Assembly: GCA_016219115.1 (NCBI GenBank)
Contig: JACRCH010000053.1
Span: 7,322-71,321 of the forward strand
Origin: Deltaproteobacteria bacterium
Lineage (GTDB): Bacteria; Desulfobacterota; GWC2-55-46
Length of the DNA stretch: 64,000 bases
Reading direction: 5' to 3'
Shown here: one piece after another, positions 1 to 64,000 of the stretch
How positions within the stretch are numbered: the stretch's first letter is position 1
Layout: each line of letters opens with the position of its first letter
Translations under genes and position numbers: made by a program
The notes under the pieces: generated by a model
What the model saw: the letters and a program-made list of their open reading frames with translations, nothing else
Told to the model about the DNA's origin: nothing
Databases searched by the model: none

Positions 1-51
1 CATCGTTGAAAAATCGTCCACCACGAGTATCTTCATATTCTGGTCTAACAT
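1..51 (-). CDS. response-regulator receiver protein; only the N-terminal 17 codons are present because the gene runs off the window
   Basis: The reverse strand has ATG at 49-51 and then reads MLDQNMKILVVDDFSTM, a typical CheY-type receiver start. AGGAGG (cctcct at 58-63 on +) lies 6 nt upstream. Confidence 0.5.
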   Translation of the reverse strand, partial: MLDQNMKILVVDDFSTM

Positions 52-108
52 CTTAAACCTCCTGTATGCCTGTGTATGCTTTGAGCTTTCCGTTTTCGCC
101 CGTATGCC

Positions 109-471
109 CTATAATAGCTTCTCTATCTCGTACAGAAGCCTTTGCGGCGAGATGGGCTTTGTAAGAAATGTGGACACACCCGCGTCTTTTCCCATCTGCT
201 TGTCCGCATCCCCGGCTTCCGTGGTGACCATGATGATCGGGAGATCCCTGTACGCGTCAACCGACCTGATGTTCCTGGATAGCTCGAAGCCGTCCATCTG
301 AGGCATGTTAAGGTCCGTCAGGACCAGGTCCACCGGGTTTGACGCCATGACTTCCAGGGCCTCTATCCCGTTCGAAGCGCTCATGATCTTGTATCCCCGC
401 TCGCGGACGATATAAGATAAAAGCTTCCGGGTGGTATCGCAGTCATCGACTATCAGTATTTTTTTGTCCAT
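109..471 (-). CDS. cheY: single-domain CheY-like response regulator
   Basis: MDKKILIVDD start, phospho-acceptor context LVLTDLNMPQMDG, and a conserved T (MVTT) and K (LTKP). The tracked ORF extends to 513, but the MDKK start fits the receiver fold. Confidence 0.85.
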   Translation of the reverse strand: MDKKILIVDDCDTTRKLLSYIVRERGYKIMSASNGIEALEVMASNPVDLVLTDLNMPQMDGFELSRNIRSVDAYRDLPIIMVTTEAGDADKQMGKDAGVSTFLTKPISPQRLLYEIEKLL

Positions 472-481
472 AAACGGTCCC

Positions 482-1342
482 TTATACTTTTTGGTAAACC
501 ACCAGGCGCTCAATGCTCACCGGCCTGAAAAGCCTCGTGATGTTATGGAGCGTCTCCGAGAACCCGACGAACAGGTACCCCCCCTTATTGAGGCTGTCAT
601 AAAGGTGACTCACCGCCTTCTTCTTGGAGGCGTCGTCAAAGTAAATAAGCACGTTCCTGCAGAATATTATGTCCATTCCCTTGATCATCCTTGTTTCGAG
701 TGAGTCTACAAGGTTCAGTTTTTTGTACTTGACGACCTCCTGCACCTTTTTGTGCACCGTGAAGGTGTCTCCGTTACCGACGAAGTATTTTTTCAGGTAC
801 TGCTCCGGCGTGTTCCTGAGCGAGTATTTTTCGTATGTCGCGGCATTGGCGGACCTCAAGACTGTGTCGCTTATGTCGGTCCCGAGGACCTCCAGAGTCC
901 AGCCCCTGGTCTGCAGTCCGTCTTCCATGAGCATCATGGCCAGCGTGTAGGGCTCCTCCCCGGTCGACGAAGCCGCGCTCCAGAGCTTGAGGAGCTTGTT
1001 CCCGCCTTTTTGCGTCTTCTCATCGAGCACCTTAGGTACGACCCCCTTCTGGAACGCCTCGAGCTGGGGCATGTCCCTGAAAAAGCTCGTTTCGTTGGTG
1101 ACTATCGAGTTAAGGACGTTCACCATCTCCCTGTCCTTGTCCTTGTCATAGGTCAGGTAGTAGTAGTAATCCTCGAACGACTTGAGGTTTTTCTCATCAA
1201 TCCTTCTCGCAAGGCGGGTCTCCAGCAGGTACTTCTTCGTATCCGCGAAAAAAATGCCGCACTTCGCGTATATGATGTCTCTGATCTGGCAAAACGTCTC
1301 TTGAGAGAGTTTGGGTTTGCTGTTTATTCCGAGCGTCAGCAT
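482..1342 (-). CDS. cheR: chemotaxis protein methyltransferase CheR
   Basis: N-terminal helical domain plus a SAM-MTase core (TSFFRD, LWSAASSTGEEPYTLAM, IFCRNVLIYFD). Confidence 0.9.
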   Translation of the reverse strand: MLTLGINSKPKLSQETFCQIRDIIYAKCGIFFADTKKYLLETRLARRIDEKNLKSFEDYYYYLTYDKDKDREMVNVLNSIVTNETSFFRDMPQLEAFQKGVVPKVLDEKTQKGGNKLLKLWSAASSTGEEPYTLAMMLMEDGLQTRGWTLEVLGTDISDTVLRSANAATYEKYSLRNTPEQYLKKYFVGNGDTFTVHKKVQEVVKYKKLNLVDSLETRMIKGMDIIFCRNVLIYFDDASKKKAVSHLYDSLNKGGYLFVGFSETLHNITRLFRPVSIERLVVYQKV

Positions 1343-3255
1343 TTCAATGCACCCAGTGCGTTTTCAACTGCTCCCCTGACGGTGTGGTCCGGATAATCGA
1401 TGAACTGCTCAAGGACGCTGACGGCCTTGGAGCTTCCGAACCTCTCCAGGGCCCTGGCGGCAACCGCCTTTACAGGGGCCTCGTCCTTCCGCAAAGCGTT
1501 TATGACGGCGTCCTCAGTGTCGCTTTCGCACATCTCCCCCAGCAGGATGACAGAGTGGTATCTTACCCATATGTTTTTGTCTTTGAGGGCGTTCAAAAGC
1601 GCCTTTTTTATCTTCTCGCCGCTCCAGCCGCCAAGGGCCTTCAGGACCGAAAGCTTGACGTCGTCATTGGCATCGTTAAGACCGTTTATTATCACATCCA
1701 CGGATTCGGGTATCCCGATCCTCGCCATAGACTTGTATGAGACCTTTCTGACATCCGGGCTCTCGTCGGCGGCGGCCTTCGCCAGAAACATCAGTGACTC
1801 CTCATCTCCGATGAGGCCGAGCCCTCTGGCGCCCATCTCCCTCAATATCTCCTTTTTCTCGGAAAGGAGCCCGCAGAAGCCGTTTTTGACGGCCTCCGAC
1901 GGCAGAGTGGCGAGCACGTCCGTGATCTCCTCCATGACGTCCCTGTAAGGCTCCGCCCTGAGGGCGTCGAAGAGCTTTCCAACCGCGTCAAACCCGGCGA
2001 TGGAGCCGAGCGCGCGCGCCGAGGTCTTCCGTGTATGACCGTCCGAGCTCCTGAGCGACTGGAAGAGCACGGCGACGGAGTCAGGAGAGCCTATTGCCGC
2101 AAGCGCGGCGATCACTTCCCGTAACTCGTGCTTGGCGGCCTTCGCTATAAGCGACTCAAGTACCGGGACGGCGTCGACGGAGCGCATCTCCCCGAGGGCC
2201 TTCACGATGACCTTGAGGCTTTTGCCGGCTTTTTCAAGCTCCTCTTTCAGGGCGGCAGGGAAATGTCCGTACCCGGCTATGGAGACTATCGTATTGACGA
2301 GTATCTGCTCGGTATCCTCGTCTATCTCGTTTAAAGAGTTGGCGAACCTGAATACTACCGCCAGCCCTTCTGTGACATTAAGGAGGCTCAGTCCCCTTAA
2401 TGCCTTGAGGCGGGCCGATTTGTCCGGGTCGTCCATGAACCTGCGGAAAAAATTGAAATAATCTTTCTTGAACTCTTCGGAGGGAGCGAAGTCGGTACCC
2501 GGTGTTGAGGCCTTTTCCACGAGCTCGACTACGGAGAAGACGTTCATGACGAGCCCTTTTTTGACCATCGGCGCCAGTTTTGCAAGAATCCCGGCGGCTT
2601 CGCCCGGTGAGGCTATTTTACCGAGGGCCTCGATAGCCGCCTCCTTCGTAGGGCCGGAATCCCTTTCAACAATGTACAGTAAAGGGGCGAGCGCCCTGCT
2701 GTCCTGCATGAGGCCAAGGCCCTCTATGGCGGAAAACCTGACCCACTCCTCTTCGTCATTAAGCGCTTTGAGGAGGACAGGAACGGTCGAGGCCGCCTTT
2801 ATCCTCCCGAGGCAGACGACTACAGAGGCCCTGACGTTAGGGTTCTTGTGATCGATAAGGCTTGAGAGGAAACCAACGGCGTTCTCCTCTTTCCTGTTTG
2901 CCAGTATGTCTACCGCGAATTTGACGACATCGTCGTCCTTGTCGTTCAATAATAATATGATCGTCGTAAAAGCGTCGGGGCCCAAAAGCTCCAGTATCTC
3001 TATCCCTACATTCCTTAAGGAGGCGTCATCAAGACGCAGCAGCGGTGACACGCCTTCCGCCACCGCCTTGCCGCCGATGGCAGTAAGCGCGTTTATGGCC
3101 GCTTCCCTTACCCCCGGGTGCGCGTCTTTGAGCACCTCCACCAGGTCGGGGATGAGCTCGTGCACGCGCCCTTCGGAGACGGCCTCGCACGCATCCCTTC
3201 TAACGTATGGGTCCGGGTCCCTTAGCATCTTTTTGACAGAGTCGAGATTATCCAT
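1336..3255 (-). CDS. HEAT-repeat (PBS-lyase-type) protein, 639 aa
   Basis: More than 12 repeats of the xPxVRxxAxxALGxIG type (DPYVRRDACEAV, HPGVREAAINALTAIG, NPNVRASVVVCLGRI, EEWVRFSAIEGLG, SPDVRKVSYKSMARIG, DHTVRGAVENALGAL). Its stop overlaps the cheR start by 7 nt. Confidence 0.75.
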   Translation of the reverse strand: MDNLDSVKKMLRDPDPYVRRDACEAVSEGRVHELIPDLVEVLKDAHPGVREAAINALTAIGGKAVAEGVSPLLRLDDASLRNVGIEILELLGPDAFTTIILLLNDKDDDVVKFAVDILANRKEENAVGFLSSLIDHKNPNVRASVVVCLGRIKAASTVPVLLKALNDEEEWVRFSAIEGLGLMQDSRALAPLLYIVERDSGPTKEAAIEALGKIASPGEAAGILAKLAPMVKKGLVMNVFSVVELVEKASTPGTDFAPSEEFKKDYFNFFRRFMDDPDKSARLKALRGLSLLNVTEGLAVVFRFANSLNEIDEDTEQILVNTIVSIAGYGHFPAALKEELEKAGKSLKVIVKALGEMRSVDAVPVLESLIAKAAKHELREVIAALAAIGSPDSVAVLFQSLRSSDGHTRKTSARALGSIAGFDAVGKLFDALRAEPYRDVMEEITDVLATLPSEAVKNGFCGLLSEKKEILREMGARGLGLIGDEESLMFLAKAAADESPDVRKVSYKSMARIGIPESVDVIINGLNDANDDVKLSVLKALGGWSGEKIKKALLNALKDKNIWVRYHSVILLGEMCESDTEDAVINALRKDEAPVKAVAARALERFGSSKAVSVLEQFIDYPDHTVRGAVENALGALKC

Positions 3256-3271
3256 AACGCCCCTTCCTTAT

Positions 3272-3298
3272 TTATCGGGTAAGGATTAAGTTACTTTA
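3272..3298 (-). promoter_or_regulatory. sigma-28 (FliA)-type promoter upstream of the HEAT-cheR-cheY operon
   Basis: The reverse strand reads TAAA-gtaacttaatcctta(15 nt)-CCCGATAA, against the consensus TAAA-N15-GCCGATAA. It ends 17 nt before the ATG at 3255. Confidence 0.65.
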
Positions 3299-3337
3299 AT
3301 ATTTTGTATGCTGGCTCCGTTGACGCTCGGCGCATTT

Positions 3338-4078
3338 TTACACGCCAACGCACCTCTTGAGCTTGGCCTTGAGCCTGTGCATCGTCTGGCTGTGGAGCTG
3401 GCATACCCTCGACTCCGTGATATTCAGGACCTTTCCTATCTCCTTCAAGGTAAGCTCTTCGTAGTAATATAGCGATATTATAAGCTTTTCCTTCTCCGGC
3501 AGCGTCTCCACGGCCTCGGCGATCTTTCTTTTAAGCTCGTTGAACTTGACTATGGTCATGGGGTCTTTGCCTTCCGGGTCCTTGATGCACTCAAGGATGT
3601 CCATCCCTTCGTCATGATGCCCTATTCCCATGTCATCGAGGTTAAGCACGCTGAGGGCGCTCACCTGGCTTAAGATCGTATAGAGGCTGTCAGTCGTGAT
3701 CTCCAGGAATTTGGCGACCTCCTCTATCTCGGCCGGCCTTCCGGTCCTCCTTTCGATCTCGCCGTAGGCCTTCTCCAGCTGGTTGGATTTGTCCCTCATG
3801 GAGCGGGTCATCCAGTCCATGCTCCTCAGTTCATCCATGATCGACCCCCTCACCCTTATGGAGGCGTAGGTGTTGAACTGAACGCCTTTGCCGGGGTCGA
3901 ACCTGTCGATTGCCTCTATGAGCCCGATGGTGCCGGCCCCGATGAGGTCGTTTACGTCTATGTGCGGCGGCAGGTTCACGGCTACCTGGTACGCGATGAT
4001 CTTGACCAGGTAGAGGTTGTCCACCAGAAGCTTGTCTCTTGACCCTTTGTCGGGTCCCGTCAATTTTGTAGTAAGCAT
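3338..4078 (-). CDS. fliA: flagellar sigma factor FliA (sigma-28)
   Basis: Sigma-70 region 2 (NLYLVKIIAYQV, GLIEAIDRFD) and region 4 HTH (LTLKEIGKVLNITESRVCQLH). It sits after flhFG. Confidence 0.9.
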   Translation of the reverse strand: MLTTKLTGPDKGSRDKLLVDNLYLVKIIAYQVAVNLPPHIDVNDLIGAGTIGLIEAIDRFDPGKGVQFNTYASIRVRGSIMDELRSMDWMTRSMRDKSNQLEKAYGEIERRTGRPAEIEEVAKFLEITTDSLYTILSQVSALSVLNLDDMGIGHHDEGMDILECIKDPEGKDPMTIVKFNELKRKIAEAVETLPEKEKLIISLYYYEELTLKEIGKVLNITESRVCQLHSQTMHRLKAKLKRCVGV

Positions 4079-4118
4079 TTTCCCCCGTCCTATTCCGGAC
4101 CTGTTCAGACTGACTGCG

Positions 4119-4988
4119 CTAAACGGTCCTGTTTAGAATCTGTCTCCAAAAAAACTGCATTCCGCCCTTTAGCCCCGCCCTGGCGGGCAGGTCGCTTATC
4201 TCTTTCGCGATCTCTCTGTAGCAGACGCTCGCCCTGGAGTCCGGATAGACCTCCATGACGGCCTGCTGCCTCACAACCGCCTTCGGCACGTTCTCGTCGT
4301 AAAGGACGCAGCCGATGAAGTCCACGGAGACGCTGAGGAACCTTTCGGCGGCGAGGCTTATCTTCCTGTAGACCTCGACGGCTTCTTTTTTCGACTTCAC
4401 CTGGTTGACGAGGAGCTTGAAGGTCCTCTCGCCGTGTTTCCGGAGAAGCACCTTCATCAGGGCGTAGGCGTCTGTTATCGAAGTCGGCTCCGGCGTGACG
4501 ACGACGACTATCTCCTGGGCGGCGATGTTGAAAAAGAGGACATTGCTCGATATCCCGGCCCCGGTGTCGATGATCATCAGGTCGAACTCGGCGCCCATGT
4601 TCTCGAGATGCGAAGCAAGCGCCAGCCTCTCCTCGGTTGAAAGGTCCGTAAGCTCCGTTACCCCGGAGCTGGCCGGAAGTATCATTATCCCGGACGGCCC
4701 TTTTACCATCACCTCTTCCATCGTCCTCTCATTCCTCAGCAGGTGACCGAGGTTGTACCTGGGGGCTAGCCCCAGGAGCACATCGAGGTTTCCGAGCCCC
4801 AGGTCGGCGTCAAGCAGAAGCACCCTTTTGCCCATCTCGGCGAAGGCCACGGCGAGGTTCACGACCGAGTTGGTCTTGCCCACTCCGCCCTTCCCGCTGC
4901 TCACCGCGATCACCCTGGTCCGCACTCCCCTCTCCATACACTCCCCGTCGCCTTGCGCGATACTTCTTAGCGTTACCGCCTGATCCAT
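4119..4988 (-). CDS. flhG: MinD/ParA-type ATPase FlhG (YlxH), a flagellar number regulator
   Basis: Deviant Walker A SGKGGVGKT, and a position directly after flhF. Confidence 0.9.
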   Translation of the reverse strand: MDQAVTLRSIAQGDGECMERGVRTRVIAVSSGKGGVGKTNSVVNLAVAFAEMGKRVLLLDADLGLGNLDVLLGLAPRYNLGHLLRNERTMEEVMVKGPSGIMILPASSGVTELTDLSTEERLALASHLENMGAEFDLMIIDTGAGISSNVLFFNIAAQEIVVVVTPEPTSITDAYALMKVLLRKHGERTFKLLVNQVKSKKEAVEVYRKISLAAERFLSVSVDFIGCVLYDENVPKAVVRQQAVMEVYPDSRASVCYREIAKEISDLPARAGLKGGMQFFWRQILNRTV

Positions 4989-4999
4989 GAGGCTTCTCC

Positions 5000-6148
5000 T
5001 TAATTCGGCATGAAGAAATTTAAAAGTCTTTCTTTTGTAGCGATCTCGATATCTTCGGGCACCCTCTGTCCGCAGGTCAAAAACGCCACGGGACGGGCCG
5101 CAAGAATGGCCGTGTTTATGACCGGGCCGTAGACGGACCCCTCGTCAAGCTTGGTGAAGGTCAGGGAATCTATGGGGGTCCTGCCGTACCCCATGACCGA
5201 CTCGTAGAGAGAGTCGTCTCTTGTCTGAGCGCTCAGGACGAGGTTGAACCTGATATCCGGGCTTATGCCGGCGATATCGTCAAGCTCCTTCATCTGCACG
5301 GGACTCTTTGCGCTCCTTCCGGCAGTGTCTACGAAGATGTTGTCCTTGTCCCTGTGCACGCCTATGTACGAGGCAAGCTCTTTTGCGGTCCTGGCGACTT
5401 CAACCGGGACGCCTATAATCTTTCCGTAGACCTTCATCTGCTCGGCGGCCCCTATCCTGTAGGTGTCCATCGTGATGAGCGCCACCTTCTTCTTCCTTTT
5501 GAGCGCCTGCATCGCCGCCAGCTTCGCCACGGTAGTGGACTTTCCGACCCCGGCGGGACCGACGAAAGTGATGACCCCCTTTGCCGAGAGCGGGTCCTTT
5601 ACGCCTATCTTCTCAGAGACCCTGTTTCTCATGTAGGCCTTCAGCTGCCCGATGTCCGCGGCCCCTGCTCCGGAGACGGACTTAAAGGCGTTCATGAGGA
5701 CCTTCTGAGCCAGCCGCCTGTCTATGCCGTTATTGGCGAACTCCTCTTCAAGCCTTGTGTATATCTCGGTGGCCGGTATCTTTGACTGCGTGATGAGAAG
5801 CTTCCAGAACTCCTTGAGGTCCTTAAGTTCCTTCAGCTCCTTTTTAAAGGGAACGGCGATCTCTTCCTGCGCGCAGGCGTTCTTCGGATCGGAAAGCTTT
5901 GTGTACCCGGACGCGTTCCGGCCCGAAGGAGCCGGACGGCCCGGGCCATTTCCACCGCCGCCGTAATTGCCGTCGGCGAGGTTAAGGTCTATGGGTCTCG
6001 TCAGGTCATAATCCACCGCGGCGACTACCTCGTAGAGCCCGGTTGCGAGCCTCTTGGTCGAGAGTATCAGGGAGTCGTCCCCGAGCTCTGCCTTTATCGA
6101 GCGCATCGCCTCTTTTACTGATGAGCCTGTGAACTTTTTGATATGCAT
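5000..6148 (-). CDS. flhF: SRP-like GTPase FlhF
   Basis: G1 GPAGVGKSTT, G3 DTAGR and a TKLDE motif, with a Gly/Pro-rich N-terminal linker. Confidence 0.9.
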   Translation of the reverse strand: MHIKKFTGSSVKEAMRSIKAELGDDSLILSTKRLATGLYEVVAAVDYDLTRPIDLNLADGNYGGGGNGPGRPAPSGRNASGYTKLSDPKNACAQEEIAVPFKKELKELKDLKEFWKLLITQSKIPATEIYTRLEEEFANNGIDRRLAQKVLMNAFKSVSGAGAADIGQLKAYMRNRVSEKIGVKDPLSAKGVITFVGPAGVGKSTTVAKLAAMQALKRKKKVALITMDTYRIGAAEQMKVYGKIIGVPVEVARTAKELASYIGVHRDKDNIFVDTAGRSAKSPVQMKELDDIAGISPDIRFNLVLSAQTRDDSLYESVMGYGRTPIDSLTFTKLDEGSVYGPVINTAILAARPVAFLTCGQRVPEDIEIATKERLLNFFMPN

Positions 6149-6149
6149 T

Positions 6150-8228
6150 CTATAACCTCACCACTTTCAGGGTCTGCACTTTCACGTTGTTTGAAACCTC
6201 ATTGTGAGAGATCACGGGGACCGTCGGGAAACTGCGCTCGGTAAGCTTTCTTACGAACCTCCTGGTCTGGTGCGATACCAGAAGCACCGGCTGGTGTCCG
6301 CGCGAGATCACCTCTTCGACCGTCTCCTTGATCTTTGAGAGTATCCGCTGGGCTAGATTCGGCTCGATGCTCAGGAACGACCCCTGCGGTGTCTCATGGA
6401 CGGACTTCGAGATGGCTTCCTCTATCTCCTGGTTCAACGCCACGACCTGAATGACCGAATCAGCGCCCTGGTGCGTCTTTGATATCTGCCTGGCGAGGTT
6501 CATCCTCACGTACTCGGTCAGGAGGTCCGTGTCCTTTGTGACCGGAGCGTAATCGGCCAAAGTCTCAAGTATCGTCTGGATGTCCCTTATCGATACCCGC
6601 TCCTTAAGAAGGTTTTGAAGGACCTTCTGCACGCCGCCGAGGCTCAGTAACCCCGGCACAAGCTCTTCAACGACTTTCGGGTGGCTTTTGGAGACCTTAT
6701 CGAGGAGGTTCTGGGCCTCCTGGCGGCCGAGTATCTCGAAGGCGTGAGACTTTATTACCTCTGTTATGTGCGTGGCCACTATGGCCGAGTGGTTCACCAC
6801 CGTGTAGCCCATCATCTGCGCCTTCTCCTGCATCGAGTCAGGCACCCATATCGAGGGCAGTCCGAAGGCCGGGTCAACCGTCGATATGCCTTCAAGGCCT
6901 TCCTGCGCGTTACCCGGATCTATGGCGAGCGAATGTCCGGCCAGAAGCTCTCCCCTCGCCACCTCTATCCCCTTTACCAGGAAGACATACTCGGAAGGCT
7001 TTACCTGGAGGTTGTCCTTTATGTGTACCGAGGGCACGATGACGCCCATGTCCTCGGCGAACTGCTTTCTTATGGCCTTAATCCTCTCAAGGAGCTCCCC
7101 GCCCTCGGAGGAGTCTACCAGCGGGATCAGCCTGTAGCCGACCTCAAGGCCGAGGGTATCGATAAGCGGGATGTCGTCGAGGGACTCTTTCTTTGCCTGC
7201 GGCTTTGCGGCCTTCTCGGCGGCCGCTTCTTCCTCGGCTTCCTTGGCCTGAGCGGTCTTGTAGACGAGATACCCGATACCGCCTATTATTATCGAGAGTA
7301 TGAGGAAAGCCATATGCGGCAGGCCCGGGATGATGCCGAAAAGAAGGAGTATGGCTGAGGCGATGAGCATCGGCTTGGGCTGTATGAGGAACTGATTACC
7401 GATGCTCTCGCTCAATCCCGTCTCGGTATTTACGTTCGATACCACAAGACCGGCTGCCGTGGAGATGACAAGGGCCGGTATCTGGGCCACGAGGCCGTCA
7501 CCGACGGTAAGAAGCGTATATACCCTGGCGGCGTCGCCGATCGGCATGCCCTGCTGCACTACTCCGATAATGAGCCCGCCTATGATGTTTATAACGGTTA
7601 TGAGGATGCCTGCAATGGCGTCTCCCCTTACGAACTTGCTGGCGCCGTCCATCGCCCCGTAAAAATCGGCCTCCATGGCGACACCTTTTCTTCTCTTGCG
7701 GGCCTCCTCGTCGCCTATGAGTCCGGCGTTGAGGTCCGCGTCGATGGCCATCTGTTTGCCGGGCATGGCGTCGAGAGTGAACCTTGCGGCCACCTCGGCG
7801 ATCCTGCCGGCGCCCTTTGTGATGACGGCGAAGTTTATTATGACGAGGATGGCGAATACGACGAAGCCGACGGCGTAGTTCCCTCCGACGACGAAGTTAC
7901 CGAAAGACTTTATGACCTGGCCGGCGGCCGAGGGTCCCTCGGAGCCGTGTAGCAGGATAAGCCTTGTGGAGGCTACGTTCAGGGAGAGCCTGAAGAGCGT
8001 CGTAACCAAGAGCAGGGTCGGGAAGGTCGAAAAGTCCAGCGGCTTATTGATGTAGACCGCTACAAGGAGTATTATGATCGCTATCGTTATGTTGAAGGTC
8101 AGCAAAAGGTCGAGTATAAGCGCCGGCACCGGGAGTATCATCACGATGAGTATCCCGACTATGCCCACCGGCAGCAAGAACTCAGAGCCCTTTTTCATCT
8201 TCGTCAGATTCTCTATCAAGCCCGCCAT
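6150..8228 (-). CDS. flhA: flagellar export apparatus protein FlhA
   Basis: 692 aa with a multi-TM N-terminus, the FHIPEP-family core (LTVGDGLVAQIPALVISTAAG) and a cytoplasmic C-terminal domain. Confidence 0.95.
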   Translation of the reverse strand: MAGLIENLTKMKKGSEFLLPVGIVGILIVMILPVPALILDLLLTFNITIAIIILLVAVYINKPLDFSTFPTLLLVTTLFRLSLNVASTRLILLHGSEGPSAAGQVIKSFGNFVVGGNYAVGFVVFAILVIINFAVITKGAGRIAEVAARFTLDAMPGKQMAIDADLNAGLIGDEEARKRRKGVAMEADFYGAMDGASKFVRGDAIAGILITVINIIGGLIIGVVQQGMPIGDAARVYTLLTVGDGLVAQIPALVISTAAGLVVSNVNTETGLSESIGNQFLIQPKPMLIASAILLLFGIIPGLPHMAFLILSIIIGGIGYLVYKTAQAKEAEEEAAAEKAAKPQAKKESLDDIPLIDTLGLEVGYRLIPLVDSSEGGELLERIKAIRKQFAEDMGVIVPSVHIKDNLQVKPSEYVFLVKGIEVARGELLAGHSLAIDPGNAQEGLEGISTVDPAFGLPSIWVPDSMQEKAQMMGYTVVNHSAIVATHITEVIKSHAFEILGRQEAQNLLDKVSKSHPKVVEELVPGLLSLGGVQKVLQNLLKERVSIRDIQTILETLADYAPVTKDTDLLTEYVRMNLARQISKTHQGADSVIQVVALNQEIEEAISKSVHETPQGSFLSIEPNLAQRILSKIKETVEEVISRGHQPVLLVSHQTRRFVRKLTERSFPTVPVISHNEVSNNVKVQTLKVVRL

Positions 8229-8262
8229 CTCATAAACCCCGTTCCCGGTATTTCCGGTTGAT

Positions 8263-8295
8263 TGTTGAAAAAGCCATGGATGGACTTTTTCAACA
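8263..8295 (-). other. 11-bp stem hairpin in the 72-nt flhB-flhA spacer
   Basis: TGTTGAAAAAG-ccatggatgga-CTTTTTCAACA. No U-tract follows on the transcribed (minus) strand. Confidence 0.5.
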
Positions 8296-8300
8296 CCCTG

Positions 8301-9368
8301 TTAGTTAGCCCTTGCTCCCGTTTTCAGCCTGTATACGTAAGCGAGTATCTCGGCGACGGCCTTATACAGGCTCACGGGTATCTCTTTGCCTATCTCCACG
8401 CCCTTGAACAATGTCCTTGCCAGCGGCTTGTTCTCCACTACGGGGACCCTGTGCTTCCTGGCGACCTCCCTTATCTTCTCCGCTATCAGGTCGGCGCCCT
8501 TGGCAACGACTATCGGGGCGTCACCCCTGCTCTTGTCGTATTTCAAAGCCACGGCCAGGTGGGTCGGGTTGGTCACGACGACATCGGCGGTGGGGACATC
8601 CTGCATCATCCTCTTTCTGGCCATCTCCCTCTGTATCGACTTTATCCTTGCCTTTACGTTGGGGTCTCCCTCCATCTCCTTCATTTCCTCTTTGACCTCT
8701 TCCTTGGTCATCCTGAGGCCCTTTTCGAAGTTCCACCTCTGGAACGCGTAGTCGATCATGGCGATGAGGAGAAGCACCCAGACGGTCTTTGTCATTATCG
8801 TGAAGGAGACCTTCGCGATGTACGTGAGCGAACCGATGGTCTCCATCTCCATCAGGAAGGGCATGGTCGACCATTCTTTGGCAACGTTAACGTAAACCAC
8901 ATAGGTCAGGATGCTTATCTTGAGGATGGACTTCACCAGCTCCACTACGGCGTTGATGGAAAAAAGCTTCTTCACGCCGGATACCGGGTTTATCTTCTTG
9001 AAGTCCGGCGTGATGGGCTTACCGCTCAGGGAAAAGCCGTTCTGGATGATGTATGAGACGGCACCGAAGACCGGGATCAGGAGGACCGGGACCATGATGA
9101 GAAAGAACTTGAAGGTGATATGGCCGAAAAGTCCGCTTACGTCCTTGACCGTCAGCTCCCTGCTGAAGATCCTTGACAGAGACTGCTGCATGAACTCGGC
9201 GGCGCCGGTGACGATCCAGACGCCGCAGAAATAAAGCACTACCAGGCTCCCGATTATGACGAAAAGGGTTGAGAGCTCCCTGGAGACGGCGAAGTTGCCG
9301 TCCTGCCTCGCCAACTCCCTTCTTCGCGAGGTAGGTTGTTCTGTTTTGTCCTGTTCCTGGTCTGACAT
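8301..9368 (-). CDS. flhB: flagellar export switch protein FlhB
   Basis: QDKTEQPT N-terminus, four TM segments and the NPTH autocleavage site (VVVTNPTHLAVAL). Confidence 0.95.
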   Translation of the reverse strand: MSDQEQDKTEQPTSRRRELARQDGNFAVSRELSTLFVIIGSLVVLYFCGVWIVTGAAEFMQQSLSRIFSRELTVKDVSGLFGHITFKFFLIMVPVLLIPVFGAVSYIIQNGFSLSGKPITPDFKKINPVSGVKKLFSINAVVELVKSILKISILTYVVYVNVAKEWSTMPFLMEMETIGSLTYIAKVSFTIMTKTVWVLLLIAMIDYAFQRWNFEKGLRMTKEEVKEEMKEMEGDPNVKARIKSIQREMARKRMMQDVPTADVVVTNPTHLAVALKYDKSRGDAPIVVAKGADLIAEKIREVARKHRVPVVENKPLARTLFKGVEIGKEIPVSLYKAVAEILAYVYRLKTGARAN

Positions 9369-9369
9369 C

Positions 9370-10140
9370 CTACATCACCCTTATAAGGTTAAAGACCCCC
9401 GTCCACATGCGGTCAAAGACCGCCGTGACGGCTGTTTCGAAGACCGGCATCGAGAGGGCTATCATCACGAAACCGGCGAATATCGTTATCGCGAACCCTA
9501 CGACGAACATATTGAGCTGCGGGACCGTCCTTGCCATTATCCCGAGCGCCACGTTTATGAAGATGAGTATCGCTATGACTGGGGCTGAGAACTTGACGGC
9601 AAGTATGAATATCTCCCTTGAGAACACTATGATGTTCTCCATGAGCGCCCCGGAGAAGTGGAACCCGTAGGGGGGTATTACCTCGAAACTTTTTTTAAGA
9701 GCCATGACGATCATCAGGTGCCCGTTGACGCTGAGAAACATCAAAAGAGTAAAGATGCTCATGAGCTTTCCCAATACCGTTACCTGGACGCTGTTTAGGG
9801 GGTCGTACGCGCTGGCCATGCCTATGCCCATCTGAAAGTTCGCCACCTGGCCAGCGAACTCTATCCCGGTGAATACGAATTTCATGCAAAGCCCGATCGC
9901 TGCGCCTATGAAGGCCTCTCCGGCAAGGCCGACCGTCATGCCGAGGACAGTCTCCGGCATCGGCACATAACCCGTAAGCGGCGTCAGTATCAACGCGATC
10001 AGGGCGGAGAGGCCCATCTTCACCTGCATCGGCACGTTTACGGCGCCGAATATCGGGGCCGTGAATATAATCGAGCCTGTCCTGAAGAGGACGAAGAGGA
10101 AGGTCGATGCGTTTGCCAGTATGAATTGCACGATGTCCAT
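9370..10140 (-). CDS. fliR: flagellar export protein FliR
   Basis: 256-aa polytopic membrane protein between fliQ and flhB. Confidence 0.9.
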   Translation of the reverse strand: MDIVQFILANASTFLFVLFRTGSIIFTAPIFGAVNVPMQVKMGLSALIALILTPLTGYVPMPETVLGMTVGLAGEAFIGAAIGLCMKFVFTGIEFAGQVANFQMGIGMASAYDPLNSVQVTVLGKLMSIFTLLMFLSVNGHLMIVMALKKSFEVIPPYGFHFSGALMENIIVFSREIFILAVKFSAPVIAILIFINVALGIMARTVPQLNMFVVGFAITIFAGFVMIALSMPVFETAVTAVFDRMWTGVFNLIRVM

Positions 10141-10153
10141 GTCTGATCCGTTA

Positions 10154-10423
10154 TTACCTTATGTAGTTCGGGATGTTGGTGAATATCTCCGTCGTAAAGG
10201 CGATCATCTTCTGCATGATCCACCCTGATAGCGCCAGCAGCACCAGAAAGACCGCTATGATCTTCGGGACGAAAGTGAGCGTCATCTCCTGTATCTGGGT
10301 CACGGCCTGGAATATGCTTACCGCGAGACCCACGACCATACCGACTATCAATACCGGGGCCGATATGATGAGGATCACCTCTATGGTCTGCCTGCCTATG
10401 CTTGTAACGAATTCGGGGGTCAT
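10154..10423 (-). CDS. fliQ: flagellar export protein FliQ
   Basis: 89 aa with two TM segments, located between fliP and fliR. Confidence 0.9.
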   Translation of the reverse strand: MTPEFVTSIGRQTIEVILIISAPVLIVGMVVGLAVSIFQAVTQIQEMTLTFVPKIIAVFLVLLALSGWIMQKMIAFTTEIFTNIPNYIR

Positions 10424-10436
10424 CTATTCCCTCTCT

Positions 10437-11192
10437 TCAATTGAAGCTCTGCACGAGCGAGCCGACGAGTAAGTACCAGCCGTCCACGAGCACGAACAGC
10501 ATGAGCTTGAACGGCAGGGATATCATCACCGGCGGGAGCATCATCATGCCCATCGACATCAGGACGCTCGCCACCACCATGTCTATTACGAGAAACGGCA
10601 GGTATATCAGGAACCCTATCTGGAACGCCGTCTTCAGCTCGCTTGTCACGAAGGCCGGTATCAGCGTAAGCGTGGAGATATCCTTTTTAGTCCTGGGCGC
10701 GTCAGACTTCGAGAGCTTCAAAAACAGCTCGACGTCTTTCTCCCTCGTGTTCTTGAGCATGAACTCCCTTAACGGGTCTATGGCGTTGGTGAAGGCGACC
10801 TCCTGAGAGAGGCTTCCCGCCATGTAGGGTTTCAAGGCCTTTTCGTTGATAGTATTCAATGCCGGGGACATCACGAAAAAAGTAAGGAAGAGCGAAAGCC
10901 CTATTACGACCTGGTTCGGAGGGGCCTGCTGAACTCCGATGGCCTGCCTTAAAAGTGAAAATACTATCACCAGCCTCGTAAACGACGTCATCATCAAAAG
11001 TATCGCCGGAGCGAGCGTAACGATCGTCAGGAGCAGTACGATCTGGATGGCCGTGGCCACGCCCTGCGGGGAGTTCTGCCCGCCGAGCGAGAGGTTCACG
11101 CTCGGCAGCGTCAGCGGGTCGGCTCCAAAAGCGGACGACGAGGCCGCAGCCAGGGCGAGCGCGGCTATAATTGTCAGAATCGTTTTTTTCAT
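10437..11192 (-). CDS. fliP: flagellar export protein FliP
   Basis: Signal peptide plus the conserved FliP core (SFTRLVIVFSLLRQAIG, AFQIGFLIYLPFLVIDMVVASVLMSMGMMMLPP). Confidence 0.95.
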   Translation of the reverse strand: MKKTILTIIAALALAAASSSAFGADPLTLPSVNLSLGGQNSPQGVATAIQIVLLLTIVTLAPAILLMMTSFTRLVIVFSLLRQAIGVQQAPPNQVVIGLSLFLTFFVMSPALNTINEKALKPYMAGSLSQEVAFTNAIDPLREFMLKNTREKDVELFLKLSKSDAPRTKKDISTLTLIPAFVTSELKTAFQIGFLIYLPFLVIDMVVASVLMSMGMMMLPPVMISLPFKLMLFVLVDGWYLLVGSLVQSFN

Positions 11193-11210
11193 TCCGTCAT
11201 GTCCGGTCCG

Positions 11211-11552
11211 TCAGTTAAAAAGGCTTAGAATATTACGCGACCGCGAGCCGTTGAGCCTTTTCAGTTCCTCAAGCGATTCCTTCTTCTCAATCTTCGCAAG
11301 GAATGTGACCGTGGTCGGGGTCACGCCCAGCACCATCACCTCTCCGGCGACTTCCACTATCGTCAGGTTCTTTTTCTGCCCGAGGAAAAAGGTGTTTAAG
11401 ACCTTTACCGGGCTCGATGCCCTGGAGGAGCCGCCCTTGCCGGACCTGTTCATGTAGTACTTCAGGGCGTAAAGGGATACCCCGAGGAGCCCCAGGACGA
11501 AGGAGAGCGTGATGATCGCCTTGATGAGCAGGTACGCATACGAGTCGGTCAT
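11211..11552 (-). CDS. fliO: FliO/FliZ-like single-pass membrane protein
   Basis: 113 aa with one N-terminal TM segment, between fliN and fliP. It overlaps the fliN stop by 4 nt. The call rests on position and topology only. Confidence 0.6.
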   Translation of the reverse strand: MTDSYAYLLIKAIITLSFVLGLLGVSLYALKYYMNRSGKGGSSRASSPVKVLNTFFLGQKKNLTIVEVAGEVMVLGVTPTTVTFLAKIEKKESLEELKRLNGSRSRNILSLFN

Positions 11553-11968
11553 TTAAGCTTGTTTATCCTTTCGGTCGGGCTTACTATGTCGGTCAGTTTC
11601 ACGCCGAACTTCTCGTTGACCACGACGGCCTCGCCTCTGGCTATGAGCTTTCCGTTTACGAGGATCTCCATCGGCTCACCGGCGAGTTTTTCAAGTTCCA
11701 CCACGGTGCCCTGGCCGAGCTGCAGGAGGTCGTTTACCAGCATCCTGGTCCGCCCTATCTCCACCGAGATGGTGATAGGGATATCGAGTATCATCTCCAG
11801 GTTGGCCACGCTCCCGGTGCTCTCCGTCTTCAGGGTGTTGAAGCTTGCGGGCTTCGCGGCGCTCTGCTGAGGCGCCGGCTGCGTCTCTGAAAACGCCTCG
11901 CTCCACTGGTCGTCGATCGATTTGCCATTATTCGCGGTCGAGCCAGTCTCAATCTGATTTTCAGTCAT
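11549..11968 (-). CDS. fliN: flagellar motor switch protein FliN
   Basis: C-terminal SpoA domain (ILDIPITISVEIGRTRMLVNDLLQLGQGTVVEL). The start is taken at MTENQ (ATG 11966-11968), directly after the fliM stop; the longer tracked ORF would overlap fliM. Confidence 0.9.
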   Translation of the reverse strand: MTENQIETGSTANNGKSIDDQWSEAFSETQPAPQQSAAKPASFNTLKTESTGSVANLEMILDIPITISVEIGRTRMLVNDLLQLGQGTVVELEKLAGEPMEILVNGKLIARGEAVVVNEKFGVKLTDIVSPTERINKLK

Positions 11969-11969
11969 T

Positions 11970-12959
11970 TTATACTCCCCTTTCTTTGAACGCCGACAAT
12001 ATCTGTAAAGCGTAGTTTTTGTCCTGTACGCCGGGGGCGGCCAGGAATTTATGTATCCCTTCCACATCCACCACCAGCGGGTCCCTTGCCTTCCTGTCAA
12101 GCTGGATGATATCGCCTGCCTTGAGGTTCACAAGCTCCGAGACGTTTATTTTCGCCTTTCCTATCTCACCGGAGACGGCAAGCGGGACGCCGCCGAACTG
12201 ATTTTTAAGGTTTACGCTCCACTTATTGTCCGACGAGTCGGGGTCAACCTTATGCGTGCCGTAGATCTTCTCCTTGATAGGCTCCAGCGAGGAGTACGGG
12301 AGGCAGAAGAAAAACTTGTTGGCCCCGGTCTCTATGTCCATCCTGAAGGTAGAGACTACTACCGGCTCGCCGTGCGGCATGATGTTCACGAACTGGGGGT
12401 TCATCTCGGACCTTACGAGCTTGAAGTCCACCTGGTGCACCGGCTTCCAGACATCGCTTATCTCGTGCAGCATCACGTCCACGATCCTTTTTACCACCGC
12501 CTGCTCGACGTTCGTGAAGTCCCTTCCCTCTATCCTTGTATGGAACCTGCCGTCGCCGCCGAAGTAGCTGTCTACGATGATGAATACAAGGTTAGGGTCT
12601 ATGACCAGCAGGCCCTGACCCCTTAAGGAAGAAGGCTGATAGATGTTCAGGCTCGAAGGGACCTGGATGTTCCTCAAGAACTCCTCGTACTTCATCGTCT
12701 TTATGCCCTCGGGGTTGACATCCACCGTCTTTCTAAGGACATTGAATATGGCGTTTCTTACCGAGCGGCTGAACTTCTCGTTTATCATCTCGAGCGCGGG
12801 CATCTTGCCCCGTATCGCCCTTTCCTGCTTTGAAAAGTCGTAGGGCCTTACGGAATCGGTTATTTCGACCTCTTTTTCGGCCTCGGTCTTGATGTCTCCG
12901 TTTGAAAGCCCCTTGAGTAGAGCGTCTACCTCGACCTGTGAAAGAATCTGCTCCGTCAT
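11970..12959 (-). CDS. fliM: flagellar motor switch protein FliM
   Basis: N-terminal CheY-P binding motif LSQVEVDALL, the middle FliM domain and a C-terminal SpoA-like domain. Confidence 0.95.
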   Translation of the reverse strand: MTEQILSQVEVDALLKGLSNGDIKTEAEKEVEITDSVRPYDFSKQERAIRGKMPALEMINEKFSRSVRNAIFNVLRKTVDVNPEGIKTMKYEEFLRNIQVPSSLNIYQPSSLRGQGLLVIDPNLVFIIVDSYFGGDGRFHTRIEGRDFTNVEQAVVKRIVDVMLHEISDVWKPVHQVDFKLVRSEMNPQFVNIMPHGEPVVVSTFRMDIETGANKFFFCLPYSSLEPIKEKIYGTHKVDPDSSDNKWSVNLKNQFGGVPLAVSGEIGKAKINVSELVNLKAGDIIQLDRKARDPLVVDVEGIHKFLAAPGVQDKNYALQILSAFKERGV

Positions 12960-12978
12960 TTAAGACCCCTTTTTGACC

Positions 12979-13503
12979 TTACTGGATCACGAATTCCGTG
13001 AAGTACGCCGTTTTGACCTTGCCCTTGCGCAGATACTGGTTCACCCTGGCCACTATCTCATCGCGCATCTGGTATTTACCCTCAACGGTGCCGATATCCG
13101 CGTAACCCTTGCTTGAAAGCAGTATGATGAGCGAATCCCGTATCTGGGCCGTCTGGGCCTGAAGCTCGGCTGACGAGGTGTTCGGTGCAAGTTCAAGGTT
13201 TATCGTGAGCTTCAGGTACCTGGTGCCGGAGTTGTCCTGAAGGTTTACGATGAAAGGCTCAAGGTTGAATACGGACCCGCCGCTTTTAGCGGAAGCCTCG
13301 TGGCCTCCTCCGTGGCCTGGGGCCTCTTCGGCCGCCTGCTCTTCCGCGTGCTTAGCGCCTGATTTACCCTTAAAGAAGAAGAAACCCCCGGCCCCTAAAG
13401 CGATGACTACCACGGCTATTATGCCGATAAGCATCCCCTTCCCCTTTTTCGCGGGGGGGGCGTGGTGCTCTTCCTTCTTGTCCTTTTCGTTTTCAGCTGG
13501 CAT
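12979..13503 (-). CDS. fliL: flagellar basal-body-associated protein FliL
   Basis: Single TM segment (LIGIIAVVVIALGAGGFFFF) plus the FliL core (FNLEPFIVNLQD..RYLKLTINLEL). The start at MPAENE has AGGAGG 8 nt upstream, and the longer ORF would start inside the sigma-54 promoter. Confidence 0.85.
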   Translation of the reverse strand: MPAENEKDKKEEHHAPPAKKGKGMLIGIIAVVVIALGAGGFFFFKGKSGAKHAEEQAAEEAPGHGGGHEASAKSGGSVFNLEPFIVNLQDNSGTRYLKLTINLELAPNTSSAELQAQTAQIRDSLIILLSSKGYADIGTVEGKYQMRDEIVARVNQYLRKGKVKTAYFTEFVIQ

Positions 13504-13576
13504 ATGATTTACCTCCTGATTGATGCGGCAACACCCTGTATCGCGTATGCTCTTGTCTGCCTTGGCAGCGTTAGAG

Positions 13577-13592
13577 TGCAATACCCATGCCA
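13577..13592 (-). promoter_or_regulatory. sigma-54 (-24/-12) promoter of the fliL-to-fliA operon
   Basis: The reverse strand reads TGGCATGGGTATTGCA, with correct GG/GC spacing for TGGCAC-N5-TTGCW. It lies 74 nt upstream of the fliL ATG. Confidence 0.75.
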
Positions 13593-13789
13593 GCGTCGCA
13601 ACCGGCTCAACGAGGTCTCAATCACAAAGTCAACTGCTTGTATTTATTAGATAAAATTAGAACGGGTTTTACAGGACGATTCATCCTTAAGCCTCCTGAA
13701 AGGTTTAAGTCAAATGCTTGAATGGCTCCCTGTCATAATTATGACTTGATGGGCTGGTATGATTATTTGAGGTGTCGGGAGTGCGCGCT

Positions 13790-13826
13790 AAAAAAAGACG
13801 GGGCTTGCGTAGCAGCAAGCCCCGTC
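13790..13826 (-). terminator. rho-independent terminator after flgE
   Basis: On the minus strand, a perfect 12-bp stem GACGGGGCTTGC/GCAAGCCCCGTC (6-nt loop) is followed by a T7 run. It lies 24 nt after the flgE stop. Confidence 0.8.
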
Positions 13827-13849
13827 TTTGCGTCTCAGACTATGTTACC

Positions 13850-15508
13850 TTACCGTTTGAGGTTCACAAGCTCGTTTAAGAGCTCGTCGGTGGTCGTTAT
13901 TATCTTTGAGTTGGCCTGGAAGCCCCTCTGGGCTGTTATCATGTCGACGAACTCCTGAGAGAGGTCGACATTCGAGAGCTCAAGGGTGCTCGACTGTATC
14001 AGGCCCCTGCCTGAGCTTCCGGGGCTGCCGATAAGCGCCTGGCCCGAATCGAATGTCTCGTTGTAGAGGTTCTTCCCGGCGCTTGAAAGCCCGACCGGGC
14101 TGGCGAAGTCAGCCAGGAGGACCTGCCCTAGCGTCAGGTCCTTGCCGTTTGAGAATATGCCGCCTATCTTGCCGTCCTGGTCGACCGATATCCTCTGGAG
14201 GTTGCCTGACGAGTATCCGTCCTGCGACATCATGGAGACGCCTGAAGATGTCCCGTACTGCGTTGTGCCGTTGGTGCCGGTGCCACCCTGGACGATGCTA
14301 TTTCCGAAATCAAAGGCTATCATCTGGTTCTGGGCGGCGCCTCCGGTGAAATTGAAGCCGCCGGTGGGGTATGTGATGCCGGATTCCGAGTAGAGCGACC
14401 CGTTGGTATTGAAGGTCACGGTGCCTCTTGCCTGGACCTCGGTAGCGCCGCTTGTGGTATCGGTGCCGTTTACCACCGCGTACCAGTCCCAGTTGTTGCC
14501 GACCGCGCCGAGCGAGTCCTTCCTGAAGTAGAGGGTTGTTACATGGCCGTTGCCGAGAGAGTCAAATACCGTCACCGGGGTGGAGAAGTTGGAGGTATCA
14601 CCGGCCTTGGCCAGGAAAAAGTCCCCGGCAGCCACATTGCTCGTCGTGCTCGCCCCGGCAATGATAGGGCCGGAGGCGGCGTTAAAGCCCAGAAGCGTCG
14701 AAGCGTTTGAAAGCGGGTTTGTCCAGTCGAAGGCGAGGGTCCCCAAGTTACCGGTGTTGTTTGTTATCTTAAAAAGCCCGGTCTGGTCGTCGAAAACGAC
14801 GTTATAGGTATCCGCGTTGCCGTTTGCGGCTTCGAGAGCCGATTTTATTGCCGCGGCCGTGGCTGTGCCGGTGTAAGCCGAGCCGGAGGCGAGGCCGCCG
14901 TTAGTAACAAGGCTGGCGGTAAGCCAGGTCGTGCCGCCGTTGACGCTGAACCTTATGTTGTCGTTCGTGCCGGCGGTGAAGACGAAACCGCTTATCGGGG
15001 CGTTGGAGTCAAGGTTGGCCGTGAGGGTCGCGTTCGTAGTCGGGTTTGGGGCTATCGTCTTGGTGGACAGACGCAGGTCCTGGACCGTGTTCTGAAGGTT
15101 ACCGGCCGAGTTTGCCATGTATCCCTGGAGCCTCAGGCCGTTAGCGCTTGATATGTAACCGTCCTTGTCGGTCTGGAACTGGCCGGCCCTCGTGTAGTAA
15201 TTGGTGTTGAGGGTCGGGTCCTTGACTATATAGAAGCCGTTGCCGCTTACAGCCATGTCCAGAGAGTTGCTAGTGGTTTCGAACGCGCCCTGCGAGAACA
15301 TCTTCTGGACGCTGCTCATCTTCACGCCGAGGCCTATCTGGTTGGTTCCGCTGCCGCCTGATAATGTCTGGCTCAATATGTCGTCGAAGATGACCCTGCT
15401 GCTCTTGAACCCTACCGTGTTGGAGTTGGCGATGTTGTTGCCGATTACAGAAAGCTTGCTCATATTGGCGTTAAGTCCGCTTACACCCGTGTACAATGAT
15501 GACTGCAT
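13850..15508 (-). CDS. flgE: flagellar hook protein FlgE
   Basis: Conserved rod/hook N-terminus (LYTGVSGLNANMSKLSVIGNNIANSNTVGFK) and C-terminus (DMITAQRGFQANSKIITTTDELLNELVNLKR). Confidence 0.95.
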   Translation of the reverse strand: MQSSLYTGVSGLNANMSKLSVIGNNIANSNTVGFKSSRVIFDDILSQTLSGGSGTNQIGLGVKMSSVQKMFSQGAFETTSNSLDMAVSGNGFYIVKDPTLNTNYYTRAGQFQTDKDGYISSANGLRLQGYMANSAGNLQNTVQDLRLSTKTIAPNPTTNATLTANLDSNAPISGFVFTAGTNDNIRFSVNGGTTWLTASLVTNGGLASGSAYTGTATAAAIKSALEAANGNADTYNVVFDDQTGLFKITNNTGNLGTLAFDWTNPLSNASTLLGFNAASGPIIAGASTTSNVAAGDFFLAKAGDTSNFSTPVTVFDSLGNGHVTTLYFRKDSLGAVGNNWDWYAVVNGTDTTSGATEVQARGTVTFNTNGSLYSESGITYPTGGFNFTGGAAQNQMIAFDFGNSIVQGGTGTNGTTQYGTSSGVSMMSQDGYSSGNLQRISVDQDGKIGGIFSNGKDLTLGQVLLADFASPVGLSSAGKNLYNETFDSGQALIGSPGSSGRGLIQSSTLELSNVDLSQEFVDMITAQRGFQANSKIITTTDELLNELVNLKR

Positions 15509-15523
15509 GATGGATCCTCCTTT

Positions 15524-16186
15524 TTATCTGTAGATTCCTTTTAGTTTATTCTGGCTTATCTCTTTGCCGTCCACCAGAAGGTTTGCCTTGCCCGAATCAA
15601 AGTTCACTCCCGAGACCCGCCCGTATACGTATGTGTTGGCCGATACCGCGTTGTTGGCCGAGTCCCTGGCCGTCACCGTAAAGCTGTAGGAGCCCGGCTG
15701 ACTGGGATTATTGTTCATGTCTTTGCCGTCCCAGACGCTGTCGTGGACTCCTGACGGCTGCGCTGCGCCTTCGATCGTCCTCATCAGCCTGCCGGCCGCG
15801 TCGAATACGGAGACCTTTACGCTTGAGGCCGCGCCCGTAAGGTCATACCCCACTGTCACCGGAGAGCCGGAGTACGAAAAGTCGCTCCCCTCCGCTTTCA
15901 CGCTTTTCCCGATGAGGTTCGCGGCGTTGCTGTTCTGGAGCGCGGACATGCTCGAAGAGATCCCTTCCATGCTCTTGTTGAGGTTCGTGATGCCCTCGAG
16001 GGAGCTGAACTGCGCGAGCTGCGCGACGAACTGCGTGTTGTCGGTCGGGTTCAATGGGTCCTGGTTCTTGAGCTGCGCTACCAGAAGCTTCAGGAAATCG
16101 TCCTTGCCGAGAGCCCCTTGAGCGGATTTTGCCGCCTGACTCTGTGGCGCCACCGTGCCCGGCGCCGCTGTTCCGTTTATGACCAT
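15524..16186 (-). CDS. flgD: hook capping/assembly protein FlgD
   Basis: DFLKLLVAQLKNQDPLNP motif plus a FlgD Ig-like C-terminal domain. Confidence 0.9.
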   Translation of the reverse strand: MVINGTAAPGTVAPQSQAAKSAQGALGKDDFLKLLVAQLKNQDPLNPTDNTQFVAQLAQFSSLEGITNLNKSMEGISSSMSALQNSNAANLIGKSVKAEGSDFSYSGSPVTVGYDLTGAASSVKVSVFDAAGRLMRTIEGAAQPSGVHDSVWDGKDMNNNPSQPGSYSFTVTARDSANNAVSANTYVYGRVSGVNFDSGKANLLVDGKEISQNKLKGIYR

Positions 16187-16207
16187 AACTTGCCTCCTCT
16201 TTCTTCC

Positions 16208-18229
16208 TTAAACGAAAAGGTCCACACCGCCGACGGATTTGCGGGTGTTTTCGGACCATCTGTAGGGTTTTGCCTCCGCCGCCTGTTCGTTTTTATCTTC
16301 CCCGCGGTTCCATGCGGACTGGCGGTTGTACATCTCCCCTTTCGCTCCGTTCTCTGAAAACGGGTTGGCTCCGGCGGAGTAAGAGTTAACGCCGAGTTCG
16401 ATGGTGTATCTGTCGAGCGAGAGCCCTTGAGCCGCGAATACCTCTTTAAGTCTTGCCGAGTCCGAATCGAGAACGGTCTTGGCCGCGTTACTCTCCACGA
16501 CTATCCGCGCCTTCACGGACCCTTCATCCACGCTCAGTTTTATATGGAGGGCGCCCAGGTGCTCAGGCGTAAGCCTCAGGCTTATTTCGCTACCGCCGCG
16601 CGCCAGACTCATCTTCACGCCTGTCTCTAGCTTCTCATATACCGCTTCAGTCCTTACCGCTTCAGCGGGTTTAGCGTCCACCGTTTCAACCTTGAACTTT
16701 TCATTATTGGACTGGAACACCCCCTCTGCGCCGCTTTTGACTCCATCCGCCTTGAGAGTCTCCTGATCCTTTCCGGCATTATCATCCCGTCGTTCAGACC
16801 CATCGGAGCCGTACGGGGCCGTATTAGCGTAAAGAGCGCTAACATGACTTTCAGGTGCGACTTCCCTGTTCACCGCACCCGCGTTGACATTGTCCGCGCG
16901 AAGGGGGTCTACCGTAGCGTTAACGGGAAGGTTCCTATGATGTTGAACTGCTTCCCTGGTCTCTTTTACCGGGGTGTCCGCGGGAGCGTGCGCCGGCTGG
17001 ACTAACTTCGGTTCAGGACTCCCGTCCGTGGCAGAGTCTGTCTTTTTAGAGAGAAGGTCGGCCGCTCCGGTGCCAAAAAGTTTTTTCTCATCCGCATGGA
17101 CTTTTATCTCAGCGGTCTCTGAAACAACTTTATCCTGACCGCCATCCTGCCGCCCTTTACCGGCCTCGGCGTGCATAAGGTCAGTTTTGTTCTCAGAAGG
17201 GGCGGCCTCATGGGCCGTCACAAGAAAAGAAGCGGCTGTCTTCAAAGAACCCTCGGCAAGACCCGCCTTGACCTCAGGAGCCGCGTTGTTCGCCTCTTCC
17301 CGAGCGCGAGGGAGCGTAGACCGTGCACCATCCGTTACCGTACTTTTAGAATTATCTTCTTTTGCCTTTAGGGGGTTGCCATCGACTGCTTTCTCCGTCA
17401 CCTTCTGAGACGGCGTAGCGATGGCTGACGCGGCAGCCTGCTCAGAGATATATGCTAAAACGGATGAACGGTTGCCCTCTTCCGATCCTTTCGCCTCATC
17501 GGTCTCATCAGTATCGCCGGTGTTTTCAGCCCCTTCTTCATTACCTTTGATCTTTACCGTATTTTCACCGGCCGAAACGGCCACCGGCTGTGCCACATCG
17601 GCGGCTGTGGTATTCACAGTATTCGTTGGAGTTGCGTCTACCGCGACATTTGCCGCCGCTGCGGTGTTTACCGTCAACGTATTAGAAGACAAAGAGGGGG
17701 CGGCAGCAGTGGCGTTGGCTGTGTTTATCTTTGCGGCTCCAACTGCTACGTTTGCCGCTGCCGTATCGGCCACTGTCGGCACATATGGAGGGATAACGAT
17801 ATCGGCGGCAGGGGCGCTCTCTGTATTCGATTTCGCGGCGTTTATCACGCTATCCGCTGAGGCTGTATTGACAGCCGCCTGTGCTGACGAAGCCATAGCC
17901 GCGTCAGCGGCAGGAGTACCTATTGAGTCTACCTCTGCGGCAACCGCGGCATTCATTATCACCGCTCCATTGCCGGCAGACGGTACATTCAGGGGGAGAA
18001 CCGGGACGCCCGCAAGGGCTTTCCCTGCCTCAGCCTTTACTTCAGGCGCCTGACCGTCATTTGCACAGGCATCCCCGCACTCTTTCACGCACCCGTCGAA
18101 GACCCGGGAGAAGTCCTCTTCACCATCAGCCTTTTGGGGGGATACGGCCGGTTTGAATAACGCGGCGGCAAGAGTATCAGAAACCTTGTTTTCTAAAATC
18201 GAGAGCGCCATCTCTTTCCCTTTACTCAA
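16208..18229 (-). CDS. fliK: hook-length control protein FliK
   Basis: Long Ala/Thr/Asn-rich low-complexity N-terminal part and a C-terminal Flg_hook-type domain (LRLTPEHLGALHIKLSVDEGSVKARIVVES). The tracked start at 18229 is TTG; the ATG at 18211 (MALSIL) is an alternative. Confidence 0.8.
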   Translation of the reverse strand: MSKGKEMALSILENKVSDTLAAALFKPAVSPQKADGEEDFSRVFDGCVKECGDACANDGQAPEVKAEAGKALAGVPVLPLNVPSAGNGAVIMNAAVAAEVDSIGTPAADAAMASSAQAAVNTASADSVINAAKSNTESAPAADIVIPPYVPTVADTAAANVAVGAAKINTANATAAAPSLSSNTLTVNTAAAANVAVDATPTNTVNTTAADVAQPVAVSAGENTVKIKGNEEGAENTGDTDETDEAKGSEEGNRSSVLAYISEQAAASAIATPSQKVTEKAVDGNPLKAKEDNSKSTVTDGARSTLPRAREEANNAAPEVKAGLAEGSLKTAASFLVTAHEAAPSENKTDLMHAEAGKGRQDGGQDKVVSETAEIKVHADEKKLFGTGAADLLSKKTDSATDGSPEPKLVQPAHAPADTPVKETREAVQHHRNLPVNATVDPLRADNVNAGAVNREVAPESHVSALYANTAPYGSDGSERRDDNAGKDQETLKADGVKSGAEGVFQSNNEKFKVETVDAKPAEAVRTEAVYEKLETGVKMSLARGGSEISLRLTPEHLGALHIKLSVDEGSVKARIVVESNAAKTVLDSDSARLKEVFAAQGLSLDRYTIELGVNSYSAGANPFSENGAKGEMYNRQSAWNRGEDKNEQAAEAKPYRWSENTRKSVGGVDLFV

Positions 18230-18259
18230 ATAATCTTAAAAAGCCTTGCCAGTTATAAT

Positions 18260-18275
18260 AGCAATACGCATGCCA
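18260..18275 (-). promoter_or_regulatory. sigma-54 promoter of fliK-flgD-flgE
   Basis: The reverse strand reads TGGCATGCGTATTGCT, 30-48 nt upstream of the candidate fliK starts. Confidence 0.75.
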
Positions 18276-18440
18276 AACGATCTTTTGAAAAAAACCATTT
18301 AAAAATAAGGTATTTTAGCAGAGTCCTTCTGCCGTTCCCTGCGGTCAGTGATATTTAGGGCAGGCACATATTTCCAGGGTGAGAATTTTTTTCCCTGTGG
18401 TCTTCCTTACAGGCGGTCGGGTGCAGCGGGTAAAACGATA

Positions 18441-18470
18441 AAAATTCCCTGCGGCAAGCTGCGGGGAATC
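18441..18470 (-). repeat. solo hairpin module related to the 3' terminal module of repeat family 1, in inverted orientation
   Basis: AAAATTCCCTGCGGCAAGCTGCGGGGAATC, compared with the reverse complement of ..CCCTGCTGGCAAGCTACAGGGAATTTTG. Confidence 0.5.
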
Positions 18471-18592
18471 CGCTCTCTATGCCCGTTGAAAAGCAGACGA
18501 CGGCCCTTCTGTTTGATTTTAAAGGGATTGTATTCAGACGCCGGGGATACCGGGCGGGTCCTGGACCCGCACTGGATGGAGGAACTGCGAGG

Positions 18593-19150
18593 TCAATCTT
18601 TCTTTATCTTGAGAGCCTGACTGAGGGCCACTGATTTTTCAACCTTCATCAACTCGAATATCTTTGCGGCCTTCTTCTCGCTCATCCCCGAGAGGATCGT
18701 GACCGCCGTATTCGTATCGAGCTTTTCTATCCTTGGAGCCGCCTCTTCCGGGTTCATCGATTCATATATCTTCACCAGCCTTTTCACCCTCTCGCTGTCG
18801 GCGGCGTCGATCTTGCCTACGAAGGCCTCGATCTCGCCACGGACCTTTTTAAGCTCCTCGATCTTCGCCTCTATATCCTTCCTGATGACCTGAAGCCTTT
18901 CTTCCTTGACCCTGATATCTTCTTCCCTGGCGTCGAGTTCCTTCTGCCTTCTGTTTATCGCCGCGAGAAGCCCTTTTTCGTCCTCGGCTTTAGGGCTGTG
19001 CTTGTCCGCAGCCGTCTCTTGAGCGCCTTCGGAAGCCACGGCGGCTGAGGTGAGGCCGGTATTGAAGTAGCCCCATCCGCCTAACATCCAGACAGAGAGG
19101 ATCAGTATCTTCACTGCGGCCACGGCCGCCAAAATCCTGTATTTAATCAC
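18593..19150 (-). CDS. MotE/YlxF-family flagellar protein (MgtE_N-like domain)
   Basis: N-terminal TM segment, a coiled-coil region, and PEEAAPRIEKLDTNTAVTILSGMSEKKAAKIFELM, which is typical of the MgtE N-terminal-like fold. It occupies the position between fliJ and fliK that ylxF holds in Bacillus. Confidence 0.6.
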   Translation of the reverse strand: MIKYRILAAVAAVKILILSVWMLGGWGYFNTGLTSAAVASEGAQETAADKHSPKAEDEKGLLAAINRRQKELDAREEDIRVKEERLQVIRKDIEAKIEELKKVRGEIEAFVGKIDAADSERVKRLVKIYESMNPEEAAPRIEKLDTNTAVTILSGMSEKKAAKIFELMKVEKSVALSQALKIKKD

Positions 19151-19596
19151 GCGCGCTCCTTGCTCCTGAACCTGCTTGATGTCAGATCATCGGAAGCCTT
19201 CTGCTCAGCCTTGTCTTCCCTCATACTGTAGAGTCCGTATGACTTCTCCTTGAGAAGCTCAACGACCTTCTTTTTCTTTGCCGACTCCGCTAAAGATACC
19301 CTCTTCGCCTCAAAAAGCGCCCTTACATCGACGATTACCTTCTCCTGCTCCTCTATGTGCTCTTTAAGTCTGGTGATGTATGCGTAGTAGAGGCTGAACT
19401 CCTCCATCGGGGCGCCCTTCTCCTTCATCCCGTCGATCACGTCCGAGGACTTCCTGTAGCTCTCTTTTATCAGCTCCAACTTTGTCTCCTCGTCCTCCAG
19501 CCTCCTTAACGCTTCCCCGAACTCCTTCTTGCAGATATCCTCGAGCCTCATCCTGTAGTCGTACAGGGGCTCCAGACTGAAAACGAATCTGTTCAT
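19147..19596 (-). CDS. fliJ: flagellar export chaperone-like protein FliJ
   Basis: About 149 aa of predicted coiled coil (MNRFVFSLEPLYDYRMRLEDICKKEF..) located after fliI. The start is taken at MNRF. Confidence 0.65.
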   Translation of the reverse strand: MNRFVFSLEPLYDYRMRLEDICKKEFGEALRRLEDEETKLELIKESYRKSSDVIDGMKEKGAPMEEFSLYYAYITRLKEHIEEQEKVIVDVRALFEAKRVSLAESAKKKKVVELLKEKSYGLYSMREDKAEQKASDDLTSSRFRSKERA

Positions 19597-19767
19597 CTCA
19601 TCCTCGGTGTTATTGAGCCAGCGGCCCAAAAAGTCCATGTTCCATTTTTTATACATAAGCACGCCGCGCCCGGCTGAGTTTTCAGCAGGGGCCGCGTTTG
19701 CGGCTAAAATCCTTTGACCGTATCCCGGTTAAAAATTCCCTTCGTCCTCTTCGGCCAAAAGGGCTAT

Positions 19768-19869
19768 GAACATCCCCGCAAGCCTTGCTAGCGTGGTATC
19801 CCGAAGGGATATCTGTTTTTATATACGCGGCAAGCCGCGCATAATTCAACCCGAAGGAAATATTAAAAG
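19768..19869 (+). repeat. repeat family 2 copy in the fliI-fliJ spacer
   Basis: GAACATCCCCGCAAGCCTTGCTAGCGTGG..ATCTGTTTTTATATACGCGGCAAGCCGCGC..CCCGAAGGAAATATTAAAAG. It ends 4 nt from the fliI stop codon. Confidence 0.8.
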
Positions 19870-19873
19870 CGTC

Positions 19874-21199
19874 TCATACCGGTAATCCGAAAAGCCCCTG
19901 GAGGCAGTCGTCGTAGTTGACCCCTTCGGAGATGTCTTGCCTCAAATAATTATTGACCCTGTCTATCACCTTTATGGCGTGGTCCACTTTGGGGTCGCTC
20001 CCTTCTTTGTAGGCGCCGATGCTTATAAGGTCGTATGCCTTTTTGTAGGTGGCCAGTACCGCCTTTACCTTCATGGCAAAATTCCTGTGCTCCGGAGTCA
20101 CTATGTCCGTCATGACGCGGCTGATGCTCGCAAGGACGTCTATCGCCGGGTAGTGGCCCATGGCGGCCAGGTCCCTTGAAAGGACCACGTGCCCGTCGAG
20201 TATGGAGCGCGCGGCGTCAGCCACGGGGTCGTTTACGTCGTCGCCCTCGGCGAGTATCGTATAGAAAGCGGTTATCGACCCCTTGCCGCCGGAAGTCCCG
20301 GCCCTCTCAAGAAGCCGCGGCAGGAGCGCGAATACGGAGGGAGGATAACCCTTTGTAGCCGGTGGCTCGCCGACGGCGAGACCGACTTCCCTCTGGGCCA
20401 TCGCGAACCTCGTTATCGAGTCCATCATCAGAAGCACGTCCGCTCCCAGGTCCCTGAAGTACTCAGCCACGGCCGTAGCCATCATCGAGGCCCTCATCCT
20501 GATAAGAGGGGGCTGGTCCGAGGTGGCCACTATGACGACGGACCTTTTCAGTCCCTCTTCACCGAGGTCCTTTTCTATGAACTCCTTTACCTCTCTTCCC
20601 CTTTCGCCTATGAGCGCGATGACATTGACGTCGGCCTCGGTGTTTCTGGCCATCATGCCCATCAGAACGCTTTTTCCGATGCCGCTTCCCGCGAATATGC
20701 CTATCCTCTGCCCCTTTCCAACCGTAAGAAGGCCGTTTATCGCCTTCACGCCGACGTCGAGCGGTTTTTCTATTCTTTTGCGCATCAGGGGATTGGGAGG
20801 CGGGGAGTAAAGCGGGTACTCGGTATCGACTTCAACGGGACCAAGCCCGTCTATCGGGTTGCCGAGCGCGTCCAGGGTCCTCCCGAGCAGTTTTCTTCCG
20901 ACACTTACGGCAACGCTATTTCTCTTGGCCACAATCTTACTGCCGGGGCCTATCCCCCTCACCTCGCCAAGAGGCATGAGAAGTATCTTGTCGTCGGAGA
21001 ACCCGACGACCTCGCACTGTATCGGCTCGCCGTCGTCCTTGGGATATACGTGGCAGAACTCGCCGACCGAGGACCCGGGGCCGAGCCCCTCCATCACGAG
21101 GCCCACGACCCTCGTGATCCTGCCGTTGATCTTTATGGTGTCCATCTCATCAACGGCCTTTATGGTGTTTCTCAGAAAATCAACAGCCGTGTTAACCAT
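19874..21199 (-). CDS. fliI: flagellum-specific ATPase FliI
   Basis: Walker A GSGIGKSVLMGM, Walker B LLMMDSITR and F1-ATPase beta-like architecture. The start is taken at MVNTAV. Confidence 0.95.
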   Translation of the reverse strand: MVNTAVDFLRNTIKAVDEMDTIKINGRITRVVGLVMEGLGPGSSVGEFCHVYPKDDGEPIQCEVVGFSDDKILLMPLGEVRGIGPGSKIVAKRNSVAVSVGRKLLGRTLDALGNPIDGLGPVEVDTEYPLYSPPPNPLMRKRIEKPLDVGVKAINGLLTVGKGQRIGIFAGSGIGKSVLMGMMARNTEADVNVIALIGERGREVKEFIEKDLGEEGLKRSVVIVATSDQPPLIRMRASMMATAVAEYFRDLGADVLLMMDSITRFAMAQREVGLAVGEPPATKGYPPSVFALLPRLLERAGTSGGKGSITAFYTILAEGDDVNDPVADAARSILDGHVVLSRDLAAMGHYPAIDVLASISRVMTDIVTPEHRNFAMKVKAVLATYKKAYDLISIGAYKEGSDPKVDHAIKVIDRVNNYLRQDISEGVNYDDCLQGLFGLPV

Positions 21200-21824
21200 T
21201 ACGGAGCCTCTCCTCAATGTCGGCCAGAACTGAGTCTATGGCGGCGTCAACTTCCCCGTAGTTCGTCTCTATCACGCACCCGCCCTTGTCGATCTCCGGA
21301 TCAGCCTCTATTTTGAGTCCCTTTACGCCCGAGCCGGTGAACCTGCCCAGCTCACTCTTGTAGTTATTAAGGACTTCGAGGTCCTTGGGGTTCACCTTTA
21401 TCAGTATCTCGCCGGCCGCCACGACCGACTTTATCGCCACCCTCACGCAGTCGAGGACCGAATCTTTTTTCTCGACCTCTCTGTGTATCACCTTCCTGGC
21501 TATGGCGAGAGAAAGACCGACCATCTCCTGTTCGCACGGCCTGTAGAGGTTCTCCTTGAACTCCGAAAGCTCCTCAAGGACCTTCGCCAGGCCGATGAAG
21601 AGGACCTCGGCCTTTCTTACCCCGAGGTCAAAGCCGGCCTTCTCTCCTGCCGTGAATCCCTTCTCGTAGGCCTCTCTTTCAACGGCCACCAGGTCTCCGC
21701 CGACCTTCTCGCCTTGCCGGTCCCCGGACGCCGCGCCTTTGCCTGACGACCCTATGAACTCAAGGACAAAGGGCCCCGCGTCGACGGCGCGGTCAGTGTT
21801 TTTGAATATCTTAGATAAGGACAT
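21192..21824 (-). CDS. fliH: flagellar assembly protein FliH
   Basis: The position between fliG and fliI, plus a FliH/YscL-type C-terminal region. The start at MSLSKIF overlaps the fliG end by 14 nt, and the stop overlaps the fliI start. Confidence 0.8.
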   Translation of the reverse strand: MSLSKIFKNTDRAVDAGPFVLEFIGSSGKGAASGDRQGEKVGGDLVAVEREAYEKGFTAGEKAGFDLGVRKAEVLFIGLAKVLEELSEFKENLYRPCEQEMVGLSLAIARKVIHREVEKKDSVLDCVRVAIKSVVAAGEILIKVNPKDLEVLNNYKSELGRFTGSGVKGLKIEADPEIDKGGCVIETNYGEVDAAIDSVLADIEERLRNG

Positions 21825-22827
21825 CGCCGCCTCTTCCAGCCCGCACGATCTTGCCTTCGCCCTCAAGCCTTCTGGCTATCTTTATTATCTCCTGCTGTGC
21901 CTTCTCAACGTCGCTCAGTTTTACCGGTCCCCTTGTCTCCAGGTCTTCCTTGAGCATCTCCGCGGCCCTCTCGGACATGTTCTTGAGGAACTTATCCTTT
22001 ATGTTTTCGTCCGCGCCCTTCAACGCGAGCGTCAGTATGTCGCTGGTGAGCTCCTTGATGACAAGCTGCATGCCCTTGTCGTCTATGGTCAGGAGGTCGG
22101 CGAAGATGAACATCTTCTCCTGTATCTTGAAGGCGAGGTCCGGGCTGGTCTTTTCTATGACGTCCATTATCGCGCCCTCGGCCTTGGCCTCTATCTGGTT
22201 CAATATCTCCGCCGCCACTTTTACCCCTTCCACGGTGGAACCCTGACTGCTGTTGGCGTTGAGCATCTGGTCGCTCAAAAGGATCTCGAGGTCCCTTACG
22301 GCTGCCTGCGGGATCCTTTTAAGCGTTGCGATCCTGAGCATTATCTCGCCCCTTTGCCTCTCCTCCGGTATATGGAGGAGTACCTGGGCGGCCCTGTCCG
22401 GGTCAAGGTGCGCCAGTATTATCGCTGTTATCTGCGGGTGCTCCGACTTTACGATATTCGCCACTATCGCGGGGTCCATCCACCTCAAGGACTCTATCCC
22501 GCCCTTACCCATATCCTGGGTTATCTGCTCGAGTATCGTCTTGGCCTTCTCAGGGCCCAGCGCCTTGGTTATGATGGACTTTGCGAACTCAAGCCCCTCA
22601 ACGGCGATCTCTCCGGTGCTTATCGTCTCGATGAACTCGTTCACAACCTGCCTGCCGGTCTGCAGCGATACCGTCTCTTTTTTCACGATGCTGCCTCCGA
22701 GGAGCTGTATCTCGGTAGGGGTCATGTATTTGAAGACCTCGGTGGCGAGGTCTTCTCCGATGTTCATAAGAAGCACGGCGGCTTTTTCCACGCCTTTGAG
22801 TTTCGGGTCCCTGGTCATTGCCGTCAA
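21811..22827 (-). CDS. fliG: flagellar motor switch protein FliG
   Basis: EHPQ motif (SEHPQITAIILAHL) and a C-terminal torque-generating domain (LTIDDKGMQLVIKEL, RGPVKLSDVEKAQQEI). Confidence 0.95.
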   Translation of the reverse strand: MTAMTRDPKLKGVEKAAVLLMNIGEDLATEVFKYMTPTEIQLLGGSIVKKETVSLQTGRQVVNEFIETISTGEIAVEGLEFAKSIITKALGPEKAKTILEQITQDMGKGGIESLRWMDPAIVANIVKSEHPQITAIILAHLDPDRAAQVLLHIPEERQRGEIMLRIATLKRIPQAAVRDLEILLSDQMLNANSSQGSTVEGVKVAAEILNQIEAKAEGAIMDVIEKTSPDLAFKIQEKMFIFADLLTIDDKGMQLVIKELTSDILTLALKGADENIKDKFLKNMSERAAEMLKEDLETRGPVKLSDVEKAQQEIIKIARRLEGEGKIVRAGRGGDVLI

Positions 22828-24392
22828 TTCTCCTTTATCCAGCCCTTGAGGACCATAGCCACCTGCTGCGGGTTATCCTTTACGACTTTCTTGAGCTTGT
22901 GAATAGTCTCTTCCTCCGCGGGCCTGGCGCCGGCCTGAAGCGCGTACTCATTGGCGCCCTGGCCGAGGGCGCCCTCGCGGGATTGCGCGGTCATCGTGAC
23001 CCCTTCTCTTTCCTGCATGAGCTTTTTTATCACCGGTCTCGCGACAAGGAATATGGCCAGAACGGCTACGAGCACCATCGCCCCGTACTTGATGAGGACC
23101 GGGACAAGGTAAGGCGGAACTATCGGCTGTTTTTCCGTCTCCGGCGCGTTGTCCGGCACGTCGGACTCAAACGGGGTAGAGACTACCGTTATAACGTCTC
23201 CCCTGTCCTTGGTGTAGCCGACGGCGCCCTTTACCATATCCGTATATTTGGCGAGCTCGGCGTCGGTGCGCGCGCTGTATTTTTTCGTCTCCTTGCCGTC
23301 GGCGCCCTTTACCGTCTCGTAGTTGCCGTCTACAAGGACCGCAACGGACATCTTCTTTATACCGCCGACCGGCTCGACGACCCTGCTTACCACCTTGCTT
23401 ATCTCGTAGTTTATGACCTCGTCCTGCCTCTGCGACTGTGACGGGGTCACATTAGGCGTCTGCGGGCCCTTGGCCGAGTCCGGGAGGTTGGACATCACGC
23501 CCGGCACGCCCGCGGCCACCGCGCCCCCTATGGTCTTCTCCTTGTTCCGCTGCTCGCTTCTTACGACCTGGCTGTTCGGGTCGAAGGTCTCTTCGGTGCG
23601 CTCCACCTGCTTGGTGTCTACGTCCACGGAGACGCGCGCCACGGCCTTGTTCATCCCTACGGTCTTCTCGAGCATCGACTGTATCCTTGATTCCATGTCC
23701 TTCTCAACGGACCTCTTGTACTCAAGCTGGCTTGCCGTGAGCTTGAGGACATTGTCCTCTTCGCTCCCCTTCGTCCACATCCTCCCGGCGGTATCGACAA
23801 CGGTGACGTCCTCGGGCCTCAGGTTCTCGAAGCTGTTGGCCACGAGGTGCGCCACGGCGCTGACCTGTCCGGCGCTTAAAGTTTTACCCGGTTTGAGTTT
23901 TACGATTATCGAGGCGCGGGCCTTTTTCTGCTCGTCGAGAAAGACGCCCTTCTCTGGCAACGCCAGATGCACTCTGGCGCTTTCGATCTCCTTTATCTGC
24001 GAGATGGTCCTGGCAAGCTCTCCCTGCAGGGCCCTCCTGTAGTTTATCTTCTGAACGAAATCGGTGACGCCGAAGCTCGTTTTGTCGAATATCTCGAAAC
24101 CGACCCCGCCGCCCTGGGGCAGCCCCTCGCCGGCAAGCTCCATCCTGGTCTCGTAGACCTTCTCGGCCGGGACGCTTATGGTGGTGCCGTCGACTTTGTA
24201 TTCGATCCTCTTCTCCTTGAGCTTTTCTATCACCGCCCCCGAGTCCTCGGGCGACAGCTGCGAGAAAAGGACCTTGTACTCGGGCCCCTGGTTAAACAGA
24301 AAGAGCGCCACCACGGCCGTAATGACAGCGGCTACTACCCCTAAAGCGGCCGTTTTCCTGTTCTGCTTGAGAAGTTCAAATATCTTTTCCAT
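22824..24392 (-). CDS. fliF: MS-ring protein FliF
   Basis: 522 aa with an N-terminal TM segment, a YscJ/FliF ring-building domain and a C-terminal TM segment. It overlaps the fliG start by 4 nt. Confidence 0.95.
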   Translation of the reverse strand: MEKIFELLKQNRKTAALGVVAAVITAVVALFLFNQGPEYKVLFSQLSPEDSGAVIEKLKEKRIEYKVDGTTISVPAEKVYETRMELAGEGLPQGGGVGFEIFDKTSFGVTDFVQKINYRRALQGELARTISQIKEIESARVHLALPEKGVFLDEQKKARASIIVKLKPGKTLSAGQVSAVAHLVANSFENLRPEDVTVVDTAGRMWTKGSEEDNVLKLTASQLEYKRSVEKDMESRIQSMLEKTVGMNKAVARVSVDVDTKQVERTEETFDPNSQVVRSEQRNKEKTIGGAVAAGVPGVMSNLPDSAKGPQTPNVTPSQSQRQDEVINYEISKVVSRVVEPVGGIKKMSVAVLVDGNYETVKGADGKETKKYSARTDAELAKYTDMVKGAVGYTKDRGDVITVVSTPFESDVPDNAPETEKQPIVPPYLVPVLIKYGAMVLVAVLAIFLVARPVIKKLMQEREGVTMTAQSREGALGQGANEYALQAGARPAEEETIHKLKKVVKDNPQQVAMVLKGWIKEN

Positions 24393-24395
24393 TGG

Positions 24396-24698
24396 TTATA
24401 CCTGCATCCTCATGACTTCTTCGTAGGCCGCAAGAAGTTTATTCCTCACCTGGAGCATCATATTGAACGAGAGGTTGGCCTTCTCGATCGCTATCATCGT
24501 CTCATGCACGTTTTTGACCTCGCCGCTCGCAAGGCCCTCTATCGCCTTATCGGCCTCGGTCTGAAGCTTGTTGACCTTGTCGATGGAGTCCTTCAAAACG
24601 GTACTGAAGGTGTCTTGCGCGCCGGCCCCTCCCGTATCCGTTTTTTTAAACGCTTCAAGCGGCACTTTCAGCATCCCGCCCTTTATTGACTCTACCAT
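24396..24698 (-). CDS. fliE: hook-basal body complex protein FliE
   Basis: 100 aa with the conserved C-terminus (AIEKANLSFNMMLQVRNKLLAAYEEVMRMQV). Confidence 0.9.
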   Translation of the reverse strand: MVESIKGGMLKVPLEAFKKTDTGGAGAQDTFSTVLKDSIDKVNKLQTEADKAIEGLASGEVKNVHETMIAIEKANLSFNMMLQVRNKLLAAYEEVMRMQV

Positions 24699-24712
24699 TA
24701 CAACCCTCCTTA

Positions 24713-25141
24713 TTACCCGCCTATCTCAAGGGCCTTTACGGCCATCTCTCTTGTGGCCTTCAGCGCGTTTACGTTCGCCTCGTAGCTTCTTGAGGCCGTT
24801 ATCATGTTTACCATCTCCTCGGCCACGTTCACGTTCGGGTAAGCCACATAACCCTTGTCGTCGGCGTCCGGATGGTTGGGCTCGTAGGCGTACTTGAACG
24901 GCTTTCCGTCCTCGATGATGCCGGCCACCTTAACCGAGTTCTGATAGCCGTCGACGGATGTCTTTAAAAAACCGCCGAACCCGCCTTCGGCCTGCGCGGC
25001 GAAAACAATGTCTTTTCTCCTGTAAGGCCCGCCCTGGGCCGTCTTTGTGGTGTCCGCGTTGGCGAGGTTGCTGGCGATGATGTTCATCCTCAACCTCTGC
25101 GCCTCCATGCCGGACGCGCTGACTGAAAACATGTCTCCCAT
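24713..25141 (-). CDS. flgC: proximal rod protein FlgC
   Basis: MEAQRLRMNIIASNLANADTT N-terminus and a SRSYEANVNALKATREM C-terminus. Confidence 0.95.
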   Translation of the reverse strand: MGDMFSVSASGMEAQRLRMNIIASNLANADTTKTAQGGPYRRKDIVFAAQAEGGFGGFLKTSVDGYQNSVKVAGIIEDGKPFKYAYEPNHPDADDKGYVAYPNVNVAEEMVNMITASRSYEANVNALKATREMAVKALEIGG

Positions 25142-25144
25142 ATG

Positions 25145-25555
25145 TTATCTGCCTCCTTCCTTTATCGCCGTCATGAGGAGATTGAACTTGCTTTTAAGCA
25201 TCTTGGCCGAGGCGTTGTACATGATGGAGTTCTCCGAGAGCTTTACCATCTCGCCCTCTATGCCCACGGAGTTCCTGTCGTAGCTCTCCATGTCCGTGGG
25301 ACGCTCCACCACGGCGGGAGAGGCGCCGGTTCCCCTTATGGGGATCAGGTGCGCCGTATTTGTGCGCGCAAGTGGCGCCGAGAGTGCATTGCCCTGTTTT
25401 TTTCTGAGTTCGTCTTCGAAGTTTATGTCGACCGCCCGGTAGCCGGGGGTCTCCTGGTTTGCTATGTTGGAGGCCAGAAGCTTGTTTCTGGCTGCCCTCA
25501 GATCGAGAGTATTGCCGAGAAGTGATATCGTCTTGTCGAACAAACCGTTACCCAT
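25145..25555 (-). CDS. flgB: proximal rod protein FlgB
   Basis: RAARNKLLASNIANQETPGYR motif. The start at MGNGLF has AAGGAGG upstream, and the longer tracked ORF (to 25600) would run into the sigma-54 promoter. Confidence 0.9.
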   Translation of the reverse strand: MGNGLFDKTISLLGNTLDLRAARNKLLASNIANQETPGYRAVDINFEDELRKKQGNALSAPLARTNTAHLIPIRGTGASPAVVERPTDMESYDRNSVGIEGEMVKLSENSIMYNASAKMLKSKFNLLMTAIKEGGR

Positions 25556-25588
25556 GTGACCTCCTTTCGAGCCTGTGCATTGGATAAA

Positions 25589-25604
25589 TGCAATATCCAT
25601 ACCA
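25589..25604 (-). promoter_or_regulatory. sigma-54 promoter of the flgB-to-fliJ operon
   Basis: The reverse strand reads TGGTATGGATATTGCA with correct -24 GG / -12 GC spacing, 34 nt upstream of the flgB ATG. Confidence 0.7.
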
Positions 25605-25673
25605 ATTCTGAAGGAGTACGGCAGAAAAGGCTTTTAACGCCGGAAAAATTTTAGGCAACCGGCTAAAAGCTCC

Positions 25674-27008
25674 CTAACCGGGTAAATTTTGCCCATATTC
25701 CTTCAATTTATTCCTCAAAGTCCTCACCGAGATACCAAGAAGCTCGGCGGCCTTTGTCCTGTTACCCTCCACATCGTCAAGGGTTTTACATATAAGGCCC
25801 TTTTCCATCTCCCAGATCGTCATATTATTGACTGGCTCGCCCGTGACATGATAGTTCTCCCTCTCTTCCCGATCTTCGTCTACAAGCAGACTTTCAAGCT
25901 CAAGGGTCGTGCCCTGGCTTAAAAGCACCGCGCGCTCGATGGCGTTTTCCATCTCACGGATGTTGCCCCTCCACTCGCGCCCCTTTATATGATCGAGGGC
26001 CTCCTTTGAAATCTCCTCAACGCGCCTTGAGTATTTGAAAGCGAACTTGTTCATGAAGGCCTCGGCCAGATATACTATGTCGGTGGACCGTTCACGGAGC
26101 GGAGGCAGCGTCAGCGGGAATATGTTGAGCCTGTAGAAGAGGTCCTCCCTGAAGCGCCCCTCCTTGACCTCTTTTTTCATGTCCCTGTTCGTGGTGGCGA
26201 TTATCCTTATGTCAAGCGGGACGGCTACCTTGCCGCCGAGCCTCTCGACCTCTTTTTCCTGTATCACCCTCAATAGCTTAGCCTGGAGCTTCAGGTCCAT
26301 CTCGCTTATCTCGTCTAAAAGTATCGTGCCGGTGTTGGCCTGCTCGAACTTTCCGTGCCTCTGATTCATAGCGCCGGTAAAAGCGCCCTTCTCGTGGCCG
26401 AAAAGCTCGCTCTCAAGGAGGCCCTCCGGGATAGACGCGCAGTTTACCGCCACAAAGGGGTTATCCTTCCTCGGGCTCCTGGTGTGCAGAAACCTTGCCA
26501 GCAGTTCCTTGCCCGTGCCGCTCTCTCCGGAGATAAGCACCGTAGCGTCGCTTGAGGCGGCCACCGAGGCTATCGATATGAGCCTGTTCATAGACGGGTC
26601 CTTCGTGAGCATCGACTTTCCCTTTGACTCGAAGGAAGACAGATCCTCAGTGTGCCTGAACGCCTTTTCAACCGTAGTCTCAAGGGCCTCAAGCGTAAAC
26701 GGCTTGAGGATAAAATCAACGGCGCCTTCCTTTACGGCCTCTACCGCCTTCTGTATGGTCCCGAACGCCGTAATAAGGAGCACCGGCACGTGCGGCGCGG
26801 CCTTCTTTATGCCCTTCAATACGTCCATGCCCCCTAGCCCCGGCATCTTCATGTCGCTTATAACCATGCCGTAACTCGATTCGCTTATCTTTTTAAGGGC
26901 CTCTTTGCCGTCTTCCGCCAGATCGATGGAATAGCCTTTCCTTCCCAAAGCCTCTTTTATGGCAAACCGCATATCGGCTTCGTCATCGACCACGAGTATG
27001 GTGTTCAT
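25674..27008 (-). CDS. sigma-54-dependent response regulator (receiver + AAA+ + Fis-type HTH; FlrC/FleR-like)
   Basis: MNTILVVDDE receiver with ISDMKMPG; GESGTGKELLARFLH Walker A; GAFTGA motif (EKGAFTGAMN); C-terminal HTH (NRTKAAELLGISVRTLRNKL). The start has AAGGAG upstream. Confidence 0.9.
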   Translation of the reverse strand: MNTILVVDDEADMRFAIKEALGRKGYSIDLAEDGKEALKKISESSYGMVISDMKMPGLGGMDVLKGIKKAAPHVPVLLITAFGTIQKAVEAVKEGAVDFILKPFTLEALETTVEKAFRHTEDLSSFESKGKSMLTKDPSMNRLISIASVAASSDATVLISGESGTGKELLARFLHTRSPRKDNPFVAVNCASIPEGLLESELFGHEKGAFTGAMNQRHGKFEQANTGTILLDEISEMDLKLQAKLLRVIQEKEVERLGGKVAVPLDIRIIATTNRDMKKEVKEGRFREDLFYRLNIFPLTLPPLRERSTDIVYLAEAFMNKFAFKYSRRVEEISKEALDHIKGREWRGNIREMENAIERAVLLSQGTTLELESLLVDEDREERENYHVTGEPVNNMTIWEMEKGLICKTLDDVEGNRTKAAELLGISVRTLRNKLKEYGQNLPG

Positions 27009-27057
27009 AGCTGCGCTCCTTTTCCGTATTGCCCGCCCGGTTGCCTTGAAAGACTCC

Positions 27058-27894
27058 TCAGCAGACGATCCTGCGTTCACCCGCCACCGGCAGGCTTATT
27101 AGAAATGCCGTCCCTTCGCCATGTCTGGACCTTACGTCTATCGAGCCGTTGTGTCCGTTGACGACGGTAGAGACTATCGCGAGCCCCAGGCCCGTACCCC
27201 TCTCCTTGGTGGAGAAGAACGGGTCGAATATCCTGTCGATATGCTCCTCTGGTATCCCCTTTCCGGTATCCTTTATCTCTATCTGGAGGAAATTCATCGT
27301 CTCCTCGTCAAGCCTTGTCCTTACGGTCAGAGTCCCGCCCTCCTCCATCGCGTCAAGGGAGTTGAGGAAGATGTTTAAAAACATCTGCCGCAACTGCGCG
27401 GGGTCGGCCATGATACGGGTCCTGCCCTCGTACCAGCACTTGATGCTCACACCCTTTTTCTCGTGTCCCCTTGTCAACAGGACCGACTCCTCTATCACTT
27501 CCTTGATCTCGACCTGCTTTAGTCTGGCTCCGGGGGCTGTGGCGAAAAGGAGCATGTTCGAAAGGAGGTTGTCCAGGGTCTTAACGCCCTTTGTTATATG
27601 CTCCGCGAGCTTTCTCTTCTCGCCGTCATGGGTAAGCTCCCTTTCAAGGAGTGTTGCGAGTATCGCCATGGAGCCCAGCGGGTTTCTGATCTCGTGGGCT
27701 ATCTTGGCCGCCATCTCGCCCATCGCCGCCAGCCTCCTGGTCCTCTCCATCGCACTGTTCTTCTCGGCGATCTCCTCGTTAAGTTCCTCGATCTTGCTCT
27801 CAAGCATCGCGTACTGCTGCTCAAGCTTCTTTGACGCGTTCCTGAACGTGTTGAAGGCGTCGTTTAAAAGGTCGACCTGGATGTTTTCCGGCAT
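27058..27894 (-). CDS. soluble sensor histidine kinase (FlrB/FleS-like)
   Basis: Coiled-coil N-terminus, H-box AHEIRNPL, N box, and G boxes DTGKGI / GTGLGLAIV. No TM segments. Confidence 0.85.
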   Translation of the reverse strand: MPENIQVDLLNDAFNTFRNASKKLEQQYAMLESKIEELNEEIAEKNSAMERTRRLAAMGEMAAKIAHEIRNPLGSMAILATLLERELTHDGEKRKLAEHITKGVKTLDNLLSNMLLFATAPGARLKQVEIKEVIEESVLLTRGHEKKGVSIKCWYEGRTRIMADPAQLRQMFLNIFLNSLDAMEEGGTLTVRTRLDEETMNFLQIEIKDTGKGIPEEHIDRIFDPFFSTKERGTGLGLAIVSTVVNGHNGSIDVRSRHGEGTAFLISLPVAGERRIVC

Positions 27895-27908
27895 TTTATC
27901 GCTCCGTT

Positions 27909-30272
27909 TTAAAAACTTTTAGGTGTCGTTTTGAATATTGGCGCGGCCCACTGTCCGTACTCGTCACCCTGCTTTTTCAAGTCCCTGACGGCATCGCTTT
28001 CGGCCTTCTTCTCATCGAGCCTTGAGTAGCACTGCGCCATCCTGTAGATGGCCCAGGACTTGTCCTCGTCCCCGTCTTTAAGCATCCCGGCAGCCGACCC
28101 GTACCGTTCGATGGCTTTTTTGAAGTTGCCGATGGCAAAACTCGAATCGGCGGCCGCGATAAAGGCGGCGGCCGCTTTTGACTTATCCCCTTTCGCCTCG
28201 AAGCTGGCCGCCGCCTTCTCAAAAAGACTTAAAGCGGAGGCGTGTCTGTCAAGCTTGGCCAACGACCTCGCCTTGAGAAACATGGACTCCGGGTCGCTTT
28301 CGTCCATGGAAGCGGCGACCTCCCCGTATTCTTTTTCAAGGTACGCAGTCTTGAGCAGTATCCTGTTGACCTCCGAAGCGTACCTGCTCTTCGGGAACCT
28401 CGCGAGGAATGCCTTGTAGAGCCTGTCCGTGGAAGCCGTGTCCTTCTGATGGAGATAAACCCTCCCGAGTTCCATCATCGCCTCCTCGGCCACGCTGTTG
28501 CTTCCCATCCTCGTGGCGCCGTCGAGGCTCTCGATGGCGTCGGTATAAAGGCCCAGCGCGACGAACGATTTACCGACCTTCAAGGACGACTCGGCCTTTT
28601 TGCCGAAAGGGATCTGATTTGAGTACCTTGATCCCGCTTCCGCCACGGCGGCGTAGTCGCCCTTCGAGTACAGGGTATCGATCCAGGCGTATACGAGCTT
28701 TCCGGCAAGCTGCTGCATATCCGCCCTGTAGGCGCTTGTGCTGAAGTCTTTCGGGAAGCTTTCGACTTCGTCCATGGCTTCCCTGAACCTGCCGAGCAGG
28801 GTGAGGCTGTCTATGAGGAACAGGTGCGTGACCTCGCTTCCGAGATACTTGCCGTCGGCGACCTTTCTGTAGAGTTTCTCAGCCTTGACCAGAGACTCGT
28901 TGTCACCTCCGAGACGGAGCGAATCGGCAAGCGACAGGCTCGCTATCGCCCACTCTTCGTCCCTGAGCATATCCTTTATCTTCGTATAGGTCGTCTCCGC
29001 TTCGGACTTGCGTCCTTCGGCCAGGTACGCGTCCCCCGCCCTGATGGCGAAAAAGGTAGTCGCCAACGCGTCTTGCAGATAGATCACGCGAAGCTTTTCA
29101 AATATAGCCCGTGCCCCGCCGAAGTTCCCTTTCCTCATGTATATATCGCCGAGGCTCATAAGGGATACCGGGTCCAGGTCCTCGGTATTTTTCACCCTGC
29201 CAAAGATATCCCATGCCTGCTCGAACTCTCCCTTGATCATGAGCGTGTCGGCAAGCCAGAGGTCCGCGCCGGGGAAACCAACGCTGTACGCCTTCTCAAA
29301 AAACTTTTTGGCGTCCCCGTACTTGTTCTCGTAAAAAAGGAGCCTCCCGCGCTGGAAAAGGGCCGCGGAACGGATATACCCCTCCGTGTCGTCCCTCAGT
29401 ATCTTCGAGTAATACCCGTGGGCCTCGGGTAAAAACCCTTTCGCCTCGTAGTAGTCGCCGAGAAGAAATAGCCCTAGCTTCGAAAACCCTGTGTCGGGAT
29501 TGAGCCTGAGCGTCGTCTCAAGCTCCGGGGCGTCTTCGCCTTCATCGAAAAACTTGTATATCGCCTGGAACACGGTCAATGAGGCCGGGTCAAGGGAGGG
29601 CTTTAAAGCGTCTATGCGCGAGTCCGCCTCCTCCAGGAGCCCGTCTTTGTCGTCTGATTTGAGGCCCAGCTCGTTTTTAAAAACACCGTTGACGAGGCCT
29701 TCGTCCCCGGCTACGTCCCGGCACAGAAGCTCCATGACCTTTTTCCTGTAGATCCATCTCCAGCCGCTGTTAAAGGTGACTGTCTTTTCGGCGGCCTTCA
29801 ATAACTCCGGGGGCTGCGCAGCGACCGCCGCGGGTTTTTGAGCCTTTGGGGCGGCTTTTGCGTTCTTTTTGGCCGCGGGCTGTTTCCGGTCTTTTCCGGC
29901 ACGCACATCTATGACGATCCTGAAAGGTTCGTCCCAGTTCGTCTGCTTTACCGCCGCCCCCTCCGTTACCTCGACATCGAGCCTGGCGACCTTGATGGCC
30001 CCGTCCATATCCCCTTTAAGTCCCTTTACCTTTATACTGCCGGTGGAAGGGAATTGCTCGGACGGCCACGAAGGGTTGACCTTGAACATCGTGATGGTAA
30101 CGGTAGCGCCTTTCCTTTTTACCTTGTACTTGACGGTTTCCGAGAGTTCCACGACCAGCCTGTGGTAGTCCTCATGAAGCCCTGTCCTTATATTGAGGAT
30201 AGTGGGCTGTCCAGCGTATGCCGGCAAGACCAGCAGCGCAAGCAGGATTATTGTAAAGAGGGTCCTCTTCAT
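27909..30272 (-). CDS. secreted AMIN-domain + TPR-repeat protein (about 787 aa)
   Basis: Signal peptide MKRTLFTIILLALLVLPAYA; an AMIN-like beta domain (LNIRTGLHEDYHRLVVEL...FRIVIDVRAG); a Lys/Ala/Pro linker; then more than 10 TPR-like repeats. The tracked ORF starts at 30314, but the sigma-54 promoter position favours 30272. Confidence 0.7.
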   Translation of the reverse strand: MKRTLFTIILLALLVLPAYAGQPTILNIRTGLHEDYHRLVVELSETVKYKVKRKGATVTITMFKVNPSWPSEQFPSTGSIKVKGLKGDMDGAIKVARLDVEVTEGAAVKQTNWDEPFRIVIDVRAGKDRKQPAAKKNAKAAPKAQKPAAVAAQPPELLKAAEKTVTFNSGWRWIYRKKVMELLCRDVAGDEGLVNGVFKNELGLKSDDKDGLLEEADSRIDALKPSLDPASLTVFQAIYKFFDEGEDAPELETTLRLNPDTGFSKLGLFLLGDYYEAKGFLPEAHGYYSKILRDDTEGYIRSAALFQRGRLLFYENKYGDAKKFFEKAYSVGFPGADLWLADTLMIKGEFEQAWDIFGRVKNTEDLDPVSLMSLGDIYMRKGNFGGARAIFEKLRVIYLQDALATTFFAIRAGDAYLAEGRKSEAETTYTKIKDMLRDEEWAIASLSLADSLRLGGDNESLVKAEKLYRKVADGKYLGSEVTHLFLIDSLTLLGRFREAMDEVESFPKDFSTSAYRADMQQLAGKLVYAWIDTLYSKGDYAAVAEAGSRYSNQIPFGKKAESSLKVGKSFVALGLYTDAIESLDGATRMGSNSVAEEAMMELGRVYLHQKDTASTDRLYKAFLARFPKSRYASEVNRILLKTAYLEKEYGEVAASMDESDPESMFLKARSLAKLDRHASALSLFEKAAASFEAKGDKSKAAAAFIAAADSSFAIGNFKKAIERYGSAAGMLKDGDEDKSWAIYRMAQCYSRLDEKKAESDAVRDLKKQGDEYGQWAAPIFKTTPKSF

Positions 30273-30328
30273 AGAAAGTACGCCTGAGTGTCTTTTAGAA
30301 TATGCCTTGGACATCGACAGCAGATAAA

Positions 30329-30344
30329 AGCAACAACCGTGCCA
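30329..30344 (-). promoter_or_regulatory. sigma-54 promoter of the AMIN/TPR-kinase-regulator operon
   Basis: The reverse strand reads TGGCACGGTTGTTGCT, a full match to TGGCACG-N4-TTGCW. Confidence 0.8.
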
Positions 30345-30513
30345 CTACGCTCGGTGCCGCTTTAAGAAGGAGGGCAACTTTTAGAAAATATCAATGAAAA
30401 ACAGCAGGTTTCGTGCTTGAAGCAGGTGCCGGCCCAAAGGGTCGGGAAAAGGAAAAAAGAAGAAACAGGGAGTTGAGTGACATCTTTAAAAACAGACGGC
30501 GTCAATAATATGA

Positions 30514-31929
30514 CTAAGCTACTCCGTTGGAAGGCTCAGTCGGGTCTATATGGTCCAACAGCCCTTTCCTCTTCATCTTCTCTATAAGGGTGGTCCTGTT
30601 GAGGTTAAGTATCTCTGCGGCCTTCTTCTTCACGCCGTTCACCTTGTTCAAGGCGTTCAGTATCAGGTCCTTCTCGAAGTTATCCACGGCGGTATTGAAG
30701 TCCATGCCTTCGGCAGAGAAAGAGGCGGCTGAGAAACCGGCGCTCTCCATGGAGACCTTCCTGATCTTATCCGGCAGGTCCCTTACAGTTATGCAAGAGT
30801 TGGGCTCTTTCAAGACCACAAGCCTCTCTACAAGGTTCTCAAGCTCCCTGATGTTGCCGGGCCAGTCATAACCTTCGAGCATCTTTACGGCCTCGGGGTT
30901 TATGCCCTTTACCGTCTTTTTCTTCCTCAGGGCTATCTTCTCTGTAAAGTGGCTGATGAGCAGCGCTATATCCTCTTTGCGCTCCCGCAGCGGAGGCAGG
31001 TGTATGGGGATGACATTGAGCCTGTAATAGAGGTCGTTTCTGAACTTCTTCTCCTCGACCGCGCGCTCCAGGTCCTGGTTTGTGGCCGCCACGACCCTCA
31101 CGTCAACCTTGATGGAGGACCTGCCGCCTACCCTCTCGAACTCCTTTTCCTGCAATACCCTCAGTATCTTTACCTGTAGCCCGGGGCTCATATCGCCTAT
31201 TTCATCAAGGAATACGGTACCTTCGTGGGCCGCTTCAAACCTGCCTATCTTCGTGGCTATCGCCCCGGTAAACGCCCCCTTCTCGTACCCGAAAAGCTCG
31301 CTCTCAAGGAGGTCCTCGGGGATGGCGGCGCAGTTTATCGGGACAAAGGGTTTGTTGTTGCGGGTGGAGCCGTAGTGCAGGGCCCTGGCCACAAGCTCTT
31401 TGCCTGTTCCGCTTTCGCCTAGTATAAGGACGGTGGAGTCGGTGTCGGCGATCTTCCCGATGACGTCCCTGACCTCCTGTATCTCGGAGCTTGTGCCGAG
31501 GATCGCCTCCGTGCAGTTCTTGGATATCTCTTTTTTAAGCTTAAAATTCTCAGCCTTGAGTGAATAGACTTCATAGGCTTTATCAAGGGTCACGAGGAGT
31601 TGGTCCTTGCCGAGCGGCTTCTGAAGGTAGGTGAACGCCCCGGCCTTCATCGCCTCGATGGTGGTCTCGATCGACCCGTAGCCGGTAAGAATTATGCAGG
31701 CCGTGTTGGGAGATACTGCCTTGACGGCCTTTATGACGTCTATGCCGCTTGCCCCAGGGAGTTTGAGGTCCGTCAGCACCACGTCGAAGTCCTTTTTCCT
31801 CGCGGCCTCTATCCCGGCCTCCCCGTTCGCGGCGGTAGTGACCTTATAACCGCTCATCTCAAGTATTTCGCTCGTGGATTCACGGATGAAATCCTCATCC
31901 TCTACTAAAAGAATGGTCCTCTCTCCCAT
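30514..31929 (-). CDS. sigma-54-dependent response regulator (NtrC family); candidate top-level flagellar regulator
   Basis: Receiver (ILLVEDEDF, VLTDLKLPG), GESGTGKELVARALH, EKGAFTGA and a C-terminal HTH (KKKAAEILNLNRTTLIEKMKR). It lies directly upstream of a sigma-54-driven operon. The master-regulator role is inferred. Confidence 0.85.
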   Translation of the reverse strand: MGERTILLVEDEDFIRESTSEILEMSGYKVTTAANGEAGIEAARKKDFDVVLTDLKLPGASGIDVIKAVKAVSPNTACIILTGYGSIETTIEAMKAGAFTYLQKPLGKDQLLVTLDKAYEVYSLKAENFKLKKEISKNCTEAILGTSSEIQEVRDVIGKIADTDSTVLILGESGTGKELVARALHYGSTRNNKPFVPINCAAIPEDLLESELFGYEKGAFTGAIATKIGRFEAAHEGTVFLDEIGDMSPGLQVKILRVLQEKEFERVGGRSSIKVDVRVVAATNQDLERAVEEKKFRNDLYYRLNVIPIHLPPLRERKEDIALLISHFTEKIALRKKKTVKGINPEAVKMLEGYDWPGNIRELENLVERLVVLKEPNSCITVRDLPDKIRKVSMESAGFSAASFSAEGMDFNTAVDNFEKDLILNALNKVNGVKKKAAEILNLNRTTLIEKMKRKGLLDHIDPTEPSNGVA

Positions 31930-32067
31930 GCGGCGCTCTCCTGTTGAGTCGAGTCGAGTTAATATGCTGGACGAGAGCGATTTTAGCTTAAAAGAAATCG
32001 AATGTCAATATTTTGAACATGCCGACGGACGGATTCTCGACACGCTGGCAGCGAAGGCAAAGTAGAA

Positions 32068-32095
32068 TTGACAAAACCGGTCATGATGATATTAT
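32068..32095 (+). promoter_or_regulatory. sigma-70-like promoter for the aminopeptidase gene
   Basis: TTGACA, 16 nt, TATTAT, located 57 nt upstream of the ATG at 32152. Confidence 0.45.
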
Positions 32096-32151
32096 GAGAT
32101 ACATTGACAAGAGGCTGGCGGCCTGAAATCCGTCATATCGGGGAGGAATCC

Positions 32152-33270
32152 ATGAATGAGGTCCTTAAAAATATCTACACGGTGAACCTTGGAGTCAACA
32201 GGGATGAACGGGCCCTGGTATTCACGGACCTTATAAGAGACACTGAGAAGGTCGAACCCCTGGAGCGCAAAAAGAGGGAAGACCTGAGAAAGATCGCCCG
32301 CGAAGTAGCCGAGGCAGGCAAAGGCCTGTGCGAGGTGAGCCTCCTGGAGTTCCCATCGGTAGAGGGCCACGGCAAGGAGCCGCCTAAAGAGCTCTGGGCG
32401 GCGGCCTTCGGTGAAAGGGCTGTAAAAGAGCTTGAGGACGAGGGCCTCCTTGGAAAGATACTCGACAAGTCTATCTACGATATAGACGAGGTCAGGAGCG
32501 CCGAGAGGCTCATAGACGAGTTCGGCAAGTCTCCCGATGTCATAATAGCGCTTTCAAACTTCTCCACATCCCACACCCGCTTCAGGAGTTATCTCACCAG
32601 ACTCAAGCGCGTGAGGTACGCGAGCATGCCTCTTTTCGAGAGGTCGATGATAGGGGGCGCGATGACGGCCGACTGGAATAAGGTCGCGTCACGCACAAAC
32701 AGGCTTGTAGAGATGATGTCCGGCGGCGATACCGTCGTCGTGACTTCCCACAACGGGACCTCGATCTCATTTTCGATGCAGCGAAGGGAAGTCCAGCCCG
32801 ACACCGGCATACTCACGAAACCCGGCTCGTTCGGCAACCTCCCGGCCGGAGAGGCGTTTTTGGCTCCCGTCGAGGGCACGGCCGAAGGGACCCTTATCCT
32901 TGAATGGTCGCCCACCGAAAAACTCAGGGAATCCATCACCCTTGAGGTGACCGGGGGAAAGGTAGTGAAGGTTACGGGAGGAGACAGGTACGCCGAAGAG
33001 CTGAGGGGAAAACTCGCTCTACATCCGCTCATGGGAAATATCGCGGAGCTCGGCATCGGCACTAACGACATGGCCTCAAGGCCCGACAACATCCTTGAGA
33101 CTGAAAAGATACTCGGCACCGTACACATAGCGCTCGGCGACAACTCGTCCTTCGGCGGAAGGGTCTCTGTCCCCTTCCATCAGGACTTCATATTCTTCAG
33201 GCCGACCCTCGAGGTGTTTAAAAGGGGAGAGAAGACAGAGCTGATAATCGACGGGGAGCCGAAGTTCTAA
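32152..33270 (+). CDS. aminopeptidase (M29/AmpS-like thermophilic metalloprotease family)
   Basis: About 372 aa with an NLPAGEAF motif and GTVHIALGDN, typical of the aminopeptidase T/S family. The start has a GGAGG SD. Confidence 0.7.
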   Translation: MNEVLKNIYTVNLGVNRDERALVFTDLIRDTEKVEPLERKKREDLRKIAREVAEAGKGLCEVSLLEFPSVEGHGKEPPKELWAAAFGERAVKELEDEGLLGKILDKSIYDIDEVRSAERLIDEFGKSPDVIIALSNFSTSHTRFRSYLTRLKRVRYASMPLFERSMIGGAMTADWNKVASRTNRLVEMMSGGDTVVVTSHNGTSISFSMQRREVQPDTGILTKPGSFGNLPAGEAFLAPVEGTAEGTLILEWSPTEKLRESITLEVTGGKVVKVTGGDRYAEELRGKLALHPLMGNIAELGIGTNDMASRPDNILETEKILGTVHIALGDNSSFGGRVSVPFHQDFIFFRPTLEVFKRGEKTELIIDGEPKF

Positions 33271-33274
33271 CAGG

Positions 33275-33484
33275 CTTTAATTTTTCCTTCGGTTAAATGG
33301 GTGTGCCAGCCGCAATCCCGTCGCTTTAGCGGCGGGTCAAGGCTGGCAAATACAAATGATCTTCCATACCATCAAAATTCTCCGTCATTTATGGCGGAGA
33401 ATTTTAATTAAGCGCGGCTCGCCGCGTACATAAAAACAGATATCCCAACGGAAACCCCGATAGCAAGGCAAAGCGGGGCGGTTC
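33275..33484 (-). repeat. repeat family 2 copy in inverted orientation, carrying a nested family 3 element
   Basis: The reverse complement reads GAACCGCCCCGCTTTGCCTTGCTATCGGGGTTTCCGTTGGGATATCTGTTTTTATGTACGCGGCGAGCCGCGCTTAATTAAA-[insert]-ACCGAAGGAAAAATTAAAG. Confidence 0.8.
33295..33407 (-). repeat. repeat family 3 (two-hairpin element) nested inside family 2
   Basis: The reverse complement is identical over roughly 85 nt to the copy at 56862-56973 (AAAATTCTCCGCCATAAATGACGGAGAATTTTGATGGTATGGAAGATCATTTGTATTTGCCAGCCTTGACCCGCCGC..). Confidence 0.85.
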
Positions 33485-33623
33485 ATAAAACAGAGCCGGT
33501 TCCCGGCTCTTCATATTCCTCTGACGAGGCGCCGATGTCCTGAGACCGACGAGACTCCGGCTGATTTCATAAGACCGCGCTCTTCCAGGTCTAAGGGCCT
33601 TAGACGGAGCTTTCCGGCTTTCC

Positions 33624-34043
33624 TCACTCACCTATTATCTTCACGAGGACCCGTTTTCTTCTCCTGCCGTCGAACTCGCCGTAGAATATCTGCTCCCATG
33701 TGCCGAAATCGAGCTCGCCCTGTGTCACGGCCACGACGACCTCTCTGCCCATCACCTGTCTTTTAAGGTGCGCTTCAGCGTTGTCCTCACCTGTATCGTT
33801 GTGGCGGTACCGGCTTACAGGGGCATGCGGGGCGAGCTTTTCAAGCCACACGTCGTAGTCGTGGTGGAGACCCTGCTCGTTGTCGTTTATGAAGACCGAA
33901 GAGGTTATGTGCATCGAGTTCACGAGCGCGAGCCCTTCCTTGATGCCGCTCTCCTTGACGCACTTTTCGACCTCGGTGGTGATGTTCACGAACCCACTTC
34001 TGGCCGGGACATTGAAAAAAAGCTCCTTACGGTACGACTTCAT
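33624..34043 (-). CDS. yjbQ: YjbQ/UPF0047-family protein (secondary thiamine-phosphate synthase-like)
   Basis: 139 aa starting [25 protein letters not shown]..; [12 protein letters not shown] and [13 protein letters not shown] are typical of the family. The upstream part of the tracked 396-aa ORF is Arg-rich off-frame read-through of fprA. Confidence 0.8.
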
Positions 34044-34057
34044 CCCGCTAGTCCGCC

Positions 34058-35236
34058 TTAAACGATATTGTTCGTCCTGTGCCTTATGGCTATCTCGCCG
34101 GCGAGCTTCTCGAGGGCCGCGTAGTCGTCTTCCTTCGGCCTCCCCTTGACCACGACAGGCGCGATGAGATCGACCTTGAGATTCGCTATCGTCGCGGTTA
34201 TCTGTTCGACCATCTTTCCGCCCCAGCCCATCGAGCCGATGATGGAGGCGAACTTGAGCTTTGGCCGGAGAGCGTTCACAAGAAACGCCGCCGAGATGAC
34301 CGAGGGGTGCGCGCCTGTCAGGACGGTTGGCGAACCTATGACTATCGAGGCCGCGTCGACCAGAGACATGACGAGTTTGCCGGTGTCGGTGGTGGCGAGG
34401 TTGAACCTCTGCACGCCTATGCCCTTCGAGGCGAGAGACTCCGTGAGGTAATCCACCATCAGCTCCGTTGACCCGTGCATGGTGGCGTAAGGCAGCAGCA
34501 CCGTATTTGACACCCTCTCGGAGACCCAGTCGCGGTGCGCCATGACTATCTTCTCGGAGTTCCTGTAGACCGGGCCGTGGCTCGGGGCGATGGTCTCCAC
34601 CGGGAACTGCTCGAACTTCTCGATATGCTTCCTGATGGTGGTCCTGAAGGGCATCATCACCTCGGCGTAGTACCTCTTGGCCGCCTCTATAGCCTTCCAC
34701 TCGTCCTCGACAAAGACGCTCGTTGTGGCGAGATGCGAGCCGAAGAGATCGCAGCTGAAGAGTATCCTGTCTTCCCTCAGGAAGGTAGAGAAAGTCTCGG
34801 GCCAGTGCACCCACGGGGTGGATATGAACTCAAGGGTCTTGCCGCCCAAAGACAGCTTCTCTCCTTCGGCCACAGTCCTGACCCTGTCGCCGTCTACGTT
34901 CAAAAGGTCGGAGAGAAACTCCTTGCCCTTGGAGTTAGTGATGACAATCGCGTCAGGGTACTTCCTGAGGACTTCGGGGATGGCGCCCGAATGGTCCTGC
35001 TCGGCGTGCTGGGATATTATGTAATCGAGAGATTCCACCTTTTCGAGATGATTCATCAGGACAGCGGTCTTGGTCGGGTCAACCGTGTCGATGAGAGCCG
35101 TCTTCCCGGTCCCCTTCACGAGATAGGCGTTATAGCTGGTGCCGTCCGGCAGAGGCACCAGCGCGTCAAAGAGGCGCCTGTCCCAGTCGGCCGCTCCGGC
35201 CCACCAGACGCCTTCGGTTATCTTCTTAAGCTCCAT
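34058..35236 (-). CDS. fprA: flavodiiron protein (FprA / rubredoxin:oxygen oxidoreductase type)
   Basis: Metallo-beta-lactamase-like domain with the diiron motif HAEQDHSGA, plus a C-terminal flavodoxin-like domain ([14 protein letters not shown]). Confidence 0.85.
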
Positions 35237-35313
35237 ATTGCCCCCTTCTCATTCAGATGTTGATGTAATCATATAACATACGGGCGCCGTGTTTTCAACA
35301 TGCCGCAGCGGCG

Positions 35314-36435
35314 TCAGAGCGCCCGTTTGAAGGCCACTGTGCCAAGAGTGATCGATACCGCAGCGAATACGGCCAGAAATATTATATCACCGTTTACCGC
35401 AGCAAGGTTAGCCCCCTTGAACAGAAGGGCCCTCAAGGCGTGCACCGAATATGTCTCCGGGTTCAACCGCGCGAACCCCTTGAGCCACCACGGGAAACTC
35501 TCCACGGGATAGATGGCGCCGCTGGGGAAAAAGAAGATGACGTTCAGGAAGCCTCCGAGCACGCCGACGATCCTCGGGTGGTTTATCCTCCCCATGATGA
35601 TGAACATCAGGCCCTGGAGTCCCAGTGTCGAAAGCACTATCACGGCGAGCATGAGGACCGCGGTCTCGAAAGTGAGCATCTGCCAGAGGTAAATGCCGGA
35701 GATGAGAGAACTGAGGAAAAGGACCAGCACCGCGAGTATCGTGGTGATGAGAAGCCCGCTTGCCACAAGGCCCATGACGATGTCCGTCCTGGTCAGAGGC
35801 GTCAGGAAATAACTCTCTTCAACGCCAAGGAACCTGTCCATCACGACGTTGAAGGCCCCTGTAGTCATAGCCCCGAGGAATATCGCCATTATCACCACGC
35901 CGGGGATAAGGGTCTGGTCGTAGTCGACCTTCCTGTACAGCTCTATATCGCGGAGATAAGTGACGCTGCGCTCCTCTCTTATGGGGATGAACTCCCTTTT
36001 AAGACCGGGCATCGCGCTTAGAAGCGCGCCTTGAATGGTATTGGACGAAATGCTCTCGGCGTTGTCAAGGAAGAGCCCGAGCTCCGGTCCGGTACTTCTC
36101 ATGATATCACGGCTGAAGTTAGGAGGTATTACAAGGACGGCCTTGTAGACGCCGTCCTTAAGCCCCTCCATGGCCGTGCCCTGGTCAGCGACCCTCACGG
36201 ACTTTATGGTCCTCGGACCGGCCTCGATGGAGCGCAGCAGCTCAAAGACCCTTGTGGCGTACGGCCCCCTGTCAAGGTCTACCACCGCCAGAGAGAGGTT
36301 CTTGAGTTCGCCCTGGAACGAGTTGCCCAGTATCACGAGATAGATGATCGGCATCAGGAGGCTCATCGCCACTACCAGAGGGTTCCTTACGAACTTCCTC
36401 AAGTCCCTTACGAATATTGCGTAAAATCGGGCCAT
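35314..36435 (-). CDS. ABC-2 type transporter permease
   Basis: 373 aa with an N-terminal TM segment, a large loop and five C-terminal TM segments (ABC2_membrane architecture). It is adjacent to the ATPase. Confidence 0.8.
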   Translation of the reverse strand: MARFYAIFVRDLRKFVRNPLVVAMSLLMPIIYLVILGNSFQGELKNLSLAVVDLDRGPYATRVFELLRSIEAGPRTIKSVRVADQGTAMEGLKDGVYKAVLVIPPNFSRDIMRSTGPELGLFLDNAESISSNTIQGALLSAMPGLKREFIPIREERSVTYLRDIELYRKVDYDQTLIPGVVIMAIFLGAMTTGAFNVVMDRFLGVEESYFLTPLTRTDIVMGLVASGLLITTILAVLVLFLSSLISGIYLWQMLTFETAVLMLAVIVLSTLGLQGLMFIIMGRINHPRIVGVLGGFLNVIFFFPSGAIYPVESFPWWLKGFARLNPETYSVHALRALLFKGANLAAVNGDIIFLAVFAAVSITLGTVAFKRAL

Positions 36436-36442
36436 CGGATAC

Positions 36443-37447
36443 CTATCTGCCCCATTTGGTCGGGACCCCGGCGCCGAGCAGAAAGCTCACCTTCTTCGCC
36501 TCCTCTTCCCTTATGGGCCTGCCGGTAAAGTGTATGAAGACGTCTTCGAGCGTCTGCTGCTTCAAGAGCACCCTTGTCAGGTTGCCGCCCATCCTTTTTA
36601 TCCCGTCCACAAGCTCGGGGATGGCGTTGGCTCCGTTGTCGGTAGCCACGATGAGCCTGTCATCCTTTACGACTACCGAATTGACCGCCGGGACGCTAGC
36701 CACCCGTTGAGAAGCCTCTTGAAGGTCGATGTTGCCGACAGTAAGCTCCACGACGTCTTTCTGTGGGATCTGTCTTTTGAGCCCTTCGACGGTGTCGAGG
36801 GCGACTATCTTGCCGTAGTCGATGATGGCGACGTGGTCGCAGAGAGACTCGGCCTCTTCCATGTAATGGGTCGTCAGGAGTATCGTGAGCTTATCCGTCT
36901 TCCTGAAGCTCTCAAGGAGTTCCCAGACCACATGCCTGCTCTGCGGGTCGAGCCCTATGGTCGGCTCGTCGAGTATGAGGATAGATGGTTTGTGGACCAG
37001 CCCTCTTGCTATCTCAAGGCGTCTACGCATCCCGCCGGAGTAGGTGGCCACGAGGTCGCCAGCCCTCTCCCTCAAGCCGACCATCCCGAGAAGCTCGTCG
37101 ATCCTCTCCAGCCTCTCTTTTTTCTCCATCTCGTAGAACCGGGCGTAGATGTCCATTATTTCAAAGCCCGTCAGGTCCAGGTCGCTTGTCATCGCCTGCG
37201 GCACCACCCCTATCCTTTGACGGACATGGGCGCGGTCTTTCACCACATCGAACGAGTTCACGCGGGCGGCGCCCGAAGTCGGCCGTATGAGGGTCGTAAG
37301 AATGCGGATGAGGGTCGTCTTGCCTGCGCCGTTCGGGCCCAGCAGGCCGAAGCAGTCCCCCTCGGGAATGGACAGGGTTACGCTGTCGAGGGCCTTAAGC
37401 TCCCCGTAAGTCTTCGTAAGGTCGACTATGTCTATCGCTGCGGCCAT
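36443..37447 (-). CDS. ABC transporter ATP-binding protein (DrrA-like)
   Basis: Walker A GPNGAGKTT, signature YSGGMRRRLEIA, Walker B ILILDEPT. Confidence 0.9.
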   Translation of the reverse strand: MAAAIDIVDLTKTYGELKALDSVTLSIPEGDCFGLLGPNGAGKTTLIRILTTLIRPTSGAARVNSFDVVKDRAHVRQRIGVVPQAMTSDLDLTGFEIMDIYARFYEMEKKERLERIDELLGMVGLRERAGDLVATYSGGMRRRLEIARGLVHKPSILILDEPTIGLDPQSRHVVWELLESFRKTDKLTILLTTHYMEEAESLCDHVAIIDYGKIVALDTVEGLKRQIPQKDVVELTVGNIDLQEASQRVASVPAVNSVVVKDDRLIVATDNGANAIPELVDGIKRMGGNLTRVLLKQQTLEDVFIHFTGRPIREEEAKKVSFLLGAGVPTKWGR

Positions 37448-37469
37448 CGGCTTATCTTTCCCTTACGGG

Positions 37470-38540
37470 TCACTTCGACTTCGGAGCGTTTGCGAAGAAG
37501 ACCTTGACCTCTACCGTCATCCTCGGCTTTAAAAAGCCCTCCGGCCTGTTTATTCGAGCCTTGACGCTGAAGGTCCGTATGTCGGATCTTCCCCTTGTGA
37601 CATCCCTCTGAGTGGCGAAACCTCCTGCCTCGCTTATCTCCGTCACCTTGCCATCGAACGCCTTCCCCGGACTTCCTATCGGGTAGACCTCGACCCTGTC
37701 GCCGAGCCTGATCTTTTCTATATCGGTCTCCTCGAGGTCGAACCGCGCCCATAGATTATTCATGTCATCTACCGTATAGACGGCCGCGCCAGGGGTTACG
37801 AACTCCCCGAGCTCAAACGCCTTGTACACGACGACCCCGTCTATGGGCGAAACTATGACGGTGTCTGAAAGCTGAGAGCCGAGGACCTTGAGACGCGCCG
37901 CGGCCTGCTCCTTTTTGGCCGCCGCGAGCGAGATCCGCGCCTTTGCGGCCTTGATGGACAGGAGCGAGTTCTTAAGGTTCGCCTCGCTGCTCTTTTTCCG
38001 GGCAACGGCGGCATCAAGGGCGGCAGCGGCCGCGCCGTAGGATGTCTCGGCGGAGTCCATCTCCTTTTTAGTTATGTAGCTTCCCTTAAAGAGGCCCCTT
38101 GCCCTATCGAGGTTGTCTTTTGTATCCTGAAGGAGCGCGCTGACCCTGCGTACCTCGGCGGCTGCCGCCTCTGTCTCGTACTTCGCGGCCTCGGAGGCGG
38201 CGAAGGAGTTCTCAAGGCTCACCTTCGCCTCGTTTATCGACTCGGAGGCCCCGAGCAGTTCGGCCTTACCCTCCTGCAGCCTTGCCTTTAGCTCGGTCTT
38301 CTCAAGGGCCACCGCCTTTTGGCCGGCCTTGACGATACTGCCTTCGGTACAGCAGAGCCACTCGGTCCTGCCGGCTACCTTGGAGGCGATATTGACCTCG
38401 GTAGCCTCAATAACGCCCGTAGCCCTGATGAAGGAGGCGGTCTCTTTCCTGTTCGAGAGCAAAAGCCTCCAGAAGAGTATTAACGCGATTACGAGCAGGA
38501 TTATGATTACCGGGCGGCGAGCCTTTTCACCCAATGCCAT
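37470..38540 (-). CDS. HlyD-family membrane fusion protein
   Basis: N-terminal TM segment, a long coiled-coil hairpin and a beta-barrel C-terminus (VIVSPIDGVVVYK). Confidence 0.85.
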   Translation of the reverse strand: MALGEKARRPVIIILLVIALILFWRLLLSNRKETASFIRATGVIEATEVNIASKVAGRTEWLCCTEGSIVKAGQKAVALEKTELKARLQEGKAELLGASESINEAKVSLENSFAASEAAKYETEAAAAEVRRVSALLQDTKDNLDRARGLFKGSYITKKEMDSAETSYGAAAAALDAAVARKKSSEANLKNSLLSIKAAKARISLAAAKKEQAAARLKVLGSQLSDTVIVSPIDGVVVYKAFELGEFVTPGAAVYTVDDMNNLWARFDLEETDIEKIRLGDRVEVYPIGSPGKAFDGKVTEISEAGGFATQRDVTRGRSDIRTFSVKARINRPEGFLKPRMTVEVKVFFANAPKSK

Positions 38541-38638
38541 TTTGAGCTACCTCTGCGGGGGAGTTTAGACATGAGCATAGCAAAAGAGCGCGTCTTTTGC
38601 CACGACATTACAGATTATATCTTATAAAAGGATTAATT

Positions 38639-38751
38639 GAAGTACCCCGCCGTGAATGCCGGAGTCCTGCCCGGTAAGGGTCCTGTCATCTTTATTTACA
38701 GGCCGCCTTGACCCGCTTATGGAGCGGTGGTGTCGCGGCGTTCACCCGTTC
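38639..38751 (+). repeat. repeat family 3 copy (diverged)
   Basis: GAAGTACCCCGCCGTGAATGCCGGAG..GTCATCTTTATTTACAGGCCGCCTTGACCCGCTTATGGAGCGGTGG.. aligns with the copies at 45742 and 63135. Confidence 0.7.
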
Positions 38752-38805
38752 ACGGGCGACAGCGTCAAAAAAGCGGGTTCTGGAGCGTGGGTGATGAACC
38801 ACCCC

Positions 38806-38999
38806 GCTAGCCTTGCCAGCGGGGTATCTCCTTAAGCCCAGCCCTCCCTTTATTGCGAGGGCTGGGCTCCCGTTGCGCGAAGCCGATGCAACGGGAAGCG
38901 GGTGGGGGTGAAAACATTTTTTCACCCCTACCCTCCCCCATCGAGGGGGAGGGTTTTTATAAAAAAACCCACTAGCAAGCTACAGGGATTTTAGTGATT
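38806..38999 (+). repeat. repeat family 1 copy (long mosaic hairpin element)
   Basis: GAACCACCCCGCTAGCCTTGCCAGCGGGGTATCTCC, then four internal hairpin modules, then ACTAGCAAGCTACAGGGATTTTAGTGATT. Confidence 0.85.
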
Positions 39000-39077
39000 A
39001 AAGGACTAAAAACCTTGTGTCAACAAGTAATTGAGGGGAACGGCAGACTGCGGGAAAGACCGGCGGTATTTGACGCG

Positions 39078-41414
39078 TCAGAGCCTTGTGCCCTTGAGGT
39101 ATCTCATCAGTTCACTCCAGTGCTCATCGGTTATCATCGAATCAGGCGTGACCCAGATCCTCTTCGCCCCTCCCTTGAGAGTGTACCTTAACGCCATGGA
39201 GAAGTTCAGCGGGTCCATCGGCTTATTTTTACCCCAGAGGCCGATTGAGATATAGAAAGAGTCCGGGGCGAAGTTGTCGCTCATATACTTCGCGAGCTTC
39301 TCGGAGACCGTTACCGGGAGGCTCTCCAGGTAGAAATAGTTCCATACGACAATGTTATCGGCGTGCTTAAGGACCCTTTTGTAGTCGAGCCCGGACTCTC
39401 TGCCGTTCCTCGTGAAATCAGACCAGCTCACCGGGACGTCTACATAGAGCTCCTTGCCGTACTTGTGCGCCACGACGGCGGCCTGAGCGATGTACTTTTC
39501 CATAAGCGTGGACCTCCACTCCCAGATGGAAGGGTCGTCCCTGTCGATATTGCCGTCGGGGGTCCTGGGCCAGTCCGCCCTGTTCGTAAAAGCCTTATAG
39601 GACCTCAAGTCCTTTTTATTGTAAGAGTACGAGTAGTACGGCATCTCGGTGAGGTTCACGATGTCCACCTCGTAGTTCTTGCAAAGGTACTCCATCATCT
39701 CCAGGATCAGCCGCCCGTACTCACCCTCGACCACCTCCATGAAGCCGAGCTGCTCGGTATTTATCTTTCCGTCGAAACCGACAGCTCCGGAGCCCGGATG
39801 CTCCTTTATGTATTTTGGGCCGAATATGTCTATGAACGCGGCCACCCTGAAGCCGGATTTGTGGAAGGCGGCGGTGGCCCTCTGGACAAGGTCCTCCCTG
39901 GCGCCCTTCTGGTGGTTCGACCAGTTATCCTCCCTCCCCTTCCACTTGAAATACGCCCACTCGGGCCTTCCGGCGCTCAGGCCGACGACCTTCGCCAGAT
40001 TCACATCCGGCCTCTGCTGGACGTTGGAGATCGTCTTTCTCCAGTCGCCCCATGCGTCGAAATGCGTGGAGAGCCCGAGGTCAAACCGGGAAGCGTACCT
40101 GGGGAGAGAGCTCCTTACGGCGGTCATGTAGTAATATGTCCCGGCGGATGACGCGACCAGTATAAGAAGGCCTATGGCGGCGTACTCCCACCTGGTCCTG
40201 CCGATGACGAAGACCCTTCTCCTTTCTACCTTGTCCCACCTCTCCTCGGCTCCCCTCAACTCCTTGTACCACGAGTAGGCGGCCACGAAATTGTAAAAAT
40301 ACGACAGCGGCAGTATCAGGAGGCCGTAAGGCAGATAGACGAGATCGTAGTAGTCCCCGTCCATGATGATGGACCAGACGGCGATGGTAAAGAAGAAGAA
40401 TACCCCGAGGTATGTCAACAGCTCGACGGTGTCGGTGAAGTAAAGGTGCCCGGTGTAGTAGGCCCACGGTATTATGAACAGGAGCGCTATCTGCAGGAGC
40501 GGAACCACGGCCATGTTTAAAAAATTTATCGGCAGATATATGGAGAACGGCAGGTACCTCGGATTGAAGAAGATGTCCTTATGGAGGAACGCTATCTTTA
40601 TGTAGCTCCTGATCCACCTTATCCTCTGCTTCCATAGCCCCCTGACGGTCCCCGGGCACTCGGCCACCACCTTCGGGTCAGGGTCGAAGATTATCCTTTT
40701 ACCGTGCTTGTAGAGCCTGAAGGTTATCTCTAGGTCCTCGCCCCATATCTCCTTGAAGCCGCCGACCTCCCTTAAGACCCCGGTGCGAACGGCGCCGAGG
40801 TTGCCGGTTATGATCGGCAGACACCTCATAAGAGACAACGCCCTTCTCACGAAACCGGTGCCTATGTGCGTGGTGACGGCGAGGAACTTCTGCACGGCAG
40901 TAGCCGGATGCAGGGGCGAGTCGTTGCCGCAGACGGCGTCCACCGAGCGGTCGCCGAACCACCTGACCATCTTTCTGACGGTATCCGGCAGGAATATGGA
41001 GTCCGCGTCGGTGAAGACGACGACTTCGCCCGTCGCGGCCCCAATGCCTGCGTTCAGGGCGCTGGCCTTGCCGCCGTTGGGTTTGCTGATGTACCTTACG
41101 ACGCCGTCCCTTATAAAGTCCGAGACGGCGGCTTCGGTAGAGTCGGTCGAGCCGTCGTTTATGACTATGACCTCAAGTGACGGGTAATCGGAAGCAAGGA
41201 CGGAAGTGACGGTGCCCCTTATGGTCTTCTCCTCGTTGTAGGCGGGGACCAAAACGGTGACCTTCCCGCTGAAAGGGGCCGTATTTTTGAGGAACCTCCT
41301 CTTCCATACCTCGTAGACGACCGTCAGGGGCAGAAATACCATGCCCTGCATGCCCAGGATGAATATGACGAGTCCGAAGGCGTTGAATACGCTTAGAAGA
41401 GCGAAAATTATCAT
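39078..41414 (-). CDS. processive family-2 glycosyltransferase (PgaC/BcsA-like synthase) fused to a C-terminal glycoside-hydrolase-like (TIM-barrel-like) domain
   Basis: 2 TM segments; VLVPAYNEE, INDGSTDST, FTDADS, GEDLEITFR and QRIRW (QxxRW) motifs; about 5 further TM segments; then a roughly 330-aa soluble domain (..VDIVNLTEMPYYSYSY.., ..ADNIVVWNYFY..). The identity of the C-terminal domain is an inference. Confidence 0.8.
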   Translation of the reverse strand: MIIFALLSVFNAFGLVIFILGMQGMVFLPLTVVYEVWKRRFLKNTAPFSGKVTVLVPAYNEEKTIRGTVTSVLASDYPSLEVIVINDGSTDSTEAAVSDFIRDGVVRYISKPNGGKASALNAGIGAATGEVVVFTDADSIFLPDTVRKMVRWFGDRSVDAVCGNDSPLHPATAVQKFLAVTTHIGTGFVRRALSLMRCLPIITGNLGAVRTGVLREVGGFKEIWGEDLEITFRLYKHGKRIIFDPDPKVVAECPGTVRGLWKQRIRWIRSYIKIAFLHKDIFFNPRYLPFSIYLPINFLNMAVVPLLQIALLFIIPWAYYTGHLYFTDTVELLTYLGVFFFFTIAVWSIIMDGDYYDLVYLPYGLLILPLSYFYNFVAAYSWYKELRGAEERWDKVERRRVFVIGRTRWEYAAIGLLILVASSAGTYYYMTAVRSSLPRYASRFDLGLSTHFDAWGDWRKTISNVQQRPDVNLAKVVGLSAGRPEWAYFKWKGREDNWSNHQKGAREDLVQRATAAFHKSGFRVAAFIDIFGPKYIKEHPGSGAVGFDGKINTEQLGFMEVVEGEYGRLILEMMEYLCKNYEVDIVNLTEMPYYSYSYNKKDLRSYKAFTNRADWPRTPDGNIDRDDPSIWEWRSTLMEKYIAQAAVVAHKYGKELYVDVPVSWSDFTRNGRESGLDYKRVLKHADNIVVWNYFYLESLPVTVSEKLAKYMSDNFAPDSFYISIGLWGKNKPMDPLNFSMALRYTLKGGAKRIWVTPDSMITDEHWSELMRYLKGTRL

Positions 41415-43246
41415 CTGAGGAGTTTGTATATCCTGAAGGCCTCCGCGTACTGGACCCCGGCCTGGATCCCCCGGTGGGCGGCTCTGCCTTTTATGACCTC
41501 GGGGTTCATGTAGTTCTTATCCTCCTGGGTCCTGTGGAAGGTGATGGTCTTCATCTTGTCGCCTATGTACCCTGAGATATCTATGAAGAAATTCGGGACG
41601 AACTCCCTCGGGGTGCTCACGTCCTCGTAGCACAATACCGAGATGTTCCTGGCCGCGACCTTCGTGGCGTCGAATACCGCCCTGTGGTCCGAGTGTATGT
41701 CTATCGCCGTATGCGTCAGGACGATGGTGGCACCGGTCTGCTTTATCTTCTCCTCGACGGCGTCTTTCATCTGCGTCACGCAGTCCTTGAGGCCGGTGTC
41801 CGGGAAGTCGAGGACCCAGAAACCGTTGAGTTCCATGAACTCCGCCGCCTTCCTGAGTTCGTCTTCCCTCTTGCCGTTCGTGTCAGCGCCTTTCTCGCCC
41901 CTGGACATCGTAAGGCCGTAGACGGTGGCGCCGCTGTCCTTGGCCTTCATTATGTAGCCGCCGCACCCGAGCTCGATGTCGTCCGGGTGGGCCCCGACGG
42001 CGAGTATCACGGTCCTGGAGAACTCCTTGGACTGTCTCTCGCCCCACAGGAGCGTCAGGAACGACACCCCGAAGGTAAGGAAAAGCGCGGCCTCGGAGAG
42101 GTCTTCCAGAAAACCGATGTTCAACAGCTCGCCGAAGTAGCTCTCCCCTATGTACGACGCCAGCGTCAGGAGCACTATGGCCGGGAGCACATAGCTTACC
42201 AGGTAGAGGTACGCCCTGTGCTTTCGCTTCAAAATCTTTCTCTTGGTCCTGCTTACGGTCAGGACTATTATAAAGACGATGGCGTAGGCGGTTATCTCGA
42301 AGGCCTCGCTCAGCAGTTTTATTACGGAGTACTTCCCCTCGTTCCTTATGTCCCTGAAGAGCTCAAGCGCCCCGGTGTCAGTGGGGTCTATCCTCATGGC
42401 GGCCTTTACCTCGTCCTCGGCAAGCTTCCTGCTGTCGGTCTTGCGGTAGAGTTTGGCGAGCAGCATGTGGTTTTCAACGCTGTTAGGCTCTATTTCTATG
42501 GCCTTCCTGTATGACTCGGCGGCCTGCTGATAAGCCCTCATCCAGGAATAGACGTCACCCATCGTCCTGTACGCCTCGGCGTAGTTGGGGTGCAGCTCCA
42601 CGGCCTTGTTCAGCGACGCTATCGCCTTCTTGAAGTTCTTCTGCCAGGCCAGGACCGTCCCCATGTCCTTGTGTAGCTCGGAGTCGTCCGGATAGTGGAC
42701 TATCGCTCTGTCCAGGACCTCTACGGCCTTTGAGAGGTCCCCGGTCATCGAGTAGGTCTTTCCGAGCCCCTTGAGGGCCTCGTGGTTCTCCGGGTCGGCC
42801 CGAAGGACCTCCTTGTAGAGCCTCTCTGCCTCGTCGTACCTGTGCGACCACCTCAGGACGACGGCAAGGCCGTTTAAGAGGCTTCCGTTCTTCGGGTCAA
42901 GCTCAAGGGCGTCCCTGTAGGTGACGACAGCCCTGTCGTAGTTTCCGGTCCACGAGTAAAGCTCGGCGAGATGGCCCCTGGCGTTTATGTCCCTGGGGTC
43001 AAGCTCCACCACTTTCTTGTATCGGTCTATCGCTTCGGTGAAGTTCTTGAGTTTTACGTAGGACTCGGCGAGGTCTTTAAGGGCCGGGGTGTAGCTCGGG
43101 TTTAAAGAAGCGGAGTCGTGCAGCAGCACCTCCGCCTCTTTCGCCCTGCCCTGGTCTAAAAGCGCGTGACCTTCCTTGTAAAGGTCTATGTAGGTGGCCT
43201 GCAGCAGATAGGCCCCGACCAGTATCGAAAACAATGAAACCTCCAC
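41411..43246 (-). CDS. TPR-repeat / 3-TM / PIG-L (LmbE) family deacetylase fusion protein
   Basis: N-terminal hydrophobic segment, about 8 TPRs, a TM block with the basic loop SRTKRKILKRKHR, and a C-terminal PIG-L domain (AVGAHPDDIELGCGG, IHSDH). The tracked start is GTG inside a repeat remnant, so the start is uncertain. The stop overlaps the GT2 start by 4 nt. Confidence 0.8.
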   Translation of the reverse strand: MEVSLFSILVGAYLLQATYIDLYKEGHALLDQGRAKEAEVLLHDSASLNPSYTPALKDLAESYVKLKNFTEAIDRYKKVVELDPRDINARGHLAELYSWTGNYDRAVVTYRDALELDPKNGSLLNGLAVVLRWSHRYDEAERLYKEVLRADPENHEALKGLGKTYSMTGDLSKAVEVLDRAIVHYPDDSELHKDMGTVLAWQKNFKKAIASLNKAVELHPNYAEAYRTMGDVYSWMRAYQQAAESYRKAIEIEPNSVENHMLLAKLYRKTDSRKLAEDEVKAAMRIDPTDTGALELFRDIRNEGKYSVIKLLSEAFEITAYAIVFIIVLTVSRTKRKILKRKHRAYLYLVSYVLPAIVLLTLASYIGESYFGELLNIGFLEDLSEAALFLTFGVSFLTLLWGERQSKEFSRTVILAVGAHPDDIELGCGGYIMKAKDSGATVYGLTMSRGEKGADTNGKREDELRKAAEFMELNGFWVLDFPDTGLKDCVTQMKDAVEEKIKQTGATIVLTHTAIDIHSDHRAVFDATKVAARNISVLCYEDVSTPREFVPNFFIDISGYIGDKMKTITFHRTQEDKNYMNPEVIKGRAAHRGIQAGVQYAEAFRIYKLLR

Positions 43247-43334
43247 CGCAAGCCCATTGGCCAGCGGGGTATCCGTAGGCTAATTCCCCAAAACTCCACG
43301 AAAAGCCCCGGCGGTTTAAACGCTTGAGAAAAAT

Positions 43335-43424
43335 GAACCACCCCGCAAGCCTTGCTAGCGGGGTATCTCCTACCCTCCCCCTCGATGGGGGAGGGTTTTA
43401 CAAGGGCAAGCTACAGGGAATTCC
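43335..43424 (+). repeat. repeat family 1, short variant
   Basis: GAACCACCCCGCAAGCCTTGCTAGCGGGGTATCTCC + CCCTCCCCCTCGATGGGGGAGGG + CAAGCTACAGGGAATT. It lacks three internal modules and ends 4 nt from the stop of the beta-barrel gene. A further partial 5' module lies at about 43248-43280. Confidence 0.8.
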
Positions 43425-43427
43425 AAG

Positions 43428-44741
43428 TTAAAACCCCAAGCCCGTCTTGTATGCGACCGTTAAGAAGACCGTGTCGTCGTTGGCAGTCGGCAGGTCTATG
43501 TGTTTTAAGCCGAAGCCGAGGTCGGTCTTGTTGTCGAGCTTGTAGAATACGGAGCCGAGATAGACATTGGCGGTCTTGCCGGCCTGCGAGCTCTTCGATG
43601 AGTACTTGTCATGGACATAGTCGAGCCTTCCCGTGACCCTGTCCGTAAAGTCGTATCCGAAGCCCGCCAGGACCGACCAGCTGTAGCTCCTGTCAAGGTC
43701 CCTGTTCGGCAGGTATTTAAGCTCGGCGCTGTACTTGCCCCTGACCACCTCAGCGCCTCCGCCAAGAAGCGACTGGGTCTTGTACTTGACGCTGGTGGCG
43801 GCGGCCGTGGTGCCGACAGGCATGTTCAGGCCCCTGCCCTTTATCGTGGTCTTGTTCGGGTCCGGGTCCCTCAATACGGCGTAGAGCACCTTGAGTCTCA
43901 GGCCGTCTATCGGGGTTACGTAGTAAGCTTCAGCCGATACCTTGTGGTTGTTGGCCTTTGAGGCAGTGTCAAAGAGAAACGACGGCCTGAAGAACTCGTA
44001 TGCGAGAGTGCCCCTGAATACCGGGGTGAACCAGTGAGCCACCTCGACCTCGAAAGACGGGACCTTGTCGTAGGCGCTGGAGTCCGGCTGCACGGTCGGT
44101 CCAGTAGGGTAGTTGTAGTCCTTGTACGCCACGCCGAGCTTGGCGTAAGAGTTGTTGCTGTAGAAGTAGTAGCCGTTGGCGTATGCCTTGTGCCTTGAGT
44201 AGTAGGCGTTCTTGGAGTAGCTGTAGCCGCCGTTTAGCAGCGTCCTGTCGAAGCCGCCGTACTCGAGCATGCCCTCGTACTTCTCTTTCGTATTGTCGGC
44301 TTCCCATCCGCCGGCCATGAGGTTCAGCGTCAGGCCCCGTTTAAGGCTCAGGCTCTCAAGGTCGTCTTTGGCCTCCTGGTCCTTCGGGTTTAGCTTGAGG
44401 GCCTTATTGTAGGCCTCGGCCGCGTCCCTGTCCCTCTTCATCCATTTGTACGTGGTGCCCATGCTTTTAAGAAGCTCGGGGTTCTCTCCGCCGAGACTCT
44501 TCGCTATCTCGTACTCGGTAAGGGCGTCGTTGAGTTTCCCCTCCCTCCTGTAGGCGTCGCCGAGGAGCTGATGGTTCCTTGCGTTTTTGGGTTCCGCCGT
44601 GATGAGCTTCCTCAATATCTCCTCGGCCTTCGAGTACTGGCCGGAGTCGAGGAGCTTTTCGGCTTCACCGGCGGAGCTCTGTGCGTTTGCCGCCCCGGTG
44701 AACAGGAACAGAACAAGAATCAGAACGTTAAAAAGATACAT
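43428..44741 (-). CDS. outer-membrane TPR + beta-barrel protein (PgaA/BcsC/PelB-like export porin candidate)
   Basis: Signal peptide (..FTGAANAQ), about 3 TPRs, then alternating beta-strand sequence ending in the aromatic terminus ..TVAYKTGLGF. Confidence 0.7.
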   Translation of the reverse strand: MYLFNVLILVLFLFTGAANAQSSAGEAEKLLDSGQYSKAEEILRKLITAEPKNARNHQLLGDAYRREGKLNDALTEYEIAKSLGGENPELLKSMGTTYKWMKRDRDAAEAYNKALKLNPKDQEAKDDLESLSLKRGLTLNLMAGGWEADNTKEKYEGMLEYGGFDRTLLNGGYSYSKNAYYSRHKAYANGYYFYSNNSYAKLGVAYKDYNYPTGPTVQPDSSAYDKVPSFEVEVAHWFTPVFRGTLAYEFFRPSFLFDTASKANNHKVSAEAYYVTPIDGLRLKVLYAVLRDPDPNKTTIKGRGLNMPVGTTAAATSVKYKTQSLLGGGAEVVRGKYSAELKYLPNRDLDRSYSWSVLAGFGYDFTDRVTGRLDYVHDKYSSKSSQAGKTANVYLGSVFYKLDNKTDLGFGLKHIDLPTANDDTVFLTVAYKTGLGF

Positions 44742-45611
44742 TTACGCAATCCTCCTTTTCCATGAGTTCATTAGACCGTCGAGCACTTCCTCTGCGAAGA
44801 GCGAATTGCCGCCGAGCCTCGCGTTGATCTCAAGGAGCGCCGGCTCTCCGTTATTTCTCAGCCTTATATCGAAATCAAGCGGTCCTTCGAGGCCCAAAAG
44901 CCTCGAAGCCCTTTTGCAAATCTCTATTATATCGTCTTTTTTTACCCTTTCAACCCCGAGGGCGTTGCCGACGATGCCTTCCTTGAGAATGGTCTTTTTC
45001 AAGGCGACGGCAGCTTTCGGTTCACCACCTTTGTCTATGAAAAGGTTCACGTCAAACTCGTCCCCTGGCACGAACTCCTGGAAGATGAGCCCCTCTCTCT
45101 TCTCCGAATAGACCTCTTCGGCGCTCCTGTAGACTACCACCCCGCGCCCGCCCCTGCCGAAGTTAGGCTTTGCCAGCAGCGGGAGGCCCAGTTCCTTTAT
45201 CACAAGCTCACGGGGGCTCTTCCCGTTGAATGTGACCGGCACGGATATGCCGTTTTTCTTCATGAACTCGGCCGTCCTGAACTTGTCGTTGGCTATATCC
45301 ACGGCCTCCGGCGGAGAAATATAGACCAGGCAGCCGAGCCCTTCGATCTCACCTTTAAGCCTGGCAACGGCAGAAAGCTCTTCAGTGACAGTCGGAATGA
45401 AGAGTGAAGGGCGTTCTTTTTTTATAATATCGAGCAGGGCCGGCTGATAAGCCGGACCCGTTGCCATAGGCACGATATGGAAAGTATCGGCCTTGAGGTC
45501 TACCTCCCTCACATCGGTGCCTGTGATGGTGGCTCCCTTGCCCTTGAAATAGGTCAATGCGCTCTTTCCGGCAGGCCCGCCTATGCCGGTTATAAGGATC
45601 TGATTTCCCAT
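44742..45611 (-). CDS. ATP-grasp domain ligase
   Basis: Rossmann-like N-terminus (ILITGIGGPAG), an ATP-grasp core (PLLAKPNFGRGGRGV, IFQEFVPGDEF, LLEINARLGG). The stop abuts the start of the beta-barrel gene. The ATG at 45611 is preferred over the tracked TTG at 45665. Confidence 0.8.
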   Translation of the reverse strand: MGNQILITGIGGPAGKSALTYFKGKGATITGTDVREVDLKADTFHIVPMATGPAYQPALLDIIKKERPSLFIPTVTEELSAVARLKGEIEGLGCLVYISPPEAVDIANDKFRTAEFMKKNGISVPVTFNGKSPRELVIKELGLPLLAKPNFGRGGRGVVVYRSAEEVYSEKREGLIFQEFVPGDEFDVNLFIDKGGEPKAAVALKKTILKEGIVGNALGVERVKKDDIIEICKRASRLLGLEGPLDFDIRLRNNGEPALLEINARLGGNSLFAEEVLDGLMNSWKRRIA

Positions 45612-45741
45612 TTTAGTTTTTATCGTGTCCCGCTGACTTAACCCATTAGAAAAACAATAAAACAACCCACATTAAAATATGATTAGAAAGACCGCTTCGC
45701 ACGCATCTTTTCTATCGTAAGACCCCGAAAAGGCTTAAATT

Positions 45742-45845
45742 AAGAACCCCGACATAAATGATGGGGATTCTTCACGGCCAGGTGATCGTCATCTTTATAG
45801 CTCGTCTGAACCCGTTTATAGAGCGGCGGGGTTGCGGCCGGCACT
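45742..45845 (+). repeat. repeat family 3 copy
   Basis: AAGAACCCCGACATAAATGATGGGGATTCTTCACGGCCAGGTGATCGTCATCTTTATAGCTCGTCTGAACCCGTTTATAGAGCGGCGGGG.. Confidence 0.75.
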
Positions 45846-45980
45846 TCTTCAACTCATACAATAATGAAGGGATCTCTTTCATGGCTGAAAAGCAGAGTTG
45901 AAAGATACTGAAGAATATATCACTTGAATTTGATATTTTTCTGTGATTATTGCTACAAATGGAACCACCGGGGTATTAAT

Positions 45981-46080
45981 GAACCACCCCACAAGCCAGG
46001 CTCCGGGGTTTCCGTTGGGGAATCTGTTTTTATATACGCGGCAAGCCGCGCTTAATTAAACCCGAAGGAAATATTAAAAA
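45981..46080 (+). repeat. repeat family 2 copy
   Basis: GAACCACCCCACAAGCCAGGCTCCGGGGTTTCCGTTGGGGAATCTGTTTTTATATACGCGGCAAGCCGCGCTTAATTAAACCCGAAGGAAATATTAAAAA. It is preceded by a collapsed 5' module at 45962-45976. Confidence 0.85.
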
Positions 46081-46090
46081 ACCTTAACCG

Positions 46091-46522
46091 CTAATCATCC
46101 GTCTTTTTCGCGTTTACTACGACCAACCCGCTTATCTCCATCGAGCCTTCCATAGCCCCCTGGATGGAAGCCAGGTCCCACTGCCCCCCGTCTGCCCTCC
46201 AGACCCCGTTCATGACGAGAGTATCGCCGTCCCTGAACATGTCAAGGGGCGGTTTTTTGAGCCTGTATCTGGGGATGAGAATAAGGCTTGAAAAACTCAT
46301 GTCGCAGGACTTTACGGGTTTGCATGTGACGGCGAACCAGTACTCCATGGTCTTGTCGACCTTCTTCTCGCCTTCCCTGGCATGTATGTGGGTTATGGCG
46401 CCCGCCGGTTTCTCTATCTCCCTTGAACCCTCCGAGCCGTCGATGACTGTCCCTATTATGACATTGGTGCCGTCCCCGGTATCAAAGCCCCTCGGCTCGC
46501 CGACTTCTATCTTTATCTTCAT
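46091..46522 (-). CDS. hypothetical protein, 143 aa
   Basis: Clean ORF with no domain I can recognise and no TM segments. Confidence 0.5.
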   Translation of the reverse strand: MKIKIEVGEPRGFDTGDGTNVIIGTVIDGSEGSREIEKPAGAITHIHAREGEKKVDKTMEYWFAVTCKPVKSCDMSFSSLILIPRYRLKKPPLDMFRDGDTLVMNGVWRADGGQWDLASIQGAMEGSMEISGLVVVNAKKTDD

Positions 46523-46734
46523 GGACCTACCCCTCTATCCTCTTTTTATCTACCCGATAATACCAATATTGCCTGTTTCATCCAAGAAAATAATAATGTT
46601 ATCGGGTATCCGGTCGGCTGCAAGCCGACTTAAGAAATACAACCGCTACCCCTCACAACAGCCCCCTCCCGCAGAGGAAGAGCGCTTCTTTATGAAGGCG
46701 AGGGTTATTCTACGATTCCCCGAATGGGAGAATG

Positions 46735-46769
46735 AAAAAACCCGGTCGCAGATCAATGCTCGGCCGGGT
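46735..46769 (-). terminator. terminator-like hairpin + U-tract downstream of tRNA-Gly
   Basis: The minus strand reads ACCCGGCCG-agcattgatctg-CGACCGGGT followed by TTTTTT. Confidence 0.6.
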
Positions 46770-46780
46770 CGTGTTTTAAA

Positions 46781-46854
46781 TGGAGCGGGTGAAGGGAATC
46801 GAACCCTCGTCTAAAGCTTGGGAAGCTTTCATTCTACCATTGAACTACACCCGC
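46781..46854 (-). tRNA. tRNA-Gly (anticodon CCC), CCA encoded
   Basis: Hand-folded cloverleaf: acceptor GCGGGTG/CACCCGC, D arm GTTC-AATGGTA-GAAT, anticodon arm AAAGC-TTCCCAA-GCTTT, T arm GAGGG-TTCGATT-CCCTT, 3' TCCA. Total 74 nt. Confidence 0.9.
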
Positions 46855-47198
46855 AAAAAATCAAATGGAATCAACTAATTACGTCATTTTTAACACCTGA
46901 CCCGCAGTAAAAACCAGACCAGTGACGATTATTACCGGTGAGATACTCAAGATTATCAAATTTATATTAAATACTTTTCTGAGTCAAGAGTATTCTAAAT
47001 TATCGTAACGAGCAGCCAGGGGTTTTGAGCCAATTTGCCACTACTATATCTGTCACCTGACAAAATAATTTAACGAGGATATAACCGATTACACCTACTG
47101 CTCTTCATTTTCGGGAAGTTTTGAAGGTTGAAGATTCCGAGAAAAAAGATTGACTCGTCTGTTTCAGCAACGCAAAACCTGAAATGCGGGACTCAGTG

Positions 47199-49346
47199 TC
47201 AGTCACTTAACTCTCTCTGGAAAGTCATCATCTCAGACGGCTTCCATCTTTCCATGAACTGTTCGACCTCCTGCGCGCTTGATGGTTTCATGAGCAGGTA
47301 CCCCTGTATATAGTCACATCCAAGCTTCTTAAGTATTTTGAGCTGTTCCACGGTCTCAACACCTTCGGCTACTATTCCTATACCGAGGCTGTGGGCCAGG
47401 GAGATGATAGCGGTTGTTATAGCGATATCGTCTTTATCTGCGGGTATGTCGCGGATGAAGGACCGGTCTATCTTGATGATGTCTATGGGCATTGATTTGA
47501 GGTATGAGAGCGATGAGAACCCGGTCCCGAAGTCATCGATGGATAGCCTGATCCCCAACGCCTTAAGATCCCTTAGTATCTTGACCGTATGCTCCGCGTC
47601 GGTCATGATGATGCTCTCCGTAAGCTCGATCTCCAGGTACTCCGGAGGCAAACCGGTTTTTTTCAATATACCGGCAATTGTGTCCACAAAATCCTTCTCC
47701 TTGAACTGGCGCATCGAGATGTTGACCGAAAATCTGATATTCTTCAATCCGTTAAGCCGCCGGGCATTGGCCTGAGCGCAGGCAGTCGTGAGCACCCAGG
47801 ATGTGATGGGTACGATAAGGCCGGTCTCCTCGGCAATCGGGATGAACCTGCCGGGAGGTATGAGCTCGGTTTCCGGGTCCTGCCAGCGGATAAGACACTC
47901 CAGTCCGACAATCTCTCCGGTGAAAACGTCGGCCTGCGGCTGATAATAAAGGACGAACTCGTTCAGCTCAAGGGCCTTATGGAGCTTGTACTCGAGTCTC
48001 AGCCAGTCTTTTCTTCTCAGGTCGAGCGAGGAATTGTACATCTTGCTGTTATTCCTTCCCTCTTCCTTTGCCAAATACATCGCCATATCGGCCTTTTTGA
48101 AAAGATCTTCCACGCTGTCTCCATCACCGGGGAAGATGCTTACCCCAATGCTTGTCGTTACGAAGAGCTCATGCCCTTTTATCGTGAATGGCGCGTCAAA
48201 GCAGGCGAGGATCCTGTTCGTAATGTTTACTACATTGTCATCCTTTGACAGGTCCGGCAGCAGCACTATGAACTCGTCGCCTCCGAGACGGGCCACGGTA
48301 CTTTCAATGACAGGGTGTTCGTGCTTGCCTTTTTCAAGTGGGCGAGCCACTATGTCGGATAGTCTGAGACTCTGCCGGAGCTTGTTCGCAATGATCTTCA
48401 GAAGCTCATCCCCCGCTTCGTGCCCCAGTGTGTCGTTGACGAACTTGAAGTGGTCAAGGTCTAGAAATAGCACCGCCACATGTCTTCCGTTACGCGCGGC
48501 GCGGGCAAACGCCTGGTCAGCGCGGTCCCTGAGAAGAAGCCTGTTAGGCAGCCCCGTGAGGGCGTCGTAATAGGCCATGGTGAAAATCGTCAGTTCATCC
48601 TCCTTGAGCCTTGTGACGTCGTCTATGACTACGAGCGCCTGTTTGTCGGCGCCAGCTTCCGAGGACTGGATCAAGGTCACACTCGCCTGCAGGTACCTCG
48701 TCTTCTCACCCTCCTTAAGTTCAAAAGCAAGCCCGTTTTTAGCTTCCCCTGTCTCGAATACCTTCTCGACGGCCCTGTTGAAGCCCTCTGCCCGCACGGT
48801 CTCCTCTATCTTTCTTCCGACTATATCGCTTGTGCTCAGGATTCTGTAAGACGAAGTATTGGCATATAGCGCAAGGTGCTCCTTCGAAACGACGATGATA
48901 CTTGACGAGACGCTCTGTATGATGTCTTCGGTGTGCTGTTTCAGAGCGACCTTTTCAATGAGGGCTTTGTGAAGGATCTCCCGCTCCAAGGCCTCCTGTT
49001 TGAGCCTGGCTTCTGTCTGAAGGTTTCTGGAGACAACCGTTACAACCCAATAGTACAGGAAAGGCGCGCTTATTACCGAAAGGAGCAGAGAGTCTGCAAG
49101 GTACTTCACGACCCCTTCATTGAGATTCAGGGCGAACAAGAAGACCATCACCAAGAACTCAGAGGTGACTATTACGAACAGTATCTTGAAAAAGAGCATG
49201 TACGGTTTTATCTTGCGTCCGTCGCCCTCTTTCCGTAGCTGTTCATGAGAACCGCTGACAGAGCTTTTTTCGTTTTGCATTGTGGTGGTGTCTGCTGTTT
49301 GGTTATCCGCGGTGGGTAGGCGCCCATGTACGGTACTGAACGCCAT
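47199..49346 (-). CDS. membrane-anchored PAS-GGDEF-EAL protein (c-di-GMP turnover)
   Basis: 2 TM segments at the N-terminus, a PAS-like region, a GGDEF domain ([11 protein letters not shown]) and an EAL domain ([20 protein letters not shown]). The gene and its flanks are visibly more AT-rich than the rest of the window. Confidence 0.9.
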
Positions 49347-49635
49347 TTCTGGAAGTAATTAATTATGACATATTTTAACTGTCTTGTCTTGCAAAGTCAA
49401 AAAAAGAACTATTTTACAGAGTTTTGGATTGCCTGTTCCGATAAAGAATGGTGGTTATCAAGTCTCTTTCAGCTAAAAGGTGAACATATTCTCTTTTTGC
49501 CATAGCCACGTAGGATAACATTTCCCTTTTCTGCTCTCCTAAGTGTTGCACTTCATTATTGAACCGGCGGAATGAATTTTTACGAATTCAGAGCTTTGTT
49601 TTATGAAGGGTAAACAAAGCTGGTCAGCTAGTAAC

Positions 49636-49665
49636 GCCGCTCTACCATCGGACTACACCCCCAGC
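49636..49665 (-). other. tRNA-like 5' fragment (acceptor strand + D arm only)
   Basis: The reverse strand reads GCTGGGGGTGTAGTCCGATGGTAGAGCG, resembling positions 1-26 of a tRNA. No anticodon or T arm can be formed downstream. Confidence 0.4.
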
Positions 49666-49845
49666 GATTTTCCTCTAATTATTCATAAAGCCTGATCACC
49701 TTATTAAATCTCCTCCAGGCCGCCACTCTTGCCTCAAACCCCACCGTCTGATATACTTTTCACTGATTTTTCAAATATATGAACACTACCGGGCCAGAAA
49801 AACCCGGAGATCGCAGGAAATTAAAAAATCGAACGGAGGCGATTG

Positions 49846-51339
49846 ATGTCCGAGAAGTTCTCTAACCTGATAGACGGCAGATGGGTGGACGCCGGGTCCG
49901 GCAAAACCTTAAAGAGCCTGAACCCGGCCAATACCGATGAGGTCGTCGGAGTCGTCCCGGCATCGGGAAAAAAAGATATCGACAGGGCCGTCAAAGCGGC
50001 TCAAGACGCCTTCGAAGGCTGGCGGCTTATGCCTGCGCCCAAGCGCGGAGAGATACTGTTCAGGGCAGCCGAGCTCATCAAAAACAACAAGGAAGAACTT
50101 GGCCGTCTCGTCACGCGCGAGATGGGTAAGGTACTCCCGGAGGGCCTGGGCGACGTCCAGGAAGCGATAGACATGGCATACTACATGGCCGGCGAAGGCA
50201 GACGGCTCTCCGGGGAGACCGTCCCGTCGGAACTGCCGGACAAGGACTGTAAATCGGTAAGGGTGCCTGTCGGAGTATTCGCCCTGATCACCCCGTGGAA
50301 CTTTCCCACGGCCATCCCGGCGTGGAAGCTCTTCCCCGCCCTCATAAGCGGCAATACCGTTGTATTCAAGCCCTCAAGCTACACCCCTGTTGCCGCCACC
50401 CGCCTGGTCGGGCTGCTCGTGGAGGCCGGGGTCCCTCCGGGGGTGGTAAACCTTGTCCACGGGACCGGGGACGAGACAGGCGAGTATCTGGCCACGCATC
50501 CGGGCGTCAAAGGCGTGTCGTTCACCGGCTCGACCGCCGTCGGAGAGAAGCTCGCAAAGGTCTGCGGCGCGCTCGACAAGGAGATATCGTGCGAGATGGG
50601 CGGCAAAAACCCCATCATCGTTATGGACGACGCCAGGCTCGATCTGGCGGTTGAGGGGGCGCTCTGGGGCGGCTTCGGCACAACGGGGCAGAGATGCACG
50701 GCGGCAAGCCGCCTGATAGTCCATGAGAAGGTCTACGACCGGTTCTTAGAGATATTTATCAACGCCGCGAAAAAATTAAGATTAGGCGACGGCCTTTTAA
50801 AGACCACAGATGTCGGCCCTGTCATAAACGACTCGCAGTTGAGAAAGGTCTTGAACTACATCGAGATCGGCAAAAAAGAAGGCGCGAGGCTCGTCCTCGG
50901 CGGCAATAGAAGAGAAGACGGAGACCTTAAAAAAGGGTACTTCATAGAGCCGACCATCTTCTCCGAGGTGGCGGCCGAGATGCGGATAGCCAAAGAAGAG
51001 ATATTCGGCCCGGTGGTATCGGTCATCAGGGCAGCTGACTTGAAAGACGCCATCGGGATAGCCAACGGGGTCGACTACGGCCTGTCGGCATCGATATATA
51101 CCCGGGACGTGAACTGCAGCGCTGAGGCTGAACGGGACCTTGACGCGGGGATCGTCTACATAAACGCGCCGACCATAGGCGCCGAGATACAGCTCCCCTT
51201 CGGAGGCACGAAAAAGAGCGGGCTCGGCCGCAAAGAGGCCGGAGGCAGGGGCGGCGCTCTCGATATGTTCACCAAATGGAAGGTAGTATACCGTGACTTC
51301 AGCGGCAGACTGCAAAAGGCGCAGATAGACAAGGACTAA
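49846..51339 (+). CDS. NAD(P)-dependent aldehyde dehydrogenase
   Basis: FTGSTAVGE, EMGGKNP (the ELGGK-type Glu) and the catalytic Cys GQRCTAASR. A GGAGG SD lies upstream. Confidence 0.9.
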   Translation: MSEKFSNLIDGRWVDAGSGKTLKSLNPANTDEVVGVVPASGKKDIDRAVKAAQDAFEGWRLMPAPKRGEILFRAAELIKNNKEELGRLVTREMGKVLPEGLGDVQEAIDMAYYMAGEGRRLSGETVPSELPDKDCKSVRVPVGVFALITPWNFPTAIPAWKLFPALISGNTVVFKPSSYTPVAATRLVGLLVEAGVPPGVVNLVHGTGDETGEYLATHPGVKGVSFTGSTAVGEKLAKVCGALDKEISCEMGGKNPIIVMDDARLDLAVEGALWGGFGTTGQRCTAASRLIVHEKVYDRFLEIFINAAKKLRLGDGLLKTTDVGPVINDSQLRKVLNYIEIGKKEGARLVLGGNRREDGDLKKGYFIEPTIFSEVAAEMRIAKEEIFGPVVSVIRAADLKDAIGIANGVDYGLSASIYTRDVNCSAEAERDLDAGIVYINAPTIGAEIQLPFGGTKKSGLGRKEAGGRGGALDMFTKWKVVYRDFSGRLQKAQIDKD

Positions 51340-51682
51340 AGCTTGAGGGGCCCTGACGTACAGGTACTCCGGGAGGTCACTGAAAAGATCAAATGGCCGT
51401 CAAAAGCGAACGCAATGAAGCAGTCTCTTCCTTCGGGAAATCACCTGCCCGGCAGGCCGCTTCGTCGAAAAAATCGCTTTTCGCAGTGACGATCGACGAT
51501 TTATTTAGAAACCTTCTGAAAAACAGTCCCCTCCGGCTAAGGACCCGTCTGTTCCGAGTCTTGATGAACCCTCCCTGTGCTTAAAACCCCAGGGTTTTCA
51601 GAACCTTAAAAATAAAAAAATCTGGAAATTTGAAAGTTAGGCTGTTACTTTGAGAATGTTTTTGGTATAATCCGCGGCAATC

Positions 51683-51782
51683 GAACCACCCCGCAAGCCT
51701 TGCTATCGGGATTTCCGTTGGGAAATCTGTTTTATATACGCGGCAAGCCGCGTGGTATTCAACCCGAAGGAAATATTAAAAG
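51683..51782 (+). repeat. repeat family 2 copy
   Basis: GAACCACCCCGCAAGCCTTGCTATCGGGATTTCCGTTGGGAAATCTGTTTTATATACGCGGCAAGCCGCGTGGTATTCAACCCGAAGGAAATATTAAAAG. Confidence 0.85.
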
Positions 51783-51840
51783 CTTCCCCTGTAACGCGCT
51801 CTTTTGACTTAAAAAAACGAAGACGTGACAGGGATATGAT

Positions 51841-52075
51841 GAACCACCCAGGAGCAAGCTCCGGTATCAAACGAACAAAAAGAGGTTGTTATCGATCCGC
51901 CGTACGCCAGTACCCCCTCCCTTGATTGCGAAGGCTGGGCTCCCGTTGCGCTCTTCCGATGCAACGGGAAGCGGGGAGGGTGAAAACCTGTTTTCACCCC
52001 CACCCTACCCTCCCCCATCAAGGGGGAGGATTTTACAAGGAACCCTCTGGCAAGCTAGCAGGGAATTTTGTGATT
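51841..52075 (+). repeat. repeat family 1 copy (long form with an extra internal segment)
   Basis: GAACCACCCAGGAGCAAGCTCCGG ... GGCTGGGCTCCCGTTGCGCTCTTCCGATGCAACGGGAAGCGGGGAGGGTGAAAACCTGTTTTCACCCCCACCCTACCCTCCCCCATCAAGGGGGAGG ... CAAGCTAGCAGGGAATTTTGTGATT. Confidence 0.85.
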
Positions 52076-52089
52076 AAAAGGAGGATAGG

Positions 52090-52587
52090 ATGGATCCAGT
52101 GCATTTTTCAGGCAAAGAAGTCCTTACTATGGCCGTAAGGATCGAGGAGAACGGCATGAGGTTCTATACCGACGCTGCCAGGGCCGCTAAATCAGACGGA
52201 CTTAAAGAGCTTTTCAAAGTCCTGGCCGAAGAGGAAGGCCGCCACATAAAGATATTCTCGGAGTTGAAAAGGCTTGTCGCCGACGACACGGTGAACGAAG
52301 GGTTCGACCCGCAGTTGAGCGAGGCATCTCTTTACCTCAAGGCGATAGCCGACACAGAGGTCTTTACCAGGGCCGATAAGGGCAAAAAGGTCGCCAGACA
52401 GGTGCACGACGAGAAAGGAGCCCTCAAGGTAGCTATCGACATGGAAAAGGACTCGCTCCTGTTCTACTACGAGCTGCAAAGACTCATACGCGAGAGGGAC
52501 AAGGCCGTGATAGAGAGCCTGATAGAGCAGGAAAAAGAGCATGTAAGAAAGCTTACCGAGGCCCAGACCTCGCTCTACGGGAAATAA
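52090..52587 (+). CDS. ferritin-like / rubrerythrin-family diiron-domain protein
   Basis: 165-aa four-helix-bundle-type sequence with paired E..EExH-like motifs (IEENGMRFY, AEEEGRHIKIF, MEKDSLLFY, EQEKEHVRKL). It has no rubredoxin domain. Confidence 0.65.
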   Translation: MDPVHFSGKEVLTMAVRIEENGMRFYTDAARAAKSDGLKELFKVLAEEEGRHIKIFSELKRLVADDTVNEGFDPQLSEASLYLKAIADTEVFTRADKGKKVARQVHDEKGALKVAIDMEKDSLLFYYELQRLIRERDKAVIESLIEQEKEHVRKLTEAQTSLYGK

Positions 52588-52754
52588 TATCCAAGGGTTT
52601 TGATTCAGCGGGAACGCCCCGTCCGTAAAGGCGGGGATGAAAGCCAAATCCTCTATCACAGGTCGGGCGCGGAACGCAGATGAAAGTACCGCGGCCGTAA
52701 AGCCGTGGGTATCTATGCCCTTTAAAAAACACTATCGCACCCGAAAGGACGATT

Positions 52755-53003
52755 ATGACCACCCAGTATGTGAAGACCTACTCATGCCCCACCTGCGGCG
52801 CTGCCGCCAGCGGCAGGGGCCATCTCTGCCACCCCAGAAGCGAAGGGCCGTTTGTCTGCGAGTTTTGCGAAAAGACAGTGAGCGACGCCAGACACGTCTG
52901 CGCGTCGATGGTGGACAGGCTGGAGTATCTCTGCAAGAAGTGCGGCAGGCTCTCCGTCTACGACTCCCAGCTCTGTGAACCGGAGCCAGTGGACCAGGAC
53001 TGA
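52755..53003 (+). CDS. 82-aa cysteine-rich protein (9 Cys in three CxxC...C units)
   Basis: CPTCG..HLCHP / CEFCE..HVCAS / CKKCG..QLCEP. No family that I can name. Confidence 0.5.
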   Translation: MTTQYVKTYSCPTCGAAASGRGHLCHPRSEGPFVCEFCEKTVSDARHVCASMVDRLEYLCKKCGRLSVYDSQLCEPEPVDQD

Positions 53004-53160
53004 CCCCGGATGAAACCCTGTCCGCCTGCCGGGCCGCGGGGTATCCATGGGTAAATCTTCCAAGACCAGATGAAGCAAGCTTCGGCGAATTAGACGCCGC
53101 GGACATTGAAAGGGTATTACCCTGCCTCTATCCTTTTTTGGATAAGCACCGGGCTAACCG

Positions 53161-54432
53161 ATGAATAATGACATGATAAAAAGGGCCGGCGCTCACCTCA
53201 CACCCGCGCTGGTATTCCACACCGATATCGTCATTAAAAAGGCCGAAGGTATCTACGTTGAGTCGGCTGACGGAAAAAGGTATATGGATTTTACCTCGGG
53301 CCTCGCGGTGACAAATGTAGGTCACTGCCCGCCGGAGGTAGTGAAGGCGGCGGTAGCCCAGACCGAAAGGTTCCTGCATTCCGGGTGTATCTTCCGTTTT
53401 GAGTCCGAGGTCGAGCTGGCCGAAAAACTCGCGGGGATCACCCCGGACGGCATAGAGATGTTCTTCTTCTCAAACAGCGGGGCCGAGGCCGTCGAGGGAG
53501 CGATAAAACTAGCGCGGTTTACCACGGGCCGCCAGGGCATCATAGCTTTCACCGGCGGCTTTCACGGCAGGACCATGGGGGCTCTCACGCTGACAAGCTC
53601 GTCCGCCAGGTACAGAAAACACTACCACCCCCTCCTGCCCTCGGTCTACCACACCCCGTACCCTTACTGTTACCGCTGCCCGATGGGCAAGGTTCGGGCG
53701 ACCTGCTCGACCGACTGCTTCGATTATTTGAAAAGGGCGCTCCGCCACCAGATCGCCCCCGAAGAGGTCGCCTGCGTGGTCATCGAGCCGGTCCTCGGAG
53801 AAGGCGGCTATGTGGTTCCGCCTGCCGACTATATCGAAAAATTAAGCCATCTCTGCGCAAAAGAAGGGATATTGCTCATTGCCGACGAGGTGCAAAGCGG
53901 CTTCGGAAGGACAGCCCGGTGGTTCGCCTCAGACCACTTCGGCTTGAAGCCCGACATCATTACGATGGCCAAGGGGATCGCCTCGGGTTTCCCGCTGAGC
54001 GCCGTAGGCTCCACAAAAGAGATAATGTCGAAGTGGGCTCCGGGGGCGCACGGCACGACCTTCGGCGGCAACCCCGTGGCCTGCGCGGCGTCGGCGGCCA
54101 CGATAGACAAGATCAATAACGAGAACCTCCTCGATAACGCCGGGAAGGTCGGCGAGTACGCGTTAAAGAGGCTTCGCTCGATGCAGGCCGTCCACGGGAC
54201 TATCGGAGACGTCAGGGGGCTTGGCCTCATGATAGGCATAGAATTCATTAAAGAGGATGGAAGCCCGGACAAGGGGTATCTCGAAAGAGTCATCCACAGG
54301 TGCATGGAAGACGGCCTTATTATCATAGAATGCGGGGTGGACAAGAACATAGCCCGCCTCATGCCTCCCCTTATCACCGGGCAAGACGAGATGAAAACCG
54401 CCCTCGACATCTTTGAGGAGGCTCTTGTTTGA
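53161..54432 (+). CDS. class-III PLP aminotransferase (GabT / acetylornithine aminotransferase-like)
   Basis: SNSGAEAVEGAIKLAR, DEVQSGFGRT and the PLP-Lys context TMAKGIASG. Confidence 0.9.
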   Translation: MNNDMIKRAGAHLTPALVFHTDIVIKKAEGIYVESADGKRYMDFTSGLAVTNVGHCPPEVVKAAVAQTERFLHSGCIFRFESEVELAEKLAGITPDGIEMFFFSNSGAEAVEGAIKLARFTTGRQGIIAFTGGFHGRTMGALTLTSSSARYRKHYHPLLPSVYHTPYPYCYRCPMGKVRATCSTDCFDYLKRALRHQIAPEEVACVVIEPVLGEGGYVVPPADYIEKLSHLCAKEGILLIADEVQSGFGRTARWFASDHFGLKPDIITMAKGIASGFPLSAVGSTKEIMSKWAPGAHGTTFGGNPVACAASAATIDKINNENLLDNAGKVGEYALKRLRSMQAVHGTIGDVRGLGLMIGIEFIKEDGSPDKGYLERVIHRCMEDGLIIIECGVDKNIARLMPPLITGQDEMKTALDIFEEALV

Positions 54433-56606
54433 GTAATCTTCAAAGGTATCTCACCATCGCTGTCACGGCTGCGGTACTGCTCTTTTTAGCCCTGCAAAGC
54501 GACTATCTTGTGGCGGGGAGCATCCCGCAGATCGAACGAATCGAAAAAGCCGCGCGGGTCTTGAGCTTCGTCGGAGAGGGCTTTTTCCTCATACCCGTAG
54601 CGGTCTTTCTCTATCTGGCCGGCCTTGTGTCACGGCGTAACCGGCTCACGGACACCGGGAGGATCAGCCTGTACTCGGTGCTCGTCTCCGGGATACTCGT
54701 AAATATCCTCAAGGCCGCGTTTGAAAGGCCCCGGATCGCGCACGCGGCGGATTCGGTCCTTACCCTGCTTGAACACCCCTCCCTCTTCGACCTCGCCGGC
54801 AGGTTCAACTCGTTCCCGTCAGGGCACACCACCGTAAGCTTCGCCATGGCCATGGTGCTGGCCAAGAGATACCCCGGAGGCAGGCACATCTTTTATCTCA
54901 CGGCGGCCCTTGTAGGCGCCTCCAGGGTCTGGCTCGGCTCGCACTACCCGTCGGATGTCATGGCCGGCGCTCTTCTGGGCCTCGGTGTGGGCCATCTTCT
55001 GACGACCCGGATGCGGATAAAGGAGAAGTGGCAGGTGGCGCTCCTGGCGCTCCTTATCATATTCATATCGTTCTTCAAGTCCGGCAGCTTCCTCCTCTTC
55101 GACGTGGACGAGGCGGTGTTCTCCGAGGCGTCAAGGGAGATGGTGGAGACCGGGGACTACATAACCCCGACTTATAACTACGAGCCGCGCTACGACAAGC
55201 CGATACTCATCTACTGGCTGATGAGCGCGGCTTACGAGACCTTCGGCGTAAACGAGTTCTCCGCAAGGTTCACGTCTTCTCTGTTCGGCGCGCTTCTGGT
55301 GCTCATGACCTTCGCCTTCATAAGGCATCTTAAGGGGGCGCTCCCGGCTTTTTTCGTGGCCGCGGCGCTGCTTTTGAACATCGAGTACTTCGTATACACG
55401 CACTCCGCTGTGACCGACATGACGCTTGGGTTCTTCATCGCGGCTTCGGTCTACTCTTTTTATCTTGCCGTCCACGACGGCAACAAAAGGTGGTATACCG
55501 GCTTCTGGGCGGCGGCGGCCCTGGCGGTATTGACAAAGGGCGTCGTGGGGCTTCTCTTTCCTCTGGCCGTGGCGTTTCTATTCCTCCTGGCCACGCAGGA
55601 CTTAAAGAGGATACGGGAGCTCTTCGGGCCTTTGAACATCCTGCTCTTCTTCGCCGTTTCGGTCCCGTGGTTTGCCGCCGAGTTCTATGTGAACGGATGG
55701 GAGTTCTTCGACGCCTTCATAATCAAGCACCACATACAGAGGTACTCCGGGGTGATATCGAGCCACGGCGGGCCGCTCTATTACTATATAATCGTCCTAC
55801 TCATCGGGTTTTTCCCGTGGGTCGCGTTCCTGCCCGGCTCCGTGTACAGGGGGATCAAGTGGAGGCACAAGCCCCAGAACAACCTCTTCGTGTTCGCTTC
55901 GGTCTGGTTCCTCTTCGTCCTGGTATTTTTCACGATATCGAGGACGAAGCTGCCGAACTACATATTCCCGCTCTTCCCGTCCGCCGCCATACTGGCCGGG
56001 CTGACCATAGCCGAGCTGGCCGAGAGGAACCCGAAGGCGAGTAAGAGGGGGTTGTACCTAATGGCGCTGCTATCGCTGGCGATGGGAGCGGCGGTCTACG
56101 CCGTACCGTTCATGGAAGTGAAGATGGACGTGGCGTACTCAAGCGGCTTCTTCTTCACGGCAGGGGTAGTATTCGTCATCATAGGAGCGCTCTCTGCCAT
56201 CGCGTTCGTCTTTCCGCTGCCGTCGTTCACGGGCATAGCCGTATTGATGGCGGTCCTTGTAGTCTTCCTGAGGGTAGCGGCCCTGCCGCCGGTCAACTTA
56301 TACCTTCAAAAGACGCTGTACCTCTACTCGACTTACGCAAAAGATTCGCTCGGCAAGGATGATGTGCTCGCCACTTACGAGATAAACAAGCCCTCCATAG
56401 CCTTCTACGCCGGAAGGAAGGTCGTAAAGATCGAAAAGGCCGAGGTCTGCAACATCAAGGAATACGCCAAAAGGGCAAGGCTTGTGGTGATAACCTCGCC
56501 GTCCAAATACGACGAGCTCAAAGAGTACCAACTGAAGGTCCTCGACTCGACCCCGGAATACATGCTCCTTGCCACGGACGGGCTCGCCTCTTTTTCAAAG
56601 AGGTAG
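54429..56606 (+). CDS. PAP2 phosphatase domain fused to an ArnT/PMT-like (GT-C, family 39-like) glycosyltransferase
   Basis: PAP2 motifs KAAFERPR / PSGH / SRVWLGSHYPSD in the first 190 aa or so. The rest is a 12-13 TM GT-C body with an early DE motif (FDVDEAVFSEASREM). The TTG start overlaps the aminotransferase stop by 4 nt. Confidence 0.75.
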   Translation: MSNLQRYLTIAVTAAVLLFLALQSDYLVAGSIPQIERIEKAARVLSFVGEGFFLIPVAVFLYLAGLVSRRNRLTDTGRISLYSVLVSGILVNILKAAFERPRIAHAADSVLTLLEHPSLFDLAGRFNSFPSGHTTVSFAMAMVLAKRYPGGRHIFYLTAALVGASRVWLGSHYPSDVMAGALLGLGVGHLLTTRMRIKEKWQVALLALLIIFISFFKSGSFLLFDVDEAVFSEASREMVETGDYITPTYNYEPRYDKPILIYWLMSAAYETFGVNEFSARFTSSLFGALLVLMTFAFIRHLKGALPAFFVAAALLLNIEYFVYTHSAVTDMTLGFFIAASVYSFYLAVHDGNKRWYTGFWAAAALAVLTKGVVGLLFPLAVAFLFLLATQDLKRIRELFGPLNILLFFAVSVPWFAAEFYVNGWEFFDAFIIKHHIQRYSGVISSHGGPLYYYIIVLLIGFFPWVAFLPGSVYRGIKWRHKPQNNLFVFASVWFLFVLVFFTISRTKLPNYIFPLFPSAAILAGLTIAELAERNPKASKRGLYLMALLSLAMGAAVYAVPFMEVKMDVAYSSGFFFTAGVVFVIIGALSAIAFVFPLPSFTGIAVLMAVLVVFLRVAALPPVNLYLQKTLYLYSTYAKDSLGKDDVLATYEINKPSIAFYAGRKVVKIEKAEVCNIKEYAKRARLVVITSPSKYDELKEYQLKVLDSTPEYMLLATDGLASFSKR

Positions 56607-56615
56607 GCGCGAAAC

Positions 56616-56654
56616 AACAGAGCCTGTCAGGGGACAACCCCGACAGGCTCTGTT
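56616..56654 (+). terminator. long hairpin after the PAP2-ArnT gene (terminator candidate)
   Basis: AACAGAGCCTGTC-aggggacaacccc-GACAGGCTCTGTT, located 10 nt after the stop. It is followed by a second small hairpin, CCCCTTTCGGGGTTT, which belongs to the adjacent repeat. Confidence 0.45.
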
Positions 56655-56750
56655 AATCCCCTTTCGGGGTTTAATTAAGCGCGCTTGCCGCGAGAATTTT
56701 TGAACAGAGTTTCTAAGAATACCCCGCTGCTTGCGGCGGGGTAGTTTATC
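56655..56750 (-). repeat. diverged repeat family 2 copy in inverted orientation
   Basis: TTTCGGGGTTTAATTAAGCGCGCTTGCCGCGAG...ATACCCCGCTGCTTGCGGCGGGGTAG aligns with the reverse complement of family 2. Confidence 0.55.
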
Positions 56751-56861
56751 GTTTCCGGTTCAGCAGGTTGCGTAAAAACGCAGGCCGGATGCAATCCATG
56801 TGGTGATAAGCCGAGCCTTGGAAATGTAATTTTTCCTTGCCAGACAGAGCGACGCTCTGCA

Positions 56862-56973
56862 ATTAAAATTCTCCGCCATAAATGACGGAGAATTTTGATG
56901 GTATGGAAGATCATTTGTATTTGCCAGCCTTGACCCGCCGCTTTAGCGGCGGGTCAAGGCTGGCACACCCATT
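56862..56973 (+). repeat. repeat family 3 copy (best-preserved)
   Basis: Hairpin 1 is AAAATTCTCCG-ccataaatga-CGGAGAATTTT. Hairpin 2 is a perfect 19-bp stem, GCCAGCCTTGACCCGCCGC-ttta-GCGGCGGGTCAAGGCTGGC. Confidence 0.9.
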
Positions 56974-56988
56974 CATTCCGGCTAAATC

Positions 56989-57025
56989 GATGCTGAAAAA
57001 GCCCGGGACGGACTTTTTCAGCATC
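56989..57025 (-). terminator. 13-bp hairpin just after the glyA stop (terminator candidate)
   Basis: GATGCTGAAAAAG-cccgggacgga-CTTTTTCAGCATC, with only a weak T tract on the minus strand. Confidence 0.45.
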
Positions 57026-57028
57026 GTG

Positions 57029-58285
57029 TCAGAGGGCTGCCTTTACGAGGTCCTTGTAGAACGGGAACTTCTCGCAGAGCGCCCTGACCTCGTTCTTTAT
57101 CGCCGCGAGGGCGGCTTCATCGGCCCTATTCTTCAACGCCCTGTCGATGAAACCGGCTATCGTCTTCATCTCGGCCTGCAACATGCCTTTTGTGGTGGCC
57201 GCCGGCACGCCGATCCTTATCCCGCTGGTGACAAACGGAGAACGGGTCTCAAACGGTATGGTGTTCTTGTTGACGGTTATACCGGCCTTGACCAGGGCCT
57301 CCTCGGCCTCTTTGCCGGTTATGTCCTGCTTCGTGAGGTCAACAAGCATCATGTGGTTGTCGGTGCCGCCGGAGACCAGGTCATACCCCCTGTTCATGAG
57401 CTCTTCCGAGAGGACCCTGGCGTTTGCTATCACCTGCCTCTGGTAATCGAGGAACGACGGCAGGAGGGCCTCCTTGAAGGCTACGGCCTTGGCGGCTATG
57501 ATGTGCATCAGCGGGCCGCCCTGTATGCCGGGGAATATCGCTTTATCGACGGCCCTGGCGAACTCTTCACGGCACATTATCATGCCGCTTCTGGGGCCCC
57601 TGAGCGTCTTGTGGGTGGTCGTGGTGACGAACTCCGCCACTGGCACGGGGCTTGGGTGCAGCCCGGTGACCACGAGCCCCGCTATGTGGGCTATATCGAC
57701 CATGAGAACGGCCCCCACCTCGTCGCAGACGGACCTGAATGCCTGAAAGTCTATGATCCTCGGATAGGCGCTCGCCCCGACGACTATCATCTTAGGGCGG
57801 CGGGTCTTTGCGAGGTCCCGCACCTGGTCCATGTCTATCCTGAGGGTGTCCTTCCTTACCCCGTAGAATACTATGTTGTAGAGCTGGCCCGAGAAGTTTA
57901 CGGGGCTGCCGTGCGTGAGGTGGCCGCCGTGCGATAAGTTCATGCCCATGACGGTGTCGCCGGGTTTTACTACCGACATGTATACTGCCATGTTGGCCTG
58001 CGACCCTGAGTGCGGCTGGACGTTTACGTGGTCGCACCCGAAGAGCTTTTTGGCCCTCTCTATGGCGAGCCTCTCGGCTATGTCGACATATTCGCACCCG
58101 CCGTAGTACCGTTTTCCCGGATACCCCTCGGCGTACTTGTTCGTCATCACGCTTCCGGCGGCTTCCATGACCTCTTCGCTGACGAGGTTCTCGGAAGCTA
58201 TGAGTTCGAGCTTATACTCCTGCCTTTCGGCCTCAAGCCTTATGGCTTCGTATATTTCAGGGTCAAAATGCTTCAAACCGGACAT
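57029..58285 (-). CDS. glyA: serine hydroxymethyltransferase
   Basis: SHGGHLTHG motif and the PLP-Lys context [12 protein letters not shown]. Confidence 0.95.
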
Positions 58286-58376
58286 TTTCCTACGGGCCTC
58301 CGTATCGATTGATAAACCAGCCGCCGCTTAAAACGCAGTCTTAAGAACGTAAAAAATCATAATAGATATGAGCTGT

Positions 58377-58835
58377 CTACTGTTTGTTATTGTATTTCCT
58401 CTCGATTTCGGTGATCTTATCGAGCCGTCTCTGGTGTCTGCCGCCCTCGAAGATGGCCTCTATCCAGGTCTTCAAAATCTCTCTTGCGAGCCCCTTGCCT
58501 ACGACGCGGCCGCCTATGACGAGTATGTTGGCGTCGTTATGCTCCTTTGCCATCCTGGCGGTGTAGACATCGTTGACGAGCGCCGCCCTCACGCCCCTGA
58601 ACTTGTTGGCGAGGATGCTCATCCCTATGCCGGTGCCGCAAATGAGAACACCCCTTGCGACCTCTCCTGCGGAGACCTTCTCCGCCAGCGGGATGCCGTA
58701 ATCCGGGTAGTCCACCGACTTGTCGCTGTTGGCGCCCATGTCGTGAGCCTCGATGCCGAGTGACTGCAAATACTCTTTGAGGTCCTCTTTGAGTTCCCTG
58801 CCGGCATGGTCGCTCGCTATCGCTATCTTTTCCAT
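58377..58835 (-). CDS. rpiB: ribose-5-phosphate isomerase B
   Basis: MEKIAIASDHAG.., GVLICGTGIGMSILANK. Confidence 0.9.
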   Translation of the reverse strand: MEKIAIASDHAGRELKEDLKEYLQSLGIEAHDMGANSDKSVDYPDYGIPLAEKVSAGEVARGVLICGTGIGMSILANKFRGVRAALVNDVYTARMAKEHNDANILVIGGRVVGKGLAREILKTWIEAIFEGGRHQRRLDKITEIERKYNNKQ

Positions 58836-58938
58836 CTACTCCTCTTTTGCGGCGCCCGACCGGAAGTCAAGCACCGTTGATCCATTATGGAGCCGTTTTT
58901 ACTCTTTTGCAAGCCGCGGTCTTTAAGCGGAGAGCCTT

Positions 58939-60177
58939 CTAACCATCGAACCTCTTGAATACCAGAACGCCGTTTGTCCCGCCGAACCCGAATGAGTTGG
59001 AGAGGGCCGCCTTTACCTTCACCTCTCTGGCGGTGTTAGGGACATAATCGAGGTCGCACTCCGGGTCAGGCGTCTCATAGTTTATGGTCGGGGGCAGCAC
59101 CCCATCGTGTACCGCAAGGGCGCTGAACACCGCCTCGATGCCTCCGGCTGCGCCCAACAGGTGCCCGGTCATGCCCTTGGTGGAGCTTACGGCTAGCTTT
59201 TTGGCGTGTCCTCCGAATACCGTCTTTATCGCCATCGTCTCGCAAAGGTCGTTATAATAGGTCGAAGTGCCGTGCGCGTTGATGTAGCCGATATCCTCGG
59301 GGTTGAGCCCCGAGCTCTTTAACGCGAGCGACATGCAGCGGGCCGCCCCGGCGCCATCGGGAGACGGGGTGGTCATGTGATAGGCGTCCGAGTTCATCCC
59401 GTAGCCGACGATCTCCGCATAGATCCTCGCGCCCCTCTTTTTAGCCGACTCCATCTCTTCGAGCACCACTACGCCGGCGCCTTCACCGACGACGAAGCCG
59501 TCCCTGTCCTTATCGAAGGGCCTGCTGGCCTTCCCCGGGGCGTCGTTACGGGTAGAGAGGGCCTTCATCGCGTTGAAACCGGCCACGCAGAGCGGTGTAA
59601 TTGTCGACTCGGTCCCGCCGGCTACCATCACATCAGCCTCGCCGCCCTTTATCAGCCTGTAGGCGTCGCCTATCGAGTGAGTGCCCGTGGCGCACGCCGT
59701 GACGGCGCAGCTGTTGGGACCCTTGGCCCCTATCTTTATGGAGACCTGCCCGGAGGCGAGGTTTATTATGACCATCGGTATGAAGAACGGGGTCACCCTG
59801 TCAGGGCCCTTTTCCTTCAATACGCTGTGCCAGTGCTCGATGGCCCCGAGCCCGCCGATCCCGGCGCCTATGTAGACTCCAACCCTCTCGGCGTTCTCTT
59901 CCGTCACCGTGAAACCGGAGTCCCTGTAAGCCATCAAGGCAGCGACTATGGCGTACTGGATAAAGAGGTCCATCTTCTTCAGTTCTTTCTTTTCGATAAA
60001 GTCACCGGGGTCGAAGTCAGGGACCTCCCCGGCTATCCTTACCGGGAAGTCCTTGATGTCAAACCTGGTGATCTCACGGATTCCGGAGACACCCTCTTTC
60101 GCCGCCTGCCAGGCCTTTTCGATACCTGAGCCGAGCGGGCTTACTATTCCAACGCCTGTTATGACTACTCTTTTCAT
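58939..60177 (-). CDS. fabF: 3-oxoacyl-ACP synthase II
   Basis: Active-site Cys context [22 protein letters not shown] and the GHLLGAAG C-terminal motif. Confidence 0.95.
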
Positions 60178-60454
60178 AGTTTTGATTGTGGGTCCGTTTT
60201 TAATGGAGAAAAGCCCCGGCCTGAAGCCTTGTTAAACCGGCCTTCCCGCCATAAAAACCCCTATTTTAAAAAACCCGTAAGGCACGGATTACCACGCCCT
60301 GCGGATATGGCCGGGAAAACCCCGGCCCGCGGATCTTCTTTATGTGAGTTTGTCAGGATAGGACCCGGAAGTGAAAACGGCATGACTGCCTGAAAGGGGC
60401 TGAACTATCCAGTAACATCATAAATCCCGGTCAAGCATTTGACCTTGGAATGGT

Positions 60455-60694
60455 TTACTTGGCCGATTTTTTCTGTATGTAGTCGACGGCGTCCTTTACG
60501 GTCTTTATCTTCTCGGCGTCCTCGTCGGGTATCTCTATTGAGAACTCCTCCTCGAAGGCCATTACCATCTCGACGGTATCGAGAGAGTCGGCGCCGAGGT
60601 CGTCCACGAAAGACGCCTGAGGGGTCACCTCTTCTTCAGTCACATCAAGCTGGTCTATTATTATCTTCTTGACCTTATTTTCAACTGACGACAT
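60455..60694 (-). CDS. acpP: acyl carrier protein
   Basis: 79 aa with the phosphopantetheine site [11 protein letters not shown]. Confidence 0.95.
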
Positions 60695-60879
60695 TTGAAT
60701 ACCTCCTGGTAAATATATATGTTTTTATTTTTATAACATCATGAAAACCCAACGGTTTTAAGCCGGAGAAGCCTTCATGAAAAGCCTGCCCCGAGCGCTT
60801 CAGGCCCTTGCGTTGATCCGCAAGAGGATTAACTTTACCGTATAACATCAACGGTGGTCAATGTCAATTTTAATCACGC

Positions 60880-61623
60880 CTACTGCATGACCATCCCGCC
60901 GTTTATGTTCAGCACATGGCCCGTGATGTAATTCGAGGCGTTCGAGGAGAGAAATAGCACGCCCATCGCCACGTCGTTCGCCCCTCCGAGCCTCCCCAGG
61001 GGGATCTGTTTCAAGAGGTCTTCCTTGACCTTGTCCGAAAGGGAGTCGGTCATGGCGGTCTCTATGAACCCGGGGGCCACGGCGTTAGAGGTGATGTTAC
61101 GGCTGGCGAACTCCCTGGCTATGGTCTTCGTAAGTCCGATGAGGCCTGCCTTGCTGGCTGCGTAGTTCGCCTGTCCGGCGTTACCCATGACGCCGACGAC
61201 CGAAGCGATGTTGACGACCCTGCCCCACTTCATCTTTGTCATGTACTTGAGGGCCGCCTTGGTGCAGTTGAACGCGCCCTTGAGGTTGACATTCATCACG
61301 GCGTCCCAGTCCTCTTCCTTCATGCGCAGTATCAGTCCGTCCTTCGTGATGCCGGCGTTGTTGACGAGTATGTGTATGGCCTCGAGCTCCTTGTAGACCT
61401 TCTCGGCCATATCCTCGGTCTCTTTCGTGCTTACGACATCGACCTTGAGGGCCATCGCGCGCCTGCCCATGTTCTTTATCTCTTTGGCCACCTCTTCGGC
61501 CTTTTCAAGGTTTACGTCAACCACGGCCACATCGGCGCCGTATGAGGCGAGCTTCAAGGCTATGGCTTTGCCGATACCCTGTCCGCCGCCAGTGACAATG
61601 GCCACCCTGCTGGAAAGTTGCAT
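60880..61623 (-). CDS. fabG: 3-oxoacyl-ACP reductase
   Basis: TGGGQGIG cofactor motif, YAASKAG catalytic motif, SDR fold. Confidence 0.95.
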   Translation of the reverse strand: MQLSSRVAIVTGGGQGIGKAIALKLASYGADVAVVDVNLEKAEEVAKEIKNMGRRAMALKVDVVSTKETEDMAEKVYKELEAIHILVNNAGITKDGLILRMKEEDWDAVMNVNLKGAFNCTKAALKYMTKMKWGRVVNIASVVGVMGNAGQANYAASKAGLIGLTKTIAREFASRNITSNAVAPGFIETAMTDSLSDKVKEDLLKQIPLGRLGGANDVAMGVLFLSSNASNYITGHVLNINGGMVMQ

Positions 61624-61650
61624 GTCTCCTCCTTATGAACGCCGTTTTTA

Positions 61651-61678
61651 CGCCGCCGCCCGTATACGGGCGGCGGCG
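61651..61678. other. perfect 12-bp GC hairpin in the fabD-fabG spacer
   Basis: CGCCGCCGCCCG-tata-CGGGCGGCGGCG, with no U-tract on the transcribed strand. Confidence 0.5.
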
Positions 61679-61692
61679 ATAAATCTCTTTAT

Positions 61693-61899
61693 GAACCACC
61701 CCGCGAGCCTTGCTCCGGGGTGTCTCCTTAAGCCCAGCCCTCCCTTGATGGGAGGGCTGGGCTCCCGTTGCGCTCTTCCGATGCAACGGGAAGCGGTGGG
61801 GGTGAAAACCTGTTTTCACCCCCACCCTACCCTCCCCCTCGATGGGGGAGGGTTTTTATAAGGAAACCCTGCTGGCAAGCTACAGGGAATTTTGTGATT
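61693..61899 (+). repeat. repeat family 1 copy (reference copy); its 3' end overlaps the fabD stop codon
   Basis: GAACCACCCCGCGAGCCTTGCTCCGGGGTGTCTCC / GCCCAGCCCTCCCTTGATGGGAGGGCTGGGC / CCCGTTGCGCTCTTCCGATGCAACGGG / GGGGGTGAAAACCTGTTTTCACCCCC / CCCTCCCCCTCGATGGGGGAGGG / CCCTGCTGGCAAGCTACAGGGAATTTTGTGATT. Confidence 0.9.
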
Positions 61900-62833
61900 T
61901 AAGCGCCTCAAGGACCTTTTCCATGTCCCCGGTCTCGTTGAGGCTTACGGAGGTTATCTCCTTATCGATCCTCTTTACGAGCCCCGTCAGCACCTTGCCA
62001 GGGCCGACCTCTATTATACGAGTCACCCCGTCCCTTTTCATCCTCTGTATTATATCTACCCACCTCACGGGGCTTGTAAGCTGCAGTTTCAGGAGTTCTC
62101 TCACCCTGGAGGAGTCCGTCGTCGGCTCGGCCTCGACATTTGTAAGGACCGGGATCTTAAACGCCCCGAACCTCACCTTCTTAAGCTCCGCGTCCAGCCT
62201 CTCGGCCGCCTTCTCCATCAGCGGCGAGTGCGACGGGGCGCTTACCGTAAGAAAGACCACCTTTTTGGCCCCCCTCTCTCTGGCGAGGTTGGCGGCCAGG
62301 TCGACCGCGGCGGCGTGGCCCGAGATCACTATCTGCTCCAGGGTGTTGATGTTGGCGGGCACGACACGGGCCGCGTCTATCGAGGCTGAGTCGCATATGG
62401 TAGTTACCTCCGCGAGGTCCAACCCCAGGATGGCGCACATTTTGCCGACCCCTTCGGGCACACCCTCCTGCATATACTTGCCCCTCAAATGCACAAGCCT
62501 GACCGCGTCTTTGAACTCGATGACCCCTGCGGCCACAAGGGCCGTGTACTCGCCGAGGCTGTGCCCGGAGAGGTACGCCGGTGTTATCTTCACCTTCTCG
62601 CTTAAGGCCCTGTAAGCGGCTATCCCGGCCGTGAGGAGGGCGGGCTGCGTGTTCTCGGTCCTGTCGAGCCCTTCCTGCGGGCCGACGAAGGAAAGCCGAG
62701 CTATGTCGTAGCCGAGGGCTTCGTTGGCCTCCTCGTATGTCTTTCTTGCGACTTCAAACTCGTCATGGAAGGTCTTGCCCATGCAGACGTACTGCGAGCC
62801 CTGGCCCGGGAACACAATAGCGATTTTACCCAT
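61880..62833 (-). CDS. fabD: malonyl-CoA:ACP transacylase
   Basis: FPGQGSQ and the active site GHSLGEY. The last six codons (KSQNSL) and the TAG stop lie inside the repeat at 61880-61899. Confidence 0.95.
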   Translation of the reverse strand: MGKIAIVFPGQGSQYVCMGKTFHDEFEVARKTYEEANEALGYDIARLSFVGPQEGLDRTENTQPALLTAGIAAYRALSEKVKITPAYLSGHSLGEYTALVAAGVIEFKDAVRLVHLRGKYMQEGVPEGVGKMCAILGLDLAEVTTICDSASIDAARVVPANINTLEQIVISGHAAAVDLAANLARERGAKKVVFLTVSAPSHSPLMEKAAERLDAELKKVRFGAFKIPVLTNVEAEPTTDSSRVRELLKLQLTSPVRWVDIIQRMKRDGVTRIIEVGPGKVLTGLVKRIDKEITSVSLNETGDMEKVLEALKSQNSL

Positions 62834-62957
62834 CTCTTTTGTCCTTGGCGGCTGAGATTGCGGCCGCGCGCGAAAAAACGCGGTCCGGACTGATCTTATT
62901 TACAAGTTATTTTTTTAACGGTCTGATGCCTCCCGTGCTGCAAGCCCCGGAAGGATT

Positions 62958-63134
62958 GAACCACCCCGGAGCAAGCTCCGGGGTATCTCCTTAACCCTCC
63001 CCTCCCTCGATTGCGAGGGGATCGATAGGAGGGTGAAAACATTTTTTCACCCCCACCCTACCCTCACCCTCCCCCCTCGAGGGGGAGGGTTTTACAAGGA
63101 AACCCTCTATCTTGCTACAGGGAATTTTGTGATT
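62958..63134 (+). repeat. repeat family 1 copy
   Basis: GAACCACCCCGGAGCAAGCTCCGGGGTATCTCC ... GGGTGAAAACATTTTTTCACCCCC ... CCCTCCCCCCTCGAGGGGGAGGG ... CTTGCTACAGGGAATTTTGTGATT. Confidence 0.85.
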
Positions 63135-63243
63135 GAAGAACCCTGCCATGGATGACGGGTATTCTTCACGGTAAGGCGATCGTCATTTTCACATCCCGCC
63201 TTGACCCGCTTATTGAGCGGCGGGACCGCGGCGTCCACCGTTC
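63135..63243 (+). repeat. repeat family 3 copy, directly abutting family 1
   Basis: GAAGAACCCTGCCATGGATGACGGGTATTCTTCACGGTAAGGCGATCGTCATTTTCACATCCCGCCTTGACCCGCTTATTGAGCGGCGGGACCGCGG.. Confidence 0.75.
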
Positions 63244-63287
63244 ATATCTGAATCCTAAAAAACACAAAAGCGGTCGAGCGCGCCGGA

Positions 63288-64000
63288 TCAGAGCCTGACT
63301 GCGGAAGAAGCCCATGTAAGGCCGCCGCCGAAGGATACAAAGAGTATTATATCCCCGCCCTTCACCCTCCCGTCCCTCACCGCCTCATCGAGCGCGAGAG
63401 GGATGGAGCCGGCGGATGTGTTGCCGTACCTGTCAAGGTTCGTATATACCTTGTCGTCAGGGAGCTTGAGTCTGTCCCTGATGGCGTTTATGATCCTTAA
63501 GTTGGCCTGGTGAGGGATAAGAAGGCTTATGTCCTCCGGGGTAAGCCCGTTTGTCTCCATAGCCTCGCCTATGGCCTGGCCCATAGTCCTTACGGCAATC
63601 TTGAAGGTCTCGTTGCCGTTCATCTTCAGGTAACGGGATGAGATATGCTTCTCTTCAAAGGGGCTTGGAGGGCACGGGCTATCGGCGTACAGCATCTCCC
63701 AGTGGCGCCCGTCCGAGTGTATGTGGCAGGAGAGCACCCCTTTAGTCCCTTTCTCCGCGGAAAGCACCACTGCCCCGGCGCCGTCGCCGAAAAGGACGCA
63801 GGTGCTCCTGTCCTTCCAGTCCACGATCCTGGAGAACCTGTCTACCCCTATGACGAGGGCCTTGGCTGCCGCGCCGGTCCTTATGTACCTGTCGGCCACA
63901 TCGAGGGCGTAGAGAAAACCGGAGCACGCCGCCGACACATCGAAGGCCGCGGCCCCGCTCTTTATTCCAAGCTGGGATTGCACGAAACAGGCCGTAGACG
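63288..64000 (-). CDS. fabH: 3-oxoacyl-ACP synthase III (C-terminal about 237 codons; the 5' end lies beyond the window)
   Basis: Active-site Cys context AACSGF, HQANLRII, and GNTSAGSIPLAL. The reading frame stays open to the window edge. Confidence 0.9.
   Translation of the reverse strand, partial: STACFVQSQLGIKSGAAAFDVSAACSGFLYALDVADRYIRTGAAAKALVIGVDRFSRIVDWKDRSTCVLFGDGAGAVVLSAEKGTKGVLSCHIHSDGRHWEMLYADSPCPPSPFEEKHISSRYLKMNGNETFKIAVRTMGQAIGEAMETNGLTPEDISLLIPHQANLRIINAIRDRLKLPDDKVYTNLDRYGNTSAGSIPLALDEAVRDGRVKGGDIILFVSFGGGLTWASSAVRL

Follow-up and report, generated by a model that had tools for sequence, protein, structure and literature searches.

A four-gene locus for a candidate synthase-dependent polymer system with a predicted cytoplasmic PIG-L deacetylase and an ATP-grasp ligase

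Four co-directional, abutting genes on the minus strand of the analyzed window (the whole stretch of 64,000 nucleotides) very probably encode a distinct synthase-dependent polymer system. In the reading that we prefer, with a probability of about 55%, the locus is a complete system of this type, making a hexosamine polymer and exporting it through both membranes, with a deacetylase/ligase step in the cytoplasm. It is apparently a member of a widespread conserved family, undescribed to date. The initial annotation of this DNA had not recognized the gene combination as a described system, and this assessment stands, since none of the curated family models (e.g., PgaC, BshB1) reached its cut-off for the locus and a full-text literature search found nothing describing the combination. 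The departure from known machines lies in the pairing of a membrane synthase with a sugar deacetylase on the cytoplasmic side and an ATP-dependent ligase.

The four minus-strand open reading frames were found at the coordinates of the initial annotation, and its junctions were confirmed: the first two genes abut at 44741/44742 and the last two overlap by 4 nt at 41411–41414. The ATP-grasp, TPR, PIG-L, and GT2 domains assigned there were borne out by a Pfam profile search. The first gene of the operon (44742–45611) was correctly named as an ATP-grasp ligase; it starts with ATG at the 45611 end and encodes 289 amino acids, identical to an NCBI protein of this length (P0390), while the upper end of 45665, also proposed, belongs to a TTG-extended frame. 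The protein matched Pfam ATP-grasp_3 with 60.6 bits (cut-off of 23.2) and PylC-like_N with 29 bits; its top NCBIfam model, PRK12767 (‘CPSase-like’), scored 142 bits, below the cut-off of 218. PDB relatives were 2pn1, the L-amino-acid ligase 3vot, and RimK; 2pn1 is a structure of unknown function. The ligase has no signal peptide and is therefore cytoplasmic.

The last gene (39078–41414, minus strand) encodes the synthase. Its N-terminal TM helix and GT-A catalytic domain (40575–41414) were identified by Pfam (Glycos_transf_2, 120 bits), motifs, and Foldseek. The motifs D87, D136xD138, G225-E226-D227, and Q263-R-I-R-W267 were invariant in 33 homologues; the QxxRW motif noted earlier is thus present as QRIRW. 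Foldseek searches with the AlphaFold2 model returned PcManGT as the best match, along with BcsA and Chlorella virus hyaluronan synthase (505 aligned columns), and the alignments with hyaluronan and cellulose synthases included the membrane part. Together with the full set of signature motifs, this upholds the assignment of a processive GT2. The nearest curated family was PgaC_IcaA (143.5 bits, below the cut-off of 422), well ahead of NodC (59 bits) and CelA (51 bits). The synthase membrane region (40110–40547), delimited by the AlphaFold2 model and charge counts, comprises helices at residues 290–320, 329–352, and 355–387, a basic linker (388–409), and a last TM helix (410–435); three hydrophobic helices were modeled between the GT domain and the linker, where the number of membrane crossings is ambiguous.

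The C-terminal domain (39081–40097, residues 440–778) was modeled by AlphaFold2 as a (beta/alpha)8-like fold with pLDDT mostly above 90. The initial annotation had described a synthase–hydrolase fusion; the fusion of GT2 to a TIM barrel is real, and the hydrolase part corresponds only to a sub-threshold Pfam match to GHL10 (18.6–20.6 bits, cut-off of 27.9), accompanied by a sub-threshold match to GHL6. GHL10 was matched in 13 of 47 members of the TIM-barrel family, which is small (174 clusters at an identity of 50%); a profile search of the PDB with the domain found no relative. Unfused GT2 proteins end inside the basic linker preceding the last TM helix of the fusion, and this helix corresponds to the signal peptide of stand-alone TIM-barrel proteins; those sampled carried Sec, Tat, lipoprotein, or signal-anchor N-termini. 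The fused TIM barrel is predicted to be periplasmic and to represent a glycoside-hydrolase-like family outside the assigned ones, with a putative hydrolase activity.

The preceding gene (41411–43246, minus strand) has a GTG start; the NCBI annotation starts it at 43234, yielding 607 amino acids (P0121). The region 42368–43246 encodes a short signal-like hydrophobic segment and about eight TPR repeats (Pfam TPR_1 and TPR_2, 144 bits), modeled by AlphaFold2 as helix pairs across residues 31–282 with pLDDT above 90; distant homologues have clear N-terminal Sec signal peptides. Three TM helices follow (42032–42298; residues 287–330, 340–362, and 373–399 in the AlphaFold2 model). On average over 32 homologues, the first loop contains 5.3 K+R and no D+E and the second has a net charge of −2.4. 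The 3TM module is retained in homologues devoid of the TPR part, and TPR-less forms with three or one TM helices show the same polarity. Consequently, the TPR part is predicted to be periplasmic and the PIG-L domain cytoplasmic, as had been proposed from this one sequence. The domain itself (41414–42010) matched PF02585 with 88.6 bits (cut-off of 28.2) over residues 415–531, and its AHPDDxE and HxDH motifs were invariant across the 32 homologues; this Pfam match and the intact metal and catalytic motif confirm a PIG-L/LmbE rather than a CE4 deacetylase. PDB relatives were TT1542 (3.5e-16), diacetylchitobiose deacetylase (2.4e-11), and BshB (8.5e-8). The latter two act in the cytoplasm on small GlcNAc glycosides.

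The second gene (43428–44741, minus strand; 437 aa) encodes a signal peptide (residues 1–20), about three TPR repeats (approximately 22–130, Pfam matches at 27–124), and a C-terminal part of about 300 residues (approximately 136–437). The latter has beta-type amphipathic periodicity and 15.6% aromatic residues, ends in ...YKTGLGF with a terminal Phe, and found no match in Pfam or PDB. Of the TPR-porin proposed earlier, the signal peptide and TPR were thus recovered, while the putative outer-membrane beta-barrel is predicted from sequence features only. Signal peptides were present in all homologues; the TPR part was absent from some of them.

Conservation was assessed in 46 species-representative loci with enough flanking sequence to judge; nine more were cut by contig ends. 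The ATP-grasp, PIG-L, and GT2 fusion genes occurred together in 45 of the 46, with the ATP-grasp gene adjoining that of GT2 in the same proportion; the co-occurrence on which the novelty of the locus had been made to depend is therefore near-universal and far beyond chance. The gene order was canonical in 34 of the 45 loci, PIG-L, ATP-grasp, GT2, TPR-barrel in 10, and different again in 1. The loci span Thermodesulfobacteriota, Nitrospirae, Myxococcota, Acidobacteriota, Aminicenantes, WOR-3, Bacteroidota, Burkholderiales, and Sphingomonadales. Metagenomic contigs and the cultured Arthrobacter sp. StoSoilB13 contain a split form consisting of a 3TM-PIG-L, an ATP-grasp, an unfused GT2, and a TIM-barrel protein with a signal peptide, without TPR or porin. 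Thus, PIG-L, ATP-grasp, GT2, and TIM barrel make up the conserved core, and the TPR and porin look like additions serving export across the outer membrane.

It is very unlikely that PIG-L and ATP-grasp are merely genomic neighbors of an unrelated polysaccharide synthase and serve to make a small molecule of their own, e.g., a thiol-like or aminoglycoside-like glycoside. To our knowledge, the characterized PIG-L/ligase pairs all yield small molecules, e.g., mycothiol and bacillithiol, and BshB1 was the top curated match of the PIG-L domain; however, it scored only 81 bits (cut-off of 182). Moreover, PIG-L is joined through its three TM helices, in one polypeptide, to the TPR scaffold of the export path, predicted to be periplasmic; its linkage and that of the ATP-grasp to GT2 and the TIM barrel persists in more than eight phyla and in three different gene orders, and the cassette encodes neither a GT4-type MshA/BshA-like enzyme nor a Cys ligase. 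MshB/MshC, BshB/BshC, and the PIG-L of GPI-anchor synthesis share with our locus the exposure of a GlcN amine by a PIG-L/LmbE enzyme and its acylation, both steps being presumed here. The mycothiol and bacillithiol ligases, in contrast, are Cys-tRNA-synthetase-like or BshC-type and not ATP-grasp, and the GT4 glycosyltransferases of these pathways make a single glycoside, with no polymer or export apparatus.

In the preferred reading of a polymer-exporting system, GT2 would polymerize sugar at the cytoplasmic face and pass the growing chain through a membrane channel of its own. The fused TIM barrel would bind or trim the emerging chain, a role belonging in known systems to PgaB-C, PelA-N, BcsZ, or AlgL. 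The TPR array of the PIG-L protein and the TPR of the barrel protein would bridge the periplasm, and the polymer would leave through the beta-barrel. We infer that the polymer is of the hexosamine type, a GlcNAc-based one being probable. The PIG-L enzyme, held in the membrane by three TM helices and probably docked to the synthase, would act with the soluble ATP-grasp as its partner. It would de-N-acetylate a GlcNAc unit (nucleotide-sugar donor, primer, or lipid-linked GlcNAc) ahead of channel entry, and the ATP-grasp would then activate a carboxylate with ATP, most likely that of an amino acid, and couple it to the amine; N-acyl or N-aminoacyl glucosamine residues would thus be present in the exported polymer. 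Deacetylation followed by N-acylation has precedents in MshB/MshC, BshB/BshC, NodB/NodA, LpxC/LpxD, and TunE/TunC; we infer the substrates and the reaction order by analogy with these enzyme families, and give this step somewhat less than an even chance. The active site of a processive synthase holds the growing end of the chain, which passes directly into the channel, so a cytoplasmic enzyme would hardly reach the polymer, and the substrate would be a precursor or primer. We know of no PIG-L enzyme acting on UDP-GlcNAc. Two further points count against the model: a bulkier N-acyl group would need to fit the active site of GT2, and, unlike in the Pga, Bcs, Pel, and Alg systems, neither PilZ or another c-di-GMP receptor domain nor a co-polymerase was detected at the locus in Pfam and NCBIfam searches, in agreement with the initial annotation as to the receptor.

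PgaABCD/IcaADBC, the machines for poly-beta-1,6-GlcNAc (PNAG), share with our locus an inner-membrane processive GT2, a de-N-acetylase, a non-cytoplasmic GH-like TIM-barrel module, and a TPR and beta-barrel exporter, and likewise occur in both diderms and monoderms, without the porin in the latter. A divergent PNAG-type machine would make poly-GlcNAc rendered cationic by partial de-N-acetylation, as is the case for PNAG and Pel, with PIG-L replacing CE4 and the ATP-grasp being accessory or regulatory, without re-acylation. PgaC/IcaA as the closest curated family of GT2 and the correspondence of synthase, deacetylase, TIM barrel, and TPR-porin to PgaC, PgaB-N, PgaB-C, and PgaA speak for this explanation, which we nevertheless regard as unlikely: the predicted location of the deacetylase is the cytoplasm, from which it could not reach the finished polymer, the ATP-grasp is conserved as strictly as the other three modules, even in the minimal split form, and the Pga models all scored far under their cut-offs, with no PgaD or CE4 domain. 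Our deacetylase is a 3TM-anchored PIG-L/LmbE enzyme, predicted to be cytoplasmic, whereas theirs is a periplasmic CE4; the TIM barrel here is fused to the synthase and lies outside assigned families, whereas theirs is a GH153 fused to the deacetylase. The main TPR array resides here on the inner-membrane deacetylase protein, and the ATP-grasp ligase is obligatory.

A Nod-factor-like product is similarly improbable. GT2 would then make a short GlcNAc oligomer or lipid-linked GlcNAc kept on the cytoplasmic face, the terminal GlcNAc would be deacetylated by PIG-L and N-acylated by the ATP-grasp, and a separate exporter would release a signal or surface glycolipid instead of a matrix polymer. NodC/NodB/NodA(/NodIJ) is a close formal analogue, with a processive-family GT2, cytoplasmic de-N-acetylation of GlcNAc, and N-acylation of the freed amine (the last two steps presumed here). 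The relatives of PIG-L act on small glycosides or glycolipids; the founding eukaryotic PIG-L is, as here predicted, TM-anchored with its catalytic domain active at the cytoplasmic face, and the top Foldseek match, PcManGT, is minimal synthase-like. Genes for HlyD, an ABC ATPase, and an ABC-2 permease, a candidate exporter, lie directly downstream of the cassette in the window; ABC-type ATPase genes adjoin it in several other lineages, with an ABC-2-like permease alongside in two loci (L019, L068). However, this transporter is syntenic in close relatives only, GT2 is always accompanied by the periplasmic TIM barrel, its membrane region aligns with through-channel synthases, and the periplasmic TPR array and dedicated exported barrel protein favor polymer passage. 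In place of PIG-L and ATP-grasp, the Nod pathway has a CE4 enzyme (NodB) and an acyl-ACP transferase (NodA); it releases its product, a pentamer, in the cytoplasm and lacks TPR, porin, and periplasmic TIM barrel.

Pel, cellulose (Bcs), and alginate systems share the plan of synthase, periplasmic TPR scaffold, outer-membrane barrel, and periplasmic polymer-processing enzyme. They differ in their c-di-GMP receptors (PilZ, PelD, or Alg44-type) and co-polymerases, none of which were detected here, and in modifying the polymer in the periplasm, whereas two enzymes are predicted here on the cytoplasmic side; in addition, PelF is a GT4 and our synthase a GT2. NfrA/NfrB, for the phage N4 receptor polysaccharide of E. 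coli, is similarly minimal, with a GT2 carrying a fused extra domain and a TPR-barrel outer-membrane protein. The extra domain of NfrB is, however, a cytoplasmic MshEN c-di-GMP sensor and not a periplasmic TIM barrel, and NfrAB has neither PIG-L nor ATP-grasp.

The 181-nt spacer between the second and third genes (43247–43427, minus strand) contains two hairpin repeat units. At the junction of the same two genes in other genomes, the repeat is absent and the genes abut or overlap; the element is outside the conserved system. The repeat noticed initially is present at this position; it is one of the 6–7 copies that a dispersed hairpin element has in the window.

The four co-directional minus-strand ORFs that the initial annotation had described at 39078–45665 were borne out by ORF inspection. 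The window itself matched a 73.8-kb MAG contig of a groundwater-type ‘Deltaproteobacteria bacterium’ at 100% identity. The first, read from an ATG, encoded an ATP-grasp protein (44742–45611) equal to a 289-aa NCBI protein (our label P0390); it was followed by ORFs for a 437-aa TPR-barrel protein (43428–44741), a 611-aa TPR-PIG-L protein (41411–43246; 607 aa from 43234 in the NCBI call), and a 778-aa GT2-TIM-barrel fusion (39078–41414). Genes 1 and 2 abut, genes 3 and 4 overlap by 4 nt, and genes 2 and 3 are set apart by a spacer of 181 nt that contains hairpin repeats. A promoter and terminator scan gave nothing above chance level that would delimit the transcription unit. In Pfam searches of all four proteins, which that annotation had proposed, each main domain was found, with GHL10 appearing only below threshold.

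The same gene order was present in three metagenomic neighbourhoods, with GT2 identities of 50–59%. A conservation scan of one genome per species, scored by tblastn with the window proteins, yielded 56 loci, of which 55 belonged to the family. Co-occurrence of the four genes in other genomes held: the canonical order ATP-grasp, barrel, TPR-PIG-L, GT2 was found in 34 of the 55 family loci, and one locus (WOR-3) had all four genes in another order. PIG-L and ATP-grasp genes stood in that order upstream of GT2 in 10 loci, except for a different arrangement in L060; each of these loci also encoded a TPR-barrel protein with a signal peptide, downstream on the same strand except, again, in L060. Contig ends cut nine family loci, and one more was incomplete at a contig end. 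The carriers belonged to Thermodesulfobacteriota, ‘Deltaproteobacteria’, Nitrospirae, Anaeromyxobacter, Myxococcales, Aminicenantes, WOR-3, Bacteroidota, Vicinamibacteria and other Acidobacteriota, Sideroxydans, and Nitrosomonadales. The cassette is common in lineages of soil, sediment, and groundwater, mostly uncultured; the cultured carriers Collimonas antrihumi DSM 104040, Herminiimonas aquatilis CCUG 36956, Glaciimonas soli GS1, Oxalobacteraceae CAVE-383, Stakelama marina LXI357, and Arthrobacter sp. StoSoilB13 make the system directly testable.

The fourth protein matched Glycos_transf_2 with 120 bits (Pfam) and contained the complete signature set of processive GT2 enzymes (D, DxD, (T/G)ED, QxxRW); D87, D136xD138, G225-E226-D227, and Q263-R264-x-R266-W267 were invariant among 33 homologues of 50–80% identity. 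Its best NCBIfam match, PgaC/IcaA (TIGR03937), reached 143.5 bits, far under the cut-off of 422.3, which ruled out a PgaC equivalog; NodC (59 bits) and CelA (51 bits) were also sub-threshold. The AlphaFold2 model of the fusion (mean pLDDT 87.8) comprised, from the N-terminus, a TM helix, a GT-A domain, the QxxRW interface helix, three hydrophobic helices (residues 290–387), a disordered basic linker (388–409), a last TM helix (410–435), and a (beta/alpha)8-like barrel (440–778). In this model, the GT-A domain packs against interface helices and against a transmembrane channel. In Foldseek searches, the model aligned with Chlorella virus hyaluronan synthase CvHAS (7sp7; E 5e-17, about 505 columns), BcsA (4p00/5ej1; E 1e-14), and PcManGT; because of these alignments, the GT2 is filed with the membrane-embedded processive synthases. 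It would couple processive polymerisation to translocation.

The initial annotation had termed this protein a synthase-hydrolase fusion. The GT2 with QxxRW was confirmed, and the fused domain was TIM-barrel-like in the model; the role of a hydrolase is putative, its C-terminal third matching GHL10 (PF02638) with only 18.6–20.6 bits, under the gathering threshold of 27.9 bits. Weak GHL10 matches were seen in 13 of 47 members of the domain family (best 2e-6), and matches to GHL6 and DUF4015 were also weak; as judged from these profiles, the relation of the domain to GHL10, GHL6, and DUF4015 is at clan level only. No significant PDB relative emerged from profile searches, whether the query was the full alignment or the 47-member domain alignment, and Foldseek with the full-length fusion model returned GT2 matches only. 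D529 and E590, acidic and invariant or nearly so, are located at C-terminal ends of beta-strands of the putative hydrolase barrel, as acidic residues are in glycoside hydrolases.

When 1.84 billion cluster representatives were searched, the domain family comprised only 174 clusters, and many of these were stand-alone TIM-barrel proteins of 360–420 aa. Their N-termini were of Sec, Tat, lipoprotein, or signal-anchor type (e.g., RRQLL...LVGLA, ...LTAC, ...LAGC, ...GSSAC); the family is therefore predicted to be extracytoplasmic. Unfused GT2s adjoining stand-alone TIM barrels stop at ‘...WNKLERTGVISRR’, a sequence that coincides exactly with the fusion's basic linker, and the last TM helix of the fusion would therefore be a former signal peptide, placing the barrel in the periplasm. 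The charge counts agree with this location, since K+R around the last TM amounted to 7.9 in the linker vs. 2.6 beyond it. The signal-anchor ‘RRRLMLGGAAVAGMAAAG’ was present in the Herminiimonas homologue.

Neighbourhoods of the stand-alone TIM barrels revealed a split form of the cassette, consisting of a 3TM-PIG-L protein, ATP-grasp, an unfused GT2 (411–467 aa), and an exported TIM barrel, its flanks containing neither TPR nor porin. As the split form retains these modules without TPR or porin, the conserved core consists of four modules; the TPR and barrel parts appear to have been added to serve a second membrane, by analogy with pga vs. ica. A split cassette was encoded in a cultured actinobacterium, Arthrobacter sp. 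StoSoilB13, on a 1-Mb replicon (L070 3698–7957, corresponding to about 816.6–820.9 kb of NZ_AP024649.1, a 1.0-Mb ‘plasmid’ record). No feature is entered at this position in the gene table of PLSDB. An ECF-sigma-like ORF was located just upstream of this cassette, and a sigma-70_r2/r4 gene followed the cassette in L064 and L065. In L068, two tandem exported TIM-barrel paralogues (410 and 365 aa; 5772–8098) followed the GT2 gene, which appeared split into gene calls of 293 and 126 aa.

The second protein of the operon contained TPR repeats at residues ~27–124 (Pfam). Signal peptides were found in all 12 aligned homologues, while the TPR part was absent from some. The C-terminal part of ~300 aa carried the conserved motifs GGWExDYTK, PNPDSN, LRDPDP, and NRDLDNSY, contained 15.6% aromatic residues and no cysteine, and ended in ...GLGF with a C-terminal Phe; beta-type amphipathic periodicity exceeded alpha in 62% of its windows vs. 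30% in the TPR part. It had no match in Pfam or PDB, and a profile of the porin family retrieved only TPR proteins from PDB. Judging by these sequence features, the C-terminal part is likely an outer-membrane barrel. PgaA and BcsC models scored 15–17 bits, confined to TPR residues (NCBIfam); for PgaA, TIGR03939 gave 15.5 bits (cut-off 366) and NF007468 17.2 bits (cut-off 1043).

The third protein contained about eight TPRs and a PIG-L domain (PF02585) at residues 415–531 with 88.6 bits against a gathering threshold of 28.2 (Pfam). The motifs AHPDDxE and HxDH were invariant in 32 homologues (H416-P-D-D419, E421, H514/D516/H517). As first annotated, the deacetylase is of the PIG-L/LmbE type rather than CE4, CE4 being unmatched in the operon. 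The PIG-L domain alone, searched against PDB sequences, retrieved TT1542 (3.5e-16), archaeal diacetylchitobiose deacetylase (2.4e-11), and BshB (8.5e-8), which are cytoplasmic and all act on small GlcNAc glycosides. The score with BshB1 (TIGR04001) was below threshold (80.9 vs. 182.5 bits) and no GT4 or BshC/MshC-like gene was present in the cassette; identity with bacillithiol BshB1 or mycothiol MshB was therefore rejected. The model of the protein showed a TPR superhelix, three TM helices, and a PIG-L domain of Rossmann-like fold, and its Foldseek matches were mostly to TPRs. The first reading had placed PIG-L in the cytoplasm and the TPRs in the periplasm, and this predicted topology was upheld by the clear signal peptides at the N-termini of distant homologues and by the loop charges (loop 1, after TM1, with 5.3 K+R and zero acidic residues; loop 2 with a net charge of −2.4). 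PIG-L homologues devoid of TPRs shared the same polarity, with three TM helices in Herminiimonas, L064, and L067 and one in Stakelama and L068.

The first gene was confirmed to encode an ATP-grasp protein: ATP-grasp_3 scored 60.6 bits vs. 23.2, with a PylC-like N-domain (Pfam), while the PRK12767 ‘CPSase-like’ model remained below its cut-off (142 vs. 218 bits; NCBIfam). The protein combines the ATP-grasp domain with the E-x-N Mg/ATP motif (LLEINARLGG), as found in ATP-grasp carboxylate-amine ligases, and its relatives include L-amino-acid ligases and RimK. A rival reading, a plain PNAG-like polymer without re-acylation, is disfavoured by the obligatory ATP-grasp and by the predicted position of the deacetylase in the cytoplasm.

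Few synthase-dependent exopolysaccharide systems are well understood (cellulose, alginate, PNAG, Pel, and some others), and these underlie most thinking on biofilm matrices. The cassette differs from them in its cytoplasmic, membrane-tethered deacetylase (predicted), its obligatory ATP-grasp, and its exported TIM barrel fused or adjacent to the synthase. PgaD and CE4, the deacetylase type of the periplasmic, GH153-bearing PgaB, were unmatched in all operon proteins (Pfam, NCBIfam), and the operon has no room for an extra gene because the genes abut. An already characterised pathway was rejected, since PgaC, PgaA, BcsA, BcsC, NodC, and BshB1 were all sub-threshold and the full-text literature searched contained no describing paper. 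The original view that the combination is not a described system agrees with these sub-threshold curated models and with the full-text literature searched (most subscription journals lay outside its scope), where no exopolysaccharide system of GT2, PIG-L/LmbE, and ATP-grasp was described. A survey of biofilm operons mentions GT-CE4 fusions and nothing resembling the cassette (PMC7112194). Amino-acid-decorated polysaccharides have precedents, among them Vibrio cholerae VPS with its glycine (PMC13463779); these arise in Wzx/Wzy pathways, through enzymes other than those of the cassette.

An inner-membrane synthase together with a periplasmic TPR scaffold, the mark of synthase-dependent secretion, was found here (predicted topology), and the parts list of synthase/channel, TIM barrel, TPR bridge, and outer-membrane barrel fits such a secretion path. 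The system is best classed as a widely distributed variant of synthase-dependent polymer secretion, and the cassette appears to be a further system of this kind of broad phylogenetic range. The GT2 would serve as synthase and channel and the periplasmic TIM barrel would handle the polymer; the TPR bridge would sit on an inner-membrane protein reaching from the cytoplasm to the periplasm, and the outer-membrane barrel would complete the path. The membrane-tethered PIG-L and the ATP-grasp, a strictly conserved cytoplasmic pair and the unusual element of the system, would edit a GlcNAc unit (donor, primer, or lipid-linked sugar) before translocation, by de-N-acetylation and then ATP-dependent N-acylation, probably with an amino acid. 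We infer editing before translocation because a finished chain is inaccessible in the cytoplasm and PIG-L enzymes take small GlcNAc glycosides or glycolipids. Speculatively, the conserved 3TM module may dock to the synthase, as PgaD does. By analogy, the proposed editing would follow the deacetylate-then-acylate logic of MshB/MshC, BshB/BshC, NodB/NodA, LpxC/LpxD, and TunE/TunC.

The same enzyme pair might instead belong to an unrelated small-metabolite pathway; against this, TPR and PIG-L are physically fused and the linkage holds across phyla. The interpretation first put forward was supported in every testable respect. The boldest reading, with a probability of roughly 0.3, is a new class of secreted glycopolymer, a poly-hexosamine with aminoacylated (peptide-decorated) amino groups, made by a synthase-tethered cytoplasmic deacetylase-ligase pair. 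If true, this would be the first synthase-dependent pathway to edit its building block before translocation and not in the periplasm; it would be shared by phyla ranging from Actinomycetota to Proteobacteria, the diderms among them having gained outer-membrane parts for export. If the proposed chemistry is right, both the matrix polymer and the way in which it is modified would be of a new kind, and three unannotated protein families would gain functions.

Immediately downstream of the synthase gene, also on the minus strand, were genes for an HlyD-type adaptor (37470–38540), an ABC ATPase (36443–37447), and an ABC-2 permease (35314–36435). This transporter recalls NodIJ and offers a formal analogy for a Nod-factor-like small glycoconjugate exported by it; yet it was syntenic in close relatives only (L008, L011, L013, L027, L034), for which reason it was rejected as a core part, and the periplasmic modules point to a polymer. 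Weaker ABC ATPase matches adjoined the cassette in Vicinamibacteria (L019), Terracidiphilus (L039), and L068, with an ABC-2-like permease next to the ATPase in L019 and L068. Clustering of flanking ORFs revealed no fifth conserved gene. A ~220-aa gene without a Pfam match followed the synthase gene in two lineages (L001, 10532–11191; L005, 10403–11083) and was not general; the window contained no counterpart, the 538-nt gap at that place holding repeat copies only.

No PilZ, PelD, MshEN, or other c-di-GMP receptor domain was detected in the four proteins at E <= 0.01 (Pfam, NCBIfam), in line with the initial annotation, though a cryptic binding site may exist, and the 480-nt leader of the operon gave zero Rfam matches to a c-di-GMP riboswitch or other RNA element. 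A PAS-GGDEF-EAL gene (47199–49346, minus strand) was encoded upstream of the operon, past a tRNA-Gly (CCC) gene (46781–46854, minus) and a small ORF of 143 aa (46091–46522, minus). A c-di-GMP link via this gene is possible, though it is not conserved with the cassette: related GGDEF/EAL genes adjoined the cassette at few other loci (L014, L043, L060). The 143-aa ORF, just upstream of the operon, had no Pfam or NCBIfam match; four related MAGs (L008, L013, L027, L034) carry a conserved counterpart in the corresponding place, with ~47% identity.

A dispersed intergenic element was found in the window, with six minus-strand matches vs. zero expected (19765–19784, 38793–38812, 43332–43351, 45978–45997, 51680–51699, 61690–61709) and a degenerate copy near 43250–43290. 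It had no Rfam match and could be REP-like or MITE-like, or an RNA processing or attenuation signal. It consists of a variable GC-rich hairpin followed by a conserved hairpin and tail, ACCCCGCTAGCAAGGCTTGCGGGGTGGTTCAT; its copies are all co-directional with the genes, flank the operon, and split it between genes 2 and 3.

Follow-up and report, generated by a model that had tools for sequence, protein, structure and literature searches.

Family 3, a high-copy mobile repeat with covarying helices and a short fixed target word in a groundwater bacterial genome

The window, i.e., the whole stretch of DNA that was analysed, is 64,000 nucleotides long and corresponds to C2:7322-71321 of the genome under study (G000), a 2.30 Mb draft MAG of 143 contigs. 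Five copies of a short repeat, Family 3, had been located in the window by the earlier note. All five were matched by iterated nhmmer, which was used to collect the copies of the genome, and by a covariance model used as a second search, with covariance-model E-values of 1e-14 to 1e-26. The five copies align across approximately 117 nt with a mean column identity of 72%. The Family 3 copies, the parts of the focal copy, and three empty copies of another repeat, Family 2, are placed in the window as follows.

56862..56975, + strand: focal Family 3 copy, subfamily A, short form (outside Family 2), from ATT through ...CACCCATTCA; boundaries taken from flank logos and empty sites
56865..56896, + strand: hairpin 1 of the focal copy, AAAATTCTCCG / CGGAGAATTTT; TAAA tetraloop closed by C-G and A-T pairs, outside which lies a C.A mismatch
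56898..56901, + strand: 5' strand of helix P3, ATGG, directly 3' of hairpin 1; covaries with 56969-56972
56923..56964, + strand: hairpin 2 of the focal copy, perfect 19-bp stem with a TTTA loop; derived fully palindromic variant
56969..56972, + strand: 3' strand of helix P3, CCAT; ends at the right element boundary
56973..56975, + strand: right-junction bases TCA; flank logo C 97%, A 100%
33293..33410, - strand: Family 3 copy, subfamily A, nested in a Family 2 element at approximately 33275-33484; covariance-model match
38634..38753, + strand: Family 3 copy, subfamily B, 93 bits; the most diverged of the five, with hairpin 1 partly broken
45736..45852, + strand: Family 3 copy, subfamily B; covariance-model match, 107 bits
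63130..63245, + strand: Family 3 copy, subfamily B, 115 bits; lies directly against a Family 1 repeat, at its end module ...GGGAATTTTGTG
19768..19869, + strand: empty Family 2 copy, unoccupied target ...GCGCATAATTCAACCCGAAGG... (C2, +, 27173)
45981..46080, + strand: empty Family 2 copy, variant target TTAATTAAACCC (C2, +, 53384)
51683..51782, + strand: empty Family 2 copy, target ...GGTATTCAACCC... (C2, +, 59086)

The Family 3 element is approximately 117 nt in length and multicopy, and it is too short for a transposase gene. Its ends are ATTAAAATTC... and ...CACCCATTCA. Terminal inverted repeats are absent from Family 3, and the B copies show only a 5-nt TTGAA/TTCAA complementarity at their extreme ends. 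The focal copy was matched by the covariance model at 56860-56976 (+) with 66 bits. It folds, as had been described, into hairpin 1 and a perfect 19-bp hairpin 2 (-69 kcal/mol, z = -10.7 against shuffles). The segment CCATAAATGA, previously taken as the conserved loop of hairpin 1, turned out to be mostly stem, i.e., a C.A mismatch and the C-G and A-T pairs which close the TAAA tetraloop. The hairpin 1 stem is AAAATTCTCCG/CGGAGAATTTT in subfamily A and GAAGAACCCCG/CGGGG-A-TTCTTC, with a bulged A, in subfamily B. Hairpins 1 and 2 are near-terminal palindromes in direct orientation with a common core, CCCGCC-loop-G(A/G)CGGG. In some lineages the two loops change together, i.e., TAAA in both or TTCG in both (L015). 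The spacers GGTAAGG, GTCATTTTTAT, and CCTTGACCCGCC are sequence-conserved across genera.

A third helix, P3, was absent from the earlier two-hairpin description, and strong covariation across genera was found there too. P3 is a 4-bp long-range helix in which the spacer after hairpin 1 pairs with the bases preceding the right-end TCA. The empty sites place the right boundary of Family 3 within CCC|A|T|T|CA. The TCA bases of the right junction are also present in empty Family 2 sites (TTAATTCAACCC) and in an empty site of the same-genus genome G001, and the CA, at least, is target-derived.

In the whole genome, 160 non-overlapping Family 3 matches were found by iterated nhmmer, i.e., 130 full-length and 30 partial, with six of the partial matches cut by contig ends. 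The density is approximately one copy per 15-18 kb, and the five repeats of the window are a sample of a high-copy interspersed repeat. Two subfamilies were recognized. Subfamily A comprises 96 copies with approximately 7% mutual divergence and includes the window copies 56862 and 33295, and subfamily B comprises approximately 34 diverged singletons (15-30%) and includes 38639, 45742, and 63135. With the covariance model, Family 3 was found in 18 of 25 genomes of the same family, with 1 to approximately 89 scored copies each, and in one of 16 genomes from other families of the same order.

Approximately half of the A copies lie inside Family 2, in the arrangement ATGAACCACCCCGC..GCGGGGTA..CGCGGCAAGCCGCGCTTA, then the Family 3 core, then CCGAAGGAAATATTAAAA. 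Family 2 without a core reads ...GCGCTTAATTCAACCCGAAGGAAATATTAAAA, and the filled form reads GCGCTTAATT[AAAATTC...CACCCATT]CAACCC. The core is placed at the identical Family 2 nucleotide, GCGCTTAATT^CAACCC (TTAATT^CAACCC), with a 3-nt ATT ambiguity. A Family 2 anchor search of the genome gave 45 filled and 42 empty copies. By counting of the tail motif, 53 Family 2 tails follow a core, and the remaining matches are mostly empty copies. The Family 2 host modules are 15.8% diverged, versus 6.8% for the inserted Family 3 cores. Filled (f) and empty (e) hosts are intermixed and form no clade (ff 0.161, ee 0.149, fe 0.155; nearest-neighbour p = 0.066), and the hosts of filled copies vary as much as the Family 2 modules overall. 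Because the hosts are intermixed and more diverged than the cores, the pattern points to one site that was entered, or precisely vacated, many times independently, rather than to one amplified composite. A 25-codon ATG..TAA frame in the left module of Family 2 was considered and set aside as coincidental, since loop-length variants break the frame.

Outside Family 2, the flanks of 59 sites showed conservation on both sides, i.e., R-A-T-T on the left (92/100/100%) and C-A-(A) on the right (97/100/64%), and were otherwise random. The target word is RATT^CA(A), which reads TTGAAY on the reverse strand. It was found at the 59 non-Family-2 sites, at approximately 45-53 Family 2 insertions, and at the empty site of G001. 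Between species, the insertions at C20:6203 and C83:3771 are missing at the orthologous loci of G001. The orthologous empty site for C20 reads ..ATCAATC.., and the right-hand TCAA therefore belongs to the target. The G001 orthologue of the 33295 locus holds the entire composite of Family 2 and Family 3 in opposite orientation. The search for empty sites in G001 used 24 joined flanks, which were mostly swamped by another repeat and by divergence, and gave three usable loci. At a B-copy locus, compared in order to trace the A/G base before TTCA to the target or to the element, the G001 spacer is completely replaced. Family 3 is mobile DNA, polymorphic between species, which has repeatedly inserted at one short word.

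By comparison of filled and empty sites, ATT (A, 3 nt) or TT (B, 2 nt) is repeated at both junctions. This repeat could be a coincidence of target and terminal motif, or a short duplication or core. A long target duplication was not found at Family 3 insertions, where the junction repeat has at most 2-3 nt. One explanation of the repeat is a conventional MITE with a DDE transposase that duplicates 2-3 bp of the target (TT or ATT), and the 5-nt TTGAA...TTCAA complementarity between the extreme ends of B copies would agree with it. However, without the putative duplication the ends retain no real inverted terminal repeats (AAAATTCTCC versus GGGTGTGCC), and in the B copies the "duplication" is imperfect, i.e., ATT versus GTT. 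The target word is also fixed, not a length-defined duplication, and no DDE IS copies occur as repeats in the assembly. It is reasonable to consider this explanation highly improbable. Integron attC sites (GTTRRRY) and IS91 (GTTC target) were compared by eye and set aside, as the copies are scattered in either orientation and their junctions are at odds with insertion at G|TT.

The earlier note proposed that hairpin 1 keeps its pairing with changed stem sequence, and this was confirmed copy by copy. RNAalifold gave no structure on a mixed MAFFT alignment of A and B, because the hairpin 1 registers differ between the subfamilies. The hairpins were therefore analysed in single copies, and the covariance-model alignment was used in place of the mixed one. 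Folding of hairpin 1 with its own arms beat folding with swapped arms in all but 10 of 2000 permutations in subfamily B and in all but 2 of 2000 in subfamily A (overall z = -8 for all copies). A column-wise count of 27 B copies gave 85.8% pairing, against 84.8% for shuffles, with double changes numbering 11 against 6.7. Column-wise covariation inside this genome alone is borderline. As for strand asymmetry of G.T versus A.C mismatches, the bias in subfamily A traces to one inherited mismatch, and none was found in B.

Across genomes, 37 Family 3 copies from 15 genomes, related by descent, were aligned by fitting to the structure of the covariance model. In this alignment 90.5% of cells are paired versus 75.9% in shuffles (none of 500 as high), and a further count gave 90.8% versus 76.4% (again none of 500). 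Double changes occur in 23 of 26 pairs, where 10.1 are expected, and in 24 of 29 in the further count. Controls with slid partners gave 31-50% pairing, and 32-48% in the further count. Hairpin 1 showed double changes in 12 of 13 pairs with 89.5% of cells paired, and hairpin 2 is 95% paired in the outer stem and 93% in the inner stem. Between genera the hairpin 1 stems are almost wholly different and still paired, e.g., GACGAGCCCTGTC/GACAGGGCTCGTC and CAAATACCCCG/CGGGGTATTTG. P3 is not part of the structure of the covariance model. It is 84.7% paired with two covarying pairs (AU/UA/CG and CG/UA), and its variants are ATGG/CCAT in A, ACGG/CCGT in B, and TCGG/CCGA and CCGG/CCGG in relatives. Among the paired cells, G.U accounts for approximately 2%, and changes on one side only are rare. 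The covariation across the 15 pooled genomes is decisive, and the three helices of Family 3 have been preserved by compensatory change throughout the bacterial family.

Within subfamily A, the arms of hairpin 2 showed a different kind of variation. In the 96 copies they form discrete multi-base variants which are exactly complementary, and the four combinations of arms are distributed as follows.

GCCA-G-CC / GG-C-TGGC: matched, 27 A copies
GCCA-CT-CC / GG-AG-TGGC: matched, 9 A copies
G / AG: mismatched, 49 A copies exact, 53 with right-arm point variants
CT / C: reciprocal mismatch, 0 A copies

The most prolific variant of subfamily A (49 copies) thus has a mismatched hairpin 2 stem. In 13 of the 96 copies, on both backgrounds and including 56862, the internal loop TTGA/ATTGC of hairpin 2 is changed to paired TTGA/TCAA. 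Hairpin 2 had been described as perfect in the 56862 copy and eroded in the others. However, across genera it is the interrupted form, with the TTGA / ATTGC internal loop, that is conserved and ancestral. The uninterrupted 19 bp are therefore a derived state, and copies with the internal loop did not come about by erosion of a perfect stem. At quasi-palindromes, template switching within a strand yields complementary changes of the indel-plus-substitution type. The exactly complementary arm changes of the young subfamily A look like templated conversion from arm to arm, i.e., a mutational process, and such conversions imply that the hairpins of Family 3 extrude in DNA. Part of the apparent "compensation" is mutation by arm-to-arm templating rather than selection, and compensation can come from mutation alone.

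These results divide the earlier argument for a selected structure. That the maintained helices covary across genera agrees with it, whereas the compensation seen inside the window is not in itself a proof of selection. The statement that passive decay would not produce the pattern cannot be drawn from the copies of the window, since the three stem versions of the window are the two subfamilies and one degraded copy, and the A changes look templated. Templated palindrome "repair" can mimic compensatory evolution, and caution is needed when covariation in a single genome is read as selection. Family 3 is a clean natural example of such repair, as also of helices that covary family-wide and of target choice at a word of 5-7 nt.

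Of the two substrates named for the structure, i.e., an RNA or single-stranded DNA for a HUH transposase, the RNA gene was weighed first. A structured small RNA, e.g., a regulatory sRNA, a leader or terminator module, the omega RNA of TnpB/IscB, or the bridge RNA of IS110, would have its covariation from RNA function, and the strong cross-genus covariation in three helices and the conserved spacers agree with that. However, no Family 3 match was found in Rfam at the gathering threshold or with E up to 10, where only tRNA and noise were recovered. The copies are intergenic, and their orientation relative to neighbouring genes is same/same in 34, opposite/opposite in 34, divergent in 17, and convergent in 14. 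Neither a bias in orientation with respect to genes nor an excess in convergent as compared with divergent spacers was found in this genome, which speaks against a role as terminator, leader, or sRNA linked to transcription units. The low share of G.U pairs and the rare one-sided changes fit DNA hairpins or templated conversion better than typical RNA, and the most prolific variant carries the mismatched hairpin 2 stem. As for omega or bridge RNA, TnpB (PF07282) is absent from the genome and from 17 of 18 Family 3 carriers, and the IS110-type DEDD transposase (PF01548) is absent from the genome. An RNA gene is accordingly very unlikely. The single-stranded-DNA reading fits better, on orientation, G.U content, site specificity, and palindromes, although no HUH transposase matching Family 3 was found.

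The search for a mobilising enzyme covered the genome, its relatives, the genome collection, and metagenomes, and a cognate transposase with Family 3-matching ends was not found in any of them. No IS-sized repeats are present in the assembly. The only tnpA in the genome is a 5'-truncated, catalytically dead IS200-type remnant at C29:25356-25510. A Family 3 copy sits at TGAAT, 10 nt past the stop codon of this remnant, and was considered as a link. The remnant's own RE-like hairpin is on the other side from the Family 3 copy, and the insertion into the dead IS appears incidental. Among relatives, an intact IS200 was found in G017 only (572 bp, four copies). It was rejected as a parent of Family 3, as its end hairpins are unrelated. 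Y1 genes are entirely missing from G001 and G016, the carriers with the highest copy numbers. Pattern scans of species-representative genomes and metagenome contigs gave no cargo-bearing copy of Family 3. Their matches were exclusively complete gene-less copies from related groundwater MAGs.

The Y1 proteins of 179-183 aa which were found in 11 relatives are RAYTs, and they bring in the REP/REPIN-type repeats that RAYTs maintain in enterobacteria and pseudomonads. Family 3 resembles the REP, BIME, and REPIN-RAYT systems of Enterobacteria and Pseudomonas as a high-copy intergenic imperfect palindrome in mosaics of short modules, here BIME-like mosaics with Families 1 and 2, and single-strand HUH chemistry is presumed for both. 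However, no RAYT was found in the genome under study by Pfam scan or tblastn, and the RAYT genes of the relatives are flanked by their own unrelated REPs of GTAG type (GTAGGGTGGGC...GCCCACC). RAYT presence is uncorrelated with the copy number of Family 3: G000, G001, and G016 are richest in copies but lack a RAYT, whereas G004, G006, and G014 encode one but lack the element. The palindromes of Family 3 are also direct and those of REPINs inverted. Maintenance of Family 3 by a RAYT is scarcely probable.

Small hairpin-ended non-autonomous elements of other kinds are closer. PATEs have no ITRs, no target duplication, similar near-terminal palindromes, a targeting word of 4-6 nt, and a longer 5' than 3' spacer; they are often nested in other elements and are mobile even where the IS200-type tnpA genes are pseudogenes (PMC3119063). 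The PATEs of Haloquadratum walsbyi and the PATE-like ISGst elements of Geobacillus stearothermophilus are, as Family 3 is, gene-less and without ITRs, and they cause no real target duplication (PMC3119063; PMC10055086), as may also be the case for Family 3 with its junction repeat of at most 2-3 nt. They share with Family 3 the paired, similar near-terminal palindromes and the short fixed targeting word, the homogeneous bursts beside heterogeneous old copies, the frequent nesting in mobile repeats, and mobility with the resident IS200-type tnpA dead or absent. The differences are that no IS200/IS605 transposon with Family 3-related ends was found anywhere searched, that TnpB and omega RNA are absent from Family 3 carriers, that P3 bridges the whole hairpin 2 domain and does not lie beside the hairpin foot, and that the host of Family 3 is an uncultured Thermodesulfobacteriota-like lineage of groundwater. 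Family 3 is a lineage-specific addition to the known class of small non-autonomous elements with hairpin ends.

The best explanation of Family 3, which we put at about an even chance, is a non-autonomous element of PATE kind whose mobilising enzyme targets TTGAAY. The element would move in single-stranded form, and its folded hairpins would be recognized by a HUH tyrosine transposase of IS200/IS605 (Y1) type that is supplied in trans. The enzyme would cleave beside short motifs set by their pairing to a guide inside the element, with P3 as this pairing. The reverse strand would be read as 5'-TTGAAY | GGGTG..hairpin 2'..CC(A/G)T-hairpin 1'..YAAT | -3', with TTGAAT as the putative target motif of subfamily A and TTGAAC as that of subfamily B. 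Read in this direction, the 5' spacer would be longer than the 3' spacer, as in PATEs, and a one-sided word of 5-6 nt would make a duplication unnecessary. The transposase may have been lost from most carrier genomes, or may never have been assembled in them.

This explanation is favoured because it joins the copy number, the site-specific mobility, the flanks, the covarying helices, and the signs of DNA rather than RNA with the agreement with PATEs and IS605, and because of the dead IS200-type tnpA in the genome and the intact IS200 in G017. IS608 of Helicobacter pylori and ISDra2 of Deinococcus radiodurans likewise have subterminal imperfect palindromes that are recognized on one strand. IS200/IS605 elements insert 3' of a 4-6-nt motif with no duplication, and the word of Family 3, TTGAAY, compares with the ISDra2 target TTGAT. 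The hairpin-to-end spacings are 6-8 nt and 3 nt in Family 3 and, unlike these, 19 and 10 nt in IS608. In IS605-type elements the TAM-TEM logic is that covarying internal guides set the cleavage sites by pairing (PMC10055086), as is here proposed for Family 3.

Several points stand against movement by a HUH transposase. In addition to the lack of a cognate transposase and the spacing unlike that of IS608, P3 pairs left-junction bases with a guide by the distal hairpin, which is non-canonical in comparison with IS608. The replication-strand bias typical of IS200/IS605 elements was not detected in tests of low power on a draft MAG, i.e., 56 versus 62 copies by raw GC skew and, for A copies, 19 versus 31 by GC3 skew decomposition (p = 0.12). 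Conservation on the two sides of the insertion point, together with the ATT/TT repeat, would also suit a core of recombinase type.

The main rival is accordingly a conservative site-specific recombinase, i.e., an IS110/IS1111-like DEDD, tyrosine, or serine enzyme, and the RNA-gene, RAYT, and DDE-MITE explanations are less likely than this one. The crossover would take place in a 2-3-nt core, TT/ATT, common to the target RA-TT-CAA and the circular junction CC(A/G)-TT-(A/G)AA. Such an enzyme would account for conserved bases on both sides of the insertion point, for ATT (A) or TT (B) repeated at the junctions, for the lack of inverted terminal repeats, and for the strongly site-specific insertion into another repeat. 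IS1111-type elements insert site-specifically into REP or attC sites. However, the genome has neither a DEDD transposase nor an IS-sized repeat, and approximately 7 nt of the target are conserved, fewer than recognition of bridge-RNA type would give. Similar palindromes in direct orientation and a helix that ends at the boundary are foreign to IS110 ends, and the longer 5' spacer and one-sided 6-nt word of the reverse strand suit elements of IS605 type. Taken together, a recombinase is unlikely.

A further explanation, also tentative and rather unlikely, retains the guide and replaces the enzyme. Family 3 would be an orphan guide-programmed element in which the 5' strand of P3 (ATGG, ACGG, TCGG, or CCGG) dictates the junction or target word (TGAAT, TGAAC, TGATC, or TGACC), and an undescribed transposase or a co-opted host enzyme would act on the folded single-stranded DNA. 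The enzyme would not be IS200/IS605 TnpA, RAYT, TnpB, or IS110, because complete or near-complete carriers lack all of them. If this is true, the Family 3 elements make a natural series of re-targeted elements across a bacterial family. If a transposase is found, the lineage-specific pairs of guide and target word would be a test set for the retargeting of guide-programmed single-strand transposition, and if none exists, Family 3 elements would be orphan PATE-like elements.

SMR-A of Haloquadratum has approximately 110 bp and no target duplication, and no mobilising enzyme is known for it (PMC3119063). As with Family 3, its insertions strongly favour one position inside other non-autonomous elements (PMC3119063), and SMR-A is thus similar in size and site choice, but has prominent inverted terminal repeats, whereas Family 3 has none. 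The interest of Family 3 is moderate and lies in the covarying helix that abuts the boundary, the specific colonisation of another repeat family, and the apparent orphan status. Families 1, 2, and 3 are arranged hierarchically, with Family 3 as a specific coloniser of one site in Family 2. Family 3 also accounts for the mosaic look of the intergenic DNA in this genome, and the fragmentation of the MAG assembly is largely explained by it, as many contigs stop within Family 3 copies.

Family 2, the interspersed repeat into which Family 3 inserts at one fixed point, was present in roughly 90-110 copies genome-wide, and about half of these were occupied by Family 3. Three unoccupied copies lie in the window:

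19768-19869, Family 2 copy
45981-46080, Family 2 copy
51683-51782, Family 2 copy

The tail module of Family 2, ATTCAACCCGAAGGAAATATTAAAA, was also found fused to the end of Family 1, i.e., …GGGAATTTTGTG|ATTCAACCC…. Therefore, Families 1, 2, and 3 have modules in common and swap them. The same tail was joined directly to hairpin 1, i.e., …GATGG|TATGGAAATATTAAAA, in two shortened copies of Family 3 subfamily A:

G000 C18:24389-24437, A copy reduced to hairpin 1
G000 C38, about 7023, minus strand, A copy reduced to hairpin 1

The two copies look like products of an internal deletion mediated by microhomology (GGAA).

The copies of the source genome (G000) were compared with those of the same-genus genome G001. 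The spacer of G001 contig C94 (L067), orthologous to window 33275-33484, carried a composite of Family 2 and Family 3 that points the other way with respect to the conserved genes on either side. Either the spacer was colonised independently, or the composite was inverted as a whole. Both genomes retained, at an orthologous position, a B-like copy truncated at its 5' end (…GCGTAAGCACCCCTTCACGGTAAGG…):

G000 C83:3939-4021, truncated B-like copy
G001 L079, about 1690-1720, truncated B-like copy

Some subfamily B copies are therefore older than the split of the two species. The search for empty sites of Family 3 insertions in G001 was largely swamped by matches to a different repeat, about 130-150 nt long and also present in many copies, GCATAAGGAGAGCGA…ATTGCG[CA]G[CT]GAGCT…CAATA…CCCCGA…, which occurred in at least 40 places in G001 and was far commoner there than in G000:

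G000 C123:1870-2000, also C97 and C121, 130-150-nt repeat
G001 loci L057-L086, 130-150-nt repeat

No REP-associated tyrosine transposase (RAYT) gene was found in G000. Relatives encoded single-copy RAYTs of 179-183 aa, with the HUH motif LLPDHLHCIW and the tyrosine motif YIHYNPVKHGL, among them these five:

L035 (G012), RAYT gene
L036 (G008), RAYT gene
L039 (G007), RAYT gene
L041 (G006), RAYT gene
L042 (G018), RAYT gene

Because inverted REPs, GTAGGGTGGGC(N3-4)GCCCACC, bracket these genes on both sides, the five loci are classic REPtrons in this taxonomic family.

A remnant of an IS200/IS605-type transposase gene (tnpA), containing …FWARGYFVSTVGGDQTKIRESMKKQ… and encoding Ser where the catalytic Tyr would be, was located outside the window:

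G000 C29:25356-25510, minus strand, 5'-truncated tnpA remnant

A Family 3 copy was inserted 10 nt past its stop codon, and a possible right-end hairpin, CCGCC-TTCAGTT-GGCGG, lies beyond the insert. The relative G017 harbored a very compact IS200 of 572 bp in four copies of 97.6-99.5% identity (L032, L045, L051, and L054), with an ORF of 143 aa (open frame 149 aa). Its left-end hairpin is CACCAGAC-TCCT-GTCTGGTG, and its right-end hairpin, CCGCCGAC-TCCT-GTCGGCGG, is followed by AGGTTCAYTT.

Follow-up and report, generated by a model that had tools for sequence, protein, structure and literature searches.

The DNA analysed here, a window of 64 kb from an uncultured deltaproteobacterium, carries nearly all of its genes on the minus strand: a flagellar cluster, sigma-54 regulators, an exopolysaccharide (EPS) locus with GT2, TPR and PIG-L genes, an ABC/HlyD exporter and the fabH-fabD-fabG-acpP-fabF operon. 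A short block on the plus strand comprises aldehyde dehydrogenase, rubrerythrin, aminotransferase and PMT genes. Pfam searches with 40 open reading frames (ORFs) returned flagellar, signalling, EPS and ABC genes, and the remaining genes of the window are syntenic with annotated fab, SHMT, PMT and rubrerythrin genes of relatives. By these two routes (Pfam for the 40 ORFs, synteny for the rest) no Y1 transposase, RAYT or TnpB gene was found in the 64 kb, in agreement with the initial annotation, which had reported the window to be free of transposase and RAYT genes. The GC skew is negative on the plus strand in 14 of 16 bins of 4 kb; taken together with the strand of the genes, with which the skew is confounded, this makes the minus strand probably the leading-strand sequence and hence the lagging-strand template.

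Dispersed in the intergenic DNA of this window is a small non-coding multi-hairpin repeat, termed Family 1, present in five copies of approximately 95-235 nt (c1 to c5, Table 1), and a sixth copy was found in a relative (contig L128). All five had been noticed on first reading of the sequence, and their reality is borne out by self-BLASTN of the window (c2 versus c1, E = 4e-62; c4 versus c1, E = 5e-55; c5 versus c1 and c4, E = 1e-24 and 4e-25, respectively) as well as by counts of the 11-mer GAACCACCCCG, which with up to one mismatch occurs 8 times where 1.5 occurrences are expected, a number reached in none of 100 shuffles. The single orientation described earlier was likewise recovered (5/5 copies on the plus strand), c4 being sense relative to the rubrerythrin gene, and the start of c2, originally placed at 38806, had to be corrected, to 38796. 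The statement that all copies share their 5' and 3' ends is approximately true in the alignment, with exceptions in c3, c4 and c5: in c4 the 5' module is a variant (GAACCACCCAGG...GGTATCAAACG) and a unique stretch of about 50 nt comes after it, c3 ends in the 3' variant GGGAATTCCAAG, and c5 carries CTTGCTACAGGG. No ORF is conserved across the Family 1 copies; a mini-ORF, ATGAACCACCCC... (translated as MNHPASLASGVSP followed by a stop), was considered and rejected, as its frame and stop vary between copies and a consistent Shine-Dalgarno motif is lacking.

Table 1. Positions of the Family 1 copies and of related D3 copies in the 64-kb window (spaced slash, element boundary)
Feature	Position	Strand	Setting
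D3 copy, degenerate L end module	19770..19868	+	fliI-fliJ spacer
D3-type copy, L module in opposite orientation	33395..33484	-	between convergent genes
Family 1 c2 (L-A-B-C-D-R)	38794..38998	+	spacer between GT2 glycosyltransferase and HlyD-like genes
Second, degenerate L-type end module and linker	43234..43332	+	minus strand ...GATACCCCGCTGGCCAATGGGCTTGCGGTGGAGGTTTCAT / TG; completes the c3 composite
Family 1 c3 (L-D-R, short form)	43333..43427	+	upstream portion of the composite insertion 43234-43427
D3 copy, L end module	45981..46079	+	remnants of L and R modules just upstream, 45939-45980
D3 copy, L end module	51683..51781	+	few nt downstream of the extended -10 promoter-like site TGGTATAAT
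Family 1 c4 (variant L, ~50 nt unique, partial A, B-C-D-R)	51840..52074	+	rubrerythrin 5' leader
Degenerate D3-type copy	56650..56765	-	between convergent PMT and SHMT genes
Family 1 c1 (L-A-B-C-D-R)	61691..61898	+	fabD-fabG spacer
Family 1 c5 (L-A'-C-D-R)	62957..63133	+	fabH-fabD spacer

Alignment of the copies resolves a 5' module L, (A)TGAACCACCCCG-hairpin-GGGGTATCTCC, and a 3' module R, CCCTG..GCAAGCTA..CAGGGAATTTTGTGAT, which enclose up to four internal GC-rich hairpin cassettes: A (GCCCAGCCCTCCC with GGGAGGGCTGGGC), B (CCCGTTGC with GCAACGGG), C (GGGGGTGAAAAC with GTTTTCACCCCC) and D (CCCTCCCCC with GGGGGAGGG, followed by a T-run). The D cassette is composed of four C-tracts, the hairpin and the T-run, and its opposite strand carries a G-quadruplex motif (minus-strand GGGGGAGGGTAGGGTGGGGG). 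These four cassettes correspond to those described before and are located inside Family 1 copies only; solo cassettes were found nowhere else in the window. Three forms of the element occur, namely L-A-B-C-D-R (c1, c2 and c4), L-A'-C-D-R (c5 and the L128 copy) and L-D-R (c3). The earlier view of independent cassettes, present or absent in different combinations, thus holds for the variation between copies and overstates their independence. Since the cassettes never stand alone and the variants fall into three forms, we infer that the seeming mosaic would reflect two or three subfamilies together with internal deletions of hairpin cassettes, rather than independent cassettes.

The L module is common to Family 1 and a second family, D3, of which three copies lie on the plus and two on the minus strand, and which has its own hairpin and T-run. 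The intergenic DNA of the window amounts to 8.7 kb, of which about 11% is taken up by the elements (from summed part coordinates). A further repeat, D8, closes with TTCA, and c5 is inserted directly behind this TTCA.

Syntenic contigs of relatives, recovered via homologues of FabD, ACP and GT2, allowed filled sites to be compared with empty ones, and at three of the five Family 1 sites (c1, c3 and c5) the element is missing in close relatives. The contig L127, whose FabD is 94% identical, lacks both c5 in the fabH-fabD spacer and c1 in the fabD-fabG spacer, and these spacers measure 221 and 85 nt there, as compared to 454 and 256 nt in the window. The fabH-fabD spacers align cleanly (spaced slashes marking the element boundaries): GGGTTCTTCA / ATCAC...GGTTCA(A) / TCCTTCC in the window versus GGGGTTCTTCA / TTCCCCC in L127. 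In the fabD-fabG spacer the left junction is clean (GCGCTTAA / ATCAC in the window versus GCGCTTAAATAG in L127) and the right side is not, as about 21 nt present in L127 are missing from the window; here, c1 replaced the stop codon of FabD and added 5 codons, resulting in a protein of 317 aa instead of 312 aa. The site of c3 is empty in L142, L143 and L144 (GT2 85, 83 and 80% identical, respectively), where the two TPR genes overlap as TAATG. The composite formed by c3 and a second, degenerate L-type end is a base-precise insertion of 194 nt (43234-43427), reading TTTAA / 194 nt / TGTTTT in the window versus TTTAATGTTTT in all three relatives, and it is from the degenerate end, GGTGGAGGTTTCAT, that the downstream TPR/PIG-L gene now obtains its TTG/GTG start together with a GGAGG Shine-Dalgarno motif. 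The rubrerythrin 5' leader, for its part, has grown from about 135 to about 410 nt.

A relative of approximately 80% identity (L129, L133 and L144) is syntenic over about 39.5 kb and contains not a single Family 1 or D3 copy. L128 (FabD 82% identical), on the other hand, carries its L-A'-C-D-R copy just after the PMT gene, i.e. at a different site, and with respect to the gene order common to both contigs this copy points the same way. The empty sites in relatives and this copy elsewhere indicate, as far as comparison of the contigs goes, that Family 1 moves, or has at the least been gained and lost, inside a narrow clade. The best explanation of the pattern would be a recent colonisation of the intergenic spacers, after the split from the closest relatives sampled.

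Read on the minus strand, the element takes the general form TT[A/C/T]A / ATCACAAAATT - hairpin(CCCTG..CAGGG) ... hairpin(CCCCG..CGGGG) - TGGTTCA(T) /, as exemplified by c1 (TTAA / ATCAC...GGTTCAT /). The left flanks on this strand are TTAA for c1 and for the c3 composite, TTTA for c2 and c4, and TTCA for c5 and the L128 copy, i.e. TT[A/C/T]A stands immediately 5' of the element in 6/6 copies, admittedly a small sample, while TTNA accounts for 2.8% of tetranucleotides in the intergenic DNA of the window. The empty sites corresponding to c1, c3 and c5 contain the tetranucleotide too, which therefore belongs to the target, not to the element. The right end, GGTTCA(T), is invariant whereas the left flank varies, so that the TTCA on the right and the tetranucleotide on the left do not form a target duplication. 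At the c3 composite, the one site resolved to the base by comparison with L142, L143 and L144, there is no target-site duplication, which argues against a classical MITE.

The end hairpins, of 20-23 nt, are subterminal, beginning on the minus strand 11 nt (ATCACAAAATT) from the left end and stopping 7 nt (TGGTTCA) before the right one. The initial annotation had called the ends TIR-like, the 3' module being seen as an imperfect inverted copy of the 5' module, a reading that is at best weakly supported. The L hairpin allele of c1 to c3 shows about 83% identity with R when the latter is inverted, and in c2 the two ends pair as a long terminal stem in the minimum free energy fold, as they do in RNAalifold. 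Against this, the L hairpin allele of c4, c5 and the L128 copy matches R directly, with about 71% identity (both values from hand alignment), and alignment of the two ends within copies gives scores of 12-18, near the shuffle mean of 10-12 (sd ~2). Pairing of a guide sequence with the cleavage site, of the IS608 type, was not demonstrable in Family 1.

The hairpins of Family 1 are very stable on both strands, with z-scores against dinucleotide shuffles ranging overall from -5 to -12 (c1, -11.0 as plus-strand RNA, -12.1 as minus-strand RNA and -11.4 as DNA; c2, -8.9; c5, -5.5). No covariation or compensatory change was seen in the stems, and since these are almost invariant among such recent copies, covariation is uninformative here. 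The D hairpin with its T-run is the top terminator-like match on the plus strand in c1 and c2, in both of which a 10-bp stem is followed by TTTTT (61829-61853 and 38930-38954, respectively; plus strand only), and in c3, c4 and c5 the run after the D hairpin is just 4 T. By its GC-rich stem-loop and T-run, the hallmarks of an intrinsic terminator, the D cassette would thus qualify as terminator-like, on the plus strand only. Of the Family 1 and D3 copies, six have co-directional minus-strand genes on both sides, and every one of them shows the non-terminating orientation (6/6); the copies in sense orientation are found in the rubrerythrin 5' leader or where genes converge. Given this distribution, selection against terminators inside operons may produce or reinforce the orientation bias. 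The bias of Family 1 could even be purely selective.

The elements match no catalogued family in the collections searched, which bears out the remark made on first reading that no described family was recognised. In Rfam, a tRNA alone passes the gathering threshold in the window, and matches over the elements stay far below it (30 versus 140 bits and 30 versus 50 bits). The 5' module GAACCACCCCGNNAGCCTTGC gave six single chance matches in unrelated taxa among 185,579 GTDB species genomes, where the genome of the window and its close relatives evidently went unmatched, and no Family 1 match was obtained in plasmids (BLASTN) or viral contigs (pattern scan). A literature search for the literal sequence strings returned primer coincidences only, the alignments in the supplement on Geobacter multicopy sequences contain neither GAACCACC nor GGTGGTTC nor CCCTCCCCC, and a protein search with the six-frame translations of four copies, joined end to end, found no match at E <= 1e-3. 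The pattern of the D cassette proved too generic for scanning metagenomes, as it describes a C-tract hairpin widespread in soil and other contigs; among the metagenome matches listed, more than one cassette is shared only by L041 and L123. The placement of these repeats with dispersed, non-coding, multi-hairpin intergenic elements of the MITE or REP-BIME kind is upheld, and Family 1 is a lineage-specific, previously uncatalogued hairpin-ended repeat of a known kind (MITE, PATE or REP-BIME type).

PATEs, i.e. palindrome-associated transposable elements, are non-autonomous derivatives of the IS200/IS605 type in Haloquadratum and have near-terminal palindromes, no terminal inverted repeats, no target duplication, and core deletions mediated by repeats (PMC3119063). 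[quoted passage not shown] Family 1 resembles these systems in its palindromes near, not at, both termini, in the missing duplication at the precise c3 site and, within a small sample, in a left end that lies 3' of a specific TT[A/C/T]A. The likeness extends to the heterogeneity of the families, with terminal-only or short forms arising through internal (core) deletions, to elements that cluster beside, or insert into, one another, and to the orientation on one strand, as would be expected if the lagging-strand template were targeted. Family 1 differs from PATEs in that its interior is a stack of four GC-rich hairpins instead of remnants of a tnp gene, its end hairpins exist in both direct and inverted versions, the 64-kb window holds no related IS605-type transposon or TnpA/TnpB, and its host belongs to the Deltaproteobacteria and not to the haloarchaea.

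The REP and BIME sequences of Enterobacteria and Pseudomonas are processed by related RAYT (TnpA-REP) enzymes (PMC3333891, PMC2817692); REPs resemble the subterminal hairpins of IS200/IS605 and are recognised as imperfect palindromes of 30-40 nt with a conserved GTAG 5' of the foot (PMC3333891). Family 1 shares with them an intergenic position, frequently right behind stop codons, as well as GC-rich imperfect palindromes and paired related hairpins with variable linkers giving rise to mosaic variants. In REP/BIME systems the enzyme is encoded elsewhere by a single-copy RAYT gene flanked by REPs, more than 100 copies are present per genome, and effects on mRNA stability and termination in the host are known. 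The units of Family 1 are longer (about 200 nt), with four extra hairpins and a strict orientation, and GTAG is absent 5' of the hairpin feet, where AATT and GA(T/C)A are found; GTAG/CTAC is located within the hairpin of the 3' module instead.

Conserved end modules enclosing a variable number of internal modules, as in Family 1, are also a BOX-like feature. Pneumococcal BOX elements are built as boxA-boxB(n)-boxC, and the Correia elements of Neisseria and the enterobacterial ERIC sequences are MITE-like as well, the latter two having TA duplications and true terminal inverted repeats. Shared with all three are the extensive secondary structure and the insertion inside operons or at gene ends, by which transcripts are affected. 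Family 1, which is not expected to be related in sequence to any of the three and is compared with them by description, is set apart from Correia and ERIC elements by the lack of a duplication and by its weak terminal inverted repeats. Modular MITE-like repeats have been reviewed (PMC3184786, PMC10969869). In Geobacter, lineage-specific 'multicopy nucleotide sequences', some of them palindromic (PMC2996986, PMC2700814), occupy 12% of the intergenic regions in G. bemidjiensis (PMC2996986) and are mostly missing from sister species; they are likewise deltaproteobacterial intergenic repeats, and no sequence common to them and Family 1 was found. Arrays of the integron attC or CRISPR type were rejected as candidates, given that the genes between the copies belong to the housekeeping core (fab, flagellar), that neither an integrase nor a cas gene is present and that the ends are unlike the attC consensus GTTRRRY.

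Missing duplication, subterminal hairpins, a tetranucleotide target and a single orientation fit mobilisation as a single strand better than a TIR/DDE MITE, and we infer that Family 1 would be PATE-like or BIME-like in nature. The TTCA at the right end, the internally deleted short forms and the elements stacked end to end are further features of this type. The reading we put forward, at about even odds, is that of a lineage-specific, non-autonomous mobile element for whose movement an HUH Y1 enzyme acts in trans. That enzyme might be a Y1 TnpA of IS200/IS605 or a REP-associated RAYT acting from another place in the genome; transposition would proceed by single-strand 'peel-and-paste' with the subterminal hairpins as binding sites of the enzyme, and the active strand would be the minus strand, i.e. 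the lagging-strand template. Once inserted, the element would be transcribed inside operons as a stack of very stable hairpins. The material comprises five copies plus one, three empty sites, and 64 kb of DNA with no Y1, RAYT or TnpB gene.

A classical MITE, that is a deletion derivative of, or hitch-hiker on, a TIR-bearing IS moved as double strand by DDE cut-and-paste, would, like Family 1, be small and non-coding, occur in several copies and be polymorphic in its insertions, and the partly inverted 5' and 3' modules (about 83% for one allele, by hand alignment), whose pairing gives the long stem in c2 and is also proposed by RNAalifold, could be taken as its ends and might be recognised by an enzyme acting on TIRs. 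We nonetheless regard it as quite improbable, for the base-precise c3 site carries no target-site duplication (TTTAA / ... / TG versus TTTAATG), end-to-end similarity within copies is near shuffle level, the 5' hairpin, in its other allele, repeats the 3' hairpin directly and not inverted, all copies, that of L128 included, have one orientation, and the hairpins begin 11 and 7 nt from the ends. The stability of the hairpins on both strands, the terminator-like D hairpin on the plus strand only, the 6/6 non-terminating copies among co-directional minus-strand genes, with the other orientation left to convergent genes and a 5' leader, and the wide occurrence of D-like hairpins in unrelated metagenomes would all suit a REP-like element maintained by the host, be it as a hairpin stabilising or processing mRNA, an orientation-dependent terminator or a protein-binding site, which spread by recombination or gene conversion and is kept by selection, mobility being incidental. 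Such an element is dispensable at least at those operon junctions where close relatives lack the copies; moreover, insertions harmed gene ends (a stop codon was lost, a translational coupling broken), internal content has been freely deleted and no covariation speaks for a selected structure. This explanation, which we hold to be unlikely, would account for maintenance and not for the origin of precise insertions.

The same D hairpin could also end the transcripts of a family of small (or antisense) RNAs read from the plus strand, and the L-module copy at 51683 indeed begins a few nt after an extended -10 site which is conserved in L129. The remaining copies are not preceded by promoter-like sequence, however, as counts of such signals do not exceed those in shuffles, and their flanks bear no relation to one another; the conserved 3' module runs on for about 40 nt past the supposed terminator, Rfam returned no match and the internal cassettes are dispensable. 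Small RNA genes with a promoter of their own were rejected on the promoter counts, and an RNA gene family of any such kind appears very improbable to us.

The preferred reading of single-strand mobilisation in trans can be widened to a joint claim in three parts, which we would consider unlikely when taken together. In its first part, Family 1, D3 and D8 would constitute one undescribed superfamily, held together by a common right-end module, a hairpin followed by T(G/C)(G/T)TTCA; in the second, insertion of all three would be precise to the base, on the 3' side of TTNA, free of duplication and confined to one strand orientation, with elements stacked at one another's TTCA ends; in the third, a single-strand (HUH) or other enzyme of the clade would drive the system, and the D cassette would be a REP-like or terminator module occurring across phyla with a function of its own.

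Family 1 opens no new category of biology or system, and its practical value is in the annotation of uncultured Deltaproteobacteria. The elements generate spurious ORFs and alter gene ends, as exemplified by the five residues added to FabD and by the coupled gene pair which was split and provided with a new start and Shine-Dalgarno motif, and they add terminator-like hairpins and G-quadruplex motifs within operons. If the single-strand, TTNA-targeted mechanism is true, Family 1 would represent a bacterial multi-hairpin counterpart of the archaeal PATEs, and its filled and empty sites would offer a natural system in which the spread of such elements within essential operons, and the tolerance towards them, may be followed.

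The ancestral TAATG stop/start overlap of two TPR genes (43228-43250) has been parted by the composite insertion of 194 nt (43234-43427), which consists of the Family 1 copy c3 and a second degenerate end of the L type (L being the 5' end hairpin module). The present start codon of the downstream TPR gene is TTG (43234) or GTG (43246). The Shine-Dalgarno motif of this gene, GGAGG, sits within the inserted L-type module; apparently, the repeat end was co-opted as the translation-initiation region of this gene. At the end of fabD (61880-61899), the 3' module of copy c1 takes the place of the stop codon, which is TAG in relatives, and FabD thereby gains five residues (…LKSQNSL*), giving 317 aa in the window versus 312 aa in relatives. 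The fabD-fabG spacer has been colonised by different elements in different lineages, since it contains c1 in the window, whereas in two relatives (L128, L136) it is filled by another repeat, which carries the hairpin AATTCTCCGCCAT..ATGGCGGAGAATT and has two copies in the window (see table).

The window (TGGTATAAT) and the roughly 80% relative L129 (TGTTATAAT) share, upstream of the gene for rubrerythrin, a conserved site that resembles an extended -10 promoter, but the leader comprises about 410 nt in the former and about 135 nt in the latter, because a copy of D3, the second repeat family headed by the L module, and the Family 1 copy c4 lie inside it. Both are in sense orientation and contribute one terminator-like hairpin apiece. 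At the same place, L129 contains a hairpin resembling the 3' end module R, CCCTGCCGTAAAGCCGCAGGG (on the strand equivalent to the window minus strand), which suggests either a related element of greater age or a hot spot of insertion. Directly upstream of another D3 copy (45981), decayed repeat fragments were found at 45939-45980, namely the 3'-end motif GTGATT and an L module without its hairpin (GGAACCACCGGGGTATTAAT); these indicate nested or tandem insertions with subsequent deletion.

A third repeat, D8, has a length of about 100-115 nt and a copy-to-copy identity of 69-80%, and no match to it was obtained in Rfam. Its minus-strand end, GGG(G)T(T/A)CTTCA, is similar to the end of the L module, and the Family 1 copy c5 is inserted exactly after the TTCA that ends D8. 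Between a 143-aa ORF and the gene of an aldehyde dehydrogenase (46784-49346), the window contains a tRNA and a GGDEF-EAL gene, which have no counterpart among the gene calls of the syntenic interval in the roughly 80% relative (L144, 4435-5153).

Features of the repeats and their surroundings in the window and in other contigs
Feature	Location	Remark
G-quadruplex motif	51997-52016	minus; c4
G-quadruplex motif	61819-61838	minus; c1
G-quadruplex motif	63050-63076	minus; c5
Further repeat	33296-33409; 56861-56973	mutually inverted, 94% identical
Further repeat	L128 4486-4603; L136 1-116	fabD-fabG spacer
D8	38636-38752; 45742-45838; 63132-63244	adjoin Family 1 or D3 copies
D8	L127 1786-1883	fabH-fabD spacer of 94% relative, without Family 1
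Rubrerythrin upstream region	51630-52090; L129 19844-20123	compared
A'-C-D copies	L041 1560-1655; L123 190-285, about 700-790
D-cassette-like loci	metagenome L007-L126	e.g. L015, L025, L031, L055, L056, L066, among matches listed
D-cassette-like loci, doublet/tandem forms	L063 2287-2424; L082 8059-8661
tRNA gene	46784-46854	minus
GGDEF-EAL protein gene	47199-49346

On the minus strand, c4, c1 and c5 each carry the canonical G-quadruplex motif GGGGGAGGGTAGGGTGGGGG, whose G-tracts can alternatively be tied up in the hairpins of the internal cassettes D and C. These copies supply three of the five canonical motifs of the whole window, while its plus strand contains none.

The cassette order of c5, A'-C-D (A' being a variant of cassette A), was also found, among the matches listed, in two metagenome contigs with 75% identity across 96 nt; one of them (L123) contains two copies spaced by about 505 nt, and Tandem Repeats Finder detected no array in it. 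In the metagenome pattern search, a D-cassette-like motif, CACCCCCACCC(T/A)ACCCTCCCCC-loop-GGGGGAGGGTTTT, occurred near-identically, among the matches listed, in numerous unrelated contigs from soil and sediment, and the likeness reaches at least 13 nt past the bases demanded by the search pattern. In some of these contigs the motif is arranged as REPIN-like inverted doublets, whose 68-nt arms are 79% complementary and separated by 2 nt, or as tandem units of 330 nt. The D-cassette-like motif may represent a REP-like or terminator module of wide distribution; alternatively, it may reflect convergence.
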